Source: a virus (lineage: Duplodnaviria > Caudoviricetes). Taken from it: a stretch of DNA of 52,277 nucleotides. Every line of letters begins with the position of its first letter. The stretch's first letter is position 1. The position numbers and the translations under genes are program-made. Below the pieces are notes generated by a model. It ran no database searches. It was not told where the DNA came from and saw only the letters and a list, made by a program, of their open reading frames with translations. Location: the IMG/VR virus record IMGVR_UViG_3300020172_002521, positions 1 through 52,277 of that record; one strand, written 5' to 3'. Of the stretch, positions 1 to 52,277 are shown piece after piece.

Positions 1-42
1 CCTGTCCGTATTCGTCAATTTTCATATCTTGAGTATAACAGA

Positions 43-294
43 TTAATTTACATTAATCAAGTCATCAAGATTGCCATTGGTTCTTTTTGCAGTACTTTGT
101 AGTGCTAGTTGACTACGTTTACTCATTTCTGTTTTATACATTTCTAAAGAAATCAGTATTTGTGGTATTACCTGTGTCATTCCTGTTCGAGCAGCAATAT
201 GGTATTTACGACTTAGATCATTTATACGCTGATCTAACTCTGCATCTTTTAGAGTTGACGGATCCGATAATAATGGATTATACAAATGGCCCAC
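43..294 (-). CDS. hypothetical protein
   Basis: 83-aa ORF whose start overlaps the end of the upstream gene; no recognisable motif. Confidence 0.7.
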   Translation of the reverse strand: MGHLYNPLLSDPSTLKDAELDQRINDLSRKYHIAARTGMTQVIPQILISLEMYKTEMSKRSQLALQSTAKRTNGNLDDLINVN

Positions 295-841
295 CGAGAT
301 ATTTTAAGAAAACGTTTGACCCATTATCTGGACTCCACACATCAAAGAATATTGAGCTAGTATTCATAGCAGTGGTTAGTGTATAAGTTGAAGTACTGGT
401 ATCTCTTTTTACACCACTAAAGGCAACAGTGCTGGTAGTATTAGTATTGGCATTGGCTACTTCTAATCTAACATTTGCATATTTGTTAGCACCGGGCCAA
501 TTAGCAAAACTCACAGTGGCATTACCGTTCACTTGTAATTGTTGATAGGATCCTAATAATAAGTCTACAGTAACATCCCCGCTCACTGATCCTTCATTAT
601 TAATAATATAACCTTCTGCTTGTAATGTTGGTTTATAAATTACATTTCTATTAAAGTCATTTATAGCGTCAGTAGTCTTAACTGAACCCTGTAGTAAGTT
701 GCTGATTTCACCAGCTGCAACATTTAAAGAATTTTTAATGTTGGAAAAATTATCTCTAAATCCCTGTGTGTCGTTGTCCACTCCGGGATATGGATAGGTT
801 GTATTAATATTGTTACTGTAGGTTGTTAAGGTACTTGACAT
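278..841 (-). CDS. putative virion structural protein
   Basis: 187 aa, Asn/Thr-rich; N-terminal PGVDNDTQGFRDNF motif of the kind seen in large-phage structural proteins; lies in the tail module. Confidence 0.55.
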   Translation of the reverse strand: MSSTLTTYSNNINTTYPYPGVDNDTQGFRDNFSNIKNSLNVAAGEISNLLQGSVKTTDAINDFNRNVIYKPTLQAEGYIINNEGSVSGDVTVDLLLGSYQQLQVNGNATVSFANWPGANKYANVRLEVANANTNTTSTVAFSGVKRDTSTSTYTLTTAMNTSSIFFDVWSPDNGSNVFLKYLGGPFV

Positions 842-866
842 AAAGAATCTCTCTAATAGTAGATAT

Positions 867-2447
867 TTATCCGCGAATTACTAGGGGGTCTGGTAAAATA
901 AACGGTTGCACTAATGCTTTGGCTGGCCCTCCTAGCAGACTTCCAAAGTTAGTGTAGCCACTGCCTCCGTAATATGCTTCGTTTACTAACCATGTTGATG
1001 CAGTGCCTGTAGTCCAATTACGTACCTGCTCCGGAGTCATCCACGGACGAGCCTGTAATAAGCAGGCTAATACACCAGCAACTTGAGGGCAGGCTTGACT
1101 AGTTCCAGAAACTTTATTTAGATAGTAAGTGTAGGTGCCTAAACTTCTAGTATCGGCTACTGCGGCAGTGGCATACGAATTATTAGAGTACGCACCCATA
1201 ATGTAATCTCCAGGAGCCCAAATATCAACTCGAGGCCCTGCACAACTAAAATTACGTTTGTGTTCTGGATTAATATTAGTATTTGCAACGCTGGCAATAC
1301 AGCCCACAGTAATAACATTAGATGTTCCTGCAGGAGTACTACCTCTATGATAGTAGTCGCTAAAGCCTAGATAGTCAGTCCAATAATTACTGTAATCACT
1401 ACCGCCAACAGTGTCTATTTTATGACGATCATTTCCCGCAGCCGCAACTATAACAATACCTGCACTAATACAACTAGCTATTTCTGCATCTAATGCTGAA
1501 TATCGATAACCGTGTAAACCTATACCGCCTTGCGGTACTCCTATAGTTCCGTAGGCAGCTGTGGTTGTAGAAACAGTGTAGGTTGTACCTCTATATCTAA
1601 TTGCAGCAACAGTGGTATAGAAATTAATAAATCCAAAACTACAGTTTACTATAGTGGGACGTTTATAACCTGTGACTGGGTCTACGGCTTTAGCTTCGTG
1701 AAATGCACGTAGACTCTGCCATACTTCAAAATCGTCAAGCATACTTAATTCTCTGCCATCCGTTATATCGTAATAAGGCCCCGCAGTACCATCTCCTACA
1801 CTGCGTAATGAATATATCTGTGCACCACTTGCCCAACCACAGGTATTCCCCGCAGCAATACTAGCACAATTGCTACCGTGTCCATCACAGTCACCTAAAA
1901 ATCCTCCAGTTGGTACTGAGGCAATGTAACCATATTGTGTCCAATCGTGATCAACTACTCTGCTACCACCAGTGCCATCTGCGTTGACTGCAAACTCGGG
2001 GTGATTAGGTTCGACACCGGTGTCAATAACAACAAAGTCAACTCCTGTACCATCTAAGTTGTATGGAAATGTACCAGTTATTGATGACAGTGTTCCAAAA
2101 ATATTTGATGTAGCAGTAGAACGAATCAACCCCCAATTTTTATGAGTAGAAGATATTGTACCTGATTGTTTGTCATATACACCGGATCTTATACCGTAGT
2201 GTATTTTTTCAACACCACGTTCTTTAGGATCTCTATGTACATGATTAATTCGTAGATCGGATATCAGTGCGTCTGCTTCTTGTTCAGTAAGCATTACAGT
2301 AGCATTGTACTCACTGCCTGGCATTGGATTTAATATTTCCACACTGCGATCAGGTATAGATTCATCGCCCAATTCGGACTGTAATTCGTTTAAGATTTCC
2401 TGCTTATAGTCAGGATGATCAACTACAACATAAAATTTATGCAACAT
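867..2447 (-). CDS. subtilisin-like serine protease (family S8) with N-terminal propeptide
   Basis: Catalytic motifs VVIDTG (Asp), DGHGSNCASIAAG (His), AAGND (oxyanion Asn) and SGTSQACPQVAG (Ser). Confidence 0.92.
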   Translation of the reverse strand: MLHKFYVVVDHPDYKQEILNELQSELGDESIPDRSVEILNPMPGSEYNATVMLTEQEADALISDLRINHVHRDPKERGVEKIHYGIRSGVYDKQSGTISSTHKNWGLIRSTATSNIFGTLSSITGTFPYNLDGTGVDFVVIDTGVEPNHPEFAVNADGTGGSRVVDHDWTQYGYIASVPTGGFLGDCDGHGSNCASIAAGNTCGWASGAQIYSLRSVGDGTAGPYYDITDGRELSMLDDFEVWQSLRAFHEAKAVDPVTGYKRPTIVNCSFGFINFYTTVAAIRYRGTTYTVSTTTAAYGTIGVPQGGIGLHGYRYSALDAEIASCISAGIVIVAAAGNDRHKIDTVGGSDYSNYWTDYLGFSDYYHRGSTPAGTSNVITVGCIASVANTNINPEHKRNFSCAGPRVDIWAPGDYIMGAYSNNSYATAAVADTRSLGTYTYYLNKVSGTSQACPQVAGVLACLLQARPWMTPEQVRNWTTGTASTWLVNEAYYGGSGYTNFGSLLGGPAKALVQPFILPDPLVIRG

Positions 2448-2455
2448 AAATCACC

Positions 2456-3382
2456 TTATGCTATGCTGGTTCGATCAGTACAGAGTCTCCAATTTGTTCC
2501 ATCATAGAAACAAGGTTGTGCTCCTCCTGCGGCATCTATGACATACAACATAGCACCTCGTTGTGTGGTAGCACCTAATGCTGATAGCTGTGCAGTTGTG
2601 GCAGTGGTTAATACAAAAGGTTTATTAACTGTGATTTGACCAGCTGCACGAAAATTTAAATCGTTACCTGATTCGATTGTCACAGCACCTACTGTTCCTA
2701 CAGTTAGTGTAGAAACATATAATGTCTGTACAGTATAGGTGTTACCAACTAATACTGCGGCACCTGTGGCACCTGGGCCGCCTGTAGCACCAGTAGCACC
2801 TGTTGATCCTAATCCGCTAGGTCCTGTAGCACCTGTTGAACCATTAGTTCCATTGGCGCCAGTAGCACCCGTTGGTCCTAGTCCCCCCGGTAACCCTGTA
2901 GCACCTGCACTACCTTGAGGCCCAGTTGAACCTGTTGCGCCTCGTCCAGTAGCACCTGTTGCTCCTGTAGCGCCTGTTCCGCTAGGACCAGTAGCACCCG
3001 TTGATCCTATTGGACCTCCGCTAGGACCTGTAGAACCAGTTAGTCCTGTTGCACCTGTAGAACCTGCACCCGCAGGACCTGTAGAACCAGTAGCACCATC
3101 TGTTCCATTAGCACCTGTAGCACCGGCACCTGTAGCACCAGTTTGTCCAGTGGCACCTGTAGAGCCTAGACCTCCTGTTTGCCCAGTAGCACCAGCAGCA
3201 CCTGTAGCACCTTGGGGACCAGTAGCACCACCTGGACTGCCAGAAGGTCCTGTAGCACCAGTTGATCCCAAAGGCAACGGTCCAGCTAGCCAAGCAGTTG
3301 AAGAACTGTTGTATACCCATAGGTGTCCACTATAGGAATAGACTTGACCGTTGGTTGCTGTTGTTGGAAAATTTATTGACAT
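2456..3382 (-). CDS. collagen-like tail/fibre protein
   Basis: Central GAT/GST/GPx Gly-X-Y repeats; N-terminal INFP...GQVY...[10 protein letters not shown] module. Confidence 0.85.
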
Positions 3383-3406
3383 GGTGTATTTATTTTAGTA
3401 TTTGCC

Positions 3407-3619
3407 TTAAGAAAATACGTTAATTTTTACCGGAATTGGTACTTCTTTAATTGTTTGATCCACTGGATCATAATACCACTGATCAGCTATAACTTCATCA
3501 GCACACTCAGTCCAGTATAATGGATTAGCTACACCAAATATATTTTCAGTCGGCTCAACCTGAGCAATACGGTATCCGTTTTGAACTAGTTCATTTGGAC
3601 AAATTAATGCCTTCTTCAT
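3407..3619 (-). CDS. small hypothetical protein, possibly a fibre-assembly accessory
   Basis: 70 aa directly after a Gly-rich fibre gene; GGAG-like SD upstream. Confidence 0.6.
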   Translation of the reverse strand: MKKALICPNELVQNGYRIAQVEPTENIFGVANPLYWTECADEVIADQWYYDPVDQTIKEVPIPVKINVFS

Positions 3620-3631
3620 TTACACTCCTAA

Positions 3632-6600
3632 TTAATATTCAATGATAACAACACCGGCAGCACCAGAAGTACCGGCTAAGCCGGTCCCTCCCCCTCCCCC
3701 TCCACCATACGCTTTTCCACTAACGGCAACTTTACTGGAATTAGAAAGAATACTTGCTCCACTTGAACTGGTAAGTCCACCGTCATTCTGACCGGTAGAG
3801 ATTCCATCTCCGCCAGGAAAATTCAAATCTCCTCCTGTTCCAGCACCACCGGCACCACCAGCAGCACTACCACTACCAGTAACGCCCCCTCCTCCACCCG
3901 TTGCTGACGTAGTTGAAATTGATTGAGATCCAGAGGCAACAGAAGATGTGCCGCCTGTGCCGCCGTTGCCGCCAGAGGAACCAGCGGTGCCTCCTGCACC
4001 AACTGTAATATTTAATGTTGAACCAATTGTGAGTCCTGTGTATATCTTGATTGCAGCGCCACCACCACCTCCCGGACCACCGTGGTCTAGGTCATTGGTG
4101 CCCCCACCGCCACCGCCACCACCAACAACTGTAACTTTGATTTTAGTTGCTGGTATTGAATATGAGGCATCAGTAGATGTTAACACAACTATATTAAGTC
4201 CAGGTCCCTGAGCGCCTGTTGCACCAACTCCGCCTGTTGCACCAACATTACCTTGAGCGCCAGTTGCACCAGTAGGACCAGTAGCACCAGTAACCGATGC
4301 ACTGCTTCCGTCAACAGTAATTGCACCTGCTGCTGTAACACTTAGTCCTTTACCACCGATAAAAATTGTTGAAGTACCTACATATAAACTACGCCATTGT
4401 GTTGAACTTGTTCCAAGGTCGTATGTTAAATTTGCACCTGGTACAATATGACCGCCAGCATAAATGTCACCACCAATACCAACACCACCGGCAACCTGTA
4501 GGGCACCAGTTATGGTTGATGTTGCTAAAGTAGTATTAGTAATTGTAAAAATTGTGCTAACAGGATTAGTAATAACGCCAGTGGCCCCGACAGCTCCGTT
4601 ATCTCCAGTTCTAAAAAATTGTACAGCTAGTTGTACGGCGTTGGAATGTATGGTTCCGCTGACATAGGTCACATTCAACTGCACCCATCCCGCGTTGTCC
4701 ACAATGCTGTTAACAGCAAATATGCCATTAGAGCTAGAATTATTAAGATTGTTTTTTACTAGTAGATAGCCTTTGATGGCAGCAGTTGAATCGCCCCATG
4801 TGTTTATATAACCGCTGATATCACTGGCAGCGGCTGTACTATCATCTATAGCAATGGCTGTAACACTGTTAATTGTGGTATTGTTATATCTTAACGTACC
4901 CAATCCAGGATCACTCATAGCAGTGTTGGTGCTGAAAGTGTATCTATATCCTCCGAGATCTCCTTGCGAACCAGCAGTGCCAGTAGCGCCAGTTGCACCT
5001 GTTGAGCCTATTGGACCAGTAGCGCCAGTAGCACCTGTTGATCCAGTAGCACCTATATTACCAGTAGCACCTGTTGAGCCTTCAGGACCAGTAGCGCCAG
5101 TAGCACCTGTTGATCCAGTAGCACCTATACCTGTTGCACCTGTCGAACCTGCCGGCCCCCCACTTGGTCCTGTGGCTCCTTGAGCACCAGTTGCACCTGG
5201 GTCACCTTGGAGACCTTGTGGACCTACTGGGCCAAGCATGAATAATGTCCAATTAGTATAAGTTCCACTACCGCTTGAAAAAACACTGTCCATCACAAAA
5301 GTAGTACCACTATAACTAGTAACAGTACCAAAGTTAAATCCTTGATCAACACCAAATCCGTCAAGAGCTCGCATACTCACAGTCATACCTGGAATATACA
5401 TTGATTCACTGGCATTTAAATTAACTATATAGGTTAATGTACCTACACTGAGTGTATTTGATGATGTTGATGTTAGTCTATAGCCGATTCCTGTTGCACC
5501 TGTTGATCCAGTTGCTCCAGCACCTGTGCTACCTTGAGGTCCAGTAGCACCTGTTGCTCCTGTGGCACCAACGTCCCCTATAGGTCCTGTTGCACCAGTT
5601 GAACCATTAAAGCCAGTAGCACCGGTGCCACCTCTAGCACCAGTACTGCCAATTGCACCAGTAGCACCTATATTTCCTTGGGGGCCGGTTGCACCAGTAC
5701 TACCTGTAGCACCAGTGGTGCCCATAAATCCAGTAGCGCCTGTTGCACCAGTAGAACCGATGTTTCCAGTAGCACCAGTAGCGCCAGTAGCGCCAGTAGC
5801 GCCAATTGGCCCAGTAGCACCAGTTGCTCCAGTAGCACCTGTACTGCCTATTTCGCCAGTGTCACCTTTGTCACCTGTTCTGGCAAATGTGATAACAATG
5901 TCAGAATTATTATCTAATAAATTTACACCTGATAGATAACTTATTGGTACAGTATAGTAGCTACCACTTAAACTATGACTACCAACAATAGCAAATATTG
6001 CATAGATTTCTTCGTTTACTTTATCTTTTACGGAAAAATGACCTTTAATTGCACTAGTCGAATCATCAATTGTGTTTAAAAAACTAGTAGCCACAACTGA
6101 ATTATAATCGGTGTTGTGGATGTACAGCTCGGTAGAGAATGCAAGAGATAAATTATTAAATTTAAAACGTCCAGTAGTTGGATCAGAATTAACTGTGCTA
6201 GTACTAAACAGATAGTTAAATGCAGCACCACCAAAATTTCCCTGTTCACCTTGAATACCAGTAGCACCGGTTGATCCTGTGTACCCAATAGCACCACCGG
6301 GCGCGGCTGCTACCCAAACACTACCGTTAAAAGTTAATAGTTGTCCGCTATACTCAATATCTAACCACATGTCGCCTGCGGCAGGAGTTGTGGGTCTAAC
6401 TGTTGATATTACTGCTGTCAGTCTAGGACCAGTGCTACCAGTTGCACCTGACAGTCCATTAAATCCTCTAGGACCAGTAGCACCAGTAGCACCGTCTGTG
6501 TTAACACTGATAACACCGTTGCCGTCTATGTCTACGCCTGGACCAATAATAACACCGCCCAGTGTACTAGTAGTAGCCGTGCTTAACGGTACAGTAACAC

Positions 6601-6829
6601 TTAGTACTCCTTCAGTTATTGTTAAACCTTCACCAACAATAACACCACCAGAACTAGTGTTAGTAGCAGTTACAATGTTTACCGTTGTAAGATTGTTAAT
6701 AACAAATTCGCCAATTTGATCAACAGTGGCATATTTGGTCACAGTAGGAACTATGCCTGTGTCAACTACAGGAAAAATTATTGCCCCTGTTACTGTGTTT
6801 AATGCTGGTAGGTTTGTTATTGCACTCAT
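3632..6829 (-). CDS. collagen-like tail fibre with duplicated globular domain and Gly-rich C-terminal domain
   Basis: Multiple Gly-X-Thr runs; ends with [12 protein letters not shown]...[10 protein letters not shown]; start placed at MSAITNLP (ATGA overlap with the upstream stop). Confidence 0.88.
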
Positions 6830-8661
6830 CGAATCATACACTCCACTAGTCCAGGGCCGCCATTTTCAAGGGCTATTGCAAAAGGTTCACGACCGTTATC
6901 AACTGTAGCACCTTGTCCAACTGGCCACGGCCACAATGCATCACCTTTCTTAACCGGTGAACTTACTAAAACTGGTACTCGTCCACGCAAGGCAATAGCC
7001 TGTCCTTCAGATTCAGAATTCATTAGATAAGCAGGCTTCTCAGATATAACTCCTGCAACATAGCAGTTATGGTCTGTAACAGCAGTAATTTCTGCTGACC
7101 CACCAATGGTCATAACAGTGCCAGTAGGATATGTTTGATCTGTTAGATATTTTTCTGCTAAGTCGGCATAGGTAGCTACATTAGTAGTAGCGTAAATAAT
7201 ATTAGCATAAACATCATTAGCGTGTATATCAGTGACCCAAAAATCTCCGCTAACACCAAGACCACCGGTTACTACAACTGCTCCTAGAGTTTTAGCAGTC
7301 GATGCTGTTGCATTAGTAACCTGTAAAACATCGGTAAATGGATTTGCAACAGCACCTGTCGCCCCTGGTGGCCCTTGGATACCTGTAGCACCAGTTGACC
7401 CTAACGGTCCTGTAGCACCGGTGGCACCAGTAGCACCTTCTGGGCCTTGAATACCAGTAGCACCAGTTGATCCTGGTAAATTTTGAGGTCCGGTTGCACC
7501 TGCGGGTCCGGTAGCTCCTATCGGACCACTTGCTCCTGTAGAACCAAAAGTTCCTTGCGGACCAGTTGCCCCTGTAGCACCAATTCCACCTGTAGCACCT
7601 GGATCACCTTGCGGTCCAGTTACTGACGCACCCGTAGCACCAATAGGCCCAGTACTGCCTGTGGCCCCTGTTCCTCCCTGAGCTCCCATACCTGTAGCAC
7701 CTGTAGCACCGTTTGGTCCGGTGGCACCAGTTGCACCTGTAGCACCCGTTCCACCACTCGGCCCTGTAGCACCAGTTGCACCTGGTCCACCAGTAGCACC
7801 AGTAGCACCAGTAGAACCCGTTGCACCTAATGCGGCGGCAGTTCCAGCTGGTCCTTGAGCACCAGTTGCACCTTGCTCACCTTGGTTACCTGTTGCGCCT
7901 TGTGGACCTGTAGCACCTGTTGATCCTTGCCCTTGCGGACCTGTGGCACCCGGACCACCAGTAGCGCCAGTAGCACCATCACCGCCGATAGGTCCAGTAG
8001 CACCTGTTGACCCTAACGGTCCAGTAGCACCTGTTGATCCAGTAGCACCTGTTGATCCTGTAGCACCTATAGGACCGGTTGCACCTGTTGCACCTGTTGA
8101 TCCCGTAGCACCTGTTGATCCTGTAGAACCAATAGGACCAGTTGCACCGCCTGGATCACCTGGAATACCGGTTGCACCTACAGGTCCGGTAGAACCAGTT
8201 GATCCTTCAATTCCTGTTGCACCAGTTGATCCTTCAATTCCGGTAGCACCTGTGCCACCTTGAGCAGCAGCAGTTCCTGGAATTCCCTGAGGACCTGTAG
8301 AACCGGTTGATCCTTGTAGACCTGTAGCACCTGTGCCACCTTGAGCAGCAGCAGTTCCTGGAATACCTGTAGCACCAATTGGGCCAGTAGCACCAGTAGC
8401 ACCAGTACTGCCAATTGCTCCAGTACTTCCCTTGGGCCCGCTTGCACCTGTAGCACCTGTTCCGCCTGGATTTCCAGTTGCGCCTTGTGGCCCAAGTGCG
8501 CCTTGAGGACCTGTGGCGCCTGTGGCTACTTCTCCGGCAAAGTGTGTAGAAAGCTCACCTACAGTTGTAAAAAAAGTTCTAGAAGCATCTGCTACTGGTA
8601 AAAAAATAGCATTGGTCAAAGAATTTTGAGGTAACGGAGGTAAATTGCTTATTGTGCTCAT
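6826..8661 (-). CDS. collagen-like fibre with C-terminal intramolecular chaperone/autocleavage-like domain
   Basis: About 390 residues of GAT/GST/GPQ repeats, then a YADLAEKY...GRVPV...KKGD domain. Confidence 0.88.
8243..8364. repeat. exact 41-bp direct repeat (8243-8283 and 8324-8364) inside a collagen gene
   Basis: gtagcacctgtgccaccttgagcagcagcagttcctggaat occurs twice, 81 bp apart; encodes [14 protein letters not shown]. Confidence 0.85.
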
Positions 8662-8664
8662 ATT

Positions 8665-11418
8665 TTATTCAACTAAAAGTTCATTTCCGTTTTCGTCAGT
8701 AATGATAACACCGTCTGGTCCAGCAAGTACGTTTAATGGACGAGCAGCTACATTGTTCTTATCTGTGTTCATAATTGGGAACTTGAGATATTTATCGCCG
8801 CTATAATCAAAGGTTTGATCTATGATTAGTCGATCAACTTCAAAGTCTAAAACTTTAAAATCAAAACCACTTAGTTGTATTCGACGCATTGTTTCAAAAC
8901 CGTAGTTAGGTTTAACATAACAAATTGGCATGGCCTTAATAAAGCCCAACGGTGAACCAGTTTCTTGTTGAATAGTTCTCATAAATCTTGGTCTAAGATA
9001 TTCGTCAACTTTAATAGTCTCTCCATAAACAGAGATACCTTCTAAACTATTTTGCCAGTTAACTACGCTGTCAGTGTACACATCAACTAGTTGCTGATTA
9101 ATTAAGAAACTAATACTGTCTGGACTTTTACCTAAAATATTTAGGTTACTATCAATAATATCTAGATAAACAATATCGTAGACATGATTCCCCTGTTCAT
9201 CTTCAGCTGGCAGATACTTTACATCACCAAAATAAAATCTTTTATTATAAAAATAATATTGTAGACCAATGATATATTCTGCAAGATTCAATCTTTCGAT
9301 TCCGTGTTCGAGCATCATTTTAATTTCTGTCTGTAGGCCAAATGCAGGATCAGAAGGTCTATACAAAGTTTTATAGTCAAATATATCAGTGTTATAGATG
9401 AATTCTCTATAGGTTCTTCTCTTGCTTCTATGCATGAATGGTCTTACATAAATGCTACTAAAAGGTGTTCTGCTATTATCGCCAATATAAATTTTAAATT
9501 CTTGATCAATAGTAGCCAGCCTGTAGGCATTTGTAGCTTCTGCGGTAAACGTATAAGTTCGATCCAACGTAGTTGACCCACCGTCTATTGAGAAATTGTC
9601 TAAATCTAAATCAATATCAGTCAATCCACCGTAAGGAATTTTACCTACTATACTGCCGTCTGATTTAAATTCGAGCCCGCTGGGTAAATCACCATCTACT
9701 AATTTATACTGTATACCTAAGTCTGGATAGTTAAGATGTTCGGCTTTAATACTAAGTTCACTTTGATAACCTGTTTTAATTATACCAACTGTTGATGTAG
9801 TGAGCCATTCGAGATCGGTATTGACACTACCTTGTAACCTTAATTGAAACACTCGATCACTTTTGTTAGTATCTCCAGTTACTCTATCAGTTTTTACAAC
9901 TCTAATTGTAAATTTATAGTCTATACTATATGCAGGAATGTAGGGGATTTGCCCGTACAGGTCTCCTGTTTGCGGATTAAGTTTAAAGCCCGACGGTTTA
10001 GTAACAGCACTACCAAAGAAGAAAATGCTGTTATTAGGTATATCATCAAGAAGATCGGTACGATATACAATACTATCACCAACTTGTTCTGGGCTGTGTT
10101 TGAACCCAATTGCACAGTAATCAATGTTACCTTCGACTGAGGTAATAGTGTATGTAGTAGTGAATACTGTATCAATATAACTGTCTAGTCTAAATTGTTG
10201 TCCTGCGGTAGGTAAACTGGTTAAGTTTTTAACGTGTATTGTCGAAGTTCCAGTTCTATTGTACTTGGGGTAAAAACTCACAAACTCCCAACCAGTTCCA
10301 ATCCAAATATAACTTCTTGTTTCATTTAAAAACGTTTCATCTTCTCGAACAGTAAACACATCACCTTCGGCAGCATTAAAAGGCAAGTCAACATAATTTA
10401 ATACTGAACCTCGAATATTATAGTTAGTACCATATGGTCCTACTTCTAATTCACTGTCTGCAAATGCTTTTATTTCTGGATTGACGCTTAGAGTGTCCCA
10501 TTCCCAACGTGAAGAGCCTAGCTCAGGAAATGGTTCATATGTCTTAAGTGTAATTATCTGATAGTTACCGGCGCGACGAATACCTAGATTAGCAGGACTT
10601 AACCATATTGGTGCATAAAGATAACTGTTACCTGCTTGAAAACATCCTGCGTCTGCACTAATGTAACTAGTATCGCCTCTTAGACTGTTAACATCAACGA
10701 CCTGCATTTTAAACATCTTACGTGTGCTGTTAAATCCGTCAGTGGCAGTAACATAAAATTGATATATTTTTTTAATATAAGTAGGTTTAGTTGTTATATT
10801 ATTAATTATAACAGCACCATCATAAGGATATTTGTCATATTTTTCATTGTCATACCCTGCACTTGATGCTGTATCACTACCTTCAATTACTGTGATCTCG
10901 TCAATAGTTCCAGTTATTCTACCATCTTCGTCAAGTGTTAATCCTTTGGGCAGTTGACCGTCACCTTCTGCAATATAGTAACGTAGTTTCATATTTTCAA
11001 ACAACACGTTGGGTATTGCTGCCATTTGATAGTCAATAATATGTTTGTTTACTGCAAAACATTCTCCGCTAGTACCTACGTGTAGGAATCCACTAGGTGT
11101 TAACCATAAGGGAGCAACGCCGCCAACTGTGTCAAGTATAAATGTTCGGTCACTTACTCCACTGTCATTTTTAGCACGTAGAACAAATGTTGATGTTACA
11201 GGTGCTGGTACTGAAGTAGGATTACCAGTGATGTAACCAATTGTTGAAGTTGTAGTAGCACTGGTTTCTGTAAGCAGGACCATTCCGTCAGGAAGACTAC
11301 CTGATATAATTGAGAACTGACTATCAGTGCCACTTACAGCAAATGGAACATCAGCTGGTGTTCGTTCTGTAAGTGTTGCTAAAAATCCTGCTTTGGTTAA
11401 CCATTGTGGTGTCGCCAT
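8665..11418 (-). CDS. large virion structural protein with putative Ig-like repeats (baseplate/tail)
   Basis: Repeated SGSLPDG / GQLPKGLTLDEDGRITG / GDLPSGLEFKSDGSIVG motifs typical of He_PIG-like domains; tail-module context. Confidence 0.7.
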   Translation of the reverse strand: MATPQWLTKAGFLATLTERTPADVPFAVSGTDSQFSIISGSLPDGMVLLTETSATTTSTIGYITGNPTSVPAPVTSTFVLRAKNDSGVSDRTFILDTVGGVAPLWLTPSGFLHVGTSGECFAVNKHIIDYQMAAIPNVLFENMKLRYYIAEGDGQLPKGLTLDEDGRITGTIDEITVIEGSDTASSAGYDNEKYDKYPYDGAVIINNITTKPTYIKKIYQFYVTATDGFNSTRKMFKMQVVDVNSLRGDTSYISADAGCFQAGNSYLYAPIWLSPANLGIRRAGNYQIITLKTYEPFPELGSSRWEWDTLSVNPEIKAFADSELEVGPYGTNYNIRGSVLNYVDLPFNAAEGDVFTVREDETFLNETRSYIWIGTGWEFVSFYPKYNRTGTSTIHVKNLTSLPTAGQQFRLDSYIDTVFTTTYTITSVEGNIDYCAIGFKHSPEQVGDSIVYRTDLLDDIPNNSIFFFGSAVTKPSGFKLNPQTGDLYGQIPYIPAYSIDYKFTIRVVKTDRVTGDTNKSDRVFQLRLQGSVNTDLEWLTTSTVGIIKTGYQSELSIKAEHLNYPDLGIQYKLVDGDLPSGLEFKSDGSIVGKIPYGGLTDIDLDLDNFSIDGGSTTLDRTYTFTAEATNAYRLATIDQEFKIYIGDNSRTPFSSIYVRPFMHRSKRRTYREFIYNTDIFDYKTLYRPSDPAFGLQTEIKMMLEHGIERLNLAEYIIGLQYYFYNKRFYFGDVKYLPAEDEQGNHVYDIVYLDIIDSNLNILGKSPDSISFLINQQLVDVYTDSVVNWQNSLEGISVYGETIKVDEYLRPRFMRTIQQETGSPLGFIKAMPICYVKPNYGFETMRRIQLSGFDFKVLDFEVDRLIIDQTFDYSGDKYLKFPIMNTDKNNVAARPLNVLAGPDGVIITDENGNELLVE

Positions 11419-14400
11419 TAAATTCTTCCTACTACAACTTCGATAACACCTACTGTTTGGCTGTCATAATTTTCAAGCGCCTTGCCAATTACAGATCCTA
11501 ATGCAGGATTCTTTTCTGCTGTAGCAACGCCTGGTGCACCGCTGGATACCAACATGTCACCTTTCTTAATCTTGCCTACAACTTTACACGGCACACGACC
11601 TACAAGAGCAATGTAAATACCACCGTCTTGCTCACTGTTCATCATGTAGGCAGGATTTGTAGAAACAACACCAGCAATTCTTCTGTCCATAAAATCTCTA
11701 GCAGCAGTAACTTCTTTATCGCCGCCGAATATCATAACAGTACCAGGTGCATGGTGTGCATCGGGCATGTATTTTTCTGCCAAGTCAGCGTATTGTGCCT
11801 GTACAGCAGTTCCGCCAAATACGCCGCCTGCATCTCTAAATACAATGGTGTTAGCGGCATTTGTACTTGTTGCGTTAGAAGTAACGGTAAATGTTTGACC
11901 TTCACCAGAAGTACTTCCACTTATACCAAATCCGCTAGTAGCACCTGTGGCTACATAATCACCTGTGGTGTCAGTTCCTAGTCCAACACTGTTAGCAGCA
12001 ATAGTTAACGCGGTACTGACACTAGCACTTCCGTCTAATGAGAATGAACCAGTTACATCGCCTGTAAATGATATTGTTCTAGCAGTATCAAATGCTAACG
12101 CTCTTGATGCAGTACCAACAAAGTTATTAGCATAGATGTTAGTATATGCCTTGCTAGTATCACCTATTCTATATGTGCCGTTAGTTCTCGGTTCTAGGAT
12201 CTGTGTAACCAATGTACCCACCATCATGTCACCACTGGTGTTTACGTAGTTAACATTACCCCATTCTTTAGTAACAGCATCTTGCGGATTAACTGGGTCT
12301 CCCATGTTAGTAACACGGTAAGTTCCCATCTTGATATTTGCTTTCATATCAAGAACGCCACCTAGATCTAAGAAACCGCTGCCTAGCAGCTGAACACCTG
12401 CTACTGTATTATTTTTATTAAGTCCTAATCGATTATTAACATAGCTCTGGATAGCACGTTCTGTTGGAACAGCATTGTTACTGTTTCCGCCCATAGTACC
12501 ATCTACTGAGAATTTCTGTATCAGTGTTTGACCACGTTTAAAGCTAATACCGTCAACATTGGTCAACGCTACCGGCGCACTAATACTTACAGTACCACGT
12601 CCTTGATCAACACTAAAGAATTCTCCAACTCTAAAATTACCATCTTGGTCAGTGGTTGCATAATAAACACGACCTTTACCAACCTGTTGTACTTCTAAAG
12701 CACTGTCTACTGGATTATTTGGAGGACCGTACAAATCATTTGGATATTTACTATCGGCATAACCACCTGTACCAACGTTTAAGAAATCGTGTCCTGTAAC
12801 ACGCATAGTTGATATTCTTGAAGTTACTTGACCTGATTGATTGGCGGTGATACCGGCCTTTAACTCAGTTTGAAGAATGTCATTTGATATAGAGCCGCCG
12901 TCACTTAGACGTTCGACAGTTAGTTCTCCCCAGTCATTGTTAGTGGTTAATGCATTGCTATAACCTGTAATTTTATACATTACACCTTCATGACCAAATG
13001 TATAGTACCATCCGTTACTAAGTCCCGATGATATTCTAGCTTGACTTGTAACATCTAAATCAACAATTTTAATTTTTGTAGCACCTGTTACACCAACTGG
13101 GTAAGCTGTAGCTGTGGCCGCGCCCGAAGCAAAAGTAATATTACGAACACTGGTTCCTGAATATCCAGAACCCTGATTACTTAATACCACATGAGTTATA
13201 ACACCGGAACTGTTGGTAACACCATATCCTACTGCCTGTGTACCAGAGAATGTTAAACCAACACCACTGGTCCATGTCCATGCTTTGTTAACTCTAACTA
13301 CTGTTTTAGCTGAGTTAACCCAAGTAACGTAAGTTGGAACTCCATTAGGATCACCGCCACCTGATGTTAATGTAACTCTACTACCCGGCATAATTGTATT
13401 ATAACCAGCACTTAGATATATAAGATCAGTATTTGCTACAGTTACTGAAACAGTACCTGTACCAGCAGTGCTTGGTGCAGGAATAACAGCAGCCACAGTC
13501 GAACTTGGAGTATAACCACTGCCACCGCTGGTAACTGTGATATTTCCCAAGCCTTGTCTAAATTGTTCATTTTCAGTGTACGGACTTATGATGATATAAT
13601 TGTAAGGGCTATCACCTTCTGCAAGAGCAGTATCTGCACCAAGATCACTATAACTTAAAATACGATAAACGTATGTAGGATCTTCAGTGTACGTTAATAC
13701 TGTACTAGGACGAGATAGTGTAGATGCATTAAGATCCAATAGTGTTTGATTAAAATATGTTCTAATTGTAACAGGTAGCCCATCTTCGACAGCAGCGACT
13801 AGGCCACTACCGGCACCGTCGTCAATAGATAAACTATAAACACTGCTATCAGATTCGTCTTGTTGTGCTGATCTAATAAGATATATTTGAACAGTACCGC
13901 TGTGATTAACTTCAATTTGGCTCTGTGCAGTTGGAGGATATGTCAGCCCATCTACGTACAATGTAAAATCATTTATAAAATTAGTGTAAGTTCCTATTGC
14001 ATTTACAGTAGCTATCTGACTCATAGGAAATTTATTTCTAATACTAATAGGCACTTCTAAAGGATCGCTTCCTTCAGCCTTTAAGCCATTTAGACCATTT
14101 GATGTAGAGCCGGCAATACTACGACATTGAGCACCATTAAGAGCGTAGTACGCACTATAACAATAGTATGTAAACATACTAACGTTTTCAACAAGTCCTC
14201 CATTAGTACAGAAAATTCCGTAGCCAAGGTCGTTGATTTGTGTAAAGTCGTTGGCCAACATACTTCGATTACCGGCAGTTATCAGCGTAATGTCTGATGG
14301 TAAAGGATTATCGCCAGTGACATTAAAACCTGGTTTAACATTTAGAGTATAAGTAAGACCTGTACCAAAGGTTACGGGAGGGTCAGACAAATATCCGCCA

Positions 14401-17400
14401 CCTCCGTTGTTAATTGTTATTCCTGTTATTTTACCAAATCCGTCGACGGTTGAAACAACACCTGTTGCTGTACTAACAGGTCCTGATGGAAAGTTAATTG
14501 CTGTACCTACTGCATAGCCTAGGCCACCGTCAATAATTGTATAAGCGGTAACTGACCCTGTTGAACTTAGTGTCCAACTTAGTCTTGCACCACCAATAAC
14601 AATAGTAGGTGCTCCTATTGATATATTGGTATATGTTCCGTTAGTATATCCTGAACCTGGGAATAAAACATTAAGAGATGTAACAGTACCTAAATGATTA
14701 ATCACAGCAGTACCTGTAGAAGTTAACCCTCCGCTTTGTGTTGGAGCACTAAATCTAACAGCAACAGTTTGAGTGGAGCCTGTCATAAATCCAGTGGCAC
14801 TGATTGCAGAAACGTTGGCAATACCTCCCGGACGTAATGGATTAATATTTAAACCACCAGTACCATTAGTGCCGTCCCATTCACTGATAAAACTAACTTC
14901 GTAGGTAATTCCTTTGTTTACAAAGAAGCAAGGTGTTTGTGGTCTAATGTATCCTTCGCCTGGGATAATAGACGGACGCCCCATACTACCAGTGGTAATA
15001 GCACTGATTTTAGTAGGATATCCCTGTGTACTAGTTGTAATGTATGCAGGTATAACTTTAGTATTTCCTGCAAATCCGTCAATAAACATACCACCACTAA
15101 ATACCTGTCTGTTATAACTCTTTGAAAAACTCGAACAGGTTTGTGTATACGGCGATTTAGCCAAGATTTGACCATCTGGATCTAAAACTTTCATAAATCC
15201 ACCATGGCCCTGGGCACTAACGTAACGATTTAATGTGGCGTCATTCATCAATAAAACGTCCATTTGGTCGTTATATTTTGGAGGATTAAAGTCCGGGTCG
15301 TTGTTAACAATTCTATAACAAGCTCTTGTTAGATCATAAAGCACGTTGCCTGCAACAAGTTCAGTAGTTAATGTTAGATCATATACTTGAGTCTCGCTAG
15401 ATCTAATAGGAGCAACTGCAATATTATTAATGATAGACTGCCCGATTTGATTTATGTAACCAATTGCGGCCACAACCTCAGTAGTCTGTCCTACAGGTAC
15501 ATCATAACTATCACCTGCATTGATTGTTCGATTATTGCCACCTGCACGTAGATCATACACTACTGAGTCAATAACAAAATCTAAATCAGTGTCATACTTA
15601 ACGGTGTCAAATACTGTAGATATGTATGTTGCTGTAAGATATGCTATACATTCTGCTTTAATAAATTCTTTATTTGATTCGAGTAAAATAGCAGCATTGT
15701 TAATACCACCGTAATTTGTAATTGTGGTTAGGGTATCAACAGGTCTTAGAGGATCTCTAACATAATGATATGCATAGTTTACAGGATTATATAAATGCCA
15801 ATCGGCACTGGCAATAACAGCGCCTGCTGAATAATTACCTACTTCTTTTCTGTATTCGCTGTTTTGGGCCAGTGCAACTGAGAATGTAGGACCATTTACA
15901 GCTTTAACTTCACCAATAGCATTGACAGAGCCACTAGTCTGAAACACTTTGCCGATCCATGCACTTGGTGCAGTACCTATAGCAAGAGTAATAGTTACAA
16001 CACCGGTTATACTATTATTATTTACAGCATCAATAGTAATAGAACTACCAGCACTATTATAATCTGTTGCGGTATTTATAGGAGCAGTGATGATGCCGTC
16101 GGTCTGTGTATCTCTAAAGAAATATGTATTTGCCCACTTTGACGAACTAATACTAGGCAAACGAGTACCAACTAACGGAGCTGGTTTAATAATACTACGT
16201 CTAAATTCATCTCCGCGTAAAGATACGTTTTCGGAAACTTTAATTGGATATTGATCGTCGTGCTCGCCAGATTCGATCATAATCGAACATTGATTTTTGT
16301 TTTGTCGTTGACCCCATTGTAATTCTTCACCTAGTTCGTAGTCAGCAGTAAACACATGCCATTTGTCAAAGTCAATGGTGTCGTCTGTAGGAGGTAGTTG
16401 ACCGTTACTAAAATCAACGGTAATAGTATCGACTACATTTAATGATGCATCATAGGTGGTATTAATAGCAGCGATAGTACCATAACCAATAACATTGTAA
16501 CTAGCATCTGAAATAAGGAATTTATAACCAATCCAGAAATCAGGAATGTCAATAGTTTCTCCAACACCAAATGTAAATTCAACACTAGTATCTAAGATGT
16601 TGTCGGGAGTGGCAGTTATTCTGTAGGGTTTGGCGTAGTCATATGGACTAATATCGTAATACTCGTAGCCGTTTATTGGATCTAATACAATTGATTCAAT
16701 TAGTCCAACTGCTTCGCTACGTGCTCCAATTAAATAATTTCCTGGAAAAATACTACGATTGATAAAAGGATCAGTTCCGATATTAATAGAACTAGCATCT
16801 AAGCTAACACGCAACTGTATACCGAACGAGCTTGCCGGCAATACAGAACTTGTTGTGATTGATGTTACAGTTGATCTATAAAGACCTTCGGCATGTGTAA
16901 TAGTCTTTTGATAAGGACCTAAAACAACCTCACTGGCATCAATAAATTGTTGTGCCGCCCGTGCAGCTCTATTAACTGTTTTAAACGCATAGGCAAAATT
17001 TCTACCTCTCTTGTAGGTAGGAATATTAAATCTGTTATCGTCGCCGTCCATTGAAACATAAAAGTTTGTTCGACTAGCAAAGCCGCTGGTTTCGACTAAG
17101 TCATCAACATAGGTCTTGTTTACAAGGTGTGTAGGCTCAACAGGAACTGACGATAATTCAATATTATCACGTAGTACACTCTTTTGATTATAAGGAATTT
17201 CAAAACTACTTGTGGTGTCATACTCTGTAACACCGTCTCTATTTAGAAAGTTTTCGTAGACCCATTTTCTACTAACAGCATCACCATCAAACACTGGTGG
17301 TGGCATATTAATTACATTATAAAGATCTCGGGCATCCAAATCACCGCCTAGTTGTGGACTTGTGTCTGATACTAGCTTACTTGATGTATTAATAATTCTA

Positions 17401-17681
17401 ATTTCAGTTGAACTTGATACAGTGTCAATGCTCATACCTGTACCAGCAACTAGGATTTTATTAACAAATTTTGTACCTAAAGCATTAACCTGCATAATAG
17501 CATTTGGTGTTAATGAGCCCGGTGCTTCTTTTAATCTTAAAAAGCTGAATCCTGCACCGTAGCCTAATAGCGTGTAGATGTCGTTAAAGTTGGAATTTAC
17601 TTTCTGAAAAGCAACATATACGCTGTCGCCTGTGCCGTCATTTGGTTGACTTCCGATGTTAATAAGTTGTTGAGTAGCCAT
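11418..17681 (-). CDS. giant baseplate/tail-fibre protein
   Basis: 2087 aa; N-terminal INIGSQPNDGTGDS...AFQKVNSNF resembles T4 gp9/gp10 N-termini; GSGY/GGGY repeats; C-terminal YADLAEKY domain. Confidence 0.8.
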   Translation of the reverse strand: MATQQLINIGSQPNDGTGDSVYVAFQKVNSNFNDIYTLLGYGAGFSFLRLKEAPGSLTPNAIMQVNALGTKFVNKILVAGTGMSIDTVSSSTEIRIINTSSKLVSDTSPQLGGDLDARDLYNVINMPPPVFDGDAVSRKWVYENFLNRDGVTEYDTTSSFEIPYNQKSVLRDNIELSSVPVEPTHLVNKTYVDDLVETSGFASRTNFYVSMDGDDNRFNIPTYKRGRNFAYAFKTVNRAARAAQQFIDASEVVLGPYQKTITHAEGLYRSTVTSITTSSVLPASSFGIQLRVSLDASSINIGTDPFINRSIFPGNYLIGARSEAVGLIESIVLDPINGYEYYDISPYDYAKPYRITATPDNILDTSVEFTFGVGETIDIPDFWIGYKFLISDASYNVIGYGTIAAINTTYDASLNVVDTITVDFSNGQLPPTDDTIDFDKWHVFTADYELGEELQWGQRQNKNQCSIMIESGEHDDQYPIKVSENVSLRGDEFRRSIIKPAPLVGTRLPSISSSKWANTYFFRDTQTDGIITAPINTATDYNSAGSSITIDAVNNNSITGVVTITLAIGTAPSAWIGKVFQTSGSVNAIGEVKAVNGPTFSVALAQNSEYRKEVGNYSAGAVIASADWHLYNPVNYAYHYVRDPLRPVDTLTTITNYGGINNAAILLESNKEFIKAECIAYLTATYISTVFDTVKYDTDLDFVIDSVVYDLRAGGNNRTINAGDSYDVPVGQTTEVVAAIGYINQIGQSIINNIAVAPIRSSETQVYDLTLTTELVAGNVLYDLTRACYRIVNNDPDFNPPKYNDQMDVLLMNDATLNRYVSAQGHGGFMKVLDPDGQILAKSPYTQTCSSFSKSYNRQVFSGGMFIDGFAGNTKVIPAYITTSTQGYPTKISAITTGSMGRPSIIPGEGYIRPQTPCFFVNKGITYEVSFISEWDGTNGTGGLNINPLRPGGIANVSAISATGFMTGSTQTVAVRFSAPTQSGGLTSTGTAVINHLGTVTSLNVLFPGSGYTNGTYTNISIGAPTIVIGGARLSWTLSSTGSVTAYTIIDGGLGYAVGTAINFPSGPVSTATGVVSTVDGFGKITGITINNGGGGYLSDPPVTFGTGLTYTLNVKPGFNVTGDNPLPSDITLITAGNRSMLANDFTQINDLGYGIFCTNGGLVENVSMFTYYCYSAYYALNGAQCRSIAGSTSNGLNGLKAEGSDPLEVPISIRNKFPMSQIATVNAIGTYTNFINDFTLYVDGLTYPPTAQSQIEVNHSGTVQIYLIRSAQQDESDSSVYSLSIDDGAGSGLVAAVEDGLPVTIRTYFNQTLLDLNASTLSRPSTVLTYTEDPTYVYRILSYSDLGADTALAEGDSPYNYIIISPYTENEQFRQGLGNITVTSGGSGYTPSSTVAAVIPAPSTAGTGTVSVTVANTDLIYLSAGYNTIMPGSRVTLTSGGGDPNGVPTYVTWVNSAKTVVRVNKAWTWTSGVGLTFSGTQAVGYGVTNSSGVITHVVLSNQGSGYSGTSVRNITFASGAATATAYPVGVTGATKIKIVDLDVTSQARISSGLSNGWYYTFGHEGVMYKITGYSNALTTNNDWGELTVERLSDGGSISNDILQTELKAGITANQSGQVTSRISTMRVTGHDFLNVGTGGYADSKYPNDLYGPPNNPVDSALEVQQVGKGRVYYATTDQDGNFRVGEFFSVDQGRGTVSISAPVALTNVDGISFKRGQTLIQKFSVDGTMGGNSNNAVPTERAIQSYVNNRLGLNKNNTVAGVQLLGSGFLDLGGVLDMKANIKMGTYRVTNMGDPVNPQDAVTKEWGNVNYVNTSGDMMVGTLVTQILEPRTNGTYRIGDTSKAYTNIYANNFVGTASRALAFDTARTISFTGDVTGSFSLDGSASVSTALTIAANSVGLGTDTTGDYVATGATSGFGISGSTSGEGQTFTVTSNATSTNAANTIVFRDAGGVFGGTAVQAQYADLAEKYMPDAHHAPGTVMIFGGDKEVTAARDFMDRRIAGVVSTNPAYMMNSEQDGGIYIALVGRVPCKVVGKIKKGDMLVSSGAPGVATAEKNPALGSVIGKALENYDSQTVGVIEVVVGRI

Positions 17682-17856
17682 GTTTTCCTCTGTACTATAC
17701 CATATTTATTATGGTAAAAATCTGCCAAATTTTTGCAGGTAGTATTCTAACAAGTATTTATTTTAAGTTAGTCAAAGCACGTAGAATGTTTTTTTGCCAC
17801 CCCATTAACATAGCATTAAATAAAGGGTATTCATACTTACTTGCAAGGAGATTAAA

Positions 17857-18198
17857 ATGGGATATATTTTATTAATGGTTGTCGCAGTAGCAGTAATCTA
17901 CATGGTTTTTAGAGAAAAGAAACCAACGGACTCTGTTGATGGCAATAAAGAATGGCCTTTTGGCAATAAGGTCGCTGATGGAAAGATCCATGTTAAAACT
18001 AGTGATGTTACTTCTACAGCAGCAGAGGCTGTAACCACAGTGGTAGAGAACAAGGTTGACCCAGTTGCGGTTGCACTTGATCTAGAACCAATGGAAATCA
18101 GCGGCGCTACAACTGCTAAGAAGCCACGTAAACCACGTGAGCCTAAAGTGGCAGTTAAAGAGCCGGCAGCAAAGAAAACTGCTAAAAAGGCAAAATAA
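17857..18198 (+). CDS. membrane-anchored hypothetical protein with Lys/Ala-rich tail
   Basis: AAGGAG SD; N-terminal hydrophobic helix; KKPRKPREPK...AAKKTAKKAK C-terminus. Confidence 0.75.
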   Translation: MGYILLMVVAVAVIYMVFREKKPTDSVDGNKEWPFGNKVADGKIHVKTSDVTSTAAEAVTTVVENKVDPVAVALDLEPMEISGATTAKKPRKPREPKVAVKEPAAKKTAKKAK

Positions 18199-18199
18199 T

Positions 18200-18222
18200 A
18201 AAAGGGCTTTTAAGCCCTTTTT
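18200..18222. terminator. bidirectional intrinsic terminator
   Basis: AAAAGGGCTT-TT-AAGCCCTTTTT hairpin between convergent genes. Confidence 0.75.
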
Positions 18223-18479
18223 AATTGGAATATTAAATGTTCGAGCTTACTATGCCAGCGAGTTTCGATGGCAGCAAACCCCGGACCCGTCCATATAGCA
18301 CGACCACAATAAGCATATTGTAACCAAATAATTTTTTTACTTATGTCACATCTGTGAGGCAATACAGCAAATTTCATTGACCATTGAGATCGATTATAAA
18401 ATGCTTGGTCCGCTTCTTCCGCACTTTGAGTCGAGTATCCTAGACTAGATCTGTGGTCGTTGTAGTTGCTGCCAAACAT
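18210..18479 (-). CDS. hypothetical protein
   Basis: 89-aa ORF with TAATG coupling to uvsE. Confidence 0.65.
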   Translation of the reverse strand: MFGSNYNDHRSSLGYSTQSAEEADQAFYNRSQWSMKFAVLPHRCDISKKIIWLQYAYCGRAIWTGPGFAAIETRWHSKLEHLIFQLKRA

Positions 18480-19492
18480 TATTTTGATTGTTCGTAAAGT
18501 GCAAAACTAGCAAGATTCTTAGCCTTGCTTTCGCACATAATGTCTGCCCATTCTCTATGAGTCAATGCCCACTGGTTAACGGACTCATTCCAATAGAAGT
18601 TACTATGTGCTCTGAGCTTGGATTTTTTGTAGCCTTCTACAAGCAAAGACTCCAAAACAGGGCGACTTCTAGGGTCATGATCGACAAGTACATCTTCACG
18701 GCTAACACTGTAATGTATAACAGGACGGACACCGCGCCAGCTATCAATAACCCTTTTAATACGATCATCGTTGGCTTCAATATATTCTCCTGTGTTGATC
18801 CAATGGTGATGGATGTCTAACACCAAAGCAAGATCTTTTTCAAGTTCTAAACTAGAGTCAAGTCCCCAAGAAATCTCGTCATTCTCGATAGTAATACAGT
18901 TTCGTGCTTCGGGCGATAATTTCTTAAGTGCGGCCTTAATCCCAGCAGGGCCTTGTTTACCGGAGATATGTACATTAATCTTAAAGTCTTGAAATGTCTT
19001 GCCATAGCCCATCCACCGAGCCATGTCGGTATGGTACTCAAATTCTTCAATACTACGTTCTACAATTCCGGGATTCTCGCTAGCCAGTACGGTAAATTGA
19101 CCCGGATGCATACTAAGACGCACATTTTGTTCACGTGCAATACGACCTATTTCAGCAAAGTGAAGCTCGCAATAACTTCTAACACTGGGTTGCGTCCAAA
19201 AATAACTATAATCGCACTGAGTATACACAGGCAAAATATCGCTGCTAATCCTAACCATTCGGAGATTGTCATCAAGTGTGCCTACTCTTTCTACAAGTTT
19301 ACGGGTTGATTCAATGTTTTGGACCATTAAGTCCCAGAGTTTTTGTTCTGCTACTTCTCGAGTCTGCCGCTTTAGCCAAGCAACAGTGGTGCTACCAGTG
19401 TTATATTGTTTACAGTCATCTTTCTGTGTAATACCGTTAATTTGGCTAGGACCGTCAATCCACTTACAGGCAAAACCAATACGTTTGATCAT
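18479..19492 (-). CDS. uvsE: UV DNA damage endonuclease (UvsE/UVDE)
   Basis: RIGFAC, RISSDILP, RLSMHPGQF, IENDE, LDIHHH and RAHS motifs. Confidence 0.92.
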   Translation of the reverse strand: MIKRIGFACKWIDGPSQINGITQKDDCKQYNTGSTTVAWLKRQTREVAEQKLWDLMVQNIESTRKLVERVGTLDDNLRMVRISSDILPVYTQCDYSYFWTQPSVRSYCELHFAEIGRIAREQNVRLSMHPGQFTVLASENPGIVERSIEEFEYHTDMARWMGYGKTFQDFKINVHISGKQGPAGIKAALKKLSPEARNCITIENDEISWGLDSSLELEKDLALVLDIHHHWINTGEYIEANDDRIKRVIDSWRGVRPVIHYSVSREDVLVDHDPRSRPVLESLLVEGYKKSKLRAHSNFYWNESVNQWALTHREWADIMCESKAKNLASFALYEQSK

Positions 19493-19665
19493 TTTTTAGC
19501 TTTCTGTAAAATCCACGAACCATCTTTGCTATCAATCCATTCCAGTGTGTCACCTTCGACCCAACCTGTTTGTTTAAGGAAGTCTTCGGGAAAAGGTAGA
19601 ATAAGATCACCATTGTCTGGGTCCTCTTCTAAAGTAATTGTCCACGTACTGGTATTTTGCTTCAT
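19489..19665 (-). CDS. small AbrB/SpoVT-like protein
   Basis: Hand-translated 58-aa ORF ...GDLILPFPEDFLKQTGWVEGDTLEWIDSKDGSWILQK; ATGA-coupled to uvsE. Confidence 0.65.
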   Translation of the reverse strand: MKQNTSTWTITLEEDPDNGDLILPFPEDFLKQTGWVEGDTLEWIDSKDGSWILQKAKK

Positions 19666-19673
19666 AACTTATT

Positions 19674-20612
19674 TTACATGATTTTTCTAAAATAGTCAAT
19701 GGTTTTTTCCAAACCTTCTTCAAGCTCAATTTTTGGTTCCCACTTTAACATACCTTTGGCTTCATTAATATTTGGTCTACGTTGTTTTGGATCATCTTTA
19801 GGTAACGGCATTTGAAGTATTGTGCTTTTAGATCCGGTTAGTTCGATTACCTTTTCTGCTAATTCAAAAATAGTAAACTCGCCGGGATTGCCCAAATTCA
19901 CTGGCCCGATGTATTCGTCATCTGCATGATTCATCATGGCCATCATTCCGTTGATTAGATCATCCACATAACAGAAACTACGAGTCTGTTGCCCACTGCC
20001 GTAAACTGTAATGTTTTTGCCTTGTAATGCCTGTACAATAAAGTTACTAACAACTCTGCCGTCGCCATTTGCTAGTCTAGGACCGTAGGTATTAAAGATA
20101 CGTACAATCTTAGCTCTAACATTGTGGACGCGATAGTAGTCCATGAATAGAGTTTCTGCGGCACGTTTGCCTTCATCGTAGCAACTGCGTATGCCAATTG
20201 GATTTACGTTACCCCAGTAATCTTCAGTTTGTGGATGCACAATAGGATCACCATAAATTTCACTAGTACTAGCCTGTAAAATTTTTGCACCAGTACGTTT
20301 GGCCAGTCCTAATAGGTTATAAGCACCTAGCACACTAGTTTTCATTGTTTGAATAGGATCATACTGATAGTGGAATGGACTAGCAGGACAGGCTAAGTTA
20401 TAAATTTCATCCACTTCGACGTACAGTGGAAAACAAACATCTTGACGTAGCACTTCAAAATTTGGATTAGGTAGTAGATGTTCGATGTTCTTTTTACTGC
20501 CTGTAAAATAATTATCTACACAAAGAACATGATGTCCTTCTGCAACTAATCTATCGCAGAGGTGGCTACCTAAAAAACCAGCACCGCCGGTTACTAATAT
20601 TTTCTTAATCAT
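19674..20612 (-). CDS. UDP-glucuronic acid decarboxylase (UDP-xylose synthase), extended SDR
   Basis: [41 protein letters not shown] and DDPKQRRP. Confidence 0.92.
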
Positions 20613-20745
20613 TGTTTTCCTTTTTGGGTTCTACTATCCCGTATTGATTATACAGCCAATGTATAAATGTTTCAAGGTCTTTACTTGGGTACGGATATGC
20701 TCGATAGGCTATGGTCACACGTTCTAACCAATCCTTGTCAGTCAT
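20605..20745 (-). CDS. small hypothetical protein
   Basis: Hand-translated 46-aa [13 protein letters not shown]... filling the gap between queD and the decarboxylase. Confidence 0.5.
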
Positions 20746-20747
20746 GT

Positions 20748-21254
20748 TCATGCAAACAGATCCTCATTCCATTCACGGTGACCTTCACGGAACGCCATGT
20801 TACTTTGTGTCTCACGCACTTCTACTCTGTAGCACCAAAGTCTTTCTGCTTCACCAGGCCCCCACATTTCTGGAATATACACCCCATTAACATATTTGTA
20901 GAGCATGTCGCTAAGGCCTTCGCAACCTAATTTGGGTAGAACAACTATCTTAGCCATTTTCTTTTCTTGTAGCAGTTGATATGTTTCCATTTCTGGATCA
21001 TCAGCGGCTACAATAAGTGTATGATCAAATTGGTCTTCTAGTGTTTTCTTTAACTCTTTTAATCCGCCGTAGTCTGCCGACCAGTTACGAACATCTAAGT
21101 CATTGGTTCCAAAAAAGAACTTCATTGAAAAACTATATCCGTGAATTAGGTTACAGTGACTATCAGCTCGCCATTGTCGATATGCACAGGGAAATGCATC
21201 GTGGTATTCTTTAGTGCTGGTGTACTTGTATAGTACTGGTTGAAGATTTGCCAT
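20748..21254 (-). CDS. queD: 6-pyruvoyl-tetrahydropterin synthase / QueD family
   Basis: HCNLIHGY Zn motif, DYGGLKELK...FDHT and VEVRET; strong AAGGAG SD. Confidence 0.85.
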   Translation of the reverse strand: MANLQPVLYKYTSTKEYHDAFPCAYRQWRADSHCNLIHGYSFSMKFFFGTNDLDVRNWSADYGGLKELKKTLEDQFDHTLIVAADDPEMETYQLLQEKKMAKIVVLPKLGCEGLSDMLYKYVNGVYIPEMWGPGEAERLWCYRVEVRETQSNMAFREGHREWNEDLFA

Positions 21255-21344
21255 CTCTAGTCTCCTTTAATAAAAGTAGCAAGTTTGACGACATGCAGAA
21301 TATTTAAAGTGGGATGAATGACGTAAAAGACCACTGTGTCTTAT

Positions 21345-21373
21345 AGTATAAGACACATATTTACTATTGTCAA
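21345..21373 (-). promoter_or_regulatory. sigma70-type promoter of the queD operon
   Basis: TTGACA-N17-TATACT. Confidence 0.75.
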
Positions 21374-21377
21374 GTGA

Positions 21378-22457
21378 TTAAGGACTGATTTGTCCAAATG
21401 TCTTCCAGGTACCCGGAGTTCCGCTTCTTACGCAGACCCAACCAACGTAGCCTGTAGGCAACGGACTATTGTTCCAAACTATGTCACCTTGAACATAAGT
21501 ACCTTGTGTTGGTGGTTCAATTCCTCGAGCATGTAACTTACCAGCTACACGCATATTACCACCAACTTCGAAATCTTCTGTAGGATTCTTAACATTAACA
21601 GACAACTTACCGTATGCACGGATAACTGTACTATCACGAAGTTCTTGTCCTAGAGTAATATGACCTTGTTCACTTACGCTAATTCGAACTTGGTCGTCTG
21701 TGATTAAATCTAAAGGTTTGGTATTAAAAGTACCAATTCGACCTCTAGAGTTTTTATCAACATCGATAACTATTTCTACATTATTAGGATAATCGTAGAC
21801 TGTGAATAATGCAGTGGGTTGGTCCTGTCCTAGGCTGAAACGATTGTTACTAGGATCAAACCAAACATGATCATTCCAATTTACACGACCACTAACATTT
21901 AATTCTCTTAACGTGCCTAGAGTTTTTAAATTAGAATTTACAATGCTACTACCTAGAGATTCTAAATTTAGAACACTAGTTCCGCCAATCATAAAATCTC
22001 TACCCTGTGCAATTTCAAAACTTTCTGTACTAAAGAAACGGTCCGGTCCAGCCATTAGTACCAATTGTTTATTGTATGGCTCTCCAGGCCAAAGAAGACC
22101 TGTACCTATGTTAGTTCCAGATTCGCCTAGAGCAAATTCTAGATATTGTTTTTCGTATACTTGATTGGTAATTAATTCTGTAGTACGAACAAAGCCAGCA
22201 TCTAATACACCGTAAATTTTAACATTACCGCGGATAGTGGTATCGCCTTCTACAGTCTTTACACTGATAGATTTGACAGTAATTTTGTCATCTTCAACTA
22301 ACAGTGTTTGTTTGGTGCTGGAATCTTTAATACCAGTGCTGGCAAAATTGGTAATTGTGCCGCCGTCGATCAAATCTCCACTTAGATCGTTTTCATTAAG
22401 CAGTAAGCTACCGCGTGGAATATCTTGTAAGTTACCTGCATCAAATGTTTTTACCAT
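21378..22457 (-). CDS. probable virion structural/fibre-associated protein
   Basis: Beta-rich; C-terminal GDIVWN...GWVCVRSGTPGTWKTFG module seen at fibre/spike termini; TAAATA upstream. Confidence 0.55.
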   Translation of the reverse strand: MVKTFDAGNLQDIPRGSLLLNENDLSGDLIDGGTITNFASTGIKDSSTKQTLLVEDDKITVKSISVKTVEGDTTIRGNVKIYGVLDAGFVRTTELITNQVYEKQYLEFALGESGTNIGTGLLWPGEPYNKQLVLMAGPDRFFSTESFEIAQGRDFMIGGTSVLNLESLGSSIVNSNLKTLGTLRELNVSGRVNWNDHVWFDPSNNRFSLGQDQPTALFTVYDYPNNVEIVIDVDKNSRGRIGTFNTKPLDLITDDQVRISVSEQGHITLGQELRDSTVIRAYGKLSVNVKNPTEDFEVGGNMRVAGKLHARGIEPPTQGTYVQGDIVWNNSPLPTGYVGWVCVRSGTPGTWKTFGQISP

Positions 22458-22536
22458 GGTTTTGTTCCGTAAATGAGAAGCCCTTGTGTGCTTTTCTTAT
22501 ATTTAGCACACAAGGGCGTCTACGATGCAGGAACAA

Positions 22537-23127
22537 TTATTCGGGTCGTTTATCTACAATTTGATCAATTAATCCGTATTCAAGTGCTTCTGTAGCATCC
22601 ATAAAGAAATCACGTTCCATATCAGCACTTAATTGTTCAAAAGTTTTACCTTTACTGTTGTGATTTACATAGATCTGAGTCAATTCACGCTTCATTTTCA
22701 GTATCTCTTTGACCTGAATTTCCATGTCTGTAGCCTGTCCGCGAGCACCACCGCTGGGTTGATGAATCATATGTCGGGCATAGGGCAACATATAGCGTTT
22801 ACCCTTAGTACCGGCTTGTGCCAGTAAACTGCCCATTGAGCAGGCCTGACCCATAACATAAGTGCAGATATCTGGTTTGATAAACTGCATGGTATCATAA
22901 ATGCTCATACCTGCGGTTACAACACCGCCTGGGCTGTTAATATAAAAATGAATGTCTTTTTCACTGTCTTGACTCTCCAAATGTAGCAACTGTGCTACAA
23001 TTAGGTTGGCAGAATGGTCATCGACACCACCATTAAGAAACACAATACGTTCATTGAGCAATCGACTGAAAATGTCGAAGGCACGTTCACCTGTACTTGT
23101 TTTTTCAATTACCATTGGTACTAACAT
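22537..23127 (-). CDS. clpP: ATP-dependent Clp protease proteolytic subunit
   Basis: [23 protein letters not shown] (Ser), HQPSGG (His) and ERDFF (Asp). Confidence 0.95.
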
Positions 23128-23138
23128 TTTTTTCCTTT

Positions 23139-23495
23139 TTAAGTTTTAATTCTTTCGGGTATTTTACTATCTTTAATAGTTTTCAGTAAAATACGATTGC
23201 GTTCGTCTTGTTCTTTGCGAGCACGTTTCTTTTCATCGCTTAGTCGTAGCATCATATCGTATTCACGGGCCCATCGTACACCGTGTAGCCAAGTTTCCAA
23301 CCCTTCTAAGGTACCAACAAACAATTCAGCATCGCGACTGTAAATAGGCAAGCTATCGGCATCCTTTGGTACAAGACTGAGGCTTTGTTCTTGACGTTCC
23401 CAATCTCCGTGTTTGGGCTGTTTAAATTTAAATCCGAGTTTATCAACTTCGACTTCAAGTCTACGAACTCTTTGAATTGTGTTCCAACCAGCCAT
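23139..23495 (-). CDS. hypothetical protein
   Basis: 118-aa ORF downstream of a consensus promoter. Confidence 0.7.
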
Positions 23496-23525
23496 TATGA
23501 TCTTTCTAAAAGTTAATGTTAAATT

Positions 23526-23555
23526 ATTTTAACATTGTTTATGGCATCTTGTCAA
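23526..23555 (-). promoter_or_regulatory. sigma70-type promoter
   Basis: TTGACA-N18-TAAAAT with extended -10 TG. Confidence 0.6.
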
Positions 23556-23556
23556 C

Positions 23557-23694
23557 TTATATGAGTAAATTATTAATAACATCTATAGCCGTACGTACTA
23601 GGTCTACATCTATTCTCATTCTTTGAGAAATTTCTAAAGGGTTAAGACCACGTTCTAATAATTCTCTAACTTGGTTTATTATGGTAACTTTCAT
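23557..23694 (-). CDS. small HTH-like protein
   Basis: Hand-translated MKVTIINQVRELLERGLNPLEISQRMRIDVDLVRTAI...; AAGGTG SD. Confidence 0.5.
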   Translation of the reverse strand: MKVTIINQVRELLERGLNPLEISQRMRIDVDLVRTAIDVINNLLI

Positions 23695-23738
23695 GATAGC
23701 ACCTTTATACTATATAACGTTATAGCCCTGGCATTGGA

Positions 23739-23975
23739 CTAATACATTTGTCCATTCACACTCTGTTCTGGACGATTTACATTGACCTTAGCCTGTACAC
23801 AAGTACCTTCAATAGTTCCAATTTTTGCTCGACTTTTTTTGGCTATTTTGATTATCTGTTCTCGCTGTTCTATTACAACCTGTTGACATTCTGCTTCGGA
23901 TAAAAAATACCAATCCTTTTGCATAAACTCACAATTGGCATTCAAACACACCCATAATACAGGTATAAAAATCAT
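23739..23975 (-). CDS. hypothetical protein
   Basis: 78 aa, Cys-containing; AAGGA SD. Confidence 0.6.
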   Translation of the reverse strand: MIFIPVLWVCLNANCEFMQKDWYFLSEAECQQVVIEQREQIIKIAKKSRAKIGTIEGTCVQAKVNVNRPEQSVNGQMY

Positions 23976-23984
23976 ATAATTTCC

Positions 23985-24248
23985 TTAACTAAACACAAAC
24001 ATCCAAGACAAAACTAAAATATCTAACATTAGTAAAGTCATGATTACAATCAATGCATCTAGTATAAAGACACCAGGGGGCTTCGGAATATGATGTTTTG
24101 TCCGACCACGTCCTAGAGGTTTTACTGTGGCTGCACCTAAATGCAAATCTTTAGCTGGTATAACCATGTTTAGCTCGGGTGCAGGTATTGGCTCGTCAGG
24201 CATGTCCGGTAAATCAAGGTTATCTAAATCGTCAACCGGCTTGTTCAT
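23985..24248 (-). CDS. hypothetical membrane protein
   Basis: C-terminal hydrophobic helix; ATGA coupling. Confidence 0.6.
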   Translation of the reverse strand: MNKPVDDLDNLDLPDMPDEPIPAPELNMVIPAKDLHLGAATVKPLGRGRTKHHIPKPPGVFILDALIVIMTLLMLDILVLSWMFVFS

Positions 24249-25417
24249 TTGAATACCTTCAAAATCATAATGTCTGCGTTCATACGTCCATTAAGCATAG
24301 TCTCGGTGGCTTTGATCTTTTGGAACCAAGTTTCAATACGCTTCTGAGTATTTTGTTCTTTGAATTCTTTTAACTGTACATCTGGTTTACGCAGAGTCTT
24401 TTGGAAACTCTTTTCAGTAAAGTCAATGATACTGGTACCTTTAACATTTAAACCAGCACTGGTTTTACTAATGTAGACACCAATTTTACGAGTCTTGCTG
24501 TTGTAAACTACAGCACCCTGTGCGCCAATTAAACCAGCGGCAGGCACAGACACCACACCCAATTTATCGTCAATAGTTTTGAACTTCAACTTCTTAACCA
24601 ATTCCTCTGCAGGTTTAGCCTTCTTAGCACGTGGCTTCTTAAGTACTTTAGCTTCCTGCGTAATCTGCTCACAAGCAGCCATAATACTTTCGTAGAAGTC
24701 AATTAATTTTTTGACATTCTTGCGAGGTTGATGTTTGTAACCTTCACGTAGTTGTTCGTCGGCATTGCCGCTAGCAAGCTCATGAAGTTCGTCCATACTA
24801 CGTTGATAGAAGCTCTTAATATAACGAGCCTGTGCGGCTTTGGCACCTTTACCACGCAACAGACTGACCATTTTAAATGCCTTTGGATCAAATGCTTCTG
24901 CATCAATAATCCAGTTATCAATAGCCAAATCAATTTCTTCAGTCATCTGTCCTGCTTGCTCACGGATACGATCTTGAATGTTATAGACCTGTGCAGGAGT
25001 TTTAATAACTTTGGTTTCTTTTTCTTCAGCAACTTCATCGTTCTTGCCTTGTGCAGTAACATCGGAAATTTCTTTGCGTAACCAATCTGCAGAGTTACGT
25101 CCTTTATTAAATCCAGGATGGGATTCAGGCATACCTTTGATTAAGCAGGCTGCAATAGCACCCATGGTCAAACCGCAACGGCTATCGGCAGTTTGTTTAA
25201 ATGATTGGATATCGTTTTTATTGTAACCGTTACGGCCCATCCAATCAATAACTTTGGGCTTGAGTTCTTTACCGCTGGATTCCAAACGGTAGTATTTTAA
25301 TGCTTCGCGAAAGTATGCAGTAAACTTCTCGCCGTCCCAGGATTCTGCACCATCCCATTTTGGACTATAGTCACGCTTTTGATTATTTCTTGCTGTTGTT
25401 AGTGCTTTAGTGGCCAT
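24245..25417 (-). CDS. hypothetical protein (basic C-terminus)
   Basis: 390-aa ORF with GGAG SD behind a perfect promoter. Confidence 0.8.
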   Translation of the reverse strand: MATKALTTARNNQKRDYSPKWDGAESWDGEKFTAYFREALKYYRLESSGKELKPKVIDWMGRNGYNKNDIQSFKQTADSRCGLTMGAIAACLIKGMPESHPGFNKGRNSADWLRKEISDVTAQGKNDEVAEEKETKVIKTPAQVYNIQDRIREQAGQMTEEIDLAIDNWIIDAEAFDPKAFKMVSLLRGKGAKAAQARYIKSFYQRSMDELHELASGNADEQLREGYKHQPRKNVKKLIDFYESIMAACEQITQEAKVLKKPRAKKAKPAEELVKKLKFKTIDDKLGVVSVPAAGLIGAQGAVVYNSKTRKIGVYISKTSAGLNVKGTSIIDFTEKSFQKTLRKPDVQLKEFKEQNTQKRIETWFQKIKATETMLNGRMNADIMILKVFK

Positions 25418-25448
25418 TATTGCTCCAATGTGCTGTTTCTATGTATTA

Positions 25449-25477
25449 ATTATACAGCTTTTTTGGACTGTTGTCAA
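25449..25477 (-). promoter_or_regulatory. consensus sigma70 promoter
   Basis: TTGACA-N17-TATAAT. Confidence 0.85.
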
Positions 25478-25494
25478 GAGTCGGTTTTACCAAT

Positions 25495-26052
25495 TTACTC
25501 ATTATCGGGCCATTCTATAGGAACCCAACCCAATTTTTTCAAATCTTCTCGGATTTCGTCAGTGACTGTGCCTTCTGGAACGTAACCAGTGCTAGCTGCC
25601 CATTCTTTGGGATCGGTATCGTAATCTGATAGTCCGCCCATTCCACTGCAATACCAATCTATATAATCGCCTTTGACCTGCATATCGGCAATGATACCAC
25701 CGCTGTGGCGCCAACTGCAACTCCACCGTTCCTCTTTAAGGATAGGCATTACATCTAATTTTTGGAACTGCATGTTACACATGGCCGCATAGAGATTTTG
25801 GGCATACTTATCGCTGTTGCGAACTTTATCCAACATCCATTGGGTTGTACGTAGATCGTACTCCATGTTGTTTTTCTTCCAATCTTCGGTCAGTTCTTGT
25901 GCCATAATTTCTCTGTACCATTTATTATATACATCAATTGATTGTTGGGCATCAATTTTACTCTTTTCAGAACTTTCTGGATTAGCCAGTATTTCTAGAT
26001 GCCTAGTAAGTTGGAAATTTCCACGCTCAGGACTCTTACTAATTTCGGTCAT
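25495..26052 (-). CDS. hypothetical protein
   Basis: 185 aa; YAQNLYAAMCN, WSCSWR and YIDWYCSG motifs, function not recognised. Confidence 0.75.
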   Translation of the reverse strand: MTEISKSPERGNFQLTRHLEILANPESSEKSKIDAQQSIDVYNKWYREIMAQELTEDWKKNNMEYDLRTTQWMLDKVRNSDKYAQNLYAAMCNMQFQKLDVMPILKEERWSCSWRHSGGIIADMQVKGDYIDWYCSGMGGLSDYDTDPKEWAASTGYVPEGTVTDEIREDLKKLGWVPIEWPDNE

Positions 26053-26264
26053 TTACAAGTTTCTAGATATTCATGTAATCGTTTTACTGCTTCGTCAAAA
26101 TCCACTGCTAGCACTTTGGCTTCTAGTGTCTTTCCGACTATTTCAATATCAAACGGAACAACACCATTGAATCGAAAATCTTCAGGCAATTCTGTAACTA
26201 CTATAAATTCGCTTAAATTTTTTGCTCTAAAAATTAAATTGTTTGCTTTTTCTACTGAGTTCAT
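26049..26264 (-). CDS. hypothetical protein
   Basis: 71 aa; ATGA-coupled on both sides. Confidence 0.7.
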   Translation of the reverse strand: MNSVEKANNLIFRAKNLSEFIVVTELPEDFRFNGVVPFDIEIVGKTLEAKVLAVDFDEAVKRLHEYLETCK

Positions 26265-26644
26265 TGTTCCTCCAAACTTAGTGGACCGTGAAACCAGGTT
26301 TCTGTATCAGTTTGACTCCATCCTTCACTTTCCCAAGCATCGTATGCATCTTCGTCCCAAAGTTCGTCCATGCGTTCACGTTCTTCGTCATCCATGTCTT
26401 TAGGATATTCTACCTCGGCCCAGCAACCGTCATCTAAACTATCAAGTTCGAAATCATAGCCACTATCAAATACACTAAGACCTTCTGGATTTTCTAAATT
26501 GATATCAGGCTTCTCATCGCTTTCGCAATAGACTTTGCCCCAACGAAAACCTGTTTTGCGTTTGATAGTTTTGCCGTCTTTGGTCCAAAACTCAATTTCT
26601 TCAACGCTTTTCTTTTCAATAGTTGTAAGAACCCATGTTGCCAT
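26261..26644 (-). CDS. acidic hypothetical protein
   Basis: 127 aa, D/E/W-rich; AAGGAG SD. Confidence 0.75.
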   Translation of the reverse strand: MATWVLTTIEKKSVEEIEFWTKDGKTIKRKTGFRWGKVYCESDEKPDINLENPEGLSVFDSGYDFELDSLDDGCWAEVEYPKDMDDEERERMDELWDEDAYDAWESEGWSQTDTETWFHGPLSLEEQ

Positions 26645-26654
26645 GATTTACTCC

Positions 26655-26846
26655 TTAGTTGTCCAATTCCATCGAGGTCCACTCTTTGACCACTGCCATC
26701 ATTTCTTCTTCAGTGCCGCAGAGAATCTTTGCAGTTTTCCAATCGTTCTCACTATCACGGCCGCCGACTTCTACCATGAAGCCATTGTCGTAACGATTAA
26801 CTGTAATTGATTCGTTTACTTTTGCTAGTTTCTTTAATTTTACCAT
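26655..26846 (-). CDS. hypothetical protein
   Basis: 63 aa; AAGGAG SD. Confidence 0.7.
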   Translation of the reverse strand: MVKLKKLAKVNESITVNRYDNGFMVEVGGRDSENDWKTAKILCGTEEEMMAVVKEWTSMELDN

Positions 26847-26858
26847 TTGCTTTCTCCT

Positions 26859-27068
26859 TTAAATTCTATCACTTAATAATATCCTGCACATAAATGCATC
26901 ACGCTTGTCTTTGAACGTGAAGGTCATAAAGTCAGTACTTGGGGTATAAACAAACCTGTGTCCAGGTAATCCAAATACCCCTAGTACCATAGCACAGGTT
27001 TCGTTCCACCATTGGTCTCCCCGACTAGGAGTCCAATCTACAATAACTTCGTTGTCGCTGGGGCTCAT
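26859..27068 (-). CDS. hypothetical protein
   Basis: ATGA-coupled ORF ending FTFKDKRDAFMCRILL. Confidence 0.65.
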   Translation of the reverse strand: MSPSDNEVIVDWTPSRGDQWWNETCAMVLGVFGLPGHRFVYTPSTDFMTFTFKDKRDAFMCRILLSDRI

Positions 27069-27913
27069 GTCCATAAACTATTGCGAACTTTGATAAGACG
27101 GATCATCATAGCTTCATCTTCTTTAGCGTAATCTGCTTCTATTTTTTGCAATAGTTTATGTGCTTTATTGCTCATCTTTTTAAGTTCGGGAGTTTTATCA
27201 GCATTTAAACTGCCCCAAAGACTTCCGCCGTTGGCCTCGCGACTAGCATCGCAATAAGCACTCCAGCCACTTGCGTCATGTGGGTCTGGACGATTACGAT
27301 AGGTAACAGTCCACCATGTGTACAAGTCTAAAATTTCCTGTGCCCCAATTGCCTGCGGTGTTGGCTTTCCGTATTTAGGATCATCAGCACCAATCCATTC
27401 GTCATCATATTTGAGATTACGTTGCCATTCTAGGTTATCAAGACCTGCTTGCGGGCAACGCCATGTGCGTATACGCCACCAGCCCGCAGCCCACCAAGGC
27501 ATATTATACTTGGCACGTTTTTCTTCGCCTTCCCAAACTAGGTGCCACCATGCAAGTTCGATTTCAACAAAGTCCACAAGCTCATTAAACAAGCATGGCA
27601 AAAACCTATTGCCCACGTCACTCCAACTACCGGGACTGATATCGCGAGGGTGGGCAGTAAGAGCATGAGACTTAGTAATCCACCGATTGTTGACATAATA
27701 TTTGATATCATAAAGTTTCCTTACAGGCCAAGTTACAAAGTCTTGTAGATGTCCGAGACCTTCTTCAGCAATCCACCAACGGATAGGAAAGTCTCGTTTG
27801 GCACGAGTTTCCCATTCCTGCCATTGCTCGCTAGTACCTACTTTGAGTTTAGTAGTACCGCGAATCCAATCTGCAAATTTACTGCAACTCCAATAGTGTG
27901 TATGCTGTGCCAT
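27065..27913 (-). CDS. Trp-rich hypothetical protein
   Basis: 282 aa; AGGAG SD; consensus promoter upstream. Confidence 0.8.
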   Translation of the reverse strand: MAQHTHYWSCSKFADWIRGTTKLKVGTSEQWQEWETRAKRDFPIRWWIAEEGLGHLQDFVTWPVRKLYDIKYYVNNRWITKSHALTAHPRDISPGSWSDVGNRFLPCLFNELVDFVEIELAWWHLVWEGEEKRAKYNMPWWAAGWWRIRTWRCPQAGLDNLEWQRNLKYDDEWIGADDPKYGKPTPQAIGAQEILDLYTWWTVTYRNRPDPHDASGWSAYCDASREANGGSLWGSLNADKTPELKKMSNKAHKLLQKIEADYAKEDEAMMIRLIKVRNSLWT

Positions 27914-27931
27914 GTTATCTCCTATGTACTT

Positions 27932-27960
27932 ATTATACAGTTAAATCTTAACTTTGTCAA
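27932..27960 (-). promoter_or_regulatory. consensus sigma70 promoter
   Basis: TTGACA-N17-TATAAT. Confidence 0.85.
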
Positions 27961-28249
27961 ATCTCAAATAATACTCACTGAGCTTTTTCTTTTCCAATTC
28001 GGCAATGATAACAAATTGCCATCCCCAACTAACGGCATCAACGTTTTTTTGCCAAATTGGTGTTTCGATAGCATGTTCTAATATAAATTTGCCCGCATCG
28101 CTATCTTGCCATTCACTCAAAGGCTGAGCTGCATACAAGTCTGGATCTTCTACGTCGCCCATTCGAAATGTATGAACAACTACTTTATGTATTTCTTTTA
28201 CTATGCGTTGACCATCTTCGTCAACGTATTCGTATCTTACCTTCCCCAT
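27941..28249 (-). CDS. hypothetical protein
   Basis: 102 aa; MGDVEDPDLYAAQP motif. Confidence 0.7.
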   Translation of the reverse strand: MGKVRYEYVDEDGQRIVKEIHKVVVHTFRMGDVEDPDLYAAQPLSEWQDSDAGKFILEHAIETPIWQKNVDAVSWGWQFVIIAELEKKKLSEYYLRFDKVKI

Positions 28250-28545
28250 ACCAAATAATATACCGTTAAAAATTTTTCAGCATCTCGTTTATATTTGAAT
28301 GTCCAAATATTCCATGCTTGTCTTGAGCAATTTTCCTGCCCTTCTAATTTTTCAGTTATCCATTTAACCTGTTCATCTAAGCCGGAACTAGGGTAATAAT
28401 TACCTGCATCGTCTTGTGATGAATAATCTTCAAAGACGGTCAAGTTCCATTTCTTACTCTTGGATTTTACAATTACCGCGTTAATCTTAACTTGATGCGA
28501 CTTAGCCCAACCTGTCATTACCTGTTCAAGAGTTGATGTTGTCAT
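28237..28545 (-). CDS. hypothetical protein
   Basis: 102 aa ending WTFKYKRDAEKFLTVYYLVW. Confidence 0.65.
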   Translation of the reverse strand: MTTSTLEQVMTGWAKSHQVKINAVIVKSKSKKWNLTVFEDYSSQDDAGNYYPSSGLDEQVKWITEKLEGQENCSRQAWNIWTFKYKRDAEKFLTVYYLVWGR

Positions 28546-29047
28546 TCTTTTTACGCTTTGTAAATGTTCGTTTTTTGCTGGGATGTTTTCCTGCAGGACG
28601 GGGGTTTAAATTAAAAGGTTGATGCTTTTCACGTTCTGCACGTTCCAAGGCAGCGTGTATTTGTTCCGGAGTTGGGTCGTCAATAGAGCCCATACCATCA
28701 TGTCCGTCACTGTCAAAATTGTCATTGTATAGTACAGGATCTATTGTGCCGTCAGGTAATGTAATGCCAATCTTTTTCAGCATACGTTTTGCCTGAGAAA
28801 CTTTTTCTTTGTGATACCTGAATAAATTAATAGGACCTTGAGCATCTGGACTAATTTGATCAAAGTCTCGTACTTCATAAACATCATCAATACCAGTTTT
28901 AATTTCTACAACGTATAGTTCGTGACCAAGACGATGATTTTCTTTTAAATGGTCTAAGGTAATAATTTCAACTACACGACCTTCAGTAAGTGTCCGTTCA
29001 CCGATGTGAATCCAAACTTTGTCTTTTATGTTATATTCTTTTTTCAT
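28526..29047 (-). CDS. hypothetical protein
   Basis: 173 aa; ATGA coupling. Confidence 0.7.
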   Translation of the reverse strand: MKKEYNIKDKVWIHIGERTLTEGRVVEIITLDHLKENHRLGHELYVVEIKTGIDDVYEVRDFDQISPDAQGPINLFRYHKEKVSQAKRMLKKIGITLPDGTIDPVLYNDNFDSDGHDGMGSIDDPTPEQIHAALERAEREKHQPFNLNPRPAGKHPSKKRTFTKRKKNDNINS

Positions 29048-29403
29048 AATATTAGTAAGGCATAGATAATGCCTATATATGTTAGTTGGTGAAGCATTTG
29101 ATCAAATCCTAGATGATGCCAAAACTTTTTGTTAGTGATATCTTTCTCGCCGTATCGCATTTTAATAAAGTCGATATGATAGTGAATTACAAAGTCAACA
29201 AATGCTAGTATTATTGCCCATTCGATAGGAGTAAACAGCATCAGTATAACTACGCTGGCAAATCCGTGCCATAGACTGTGCTCAAGTCCGTCATTGTGTC
29301 CGTAATGACCTTTATATTTGATCATATCGTCAGTTTGATAAACAAAGTCAATTAACCAATGTTTAATCTGTAGCAGGACCAGTAGTATCAGTATTTCAAT
29401 CAT
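29044..29403 (-). CDS. DUF3307-like membrane protein
   Basis: KHWLIDFVYQ, HSLWHG, HYHIDF and GFDQMLH motifs in hydrophobic helices. Confidence 0.75.
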   Translation of the reverse strand: MIEILILLVLLQIKHWLIDFVYQTDDMIKYKGHYGHNDGLEHSLWHGFASVVILMLFTPIEWAIILAFVDFVIHYHIDFIKMRYGEKDITNKKFWHHLGFDQMLHQLTYIGIIYALLIL

Positions 29404-30389
29404 AGACTTTTATAAAGATCGCTAGAATACCAGCGAATAGCATCTTTGACTATTGACCGGGAATCGCTCATCTTCGGCTCCCATCCTAACACTGTTTTGG
29501 CTTTGGTAATATCTGCATAGTTGATAGGAATGTCACCGGGCCTGCGTGATCCAATTTTGATCAACAGTGCTTCGTCCATTTGATCTTGATATTCGTTGAC
29601 TATTTCTAATACACTTTTACCGGCCCCTGCACCAATATTAAATTGGTCAGTTTTGCCATCTGCTTCAAGATATTTCAAAGCATTAACATGTGCGGCTGCA
29701 ATATCCCAGACATGAGTAAAGTCACGAACAGCACTGCCGTCTGGAGTAGTATAGTCAACACCATTAATTGTGAAGTCATTACCGGTATCATATGCTTTTT
29801 GTATACTAGGAATAAGATGAGTGGGACGTTCTCTAAATTCACCCAATGTGCCGTCTGGCCAAGCACCACTGGCATTAAAATATCTCAAACTAACTGATTT
29901 GATTCCGTAGGCAATTTCTGCATCACGTAGCATATATTCTGCAGTCAGTTTACTAGCACCATAACTGGTTGCAGGATTTTTTGAGTAATGCTCTTTAGTA
30001 GGCAGTTGACTAGGATCAATTTCACCATATACACTGGAAGTAGATGAAAATATAATTTTTCCAATACCTTCCCAATTAGCAAATTGTATAATCTGCCTTG
30101 TTCCATTAATGTTGTTATCGTAATAAGTTAGCGGATGAGTTACACTAGGGCCCACTTCTGAACTAGCGGCTAAATGTATAATAGCTGAAATTCTATGTTT
30201 AAGAGCAATAGCATTTAGTATGTTAGCATCCCGAATATCGCCTTGATACGCACGACATTCTGGATGTGCCCATAATCTGCTATCGGCACGGAGGTCAACA
30301 ACCACAGGCTGATAACCATGTTCAATTAACATTCTGACTACATGGCTACCTACGTAACCACTGCCACCTGTAACTAAAACTTGAGTCAA
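29400..30389 (-). CDS. galE: UDP-glucose 4-epimerase
   Basis: VLVTGGSGYVGSH, YGASK (YxxxK), LRYFNASGA, TPDGSAVRDFTHV and RRPGD. Confidence 0.9.
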   Translation of the reverse strand: MTQVLVTGGSGYVGSHVVRMLIEHGYQPVVVDLRADSRLWAHPECRAYQGDIRDANILNAIALKHRISAIIHLAASSEVGPSVTHPLTYYDNNINGTRQIIQFANWEGIGKIIFSSTSSVYGEIDPSQLPTKEHYSKNPATSYGASKLTAEYMLRDAEIAYGIKSVSLRYFNASGAWPDGTLGEFRERPTHLIPSIQKAYDTGNDFTINGVDYTTPDGSAVRDFTHVWDIAAAHVNALKYLEADGKTDQFNIGAGAGKSVLEIVNEYQDQMDEALLIKIGSRRPGDIPINYADITKAKTVLGWEPKMSDSRSIVKDAIRWYSSDLYKSL

Positions 30390-30544
30390 CTTACTTTGGC
30401 CTCTTTGGCTTCTAGCAATTCTTTGACGAATTTTAGAGCTTTGCGAGTAGTGTCATAGACATATTCTCGTTCATCATTTTCTTCATCACGAAGTACAATG
30501 ATGATGCCATTTTCTACTTTACGCAATTCAATACTTTCGAACAT
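30386..30544 (-). CDS. small hypothetical protein
   Basis: Hand-translated 52-aa ORF MFESIELRKVENGIIIVLRD...; TTGA overlap with the galE start. Confidence 0.6.
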   Translation of the reverse strand: MFESIELRKVENGIIIVLRDEENDEREYVYDTTRKALKFVKELLEAKEAKVS

Positions 30545-30558
30545 GGTTCGCCTTTCGG

Positions 30559-31269
30559 TTATTTTGGAACACTTAAATTATAGTTAAAGTGGAAGATACC
30601 AATGTGTGCAACTTCACGACTTAACTCCTGATCACACCAAACTTCATAACCTGCTTTCTGAGCCTGCTGGCAGAAGAAAATATCTTCACCAATTTCTAGA
30701 TTTAACTCTGGAATGTACTCTTGCAGATAATGAGGTTGGGGAATTTTTTCATATACTGAACGATGTACCATAACCAAACCGTGCGGTAGTACGTCAATTA
30801 ACTCCATTGGAGGGCTATCGTCTCTAGTTTCAAACTCTGTAAACTTTCCACTAGTTCCTCTCATACCTGTAAAGTTAGGGTTAGGAAAACGGCGTCTACG
30901 ATAGTTAGCACCAACAATTGGCTTGTTGCGTTTTAGTAAACGGATTGGAGCATCAATCGGAAACTTCATATCACTATCGACCCAAAAGATGTAATCAAAA
31001 TCACTCTTCATAAAGATGTCTACTAGATTACGTCGAGCAATAGTGATAACTGATCCAATGTTAAATGCACAGTTGATCTTAATACCGTTGGCGACCATAT
31101 TAGCAGCCGCCATGGCTAGATGCTGTGCAAATTCTGCATTGACCATTTCCATTGCTGGGACAGCGATCATCACTGAAGGTGATTTGCCCTGTGGCTGTTG
31201 TACTTGGGGTGCAGCCGCCGCAGGTTTATTTTGAGCAGGCCGCACATTGAACTTTGGTTTGTTTTTCAT
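30559..31269 (-). CDS. GT-A fold (GT2-like) glycosyltransferase
   Basis: ARRNLV, FWVDSDM (DxD), GEDIFFC and VAHIG. Confidence 0.8.
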   Translation of the reverse strand: MKNKPKFNVRPAQNKPAAAAPQVQQPQGKSPSVMIAVPAMEMVNAEFAQHLAMAAANMVANGIKINCAFNIGSVITIARRNLVDIFMKSDFDYIFWVDSDMKFPIDAPIRLLKRNKPIVGANYRRRRFPNPNFTGMRGTSGKFTEFETRDDSPPMELIDVLPHGLVMVHRSVYEKIPQPHYLQEYIPELNLEIGEDIFFCQQAQKAGYEVWCDQELSREVAHIGIFHFNYNLSVPK

Positions 31270-31331
31270 AGGTTCCTTTTATTCTATTCTTGTAATTATC
31301 TTATTATAGCTATGGATAACAGCGTTCTTGA

Positions 31332-31928
31332 TTATCGTTGAGTCTGTTGTAGAACTTCTGAGGCAGTTTCGTCCAAAGACTTACCTCCAACTCGTCCTTG
31401 CAGTTTTACCTGCTTGCTTTGATCGTAAAGGTCTGCCATGGCTTTGACATCTTCTTTAGTGATCTTCAGCATAACAAATGCACGATAGTTATTCAATTCT
31501 GGATTGTAGATAACCATTTTCTTTTCAACACCGTAGGTGCGAACAACACTTTCGGCAATCAAATTAACAATTACATCTTGTGCTTGGGAGTTAGCAGAAG
31601 GACGATCAACAGGACCACGTTCGTCTAAACGCATAGTAGTACGATTATTCATTTCACCGTTAACACGGTCAGCAATTTTAGCTTTGGCTTTGAGCGTGGC
31701 CTTTTTCATAGCCATTTCCATACTAGGGCTCACGTCTTCTGCAACAGCATAATACATACCTTCTCGATCCCAGGGCTTGTACCATGCCTTTTGTTGAGTA
31801 CCAACATCGTCATGTTCGAGATACCAAGTAGGTACAGTCTTTTTCTCAATATTTTCTGTCTGCACAGTGGTCATTGACGAACAGGCAGTCAGTGCTAGGA
31901 TAGCAGTAACTAGGGCAATTTTTTTCAT
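31332..31928 (-). CDS. lipoprotein (LPP20-like)
   Basis: Lipobox LTAC; VPTWY...AMKKATLKAKAKIA. Confidence 0.7.
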   Translation of the reverse strand: MKKIALVTAILALTACSSMTTVQTENIEKKTVPTWYLEHDDVGTQQKAWYKPWDREGMYYAVAEDVSPSMEMAMKKATLKAKAKIADRVNGEMNNRTTMRLDERGPVDRPSANSQAQDVIVNLIAESVVRTYGVEKKMVIYNPELNNYRAFVMLKITKEDVKAMADLYDQSKQVKLQGRVGGKSLDETASEVLQQTQR

Positions 31929-32053
31929 TTTGTGGTCTCCTGAATAATAACTTTGGTTTGATCTACAGCACGGTCACCAATTTTAGCAACTCCTGAAAAT
32001 CCGATAGTAGAGACAGCAATACCAAAAATTGTGCCTATAATAAAGTTTGTCAT
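31925..32053 (-). CDS. small membrane protein
   Basis: Hand-translated MTNFIIGTIFGIAVSTIGFSGVAK...; GAGG SD. Confidence 0.55.
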   Translation of the reverse strand: MTNFIIGTIFGIAVSTIGFSGVAKIGDRAVDQTKVIIQETTK

Positions 32054-32070
32054 GTTTTCCTCTCTGTGTA

Positions 32071-32646
32071 TTAAAACTTGTCAACAATGATCCATTTGTC
32101 TGGACCGTACCTGCAAACAATACCATTGAACTGTTTGATGTCCTTGCCATTCCAAGCAGTTTCTAAATACCATTTACATTCTTCACCTTTGTGATAAAAG
32201 GTAGGCTTTGCTGGATTAAGACGCAGACGTTTTAAATCGTCTAATATTGTTCCAACCTTTGGATTCAATATTGGTCTGTCTTTTTCCTCTGGCTCCTTAC
32301 AGATCACCACACTAGTATTAGCTATTGTACTTGAATTCAAGCCTGTGAGCAAATTTTTCTTTGCCAAATCTACAGCGGCGGAACAGGCTTTGGCAGGAGT
32401 GTAGTCACCATCCCAAATAAATTCACCTCTAGCAGGATACCATTTGTTACTAGTAAACCCTTCTAAGGTCACTGTACATTTTTGTTGGTTCTTACCAAAT
32501 GGTGTTACTTCTGCTTGAATATTTCGGATATCGGCAACCACACCTATTTCTTTAGAAACAATATGTTCCTTCATAATACATTCTTGAGCAGAAACACTCA
32601 GTACTGCTAACGATGTTATTAATGGGATTAATTTTAAGGTCTGCAT
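32071..32646 (-). CDS. exported Cys-containing protein
   Basis: Signal peptide ending VSA; six Cys. Confidence 0.7.
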   Translation of the reverse strand: MQTLKLIPLITSLAVLSVSAQECIMKEHIVSKEIGVVADIRNIQAEVTPFGKNQQKCTVTLEGFTSNKWYPARGEFIWDGDYTPAKACSAAVDLAKKNLLTGLNSSTIANTSVVICKEPEEKDRPILNPKVGTILDDLKRLRLNPAKPTFYHKGEECKWYLETAWNGKDIKQFNGIVCRYGPDKWIIVDKF

Positions 32647-32972
32647 TGGTAGTAAATTTCTTTAATGTTTACGTCAATTAGATAATCAACTTTACCAGTT
32701 ACAATATCTTTGTTTTTGCTATGATTTGATGAAAACCCGCCAAATATTGTTTTTTGGTAGAGGGCATCTCGTCGTTCATAGATAGTAGGACGCATGTCTC
32801 TTAGATAATTTAATTGCTGTTCTGCAATTGAACAGTCAATCTTAAAACTAGCCAAATCATCATTTTTCATAACAATCCGCTGTGTACTACCGCAACCAAC
32901 TAGACTAGTTAGTATTAGCACAGGTAGTACGTATTTCCCACATCTTTTGTTTAATTGAATCGATGTTTTCAT
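32634..32972 (-). CDS. putative lipoprotein
   Basis: LVGC lipobox; start uncertain. Confidence 0.55.
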   Translation of the reverse strand: MKTSIQLNKRCGKYVLPVLILTSLVGCGSTQRIVMKNDDLASFKIDCSIAEQQLNYLRDMRPTIYERRDALYQKTIFGGFSSNHSKNKDIVTGKVDYLIDVNIKEIYYQCRP

Positions 32973-33156
32973 TGTACAATCTTGGAAATTGATCGGCATA
33001 GGCTAGCTGGTCTTCTAACCAAGCAGTAATGCGTTTCTTGTTAAAACAATCCACAGGAATATTTTGCACTTCATATGGGGTGAGTACTCTATAATCGGCT
33101 GATGTTGCACAGCCAGTTATAAGAATAAGAAATGATAGACAAAGTGTTTTAATCAT
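32905..33156 (-). CDS. putative lipoprotein
   Basis: MIKTLCLSFLILITGC; ATG lies 7 nt below a -10 box. Confidence 0.65.
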   Translation of the reverse strand: MIKTLCLSFLILITGCATSADYRVLTPYEVQNIPVDCFNKKRITAWLEDQLAYADQFPRLYNENIDSIKQKMWEIRTTCANTN

Positions 33157-33162
33157 GCTATA

Positions 33163-33191
33163 AGTATACAGCATGATACTGGTTTTGTCAA
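33163..33191 (-). promoter_or_regulatory. sigma70-type promoter (probably leaderless transcript)
   Basis: TTGACA-N17-TATACT. Confidence 0.7.
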
Positions 33192-33207
33192 GACCCGGAT
33201 TTACCGA

Positions 33208-33927
33208 TTATTTGGAAAGATTGCCCAAATTTTTGTAGACTTTTTTGATTAGTCTTTTGAGTACAGGATGGTTAACATCTTTGGAAAAGGCATTAACATA
33301 GGCCCATAAGTTTATGCTGTCGTCAATTGATATTTCTTTGAGTTTGTGCAGCTTTTCTATGACCATTGAATACTCGTGTCTATCCAAAAGTTCGTTTGCT
33401 ATGTTATAGGCATAGGCGTTGATCTCGTCTAGCGAGCTTAGATAGAAACGATTTTCTTCATCTTGTTCCATTTCTTCCGGAGCATACTCAATTTTTTCAA
33501 CTTCTAAAAAATCTCTAGCACGATATTGGCTCATATGTATAACTTCATGACTTAGAGTGTCGGCAATTCTTCTGACAATAAGATTAAATGTTTCGTTGTC
33601 AATAATCATAACATCCTGCATGGGATTGGTTATGAGATATATTTCAATTGGAATATCTCCACCTTCGTCTAGCCCGCCGTCATAGTAACCATTTAAATCT
33701 AAATCATTTTGATCTACCTGACTTGCTTCTGCATGTTTAACATCTACGTTAAATCTTTGACCAATAAAGACTCCGAGGTCTTGTACAAGTTCGTCAACAC
33801 TGTAAAAATGATCTACAATCTGTGGACGCAATTCTTCTAGGATTTCTAATATTTCTTTTCTAGTAGGAACAACTACTGGCTTATCTAGTTTTGGGCAACA
33901 ATTAAATCTTTTAATTTTTTTTCTCAT
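33208..33927 (-). CDS. HExxH zincin-like protein (acidic)
   Basis: TLSHEVIHMSQY...DEINAYAYNIA. Confidence 0.7.
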   Translation of the reverse strand: MRKKIKRFNCCPKLDKPVVVPTRKEILEILEELRPQIVDHFYSVDELVQDLGVFIGQRFNVDVKHAEASQVDQNDLDLNGYYDGGLDEGGDIPIEIYLITNPMQDVMIIDNETFNLIVRRIADTLSHEVIHMSQYRARDFLEVEKIEYAPEEMEQDEENRFYLSSLDEINAYAYNIANELLDRHEYSMVIEKLHKLKEISIDDSINLWAYVNAFSKDVNHPVLKRLIKKVYKNLGNLSK

Positions 33928-34661
33928 TTCTTTAACCAATCAGTTGTTTTATAAGGCTTGCCTATTTCTTTAGCGTTAGGCATGTAGTTAATTATTTTCT
34001 TCTTTAATCTTTTAATAACAATGTGATCATGATCATGATCAAATGCACGTAGGTATGATATAAAAGGATTATCGGCTTTCTTTTTATTTGATAGATCTGA
34101 ACTAAGATATTTGATAATTTTTTTCTGATCATTATGAAATTTATCAAGTAACTGACAAGCAATGTTGAAACTATAAGCATCTATTTCGTCAGGATGTCCT
34201 AGATAATTTTGTTCTGATCTTTGTCTGCCTGCTTGGGCTGTACTTAGATATCCGGGGATATCTATAAATCCTCTTCTACGATACTGTCGTGTATGTATAA
34301 TTTCGTGAAGCAGAGTATCTGCAAAACTAGCACACATTTTTTTAAAATCAGATTTTTGTATTTTGATAGATTTTGCACCTACATTAAAATGTAGGGTTAA
34401 TGTAATTGCTTTGAGATTTTTTCTATCCGGTCTCCCGTCATACAACCCGCCAATCCAAACACAGTTAGCGTCTGTAGTAGGACCGTATGAAGAACGTATA
34501 TGTATTGGAATTTGAAAGAACCGTATTATTTTTCTAATAATAGAAGTATAATTTTTAGGAGTTAAATTTTTTTGAATAACCATCGGACCTGCAAGGCTTA
34601 CCATCTCTATAACTAGATGCCTACTTAATTCAGACCAATCGTAGTGTTGTGCTTTGGTCAC
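33924..34661 (-). CDS. HExxH zincin-like protein (basic)
   Basis: TLLHEIIHTRQY...DEIDAYSFNIA; GTG start with GAGG SD. Confidence 0.7.
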   Translation of the reverse strand: MTKAQHYDWSELSRHLVIEMVSLAGPMVIQKNLTPKNYTSIIRKIIRFFQIPIHIRSSYGPTTDANCVWIGGLYDGRPDRKNLKAITLTLHFNVGAKSIKIQKSDFKKMCASFADTLLHEIIHTRQYRRRGFIDIPGYLSTAQAGRQRSEQNYLGHPDEIDAYSFNIACQLLDKFHNDQKKIIKYLSSDLSNKKKADNPFISYLRAFDHDHDHIVIKRLKKKIINYMPNAKEIGKPYKTTDWLKK

Positions 34662-34720
34662 AGCGTTCCTCTGTTTTATGTAATTATCTAGAAAAAATCT
34701 CCTATTAACTACACAGTTAA

Positions 34721-35659
34721 TTATGATAAAATATCTACCCAGCGATCAATAACATATTTCCAATCATAACTTTGTGCGTGATTCTGTATTTCCAAGCATC
34801 TTTGACGATATTTTTCAGGATTAGACTTGTAGTAGCTTAGTATTTCTACTGTGCGTTCTAAAAATTCTTTTTCTTCCGTAGGTACAGCATACCCGCCTTT
34901 ATCGCCAATTCTTTGATGCCAGTGCCCAACTGCGGTACTAATTACTAGTTTTCCGGCAGCACCGCCCTCCATAACTGGAAGACCGGCCCCTTCTTCTGTG
35001 CTAGCCGCAACTACAGCATCAATCATTGTATAAAATCCAGGCATGGTTACAAAACTATGATGGTAAGGCTGTGCTACCCTGAATTCAAGTCCGGCACGAT
35101 CTACTGCTTCTTTTACCAGCCAACCACGTTTGTGATACTTGGGCTGTGCTAGACTTGACTGTACCATATCTGGGCTAAATTCTTCTTTAGGATGAAACGA
35201 TCCAGTATAGCCTACAACCTTTAGGCTATTATTTGGTTTACTATAAAATGTGTTGCAATTGATAGCAACCGGAGTAAGTTCTGCAGGACGCTGAATTCCT
35301 AGTTCTTTACTAAGGTCAACAAGCCACTGACTGACACAGGCATAACGATAGAACTTATCAAAATCTTCGTATCCGTGGAAATGAATAAGTTCAGTCATGT
35401 CTAATTTAGCATGACTAATAATCACACACTGTTCTGGTTTAACAGTTCCGTAGTTGTAACCAAGGAATCGCCAACCGTGCGGAGTAGTTACAAATAAATC
35501 AGTGGTCTCATTCAGTTCTAACATTTCTTCTTTGGTATAACTAGTATTCCAGGGAAGTAGCTGACAATTGAATCCGTAGCCCCATAGGTACTTAAATAAT
35601 TCGTAATGTACTGTGCCAAATGCCCAGTTGGGCTCAAAGTAAAAAACTACTCGTTTCAT
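34721..35659 (-). CDS. GT-B fold (GT4-like) glycosyltransferase
   Basis: [26 protein letters not shown] (E-x7-E). Confidence 0.8.
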
Positions 35660-36810
35660 AGTGAAAGTCCGGGATGTGATCGTGCCAGCCAGTTCATATT
35701 TTCACGTTCTGGATGTCTTTCATACCAACCCTTGCCGCTATAAACATCGTAGACCATTTGAAAGTATTCTTCATACATAGGTGCTACGCGGTCGAGACTA
35801 AAGTTTTCTCCAAACCTGCGACAGTTAGCAGGATCAATTTTGTGAATATTCTCAGCAGCCCATATGAACTGATCAAAGGTTCTACAACGATAACCAGTAA
35901 CTCCTTGTATGTTATTTTCACTGAACGATCCCCAGTCAGTGGTAATAGTTGGAGTTCCGCTTAATAACATTTCGACTTGAACGCCACCAAATGGTTCTGT
36001 GTACAAACTAGGTGCAAATGCTCCTTTGGCACGACTCATTAGTCGTTTACGAGTAGGAACATCGGCATATCCAATGAACTCAACATGATCGGGGGTCTTA
36101 GCATAACCCATAGATGCTAGATTGTTCTGTCCAGCAATCTTAAGTTTAGCACCAATTTCTCTTGTTGCTTCAATGGCAATATGTGTGCCCTTACCTTCAT
36201 AGACACGACCTAAGAATAAGAAATAATCTTCTTTTTCTTCTGGTGCAAAGGTGAAGTCATCTAGGTCAAAGTAGTTAGGAATAACTGCATTGTACCAATC
36301 TTGATTACAAGTACCTACACTGTGTAATCCGAAATAGGCATGCATGATCGCATAGCTTTCGAATATTTTCCATCGTGCCCAATGTCCGCCTGCATATCCA
36401 ATACCTGGTTCAACACAGATCATATCTTCGTGAGCATCACAGATAGCACGAACACCTGAACCCCAAAATGGAAGAATAAAATCTTTAGGTTGTTTACGTA
36501 GACCTATTTCGCGAATAGCGTTTTTGTAGAATGTTTGATACGCATGGTCATTAGTATCAAACTTAAAGAAATTACTACGCCAATCATAACTGCCATAGGC
36601 AATTTCTAAATCTTTATTTGTACTAACAGTGACATGTTCGTCACAGACTAGATCACTTTCTTCATGACCGTAATGGATAATGTAGTGCCCACGCTCTTTC
36701 ATCATTTTGCCAAACTTGACTACTTTTTGAGTGTAGGCACAGGCGTTGTACTCTTTGCTTGATACAGTATGGGGTAACCCCAAGATATGGAAACGAAATT
36801 TTTGGCTCAT
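35656..36810 (-). CDS. GT4 glycosyltransferase
   Basis: [10 protein letters not shown]; [27 protein letters not shown]. Confidence 0.88.
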
Positions 36811-36811
36811 A

Positions 36812-37666
36812 TTATTCTGCTGGTAAAAAATCTAACACGTTTTTAGTTGCACCATCAATAATAAAGCTCTGATATTTTTCTAAATTATTAACTACAGTGT
36901 TAGGGAAATAGTCATCAACTTCAACGTACTCGAATTGTTCGTTGTAGTTATTGGGATCAAGTCCTCGTTTGTTCTTTAACATTTCATCTAGGTTAAGATT
37001 TCCTAGGATATAATCGTTGTTAGTTTCGCGGTGTGCAAAACTTTGTATTTTATTTCGGACATGATTTTCATTACCGAAGTAAGAGAAGTGCCAACCTGCG
37101 TGTGGAATACTGCACTGAACTCCGTCATTGTAATCCCAAGGACGCTGCATTAGTCCTACACCCATGTTACGTATATCTTGTGGAGTTCTTAGGAATTTTT
37201 TTCTAACGCCTATAGCACCAATTAGTGTAGTATTAGGCTTGTGCATCATGTAGTTCAATTTAAAATAGAACAGGGGTATTCTAGTAGCCCACAATGAATG
37301 ATCTGACTCACGCATATATTCTAAAGCAGCATCTCGAACTAGTTCATCACAGTCAGAAACAATGATAACATCTTCATCTGTGGCATCAGCTAGACCTCTT
37401 GATAATGCGTTACGTTGAAAGTTTTCTGGAACCCAAGCGTTAGAGTCTGTGGGCATATCTTCTACTTTGATATGAATAATTTTATCAGCGTAGTCTTTGA
37501 ATCGATCCCAGTTCTGTTCTAATACGAATTCTTTAGGAGCACCTTGGTGTGTTGTATTGGCTTCTGCAATAACAAATTTATCTACATGGTTCCAGTGTTC
37601 TTGTAATCGTAATTCTAAAATGTCGAACTCATTATAGAATGTAAAGCAATCGTATATTTTTTTCAT
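36812..37666 (-). CDS. GT17-like glycosyltransferase (beta-1,4-GlcNAc transferase family)
   Basis: [43 protein letters not shown] and KIQSFAH; start moved to MKKIYD because the upstream part overlaps a tRNA. Confidence 0.85.
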
Positions 37667-37679
37667 AGTATCTTTAAGT

Positions 37680-37753
37680 TGGTGCCCCACGACAGAATCG
37701 AACTGCCATCACAGGATTACAAAACCAGTGTACTGCCATTGTACTAGTAGGGC
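37680..37753 (-). tRNA. tRNA-Thr(UGU)
   Basis: GCCCTAC/GTGGGGC acceptor, GTAC D-stem, TT-TGT-AA loop, GGCAG-TTCGATT-CTGTC T-arm, encoded CCA. Confidence 0.85.
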
Positions 37754-37775
37754 GGCATAATATTTAAGTACAGCT

Positions 37776-37805
37776 ATTATACGCATCGACAAAACTGAAA
37801 GTCAA
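37776..37805 (-). promoter_or_regulatory. sigma70-type promoter for tRNA-Thr and the glycosyltransferases
   Basis: TTGACT-N18-TATAAT. Confidence 0.65.
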
Positions 37806-38536
37806 CTCCAGGGACGCATGTGTAGCCAAGTCATTGTACTGGGTCTTGATTCGCAGCAGAGTAGAACTTTATCATAGTCACTAAGATCATCGATTATAAA
37901 GATATAAGGATTTTTGGCACCTTGACGAATTGATTCAACTTGATGGGTGTCTTTAAAACGTGCTATAAGTTTATCAGTTAAACCTTCACGGATACAGTCG
38001 TGGCTTTCAACAATCACTGAAGTTTTAGCCAGTTCTGGAATTTTTTCTAGGTCTAGGAAGTCTTCTTCGTAGCCTTCGCAGTCCATAAAAATAAATGGTC
38101 TGTTGTATTTGCTAAGATAAGACCTAAAGTTTTCAACACTACTGTCAGTACTGAATTGTATTTTGTTTACTTTATTAACCTGTGCATTTTCTCTGGCAAT
38201 ATCAATAGCAGGTTGTTGGACATCAACTAGTACAATCTGTGCATTAGTCCTCATACCAAACCCAATGCCGTAATAGCCTTCGGCACTGCCAATGTTTAGT
38301 ACAAGATCTGGTGCGTGTGCAATTTCGTATTCTATACTATCAAATAGTTCACACTCGTATAGACCTAGTAGTTTGCCTGCACTATCTCCGTCGCCCCAAC
38401 TCCATTTAGGTAAAATTTTCATTCCCTGGAATGGACCTTTGAAAACGTGACCTTTGGTTCTACTCAAAATTAAATTGGTAAGTTCTTCTCGTCTTTTCCA
38501 GGACCATGCTACGTAATTGTTAAATGCTTCGGACAT
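37802..38536 (-). CDS. SAM-dependent methyltransferase (FkbM-like)
   Basis: LGLYE, VLNIGSAEGYY, FMDCEGYE and IVESH. Confidence 0.75.
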   Translation of the reverse strand: MSEAFNNYVAWSWKRREELTNLILSRTKGHVFKGPFQGMKILPKWSWGDGDSAGKLLGLYECELFDSIEYEIAHAPDLVLNIGSAEGYYGIGFGMRTNAQIVLVDVQQPAIDIARENAQVNKVNKIQFSTDSSVENFRSYLSKYNRPFIFMDCEGYEEDFLDLEKIPELAKTSVIVESHDCIREGLTDKLIARFKDTHQVESIRQGAKNPYIFIIDDLSDYDKVLLCCESRPSTMTWLHMRPWS

Positions 38537-38551
38537 AATATTTTTAAAATT

Positions 38552-38653
38552 TGGTACGGTCGGTAGGCTTCGAACCTACAAAGGCGATGTCTAAGACGCT
38601 GCCCCATCCCCGACCCAATTGGGTGGGAGCTTTGCCACTTTGCTCACGACCGC
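38552..38653 (-). ncRNA. 102-nt tRNA-like RNA (Leu-like body, non-canonical anticodon and variable arms)
   Basis: GCGGTCG/CGACCGT acceptor plus ACCA; AGC-AAAGTGGCAAA-GCT D-arm; GTAGG-TTCGAAG-CCTAC T-arm; no standard anticodon arm. Confidence 0.75.
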
Positions 38654-38658
38654 ATATC

Positions 38659-38687
38659 ATTATAACAGGGTAATCGATAATTGTCAA
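38659..38687 (-). promoter_or_regulatory. consensus sigma70 promoter directly upstream of the tRNA-like RNA
   Basis: TTGACA-N17-TATAAT. Confidence 0.85.
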
Positions 38688-38726
38688 ATGTTTCTTTGTT
38701 TGTTATAAGTAGTTATTTAATCTAAG

Positions 38727-38978
38727 ATGACTATGACAAATATTGAACAAAGACTTATTGATATAATTAAAGATTACAGCAAGGTTGACTTTGATGTAGT
38801 TCCTGAAATGGATCTAATTTTTGATCTTGGATTTGACAGTCTTTCCTTTACTGAGTTAATAGTAGCATGTGAAGATGAATTTAAGATCGAAATAGAGATT
38901 GATAATTTATCAATGGAAGCATCTCGAACTATAAAAGGCCTAGCTACTGCTATTGAATCTTTACTTAGTTCGAATTAA
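38727..38978 (+). CDS. acyl carrier protein
   Basis: Acidic 83 aa; DLGFDSLSFTELIVACEDEF phosphopantetheine motif. Confidence 0.88.
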   Translation: MTMTNIEQRLIDIIKDYSKVDFDVVPEMDLIFDLGFDSLSFTELIVACEDEFKIEIEIDNLSMEASRTIKGLATAIESLLSSN

Positions 38979-39752
38979 TTTGATGATCCAAAAGGTGGGA
39001 TCTAACTCCCACCATTTTTTACTATGATTTGAATTCTTCGGGTCAGCATGATGATTGTTATGCCAAGACTCCCCAAACAATACAAACCAAAGCCAAGGTA
39101 AATTTACACTATTATCATTAGTGTTAACATTTCTGTATCCAATATTTTTACAATGTGTTAAGCTAGTCTGCAATGAAAAACTATGAAATGTAATATATGC
39201 AGGTAAAATAATAAAATATAACCAAAGATTAATATCAATTAAGGCAATAATTATATTGCTAGCCCATAATATTTTAATATAGTGATTATGTAAAAATAAA
39301 CAAAATCGATCTTGTAACAAATGAGCAACTGACGTCCAGGTAGCAGTGTAATCTATATTATCTAATTTAAACATCCAGCCTATATAACTATGAAAAAAAC
39401 CGTGATTAGGAGTATGTAAATCTTTATCTGTGTCTGTATACCTATGATGATACCCTCGATGTATCGCTGTCCAAAATAGTGGGCTACCTTGTGCGGCCAT
39501 TGCTCCGAACCATAACATAACAATTTTAATTGGTCCGGATACTTTAAATCCTCTATGACTAGCGTATCGATGGTAACCGGCTGATATTCCTAACATATCT
39601 ATAAAAATAAATCCTAATATTGTATAGATATACCAAAAGGGTATTGGATTCAAAAATAAATTAATAATAGAAAAAGTTCCTAATATTAATAATGGAAGAA
39701 CAGCACCCCATAAATTACTCTGAGATATAATATTTTTAAATATTTTTTTCAT
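38961..39752 (-). CDS. membrane fatty-acid desaturase (delta-9-like)
   Basis: His boxes GYHRYASH, HRGYHH and GESWHNNHH; DLHTP; WWELDP. Confidence 0.9.
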   Translation of the reverse strand: MKKIFKNIISQSNLWGAVLPLLILGTFSIINLFLNPIPFWYIYTILGFIFIDMLGISAGYHRYASHRGFKVSGPIKIVMLWFGAMAAQGSPLFWTAIHRGYHHRYTDTDKDLHTPNHGFFHSYIGWMFKLDNIDYTATWTSVAHLLQDRFCLFLHNHYIKILWASNIIIALIDINLWLYFIILPAYITFHSFSLQTSLTHCKNIGYRNVNTNDNSVNLPWLWFVLFGESWHNNHHADPKNSNHSKKWWELDPTFWIIKLIRTK

Positions 39753-40300
39753 TTGGTTCTCCAATCCTTTAATAATGATTGATTGCCGTGGTACATAATT
39801 TTTTGCCAACAAGTATCATCATTAATATTATTGCAGGTAAGATATAATTGACTATCGTATTCAAACAATATACCAATATGTTTCATTAAAATATCTTGTG
39901 CAAATTTTTGCCAATTATTATACTGCCTACTCATAAACACTAATTCAGCATTAAGATGCTGATAACAATAATTTAATTGAGTTTCTATCACGTTGCCAAA
40001 CATAATCATTCCATTACGTTTATCTAAAATAGACGAACGTTGATTTTTTATTTTCCAAAGTCTATTAGCTATCCTGAAAGTACTATTTGGCCAACATGGC
40101 CTCTGTAAAATACTACTACCAAAATACGGTTTATGATTCTGATCAAATGTTAATGAAATAGCAGAACATTCTTCAAATGATTCTTTTGAATAATTTTTAT
40201 ATAAATGGTGGGAAGTATCTTGATATTGTTCTTGTCTTAATTGCTCAAACAAGTCGTCTAATTCTTTATTAGTTCCGGCAGTCCAAATTTTAGTGTACAT
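39749..40300 (-). CDS. hypothetical protein, possible GNAT/LuxI-FeeM-like acyltransferase
   Basis: Coupled between acpS and the desaturase; only weak fold-level resemblance (LFEQLR...; FRIANRLW; LVFMSR). Confidence 0.45.
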   Translation of the reverse strand: MYTKIWTAGTNKELDDLFEQLRQEQYQDTSHHLYKNYSKESFEECSAISLTFDQNHKPYFGSSILQRPCWPNSTFRIANRLWKIKNQRSSILDKRNGMIMFGNVIETQLNYCYQHLNAELVFMSRQYNNWQKFAQDILMKHIGILFEYDSQLYLTCNNINDDTCWQKIMYHGNQSLLKDWRTK

Positions 40301-40670
40301 ATTCTAATACAGCAGACGAAATCAAATAGTCGCCGTCATGGCTGACGCTGATATGGCATCTAAGGTTCTGCGCCATCTTACCTAGATAATTTATAAAAGA
40401 TGTCTGTGGTTGCCCTAGTGGAGATTTAGAAATTTCTATATTTTTCCAAACAACTATGCCAGCAATCCCAGTACCATAGGATTTAGCCACTGATTCCTTT
40501 ATACTCCAATGTTTGGCTAAGAATATAAATTTTCTAGCATCAATGCAAGAATAGTATTCTGCTAGTTCGTTGGCAGTAAGAATTCGTTTGGCAAAACGTT
40601 CCAATCTATTTGAATTCATAGATTGAAATCTTCTAAGATCAACAATGTCTATACCCGTGCCTTTTATCAT
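40290..40670 (-). CDS. acpS: holo-ACP synthase (phosphopantetheinyl transferase)
   Basis: GTGIDIV, RILT..E, LAKHWSIKESVAKSYGTG and HISVSHDG. Confidence 0.92.
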   Translation of the reverse strand: MIKGTGIDIVDLRRFQSMNSNRLERFAKRILTANELAEYYSCIDARKFIFLAKHWSIKESVAKSYGTGIAGIVVWKNIEISKSPLGQPQTSFINYLGKMAQNLRCHISVSHDGDYLISSAVLEYVH

Positions 40671-40676
40671 ACTGTA

Positions 40677-40704
40677 ATTATACTTTTTTATTTTAGTCTG
40701 TCAA
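40677..40704 (-). promoter_or_regulatory. sigma70-type promoter; probably leaderless acpS transcript
   Basis: TTGACA-N16-TATAAT, 7 nt above the ATG. Confidence 0.65.
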
Positions 40705-40742
40705 GATCCTGGTAAATATGCATCGCACTTCAAGGACCCGAT

Positions 40743-41564
40743 ATGTTTTTAGGACACCGTACAGATTTAGAAAATGGACAGATAAAATCATTAGATATTT
40801 TAGACGGCAAAAAAGTTTTGCTCAATGACAACGGAAGTTATAAACTAGGTAGTAATATTTGCCCCCACCAAAATAGTAGAATTGTTTCTGGAACTGCTAC
40901 AGAACTACGATGCCAGTATCACGGTTGGTCGTGGAATAATGACGGCAGTCCTCGAGATTCTGGATCCAGTAAAATGTGTAATGAAGCAAGACTTCATATG
41001 AAACCTGTACACGAATATAAAGGATTACTGTTTGCTGATGATATTGATCTATCAGTGTTGGACGATATATCTTTTGAAGATTTAGAGTTAGATGAATTTA
41101 GAGTCAATAGTTTAAATGCAGATCCAAAAATTAGTATGGATATCTTTTTAGATGTCGATCATATTCCTGTAGTGCATAACGGCGTCTACGACCTATTAGG
41201 CATTGAAGGCGAAGCAAATGTATCTTGGGACTTTAGAGACTGGGGTAGTGTACAGACTGTTACAGACGAGAAGAATAATAAAATTGCCCTTTGGATAGCG
41301 GTGTATCCTTATACTATGATTGAATGGCAATTAGGAGCATTATTTGTCAGTCAATGCTTTGACGATAACAAAATAGCAGTTTGGAAATACAAAGATAAAA
41401 CAGACTCTGATGAAAATTATAAAGTTAATTCTGATATGTGGGAAACAGCATTTGCACAAGATGTCATGCAAGCGGAACAAATGGTTAGATTCCCTACAAC
41501 AATCTACTTGGAAGACGCAAAGAAACACTACAGAGAGTGGCTGACTAATGCAATTAGTAGATAA
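40743..41564 (+). CDS. Rieske non-heme iron oxygenase
   Basis: CPH...CQYHGW [2Fe-2S] motif; DVDHIPVVH...QD mononuclear iron ligands. Confidence 0.88.
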   Translation: MFLGHRTDLENGQIKSLDILDGKKVLLNDNGSYKLGSNICPHQNSRIVSGTATELRCQYHGWSWNNDGSPRDSGSSKMCNEARLHMKPVHEYKGLLFADDIDLSVLDDISFEDLELDEFRVNSLNADPKISMDIFLDVDHIPVVHNGVYDLLGIEGEANVSWDFRDWGSVQTVTDEKNNKIALWIAVYPYTMIEWQLGALFVSQCFDDNKIAVWKYKDKTDSDENYKVNSDMWETAFAQDVMQAEQMVRFPTTIYLEDAKKHYREWLTNAISR

Positions 41565-42447
41565 CAATTATCTTAGAAGTTGGGGCAATGGACCTACCTG
41601 GACTGTGGAGATTGATCCACCACGCAGACCTGTAAGAAGTTATTATGAAGAAACACTAATTGCCGCAGAGATGCTATGGGAACGTAAACAGGGCAAACTT
41701 CAACTCTGCTATAGCGGCGGGCTTGACAGCGAATATGTACTCAGCATACTTTTAAAATTTGGTATGACTGTAGAAGTAGTGATCATGCGTACACAATACA
41801 ACCATCATGAGACACAATATGCTTTTAAATTCTGTGAAGCTAAAAATATCACTCCTACAGTTGTAGATTTAGACTATGATAAATTTGTCGAGTCTGGTCA
41901 AATGTTATCCATTGCAGAATCAATTAAATGTGCAGCATATCAAATTCCCTGTAACATGTGGTTAGCTAGTCAACTCGACGGCACTGTAATAACAGGCAAT
42001 GATCCACCTCATTTAAAATTAAATCCCAAAGATAATTTATGGTATCTCGATGAAGAAGAAGTTATACATAGTCAGTTAACTTATTGGAAAAAAAATAGCC
42101 TAGAAGGAACACCATTTTTTCTAAGTTATACTCCAGAACAAATGTTAGCTTTTCTTATTGATCCTACAATTGAAAAATTAGCCAATCATGAGTTTCCTGG
42201 GAGGCTAGGAACTAATTCATCAAAGGTTCATGTGTTTAACAGAGGAACCGGATTTAATCTAGAACAACGAGTAAAGCAGCACGGCTACGAACATGTAGAA
42301 ACAAGTTCGATATTTCAACATCCAGATATGCAGACAGTTATGTCATACAAAAATAAATGGCTAGGAACGTCAGATCATCAATATCATAAAGTTGTAAAAA
42401 CTTTATCTTCCGGGTTGACTTCTACAGCAACAACATCTATAATGTAA
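41548..42447 (+). CDS. PP-loop (adenine nucleotide alpha-hydrolase-like) protein
   Basis: LCYSGGLDSE motif; VITG. Confidence 0.7.
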   Translation: MQLVDNNYLRSWGNGPTWTVEIDPPRRPVRSYYEETLIAAEMLWERKQGKLQLCYSGGLDSEYVLSILLKFGMTVEVVIMRTQYNHHETQYAFKFCEAKNITPTVVDLDYDKFVESGQMLSIAESIKCAAYQIPCNMWLASQLDGTVITGNDPPHLKLNPKDNLWYLDEEEVIHSQLTYWKKNSLEGTPFFLSYTPEQMLAFLIDPTIEKLANHEFPGRLGTNSSKVHVFNRGTGFNLEQRVKQHGYEHVETSSIFQHPDMQTVMSYKNKWLGTSDHQYHKVVKTLSSGLTSTATTSIM

Positions 42448-42449
42448 CT

Positions 42450-43010
42450 ATGGCAAAAAACTTTATATACTTAGATTGCCCAAATCAGGAAATTATAGCT
42501 AAAAAATCTTTAGAGTACCTTAGTACAACAAAATGGCTATCGACTGTTGCTCATTGGCGTGGACCAATTAACGGTAGCGAGTTAACACAGTTATTAGACA
42601 ATGTTCCTGAATTGGTCGAATGGCTCGATAGCCTACATCTGCAGCCTGCCCAATTTTGGATAATAGGATATTTTGCTACATCTAGCATACATCTCGATTC
42701 TGGTATTCCATATCCTAGAATAAATTTTCCTTTAATTAATACTGTAGGAACAGCCATAACAGAATTTTATGATATAAAGAATATGGAAAAAATTGAACAT
42801 AAAGATTGGGGAGTACCGTTTTGGTATTTAAAATATAATCCAGCCGATGCGGTAATGATCGATTCCTACGAATTAACGCAACCAGTTGTATTCAATCCAG
42901 ATATTCCACATCGAGTAAGGTTCGATACACCAATGTCTCCGGCAAATCCGAGATTGGCTTTCTCTATGTATTTTTATAATCCGCCATACCACATGCTAGG
43001 CCTAGAATGA
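42450..43010 (+). CDS. putative cupin/2OG-Fe(II) oxygenase-like protein
   Basis: IHLD...RINFP...PHRV...RLAFS pattern. Confidence 0.55.
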   Translation: MAKNFIYLDCPNQEIIAKKSLEYLSTTKWLSTVAHWRGPINGSELTQLLDNVPELVEWLDSLHLQPAQFWIIGYFATSSIHLDSGIPYPRINFPLINTVGTAITEFYDIKNMEKIEHKDWGVPFWYLKYNPADAVMIDSYELTQPVVFNPDIPHRVRFDTPMSPANPRLAFSMYFYNPPYHMLGLE

Positions 43011-43471
43011 AACCATTATCATCGCAAGATATTTTATCAATACTTCCACACCGTTATCCGTTTCTAATGATAGATCGAGTATTAGACTACGATGCAACAA
43101 CTATAACAGCGGTTAAAAACTTTACCATCAACGAACCCTATGTACAAGGACATTTTCCAGGTAACCACATTATGCCAGGAGTTATGATGGTTGAAGCCAT
43201 GGCACAGGCCAGTACTATTTTAGCATTCAAATATGTTGAGGACGTAATGCCTTCGGAAGATTTTTTCAAGTATATGGCCAAAGGTGCCGGAATACTATTT
43301 GTGGGTGCAGACCAGGTTAGATTTAAAAAGGTGGTATTACCCGGAGAGCAACTGATAATTTACTCTACGCTGACGAGAAATGCTAGAAATATTTTTGAGT
43401 TTGATGCTCGAATTGAAGTAGATGGAATAATTGTCACCGAAGGCAAACTAAAAGCACTCGGCGGAGTCTAA
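43007..43471 (+). CDS. fabZ: 3-hydroxyacyl-ACP dehydratase
   Basis: LPHRYPFLMIDRV; GHFPGNHIMPGVMMVEAMAQ; VRFKKVVLPG. Confidence 0.93.
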   Translation: MKPLSSQDILSILPHRYPFLMIDRVLDYDATTITAVKNFTINEPYVQGHFPGNHIMPGVMMVEAMAQASTILAFKYVEDVMPSEDFFKYMAKGAGILFVGADQVRFKKVVLPGEQLIIYSTLTRNARNIFEFDARIEVDGIIVTEGKLKALGGV

Positions 43472-43528
43472 GTCCACGTCTGTTATCAGTAAGCTAACGT
43501 TTATTTAAATAATTATATAGGAGATACT

Positions 43529-43906
43529 ATGAGTACCGAAAATTGGACACCCCGTTCTGAAGAAGAAGTTGAGCGTAGATTTATTGAAATGATCAACGTT
43601 TATCTCAAACTAGAGTTAGAATACCCACTTCCTCCAGAGATGAATATTAAAGATTTGAAAATTGTTAATAATAACGAGATTCAAAATCTTCCACCAGAGC
43701 TGTTTGAATTAGAAAAGAAAAATCTTGAAATTGATAGCATCGACATTCTTGAACTAGTAATTCAAGTTGAAGAAGAATTTGGCGTGGTTATTGACGATCA
43801 AGAAATTCCAAAGTTACTAGCATGGAAAGACTTGATTGGATATATTACAGATAGTCAAGAACCACCAAAACAAAAAACATCACCATCGACTACACCTGCC
43901 CCATGA
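43529..43906 (+). CDS. acyl carrier protein with insertion
   Basis: LEIDSIDILELVIQVEEEFGVVIDD; AGGAG SD. Confidence 0.82.
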   Translation: MSTENWTPRSEEEVERRFIEMINVYLKLELEYPLPPEMNIKDLKIVNNNEIQNLPPELFELEKKNLEIDSIDILELVIQVEEEFGVVIDDQEIPKLLAWKDLIGYITDSQEPPKQKTSPSTTPAP

Positions 43907-45078
43907 AAGATATCTATATAGTCGACTATCGGGTGCATGATTCTCTTGGAAACAATGTAGCATCTAACTACGAAAATATGCCCTTGTCAAAAGGTCCGCA
44001 GACAATAACTAGATATAATATTAACGATTATCCTTACATTTTAAGCACTAAAGGATTCCAGGCCGAATATATGGAGAATGGCCACTTATCGTACAAGACA
44101 GCAGTAAACATTACCAACGAATATCTCGAGAACTATAATAATGATTTATTCAAGGATAGTGTAGTGAGTGTTGGATCTTTTGCAATTAACTCTGCGATAA
44201 GAGAAGATTTTTATAAGTCTATGGATGATCATAAAAATCGTTACAGTCCTAGTAGATTATTTTCTAACAATCACGACTTATTGTCTGCATTAATATCTGG
44301 AAAAACAAAATCAGAAAACATGAATGTTAGTGTAAACGCTGCTTGCTCTAGCAGTATGTTTAATCTACATTTTGCATCAATGTTAATACAAACTGGCCAG
44401 ACAAACTCTGCTCTTGTTGGTGCAATAGATCATTCATTAAATCCTACTCTGCAATATTATTGGCAGTCATCAAGTGCATTATCAAATGCAGGCGGCGGAA
44501 CATCAAAACCTTTTGATAAGAATCGAGACGGGTTTTTACAAGGCGAAGGCGGTACCATTTGGTTTATCTGTGATGAAGAAACACTGGTAAAATATAATCT
44601 TAAACCAAAGGCAAAATTAAGATCAATTGCCAGCGGTGCTAAATTGACTAGTATGACTGCTCATGATAGAACTTGTGAAAATCAGTTAAAGATTATTAAC
44701 CAAGCATTGAAGCAGGCTAACTTAACTCCAAAAGATATTGCATTTTTTAATGCACATGCTACTAGTACACTAGTAGGCGACGATATTGAATTAGATGTCT
44801 TTCAACGTGCATTTGAAGGTGTAGATATTCCTATTGTTGGGTTTAAAGGTTACATAGGGCATACTATGAGTGCCTGCGGGTTAATTGAAGCAGCCTACGG
44901 AATAGAAGCAGTTAAGAACGGATACTTACAACCAAACTTTTCTTTAGACAATCCCCTTAGTGATGATCCTAGACTAATTACTAAGAAGACTGATTTAAAA
45001 GGAAATATCTTTATGAAAGCAAGTTTTGGCTTTGGTGGTCGAACTTCTATTGCTATCATAGAGTCATTAGAAGGATAA
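43903..45078 (+). CDS. beta-ketoacyl-ACP synthase (FabF/FabB-like)
   Basis: AACSSS (Cys), PFDKNRDGF..GEG, NAHATST (His), KGYIGH (His) and SFGFGG. Confidence 0.9.
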   Translation: MKDIYIVDYRVHDSLGNNVASNYENMPLSKGPQTITRYNINDYPYILSTKGFQAEYMENGHLSYKTAVNITNEYLENYNNDLFKDSVVSVGSFAINSAIREDFYKSMDDHKNRYSPSRLFSNNHDLLSALISGKTKSENMNVSVNAACSSSMFNLHFASMLIQTGQTNSALVGAIDHSLNPTLQYYWQSSSALSNAGGGTSKPFDKNRDGFLQGEGGTIWFICDEETLVKYNLKPKAKLRSIASGAKLTSMTAHDRTCENQLKIINQALKQANLTPKDIAFFNAHATSTLVGDDIELDVFQRAFEGVDIPIVGFKGYIGHTMSACGLIEAAYGIEAVKNGYLQPNFSLDNPLSDDPRLITKKTDLKGNIFMKASFGFGGRTSIAIIESLEG

Positions 45079-45081
45079 AAA

Positions 45082-45906
45082 ATGCCAGATAAAAGAGTTG
45101 TAGAACTTGTTAGGAATACAGTTGGCAGAAATAGCTGGGCCAACGAGCAAAGGACGGCTTATCAACATTTTGATCCTCAATACAATTTTCCAGATTGGTA
45201 CCTTAAAGAAATACATAGGATGAATAAAAAATATCGTCCTATCCGATGGATTCCTTTAGATGTTCCAAAATTTGAAATTGACATGGCAGAATTTATGGAC
45301 ATTTGGGATCGAGAAAATATTGATATACTTAGGACAGGTACTGATGCAGCAGAACCGTGGCCAAAGGAAGCCCATCCATTAGGCAAGGCCAGTAATTGGT
45401 ATAACCCACAATTTAAGGGACTTGATTTTTATACCTATAATAAAGATAATTTCCTAGAAACAAAATGTATGGGCTGGTCAGCGAAATTATACGAACATCC
45501 GTTGTTCACACCTATTATTGAACAAATTAAAGATACTCTTCCTTTCCAAATAGTTAGCCATTTGTATATATGGGAAAGTGTACGTGAAGTTTATCCACAT
45601 CGAGATGACGATTATTTTTGGGATATGCCAACTATGTTTCGTATTATGCTCAATGATGAAAACACACAACCGACATTATATGTTTGCGATGTAGATCACG
45701 GAGATCTACATTATATTGATCCTCCTCCCGAGACTAATACATTTGCATGGTCAAACGGTTCTCAGATTCACGGTAGTGATTTTCACGGAAAGAGAAAACA
45801 AATAATATGTATCAATGGAGTTTTCCATCCTAAAAAATACGAAGAATTAATGGATCGGAGTATTGAGAAATATCAAAACAAACTCAATTACAAATTAGAA
45901 ATGTAA
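45082..45906 (+). CDS. putative 2OG-Fe(II)/cupin oxygenase-like protein
   Basis: VYPHRD...FRIML...FAWSNG..IHGS..K pattern. Confidence 0.5.
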   Translation: MPDKRVVELVRNTVGRNSWANEQRTAYQHFDPQYNFPDWYLKEIHRMNKKYRPIRWIPLDVPKFEIDMAEFMDIWDRENIDILRTGTDAAEPWPKEAHPLGKASNWYNPQFKGLDFYTYNKDNFLETKCMGWSAKLYEHPLFTPIIEQIKDTLPFQIVSHLYIWESVREVYPHRDDDYFWDMPTMFRIMLNDENTQPTLYVCDVDHGDLHYIDPPPETNTFAWSNGSQIHGSDFHGKRKQIICINGVFHPKKYEELMDRSIEKYQNKLNYKLEM

Positions 45907-46239
45907 AAATTGATCAGTGTCGACAAACTGAATTTTAACTCCAGTTTCTTTACTTAATGATTGAATCATTTCCCATAAATTTACAGTCTGTAGATCGGTT
46001 GCATATACATCAAAATTTTCTTTACTGTCAAATACAACCTGACTGATAATTTTTGCAGTATTTTTATATTCAATTAATGTATGAGAGTTGTATAAAAATC
46101 CTGGCCGTTCGGCTAGTTGAGATCTAATTGTGGCATACATAGGATTATGATACAAAGCATCGGCCCAAGCTCTCAATTTTGGACCAGGCCGTTGTTCTGT
46201 TTGATCAACAATAGTAGTAGTAGATACCCTTGCGTACAT
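45895..46239 (-). CDS. hypothetical protein (possible dimeric alpha+beta barrel)
   Basis: RPGFL...VVFDSKENFDVY; AAGGA SD before MYARV. Confidence 0.5.
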   Translation of the reverse strand: MYARVSTTTIVDQTEQRPGPKLRAWADALYHNPMYATIRSQLAERPGFLYNSHTLIEYKNTAKIISQVVFDSKENFDVYATDLQTVNLWEMIQSLSKETGVKIQFVDTDQFLHF

Positions 46240-46313
46240 TTTAAATTCCTTTGTTTCAGATATTTTATTTACTATTAACAAAAACGATAATTACTAAAAA
46301 AGGACGGCATACA

Positions 46314-46652
46314 ATGTATACCAGAAAATATCGATTAGTCTGTACAGAAGGACCTAAGATGAAAAGATTTAAAGTAGTAACTACACAAAATCTTTCATTC
46401 AGTCAAATGATGAGGAGATATAACATCCCTACATCCGGACTGGTTAATGTAGTCGACGACCACTTTGATGACGAACGTTGGGAAATTACTTCAGAGTGGG
46501 AAAGTAAAGAAGCATTTGAAAAATCACAACAGCATCCTTATAGAAAAATGTTTTGGACACGCTTTGAATTAGAGTGTCACCGACACGGTATTAGATTTTT
46601 TATTACTGATGGTGATACCGGCGAGGAGACTGAACCATTCTCATTCGACTAA
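46314..46652 (+). CDS. ABM-like (dimeric alpha+beta barrel) protein
   Basis: ITSEWESKEAFEKS motif typical of ABM domains; AAGGA SD. Confidence 0.5.
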   Translation: MYTRKYRLVCTEGPKMKRFKVVTTQNLSFSQMMRRYNIPTSGLVNVVDDHFDDERWEITSEWESKEAFEKSQQHPYRKMFWTRFELECHRHGIRFFITDGDTGEETEPFSFD

Positions 46653-47243
46653 TACTCCCATTCGTATAGATATCGGAATAGGCCATGTACGATCAGTTAA
46701 TAATTTTTGTTGGTATTCGTATTTTGGTTCTTCTCCGGGAGAGAGATTACAATCCGTTGTAAATCGATATCTTGAAACTCTATAACCTTGTCTGCCCATC
46801 CATGCAAATAATCTTTCCCCAAAACCAGCAGATTTTAATGTATTATCTTGTCGGTTTTCATAAACAACAAAAAATCTACTAAGTTTCCTATTAATTTCCA
46901 TTTCGTCAAATAACATTTGATCCCACTGCCTAAACGCTTTAGCACCTTCAACAGTGTACATTTTGTCATGATGACCGTCACTGATCCAATATCCCCAGGA
47001 CCAGCTAGGAGATCCCGAAAACTCTTTGCAAATTAGAGCTCCAAATAATTTTCCGTTGACAAATATTCCAGGAACATAATATAACGGATCTTTAAAATAA
47101 TTTGGAATAATTTTTTCCATTTCATTATTAATAGTATATTTTAGTTGATCATCTGTGTAACCGTTAAATGTATATGGTCGAGACTTCATTAACTGTAATA
47201 ATTGTTCGCAATCGTTTATATTAAGAGTTCTATTTTCTATCAT
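46641..47243 (-). CDS. hypothetical protein (possible GNAT-like fold)
   Basis: Begins MIENRTLNINDCEQLLQL; GIFVNGKLFG. Confidence 0.45.
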   Translation of the reverse strand: MIENRTLNINDCEQLLQLMKSRPYTFNGYTDDQLKYTINNEMEKIIPNYFKDPLYYVPGIFVNGKLFGALICKEFSGSPSWSWGYWISDGHHDKMYTVEGAKAFRQWDQMLFDEMEINRKLSRFFVVYENRQDNTLKSAGFGERLFAWMGRQGYRVSRYRFTTDCNLSPGEEPKYEYQQKLLTDRTWPIPISIRMGVLVE

Positions 47244-47294
47244 AAATCTATTTACATATTTTCTAGGTTTATAAATATTAAAAAGGATTGTATC

Positions 47295-47657
47295 ATGAAA
47301 AAAATAATTATGACATTTGAAATGAAAAATCAAGAAGTGCTTGGAATTATGTATAATTCAGTTGACGTACACGCATTAGATACTGAATGTTTATCCGAAA
47401 TTGAAACTGAGTATTATGCTACACAAGACTATCATCGATTCGAAGGACATTGGTTTTTTGAAGATGATGCAGCATACGAGACTTGGTACGAACAACACGG
47501 AGCACTTAGAGACGAGCATCTTGCATCTCTTTTGGAATACCTTGAAGTAAACGAAGTAACTGTGAAAACTTATTCTGAGATTGAAAATTCTCGTATGCCA
47601 GGTGCATTACCATTCGATCAGTACGTTGGACTTCCTAATTTAATGCGAATGAGATGA
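47295..47657 (+). CDS. acidic hypothetical protein (possible alpha+beta barrel)
   Basis: AAGGA SD; HWFFEDDAAYETW. Confidence 0.55.
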   Translation: MKKIIMTFEMKNQEVLGIMYNSVDVHALDTECLSEIETEYYATQDYHRFEGHWFFEDDAAYETWYEQHGALRDEHLASLLEYLEVNEVTVKTYSEIENSRMPGALPFDQYVGLPNLMRMR

Positions 47658-48850
47658 TATTAGTAACTGATGATTTTTCTGAATCTTGGCAGAAAGAAAA
47701 AATAAATCAGAATTTTTATATTGTATACAATTTAGCTAGAACTGAAGTTCCTAGAACTGCATATAATATCAGCGATGTAATCTATCTATATTCGTTGTTA
47801 TTGAAAGAACCAGGTATTGTTAATATCGAATACCACGAGTCTAACGATAAACTATTTCAAGAAATACGAGTTATATGGTGGAATAAAAAATATTACCAAG
47901 ACTGGGCCAACACTCATAGTGATCAATATAAAAACTTAACAGATTATTTTGATCAATATAAAATACAACATAACATTGAATATGAACGTATTACTTCTGA
48001 TGAAGGATATGTTAGTGAGTTTCCTTATATCGAATATCCTAAAAAGAACGAGTTAGTTAGTTGGACGTTAATTGATTTTTATAAAGAGTATGTAATAAAA
48101 AATATTATTCCTTTAGGCGTATATAGGGGCGTGTATTTAGGTAACGGTGATTTTGACGATCCTAAAAAGCAGCCGGGAACTCTCTCAGGAGCTAGATTCA
48201 TGAAAGAAAGAACTAGCAGTATAGTGCGGAATCCAGAGAACAGAAATAAAAATATAAAAAACTTTCCCTGCAAGGCCCTGTCATACACGATCGATCATGC
48301 TGTTCAAGTAGCGATGTATGATGCTCCTATAGTTTATAAAAGATTTAGTAAACTTGTAACTGATGTAGAAAAATTTGCAGAAACATATATATCAGAGTGT
48401 ACTCAGTCTGCGGTTAATTTTGGCCACAGCTCATTAGGATCACAAATACTTACACATACACACCAGTTATCTAATGATAAAAGACTAACATTAACAATAG
48501 CAGTTAGACTCACATTTCACGATAAACCTGTAACATATAAATTTTGGAATCCTATTGACGATCTTGATCCAAATTTAGACAAATATTACGGATCGTCTGA
48601 TCTTGTAGCAGAGTACATAGACAATCAAACACCAATAGAAATACAATCAGAATATCGATCGAGTGTGTTGGTGTTTAACGGAAGTTATACCCCACATACT
48701 GTAGAATTTAATAATGATATCTATATGTACTTTGCCTACGATAATGTAGTATTCAAGCCTGATGCTTTAGAAAAGATAAAGCAACAAAGCGAAAGGTCTG
48801 CTTTCACAGACCTCGAAGAAGAAAAACATCTATACTTCTTTAACTTTTAA
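47654..48850 (+). CDS. hypothetical protein; possible C-terminal cupin/oxygenase-like domain
   Basis: 398 aa; LTHTH...VLVFNGSYTPHTV. Confidence 0.55.
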   Translation: MILVTDDFSESWQKEKINQNFYIVYNLARTEVPRTAYNISDVIYLYSLLLKEPGIVNIEYHESNDKLFQEIRVIWWNKKYYQDWANTHSDQYKNLTDYFDQYKIQHNIEYERITSDEGYVSEFPYIEYPKKNELVSWTLIDFYKEYVIKNIIPLGVYRGVYLGNGDFDDPKKQPGTLSGARFMKERTSSIVRNPENRNKNIKNFPCKALSYTIDHAVQVAMYDAPIVYKRFSKLVTDVEKFAETYISECTQSAVNFGHSSLGSQILTHTHQLSNDKRLTLTIAVRLTFHDKPVTYKFWNPIDDLDPNLDKYYGSSDLVAEYIDNQTPIEIQSEYRSSVLVFNGSYTPHTVEFNNDIYMYFAYDNVVFKPDALEKIKQQSERSAFTDLEEEKHLYFFNF

Positions 48851-49017
48851 TCGTTGTCTTTTGGACGTTTTTCTTTATGGCGGACATTTCCAAACAACTC
48901 TGCCTGGATCATAATACGTTTTTGAATGCCTCTTTGTTGAGGATCGACAATAGTAGCCAATTCTCTCTTAATATTTTTACTCATTTTGTAATTAGGTCCT
49001 GGTTTGATATATGACAT
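48847..49017 (-). CDS. small basic hypothetical protein
   Basis: Hand-translated 56-aa ORF MSYIKPGPNYKMSKNIKR...; AAGGA SD. Confidence 0.55.
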   Translation of the reverse strand: MSYIKPGPNYKMSKNIKRELATIVDPQQRGIQKRIMIQAELFGNVRHKEKRPKDND

Positions 49018-49037
49018 TATTTTTCCTTTTATTAAAT

Positions 49038-49112
49038 TGGTCCGGCGTAGAGGAATCGAACCTCTATTGACGGCTTAGAAGGCCGCTGTATTATCCGTTA
49101 TACTAACGCCAG
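49038..49112 (-). tRNA. tRNA-Arg(UCU)
   Basis: CTGGCGT/ACGCCGG acceptor; GCGGC-CTTCTAA-GCCGT anticodon arm; CCA encoded. Confidence 0.93.
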
Positions 49113-49120
49113 TTATATAT

Positions 49121-49149
49121 ATTATACTTGAGATTCCTATTTATTGCAA
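49121..49149 (-). promoter_or_regulatory. sigma70-type promoter for tRNA-Arg
   Basis: TTGCAA-N17-TATAAT. Confidence 0.7.
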
Positions 49150-49161
49150 GATATTTTAGTC

Positions 49162-49189
49162 AAAAAAATAGCACCCGGAGGTGCTATTT
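49162..49189 (-). terminator. intrinsic terminator
   Basis: AAATAGCACC-TCCG-GGTGCTATTT followed by a T run, after the vWA gene. Confidence 0.85.
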
Positions 49190-49202
49190 AAAACTCTCGT
49201 TT

Positions 49203-50612
49203 TTAGATATCGTAGCGTGGGACCATTATAGTCTTAAGCATGATGCCTTCTGGAGTGAACTGATCCAAATCAGCGGCTAGCAAGCTAGTCATGATTGATG
49301 GACTAAATCCACTTACCAATGCGGCACCACTCTTGTCAGCGGCCACAGGCACATTGTCTGAACTGTTTAGGTTCCAGAAAACAATCTGTGGCATGTTGTA
49401 GCCAGCGGCTTCGAACTTACGTCCGATCATTTCCATTGCGTTATCGTCGAAACGGGCGCATTGGTCAAACTGCATGTCTGACAAGATCAACAACATCTTT
49501 GGCATGTCGCTTTCTGGGACTGATCCCTTAACTGCAACGTCTAGGATTTTACTCATAGCCGCATGTAAGTTAGTGCTCATTTCCCAGTTGCTCTTAGACA
49601 TTTGGGTTACCTTGTCAACAATGTTACCCTTTAGAGTAACAAGTTCTGGCTTGCTAGAGAAAGTTAAGAATGTGTCCTTGAACACGCCCTTGTTCTTGTC
49701 TGCTAGATACAAGCCCAGGCTAACTGCTACGTCCAAACAACGAACGCCGGTGTTCTTACCTGCGGCGCAGGTCATAGAACCACTTACGTCAACTAGAGGT
49801 AGGATACTTGCGTCACCTACGTAGTTTGGCAGAGCGTCCCATTGTGCAATGACATGATCTGCTTCAGTCTTGTCAAACTTCACATATGAGTGTGCAATAC
49901 CCTTCAACACATCGTGTGGGTAAATTGCCGAAGCATTTACCTTAACAGTTGGGTCCTTGGCAACCAACTTAGCTACATACTCAGCGAACGCTGGGCTGTG
50001 ACGGTTGAATGCCTTCTTGTATTGGCGAGCCGCTACAGAAGGAACGTGTGAGAAGTTAATGTTGTCCCAGTCGTTGGCACACATTTGTGTTTCAACAACC
50101 TTGGTAAGACCAACTAAACTCTTACGGTATTGCTTTGGAGTCATTCCGAAGAATGTTCGGATTTCTGCGGCAATTGGTCCCTTGCGAGGAGTCCACTTTG
50201 CAGCCAATCCATTACTTTCACGAAGGGCATTACCCAACATTGTGTAAGCGGCTGACTTCAACTGCTTTGTTTCAAAGATAAAGATGTCGTCCCAACGTCC
50301 AACTTCTGGAACCTTGGCCAATAGACTCAAAGCTGCCTTTGGGTCACGCTTTTCTAGATGTACTAGAATATCGCGGAACAGTTGACGTTCACCTGCACCA
50401 CCACGGACATCACGTGCCCATTGTGCGATGCGTAGTGCTAGGTCAGAGTTTTCCACATAGGCGGCAGTGAAGTCGCCTGTGATGTCCTTACCACGGCTTG
50501 CACCGATCTTGTAGAACAGGTCAACTGTAGCCTTAGCTGTTGACTTACGAGCCTTCATGCCGTTGGCAGTACGGGCTTCTTGATTTGCTACTGCTGTTAC
50601 AAATGCGTTCAT
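49203..50612 (-). CDS. DUF2828-like Ro60/TROVE-related helical domain plus vWA protein
   Basis: ARDVRGGAGER, GRWDD and AAKWTPR; MIDAS VDVSGSM; STN, ILSDMQFD, IVFWN and VSGFSP. Confidence 0.8.
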   Translation of the reverse strand: MNAFVTAVANQEARTANGMKARKSTAKATVDLFYKIGASRGKDITGDFTAAYVENSDLALRIAQWARDVRGGAGERQLFRDILVHLEKRDPKAALSLLAKVPEVGRWDDIFIFETKQLKSAAYTMLGNALRESNGLAAKWTPRKGPIAAEIRTFFGMTPKQYRKSLVGLTKVVETQMCANDWDNINFSHVPSVAARQYKKAFNRHSPAFAEYVAKLVAKDPTVKVNASAIYPHDVLKGIAHSYVKFDKTEADHVIAQWDALPNYVGDASILPLVDVSGSMTCAAGKNTGVRCLDVAVSLGLYLADKNKGVFKDTFLTFSSKPELVTLKGNIVDKVTQMSKSNWEMSTNLHAAMSKILDVAVKGSVPESDMPKMLLILSDMQFDQCARFDDNAMEMIGRKFEAAGYNMPQIVFWNLNSSDNVPVAADKSGAALVSGFSPSIMTSLLAADLDQFTPEGIMLKTIMVPRYDI

Positions 50613-50625
50613 TTGTGTTTCCTTT

Positions 50626-50679
50626 CAGGTTATGTTTTTTTTCAGTTATGGTTGAAATTGTGTTGCTGTTAATAACCTA
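50626..50679 (-). ncRNA. structured RNA unit 1 (short)
   Basis: AGGTTAT-TA-ACAGCAA...ATAACCT-G closing stem. Confidence 0.55.
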
Positions 50680-50689
50680 TTAACTTTAA

Positions 50690-50856
50690 CAGGATCGTTG
50701 TTGACTGCTTTTATTTTACACAGGCCATCACTCTGTGCTCGTTGGGCTATTTCAATAGCTACCTTCAACGCTAGGCAGTTTTACGTGCTTTGCTCCAATA
50801 GGCTACCATAGTGATCCAACCTTCATAGTTGATTATGAATTGCTGTACCGATCCTA
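50690..50856 (-). ncRNA. structured RNA unit 2 (long, multibranch)
   Basis: AGGATCG-GT-ACAGCAA...CGATCCT-G closing stem; internal helices TTCATA/TATGAA, ACTGC/GCAGT, CGTTG/CAACG, GCTAT/ATAGC and CACAG/CTGTG. Confidence 0.6.
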
Positions 50857-50893
50857 AAACTTCTTAGCTTGCATTTCTGCTTGCTATGTATCT

Positions 50894-50922
50894 ATTGTAT
50901 AGTAAAAACTGCTGGCTGTCAA
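50894..50922 (-). promoter_or_regulatory. sigma70-type promoter driving the RNA units and vWA gene
   Basis: TTGACA-N17-TACAAT. Confidence 0.8.
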
Positions 50923-50951
50923 CAGTTTTTTGGACTTTTTTATCCAAATAT

Positions 50952-51542
50952 TCAAAACTCTAGAGGAGTTTTAAATCGAACACTGATCATAATTCTAGCC
51001 TCATCTGTGGTGTTAAAAACACTATGTGGGACCTGAGTATTAAAAAAAGCTGCCTTGGTTAAAAAAAATCTTTCAACTTCTTCAGTTTGATCACTGTCAT
51101 AATAGTAAAATGGATCACCGTGGTCTTGATAGATTACTTTTGGCTCACAATCCTGATCTTTTAATTTGTAAAAAATACTTGGTATTTTATCGCAATTATA
51201 AATTGGGATATTTAAGGCATAAGGATTGTCCTTCATATCCCAGTCAATATGTGTCGGTAATTTATCATGAGGTGCTACAACAATCATAGCAATGTAATAT
51301 ATATCGGTCCAAGGTTTAATGCTTTGAACTGCTTGTACTAATGGTTTACATAATGCAAATTGTTTTTCAGGTAACGATTTAAACACTGTGTATTTTTTTA
51401 CATCGTCGGGGACATATTCCAAAATAATTCTTGAGATATCTTCAAGATATGGTAAATCAATAAATTTATACCTAGGCCGATCAGATATAGGCATAATCTT
51501 ATGAGTTGATTTTAATTTGTTAATATTTGAAATAGCTACCAT
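50952..51542 (-). CDS. putative 2OG-Fe(II)/AspH-like oxygenase
   Basis: LPTHID...ALNIP...FFNTQVPHSVFN...RIMISVR. Confidence 0.65.
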   Translation of the reverse strand: MVAISNINKLKSTHKIMPISDRPRYKFIDLPYLEDISRIILEYVPDDVKKYTVFKSLPEKQFALCKPLVQAVQSIKPWTDIYYIAMIVVAPHDKLPTHIDWDMKDNPYALNIPIYNCDKIPSIFYKLKDQDCEPKVIYQDHGDPFYYYDSDQTEEVERFFLTKAAFFNTQVPHSVFNTTDEARIMISVRFKTPLEF

Positions 51543-51580
51543 TGTATTCTTTATAATGACATATTATTTACTTTTTGTAA

Positions 51581-51655
51581 TGGCCGGGCTTGCAGGAATC
51601 GAACCCACACCGCTTGTTTCGAAGACAAGCATGATATCCATTTCACCAAAGCCCG
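51581..51655 (-). tRNA. tRNA-Arg(UCG)
   Basis: CGGGCTT/AAGCCCG acceptor; CTTGT-CTTCGAA-ACAAG anticodon arm; GCCA end. Confidence 0.9.
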
Positions 51656-51678
51656 TTAGTATTTGCAAATAGCAAATA

Positions 51679-51752
51679 TGGTGCTCTTACCGAGAATTGA
51701 ACTCAGGATTCAGTCTTACCAAGACTGTGTTATACCACTTAACTATAAGAGC
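51679..51752 (-). tRNA. tRNA-Thr(GGU)
   Basis: GCTCTTA/TAAGAGC acceptor; CAGTC-TTGGTAA-GACTG anticodon arm; CCA encoded. Confidence 0.92.
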
Positions 51753-51757
51753 ACAGG

Positions 51758-52276
51758 TCACATTGTAGGACCGTTGCCGTTCTTGAAGCCCACTGTGCCA
51801 CCTTCTGCTTCGATGCACTTTATTGCATCTTCAAACAAAATGGGAGTAAAATCAGTTTGCTCAACACAGGCACACCAATATCGAGTATCGATCTCGTTGC
51901 TGTACAAGGTTTCACCGGTACGTGCATCAACACCTCGGGCTCGCTTTACACGGCTAGCGTGTAAGTGTCCGTGGATGTTAGTACCAAAGCGACCCAACGA
52001 TGCTTCATGCACAGGGATATGACTCAAGATCATTCCGTTCATAACATGATATGCACGTAACTCTCTAAAATATTTTCCATACTCTACGTCAGGAAAGATA
52101 TCGTGGTTACCGCGGATCAATACTTTGTCTCCGTTCAAGCGAGCTAACGTGGGCAAGGCTCTACGGTTAATAACCACATCACCTAAGTGATAGACCTTGT
52201 CGTTAGGACGTACACGTTCGTTCCAGCGGCGTACCATTTCTTCGTCCATTTCTTCTGGGCTATCCCAGGGCCGTAA
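51758..52276 (-). CDS. calcineurin-like metallophosphoesterase (5' end outside the window)
   Basis: YHLGDV, IRGNHD, LSHIP and NIHGHLH; frame stays open to the window edge. Confidence 0.9.
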   Translation of the reverse strand, partial: LRPWDSPEEMDEEMVRRWNERVRPNDKVYHLGDVVINRRALPTLARLNGDKVLIRGNHDIFPDVEYGKYFRELRAYHVMNGMILSHIPVHEASLGRFGTNIHGHLHASRVKRARGVDARTGETLYSNEIDTRYWCACVEQTDFTPILFEDAIKCIEAEGGTVGFKNGNGPTM

Positions 52277-52277
52277 C

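Follow-up and report, generated by a model that had tools for sequence, protein, structure and literature searches.

A fatty-acyl gene block conserved among freshwater T4-like jumbo phages and its possible role in a dedicated, host-assisted pathway

The window analyzed here, a stretch of 52,277 nucleotides from a Caudoviricetes virus (IMG/VR record IMGVR_UViG_3300020172_002521), carries a block of fatty-acyl genes between 38.6 and 49.1 kb. This locus raises the question of whether a phage directs acyl chains into a product of its own, merely retunes the fatty-acid synthesis of its host, or has gathered genes that share no pathway. In a search of the literature, a published description of such a phage cluster was not found.

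Results

Architecture and Boundaries of the Block

The gene inventory proposed in an earlier note on this DNA (two ACPs, AcpS, a ketosynthase (KS), FabZ, a desaturase, a Rieske protein, a PP-loop protein, and GNAT-like and ABM-like candidates) was recovered in full, each gene in its place (Table 1). The 2OG-oxygenase-like, GNAT-like, and ABM-like classes were verified through structure prediction or profiles. Annotation of the flanking genes shows phage genes on both sides, as had been claimed, and the ORF map bears out the switch of strand relative to an otherwise minus-strand layout. Stop and start codons overlap at four places in the window (41548/41564, 43007/43010, 43903/43906, and 47654/47657).

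Table 1. Features of the block, positions in the window, and occurrence among the compared loci
Feature	Position	Strand	Main evidence	Loci (of 17)
tRNA-like element, left edge	38553..38653 (approx.)	-	sequence reading and fold	
ACP1, 83 aa	38727..38978	+	Pfam PP-binding, E 1e-11; DSL serine conserved	11
Membrane fatty-acid desaturase, Delta9 (SCD/DesC) family	38961..39752	-	FA_desaturase, 1.3e-14	16
ORF183, conserved 183-aa protein between desaturase and AcpS	39749..40300	-		15
AcpS-type holo-ACP synthase	40290..40670	-	Pfam ACPS, 3.3e-17	15
Compact Rieske non-haem-iron oxygenase alpha-subunit-like protein, accessory	40743..41564	+	Rieske, 2.1e-12	8
PP-loop ATP pyrophosphatase, uncharacterised widespread family	41548..42447	+		15
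186-aa HxD...H protein, candidate small cupin/2OG oxygenase	42450..43010	+	paralogue of 50952-51542	9
FabZ, 3-hydroxyacyl-ACP dehydratase	43007..43471	+	Pfam FabA-like, 3.8e-28	16
ACP2, 125 aa	43529..43906	+	PP-binding, 20.8 bits, exactly at cut-off	17
KS, divergent FabF-like beta-ketoacyl-ACP synthase	43903..45078	+	PF00109 and PF02801	
2OG/Fe(II)-oxygenase-fold protein, 274 aa	45082..45906	+	H173-x-D175...H230; predicted fold	16
Small ABM/Dabb-like protein D, ~114 aa	45895..46239	-	related to protein E	14
Small ABM-like protein E, 112 aa	46314..46652	+	sub-threshold PF03992	16
GNAT-fold protein, 200 aa	46641..47243	-	AF2 pLDDT 87.8	17
Small accessory ORF, ~120 aa	47295..47657	+		3
ORF398, 398-aa accessory protein	47654..48850	+	C-terminal HxH...H motif from alignment	9
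tRNA-Arg (tct), right boundary	49038..49112	-		

The left edge is formed by an element that folds into a cloverleaf-like structure (-38.7 kcal/mol, z -1.9) with an acceptor stem, a T arm, and a long variable arm; its CCA is encoded, and its "anticodon" loop, of 4 nt, is aberrant. It had been described as a tRNA-like gene; the element is real, and neither ARAGORN nor Rfam calls it a tRNA. Its intergenic region is 98% conserved in two related records, L001 and L116, and an exact 25-mer of the element matches only these two among 197 loci; as a left edge it is restricted to this phage and the records most closely related to it. Immediately 5' of the element is a sigma-70 promoter with a 12/12 consensus match (38687-38659), and another (40704-40677) is observed at AcpS. 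A hairpin (38994-39013) is located 3' of ACP1.

Carrier Proteins and Chain-extending Enzymes

The D-S of the carrier motif is invariant in all 15 aligned ACPs. ACP2, which matches NCBIfam ACP models with E values down to 1.9e-9, contains an insertion of ~28 residues ahead of helix II and an invariant DSIDILEL. In 17 of 17 loci its gene immediately precedes that of the KS, and in all 16 FabZ-bearing loci it directly follows FabZ; the FabZ-ACP2-KS order is fixed in 16-17 of the 17. ACP1 lies no more than 150 bp from a desaturase gene wherever it occurs (11/11 loci). AcpS scores 86.9 bits against TIGR00516 acpS (cut-off 59.8), and in the two loci that lack it no AcpS is within reach. FabZ reaches 151 bits against the NCBIfam FabZ equivalog NF000582 (cut-off 113) and is, as judged from sequence, a canonical FabZ.

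In the KS, Cys148, His285, His320, and Lys315 are invariant in all 18 sequences compared. Among 120 homologues listed, the first 100 are 50-94% identical and the remainder at most 33%; in a tree of 130 rows, the 27 rows of the clade sit on one branch with SH-like support of 100%. Cellular genomes, surveyed at one per species for 185,579 species, contain relatives that are 25-34% identical (best 80 of 166). By these comparisons, the KS is a member of a discrete clade observed in viral and metagenome contigs only. The label "type II FAS/PKS-like" given earlier is weak in its PKS-like part because the block has a single FabF-like KS, without a chain-length-factor partner, and a canonical FabZ.

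The absence of FabD, FabG, FabI, and FabH from the block, noted earlier, is confirmed: profile searches of the window and of a complete-rated relative revealed none of these and no acyl-AMP ligase. In G001, a contig rated complete, no FabD, SDR, AMP-ligase, or FabH was found, and exactly two PP-binding genes are present, both inside the cluster. The pathway also has no thioesterase, starter enzyme, enoyl reductase, or malonyl transferase, and no ketoreductase, except that 4 of the 17 relatives carry an SDR. Self-sufficiency thus holds for the carriers only. The set is incomplete by itself, several FAS steps being absent, a point that weighs against a dedicated pathway.

Desaturase, Oxygenases, and Accessory Proteins

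The desaturase ORF reaches 39812, and its start at 39752 was chosen from homologue lengths; relatives carry one to six copies. In the Rieske protein, CPH...CQYH and D-x2-H-x4-H motifs were read from the sequence. About three HxD/H...H oxygenase-like ORFs had been proposed, and they fare differently. For 45082-45906, the AF2 model (pLDDT 91.9) retrieves 2OG oxygenases exclusively among the 50 VIA matches listed (Z 9.1-6.7), and Foldseek matches are likewise 2OG oxygenases. The triad is retained to varying degrees in the family (H173 in 39/39, D175 and H230 in 29/39 each), with HxE...Y in place of HxD...H in 10 of 39 members. This family of 61 proteins matches no Pfam family, has no relatives beyond itself, and is confined to viral and metagenome sequences. 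The protein at 42450-43010 is linked to the class by its paralogue at 50952-51542 (BLASTP E 6e-7, common HxD...PHxV motifs aligned), which itself has weak PF05118 and TIGR04324 matches. The third, ORF398, has its motif only: no profile supports an oxygenase reading, hhalign detects no relation to the 2OG-like family, and the Atlas gave weak leads only.

The GNAT-fold model matches known structures with a Foldseek probability of 1.0 and a VIA Z of 13.4, and its family (26 relatives) matches no Pfam family and has no relatives beyond itself. It is the sole non-FAS gene in every locus, and, like the 2OG-like family, it is encountered nowhere outside this cluster context. The PP-loop protein, with an SGGxDSE motif invariant in 8 of 8 homologues, scores 19.1 bits against the QueC model, below the cut-off of 22, and its N terminus resembles NAD synthetase (E 1.7e-3). 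Its profile collects 1562 representative proteins at E<=1e-3; because the family is widespread outside the cluster, its role need not be lipid-linked. A Pfam GNAT domain is fused in 4 of 25 family members scanned, for which long members were chosen, and these domains have no detectable sequence relation to the cluster GNAT. Proteins D and E are related to each other (hhalign probability 78%, E 1.8e-5), and 6 of 9 homologues of protein E match PF03992 under threshold (best E 6.3e-4). ORF183, which adjoins AcpS in 13 of 15 loci, retrieved nothing in Pfam, PHROG, NCBIfam, or PDB searches. The small ORF at 47295-47657 has homologues in L001, L003, and L009.

Conservation across Relatives

Co-occurrence was assessed in 17 distinct loci in which the flank of the KS is 4.8 kb or longer on the left and 5.7 kb or longer on the right (Table 1). 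The cluster has been retained across a clade of T4-like jumbo phages from fresh water, and most of its genes co-occur in 14-17 of the 17 loci. Flank genes are much rarer: a W51758 homologue downstream of the cluster in 9, ClpP upstream in 7, TROVE in 3, and a glycosyltransferase and a methyltransferase in 1 each. Part of the synteny may reflect shared descent, as seen for ClpP and W51758, which also counts against a dedicated pathway. Relatives add a radical SAM protein (10/17), an ABC1 kinase (9/17), an SDR, and second 2OG-like copies, and one full-flank locus, L125, is without FabZ, PP-loop, and ABM-E.

Discussion

Given the genes, their catalytic motifs, two predicted folds, and their tight co-occurrence, the block is best explained as a true phage pathway acting on a carrier-held acyl chain; the proposed phage-encoded combination of carrier activation, elongation, dehydration, desaturation/oxidation, and a transferase-fold protein is supported. 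On balance, we lean toward a dedicated, host-assisted pathway whose acyl product, unsaturated or oxygenated, is off-loaded by the GNAT. The phage AcpS, perhaps expressed early from a host-type promoter, would turn both phage ACPs into their holo forms. ACP2 would carry the chain, which the Cys-His-His KS would lengthen with malonyl units through decarboxylative condensation; dehydration of the 3-hydroxy intermediate would fall to FabZ. Because the phage encodes no FabD, FabG, or FabI, it would have to rely on those of the host to load malonyl units, reduce the keto group, and carry out any enoyl reduction. ACP1 may present the chain to the membrane desaturase for O2-dependent desaturation, and the soluble oxygenases (the 2OG/Fe protein beside the KS, the Rieske oxygenase, and the small ABM-like proteins) could tailor it. 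The GNAT-fold protein would then hand the acyl chain to an amine acceptor, replacing a thioesterase, and the PP-loop ATPase may adenylate a carboxyl or carbonyl of the acceptor or product, leading to amide formation. The expected product would be a lipid of the fatty-acyl amide type, unsaturated or oxygenated, or else an acylated target; a diversion of host malonyl or acyl pools into an oxidised lipid, as the earlier note proposed, is conceivable, as are its suggested uses in signalling, membrane remodelling, or acylation of virion parts or RNA. The PP-loop-GNAT fusions speak for this pathway; against it stand the ordinary N-acetyltransferases that match the GNAT fold best, the lack of a detectable sequence relation between the cluster GNAT and the fused domains, the wide spread of the PP-loop family, the gene losses in L125 and in the two loci without AcpS, and the HxE...Y variants of the 2OG-like family.

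An assembly chimera or recent insertion of bacterial DNA into a phage contig would be in keeping with the G+C of the block (0.33-0.36, below much of the window at 0.36-0.47), the strand switch, and the tRNA or tRNA-like sequences at both edges, but is extremely improbable and was rejected on shared gene order, independent contigs, and KS divergence. The block is not chimeric because L001 and L116 keep the order from the gene at 33924 to the TROVE gene and because sequencing runs of other studies yield contigs across it, one spanning 41370-49065 and another 38643-41704; its sequence recurs in 20 runs from 16 studies. Nor is it a recent bacterial insert, since no cellular KS is more than 34% identical (best 80 of 166 relatives) and no cellular genome of the survey holds a KS of this clade. 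In a 364,554-bp relative rated 100% complete, which also encodes T4 Gp23 (capsid, E 8e-100) and terminase, the cluster sits mid-contig. A hypervariable island of unrelated auxiliary genes, adjacent through common backbone descent and without a shared pathway, is decidedly unlikely. Accessory content does vary greatly (Rieske 8/17, ORF398 9/17, ABC1 kinase and radical SAM as above), the backbone genes ClpP and W51758 are often at the flanks, the PP-loop family is common elsewhere, and close relatives have exchanged the left segment, in which ACP1, desaturase, and ORF183 are ~50% identical to those of L001, as against 79-95% for neighbor genes. The core, however, stays together down to 52% KS identity while the flanks change, and the fixed FabZ-ACP2-KS order, the adjacency of ACP1 and desaturase, the four codon overlaps, and the cluster-bound GNAT and 2OG-like families all speak against such an island.

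Somewhat more plausible, yet still rather unlikely, is that these are auxiliary genes that boost or retune host fatty-acid synthesis and membrane unsaturation with no separate product: FabZ, KS, and ACP would raise flux or mimic FabN/FabO or FabA/FabB pairs, and the desaturases would fluidize membranes. The canonical FabZ, the Delta9 family of the desaturase, and the precedents for viral fatty-acid genes considered below agree with this reading, and, without phage FabD, FabG, and FabI, the chain must pass through host enzymes under any reading. The phage nevertheless supplies two carriers and an AcpS of its own, and the KS is far from cellular FabF; the divergence of the KS (147 bits against the NCBIfam fabF equivalog) and the ACP2 insertion argue against a plain copy of host FAS. 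Membrane tuning needs no GNAT, 2OG-like gene, six desaturase paralogues, radical SAM protein, or Rieske protein, and the GNAT (17/17) and 2OG-like (16/17) partners are cluster-specific. The up to six desaturases, second 2OG copies, radical SAM protein, ABC1 kinase, and SDR of relatives argue for a special product.

FabF is the best PDB match of the KS (3.8e-42), which remains far under the fabF equivalog cut-off of 494 bits. The Rieske protein matches PDB Rieske-oxygenase alpha subunits, SxtDIOX/SxtT aligning over residues 10-150, and the best fold matches of the GNAT are ordinary small-molecule or protein N-acetyltransferases. In the desaturase, HRYASH, HRGYHH, and HNNHH align with the His boxes of mouse SCD1 (4ymk, E 3e-17), and the same Delta9 family includes the cyanophage vFADs, shown to desaturate C16 chains (PMC5776448). 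The genes fabF, fabG, fabZ, and desC have been reported from viromes as viral auxiliary genes (PMC10653327). The conserved gene set described here suggests that these very large freshwater phages produce a lipid-like compound themselves and do not only boost host metabolism.

Carrier proteins and chain-building enzymes

The genes of the block at about 38.6–49.1 kb were checked against Pfam, NCBIfam and PHROGs. The core set that an earlier note had read from the sequence, two acyl carrier proteins (ACPs), an AcpS, a Cys-His-His β-ketoacyl-ACP synthase (KS) and a FabZ, is present by profile scores and alignments. ACP1 matches the Pfam PP-binding family with an E value of 1e-11, and ACP2, which has an insertion of ~28 residues before helix II, scores 20.8 bits, exactly at the Pfam cut-off. 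The Asp-Ser attachment motif is invariant in both ACPs (15/15 aligned sequences). AcpS scores 86.9 bits against TIGR00516 (cut-off 59.8), which identifies it as an AcpS-type phosphopantetheinyl transferase, and FabZ scores 151 bits against the NF000582 equivalog model (cut-off 113). KS is a two-domain protein in which Cys148, His285, His320 and Lys315 are invariant in 18/18 aligned sequences. Its closest solved structures are FabF enzymes (E 3.8e-42), and it scores 147 bits against the NCBIfam fabF equivalog, for which the cut-off is 494. The block holds one KS-fold ORF, and each of the related loci counted below has one KS hit (17/17).

The earlier note saw no FabD, FabG, FabI or FabH, and the same holds in a relative rated complete. 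FabD has no match among the window ORFs, and its family, PF00698, is absent from 5/5 related records, including the one with that rating. The SDR families PF13561 and PF00106, which would supply a ketoacyl or enoyl reductase, are absent from the related records G001–G003, and none occurs in the window cluster. FabH (PF08541) and an AMP-binding ligase or acyl-ACP synthetase (PF00501) are absent from records G000–G003, and no thioesterase family appears in Pfam scans of the window and its relatives. In the relative rated complete, PP-binding genes number exactly two, and both lie within the cluster. Judged against a type II FAS, the block has a carrier with a phosphopantetheine-attachment serine, a Cys-His-His KS and a FabZ dehydratase, and lacks FabD, a ketoacyl or enoyl reductase and FabH; in operation it resembles a partial type II FAS coupled to tailoring enzymes.

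An aromatic type II PKS is rejected, there being one KS only and no KSα/chain-length-factor pair, and the "PKS-like" part of the earlier label is weak for want of that partner. The small proteins ABM-D and ABM-E are paralogues, and their description as ABM-like stands in part: six of nine ABM-E homologues match the ABM model, all below threshold. Toward a cyclase or aromatase there is nothing beyond these ABM-like matches, and no cyclase family appears in the Pfam scan.

Oxidative and transfer enzymes

The desaturase, Rieske oxygenase and PP-loop enzyme named in the earlier note are borne out by Pfam matches or motifs. The desaturase matches Pfam FA_desaturase and aligns with the stearoyl-CoA desaturase SCD1 (4ymk, E 3e-17) with three His boxes in register, and by sequence belongs to the Δ9 (SCD/DesC) membrane desaturase family. 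The Rieske protein matches the Pfam Rieske family (2.1e-12), its PDB matches are α subunits of Rieske oxygenases, and it carries both the CxH...CxxH Rieske motif and a D-x2-H-x4-H mononuclear iron motif.

In the PP-loop protein, S56-G57-G58-x-D60-S61 is invariant in 8/8 sequences (SGGxDSE). Its family is large, with 1562 representative proteins at E≤1e-3, 869 of them at E≤1e-10. Identification as QueC is rejected, as PF06508 gives 19.1 bits (cut-off 22) and TIGR00364 18.7 (cut-off 150), and the QueC models match over the N-terminal motif region only. A QueD-like gene lies 20 kb from the PP-loop gene, and neither QueC nor QueE is above threshold among the window ORFs scanned. In 4/25 family members scanned, which were chosen for length, the PP-loop domain and a Pfam GNAT domain share one polypeptide, a hint that PP-loop and GNAT activities cooperate. 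Between the cluster GNAT and the GNAT domains of these fusions, hhalign detects no sequence relation.

The GNAT-like candidate of the earlier note is upheld by its predicted structure. With the start placed at 47243 from homologue length, a model from a 34-row alignment (pLDDT 87.8) adopts a GNAT fold by Foldseek (probability 1.0), with a VIA Z score of 13.4 and an rmsd of 2.8 over 151 residues against 3fix. The pantetheine/pyrophosphate-binding motif of GNATs is Q/RxxGxG/A. The family has only a loosely conserved "EG" between β4 and α3, and E74, E114, Y175 and Y177 are invariant. In a wide VIA search of the model, the GNAT-like decarboxylases GphF and SxtA fall mid-list (Z 10.5–10.7) among ordinary acetyltransferases, and the predicted fold would suit a priming decarboxylase or an acyltransferase alike. 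Acyl-ACP-dependent GNATs of the LuxI, FeeM and HlyC types are absent from the 50 VIA matches listed, an absence that carries no weight. The predicted GNAT–ACP2 complex scores 0.47, and a control with an unrelated protein replacing GNAT scores 0.38, a comparison given no weight on binding either way.

The 274-residue ORF that follows KS (2OG-like) is modeled from 39 sequences as a double-stranded β-helix (pLDDT 91.9). All 50 VIA matches listed are 2OG oxygenases (Z 9.1–6.7), and the Foldseek probability is 1.0. A predicted facial triad, H173, D175 and H230, is read in the window protein from its sequence. Of the 39 family sequences, all have H173 (39/39), 29 have D175 with H230, and 10 carry E and Y at the latter two positions. 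The earlier note had counted about three HxD/H...H oxygenase-like ORFs. The 274-residue ORF has the 2OG/Fe(II) fold, and ORF398 is unrelated to its family by hhalign, as is the ORF at 42450 (ORF186). The latter and the ORF at 50952–51542 are paralogues that share HxD...PHxV. PDB profile searches give nothing significant for the 274-residue family, ORF183 or ABM-E. The GNAT-like family has 26 proteins and the 2OG-like family 61, every one of them a full-length relative of metagenome origin; both families are closed sets, and no member has a Pfam family.

Conservation of the cluster across related loci

The KS clade supplied nine viral loci and 32 from metagenomes. A KS hit long enough is present in 39 of them, and 30 differ from one another at a threshold of 98% KS nucleotide identity. 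Occurrence was counted in the 17 of these with 4.8 kb or more on the left of KS and 5.7 kb or more on its right; the remaining 13 were too short and were excluded.

Features of the window, with their occurrence in the 17 counted loci
Feature	Position	Strand	Loci	Remark
Tail-fibre proteins	2456–17681			PHROG matches
Very large tail-fibre-like proteins	3632–17681	−		1069, 611, 917 and 2087 aa; collagen-like repeat matches
QueD-like gene	20748–21254	−		6-pyruvoyl-tetrahydropterin synthase (PHROG 2389, E 3.4e-35)
ClpP-type protease	22537–23127		7/17	flank; PHROG match
Window's glycosyltransferase			1/17	flank
Window's methyltransferase			1/17	flank
tRNA-like element	~38553–38653	−		acceptor stem, T arm (GGTTCGAAGCC), long variable arm, encoded CCA
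ACP1	38727–38978	+	11/17	
Desaturase	38961–39752	−	16/17	1–6 copies
ORF183	39749–40300	−	15/17	
AcpS	40290–40670	−	15/17	
Rieske	40743–41564	+	8/17	
PP-loop	41548–42447	+	15/17	
ORF186	42450–43010	+	9/17	
FabZ	43007–43471	+	16/17	
ACP2	43529–43906	+	17/17	
KS	43903–45078	+	17/17	
2OG-like	45082–45906	+	16/17	1–3 copies
ABM-D	45895–46239	−	14/17	
ABM-E	46314–46652	+	16/17	
GNAT	46641–47243	−	17/17	
ORF398	47654–48850	+	9/17	
tRNA-Arg(tct)	49038			right boundary of block
TROVE	49203–50612	−	3/17	flank
W51758 homologue			9/17	downstream flank gene
Radical SAM			10/17	
ABC1 kinase			9/17	
SDR			4/17	

Gene order is kept along with gene content. ACP2 directly precedes KS in 17/17 loci, and FabZ directly precedes ACP2 in 16/16. 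In 11/11 loci with ACP1, a desaturase gene is no more than 150 bp away, and AcpS is beside ORF183 in 13/15. Relatives carry extra genes, encoding radical SAM enzymes, ABC1/UbiB-type kinases, SDRs and a DUF3050 haem-oxygenase-like protein. The ABC1/UbiB-type kinases (PF03109, E down to 7.6e-74) lie within the cluster in, for example, L003, L004, L006 (15153–16451), L007 and L008, and the window has none; L003 additionally has the DUF3050 haem-oxygenase-like and radical SAM genes. The metagenome contigs L124 and L125 have a variant cluster with six desaturase paralogues upstream of KS and, by tblastn, without genes for FabZ, PP-loop or ABM-E.

The ACP1–desaturase–ORF183 cassette is exchanged between close relatives. 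Across window 38727–40300 and L001 5027–6585, the three proteins are 48–51% identical, compared with 95% for the methyltransferase to the left of the cassette and 79% for AcpS and 90% for PP-loop to the right. The Rieske gene is missing from L001 and from L116, the two loci closest to the window.

Viral clade, phage origin and continuity

Among 120 KS homologues listed, the first 100 are 50–94% identical to the window protein and, fragments apart, 387–394 residues long; identity then drops to 33% or less. In a FastTree phylogeny of 130 sequences, a fast method that here gives several long branches, the 27 clade sequences group on a single branch (SH-like support 100%), and the 67 cellular, 17 other viral and 19 distant metagenome sequences all fall outside it. 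A pattern scan of 185,579 species, one genome each, yielded 166 relatives of KS, and the top 80 show 25–34% identity.

At 52,277 bp, the window is a viral contig that CheckV rates as 9% complete. A related locus, L006, lies at 224–245 kb in a record of 364,554 bp that is rated 100% complete; genes for a T4 Gp23 capsid protein (E 8e-100) and a terminase are on the same record. Gene order between the gene at 33924 and the TROVE gene is the same in L001 and L116, the latter on a contig of 179,875 bp. The stretch is present in 20 public runs from 16 studies, and 17 of these contain at least half of the sampled words. All 20 carry a freshwater, lake metagenome or comparable label; three of them are possible sources. 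Of the 24 runs listed, none that has the stretch is an RNA run. Runs of four other studies supply contigs across the stretch, for example one 7,696-nt piece over 41370–49065 with 35 differences and a second over 38643–41704. Among the contig pieces listed, none from runs X5, X6, X7 and X10 bridges 38611–38643 or 37708–38016. Contigs stop at the tRNA genes; with 518 further pieces beyond those listed, this does not indicate a break.

The block has no megablast match among 50,697 phage records, and the 2OG-like and PP-loop proteins have no tblastn match in deposited phage genomes. By tblastn, KS matches 29 phage records at only 20–29% identity, several of which look like bacterial DNA filed as phage. 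The viral contigs L010–L029 carry other KS lineages, 26–37% identical to the window KS. In four scanned loci of these lineages (L011, L019, L022 and L025), KS occurs without ACP, FabZ or AcpS. Its neighbors are a dCMP deaminase or TauD-family dioxygenases, and redoxin, GGACT, IMPDH and sugar-nucleotide genes are close by.

Flanks and boundaries

All sizeable ORFs to the left of 38.5 kb lie on the minus strand; the strand layout switches between the flanks, and G+C falls to 0.33–0.36 in the cluster. Besides the tail-fibre proteins and the ClpP-type protease, PHROG matches in the left flank include nucleotide-sugar epimerases, glycosyltransferases and the QueD-like gene. ClpP is 70.8% identical to that of Agrobacterium phage Atu_ph07 (490 kb), and the protein encoded at 24245–25417 is ~29% identical to PA5oct-like jumbo phage proteins. 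G+C is locally raised, to 0.46–0.47 at 2–8 kb, within the tail-fibre-like region. Between the ClpP region and the cluster, a ~9-kb block (29400–38536) has genes for a methyltransferase, a nucleotide-sugar epimerase and glycosyltransferases of the GT1 and GT17 types; it is common to L001 and L116 only, and elsewhere ClpP is 4–8 kb from the cluster.

The tRNA-like element has an "anticodon" loop of only 4 nt and is called by neither ARAGORN nor Rfam. A perfect σ70 consensus promoter (TTGACA-17-TATAAT) stops 6 nt upstream of it, and a second perfect σ70 promoter precedes the AcpS gene. Because promoter-like sites are no commoner overall than in shuffled sequence (58 versus 53.7), only these two 12/12 promoters are notable. 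The element occurs in 2/197 loci, L001 and L116 (exact 25-mer match), and is 98% conserved. Contigs of other lake runs end inside it, at 38611–38643.

To the right of 49 kb, the TROVE/DUF2828 (Ro-like) RNA-binding protein is encoded amid the tRNA-Arg gene at 49038 and two further tRNAs at 51581 and 51679, and no Y-RNA-like family is found at Rfam thresholds. Contigs of three lake runs connect 49066 to 51631 via 21 other letters, a junction that may represent a variant, or a related phage, with one tRNA in place of the interval.

A proposed pathway and its alternatives

In the proposed pathway, AcpS would activate the phage carriers, and KS, ACP2 and FabZ would lengthen and dehydrate a chain with the help of host FabD, FabG and possibly FabI. 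ACP1 would offer the chain to the membrane desaturase or desaturases, and its oxidation would fall to the 2OG and Rieske oxygenases together with the ABM-like proteins. GNAT, the sole non-FAS gene in every locus, would move the acyl group to an amine, and the PP-loop enzyme would activate a carboxyl or carbonyl group. This succession, from AcpS through KS/ACP2/FabZ, desaturase and oxygenases to GNAT and PP-loop, is modestly favored. More tentatively, T4-like freshwater jumbo phages may run a carrier-protein cluster of their own whose product would be an N-acyl lipid, polyunsaturated or oxygenated, or else an acylated target in phage or host. Such a product would be a phage-made specialized metabolite and not a boosted host pathway.

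The enzymology of the cluster is familiar, what is novel being the context and three families, GNAT-like, 2OG-like and ORF183, found only with the cluster among the searches made. The usual phage auxiliary gene is a single enzyme that eases a bottleneck in a host pathway, and the cluster differs: a module of at least 15 genes with its own carriers and activating enzyme, kept down to 52% KS identity, points to a product that the phage itself needs. Plain remodeling of the host membrane or FAS by the same genes is judged unlikely, and an island of unlinked genes less likely still. Against a strict module, L125 is without FabZ, PP-loop and ABM-E by tblastn, and two loci are without AcpS within reach; the FabZ–ACP2–KS order, on the other side, is kept in 16–17 of 17 loci. 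An assembly artefact is scarcely credible. Chimerism and a recent bacterial origin of the block are unlikely because of the viral KS clade, the relative rated complete, the same order elsewhere and the coverage by other studies. The block is real, phage-borne and conserved.

The GNAT-like, 2OG-like and ORF183 families are clear targets for enzymology. As these phages recur in lake metagenomes, across 16 studies, the product could matter for freshwater infection. Should it prove to be a novel lipid or acyl-amide, phages would join the sources of natural products made on carrier proteins.

Comparison with known systems

Similar to a type II FAS, the cluster has discrete ACPs with a DS(L/I) serine, an AcpS-type phosphopantetheinyl transferase, a FabF-like KS and a canonical FabZ. 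The main differences are the lack of FabD, FabG, FabI and FabH, a KS far under the fabF cut-off on its own branch, the insertion in ACP2, the links to oxygenases, GNAT and PP-loop, and the phage-borne location.

In the JamA/B/C terminal-alkyne and polyyne clusters, a dedicated ACP lies beside membrane desaturases, with several desaturase paralogues. The placement of ACP1 beside a desaturase, and the one to six desaturase copies, appear analogous in gene arrangement. Unlike those cassettes, the cluster has no fatty acyl-AMP ligase or acyl-ACP synthetase in records G000–G003, and no thioesterase was found. The cispentacin and aryl-polyene systems resemble the cluster in their two ACPs and in matches of ACP1 to AmcB (40.5 bits, cut-off 80), FabZ to AmcE (68, cut-off 140) and ApeP-like models (23.1, cut-off 27), and KS to AmcF (123.5, cut-off 325). 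However, these matches are all below cut-off and weaker than those to the FAS models, and the cluster has no second KS or chain-length factor.

Among large eukaryotic viruses, coccolithoviruses encode multi-gene sphingolipid synthesis. The cluster is likewise a multi-gene lipid pathway in a large virus, whereas the chemistry, host domain and enzymes all differ. To our knowledge, there is no phage precedent for a virus-encoded multi-gene lipid pathway, and a published phage module with ACP, AcpS, KS and FabZ was not found in the main texts of openly accessible papers.

Single enzymes of these kinds are described in viruses. One virome study lists fabF, fabG, fabZ and desC as auxiliary metabolic genes (PMC10653327), the same enzyme names given to viral sequences; unlike the cluster, these are read- or gene-level annotations without cluster context. 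Single desC-like desaturases of viruses are characterized, and the cyanophage DesC-like desaturases (vFADs) are described as single auxiliary genes acting on host glycerolipids (PMC5776448). As in those vFADs, the cluster desaturase is a phage-borne, Δ9-family membrane enzyme with three His boxes. Unlike the vFADs as described there, it is paired with its own ACP (11/11), belongs to a module of at least 15 genes and occurs in up to six copies in relatives.
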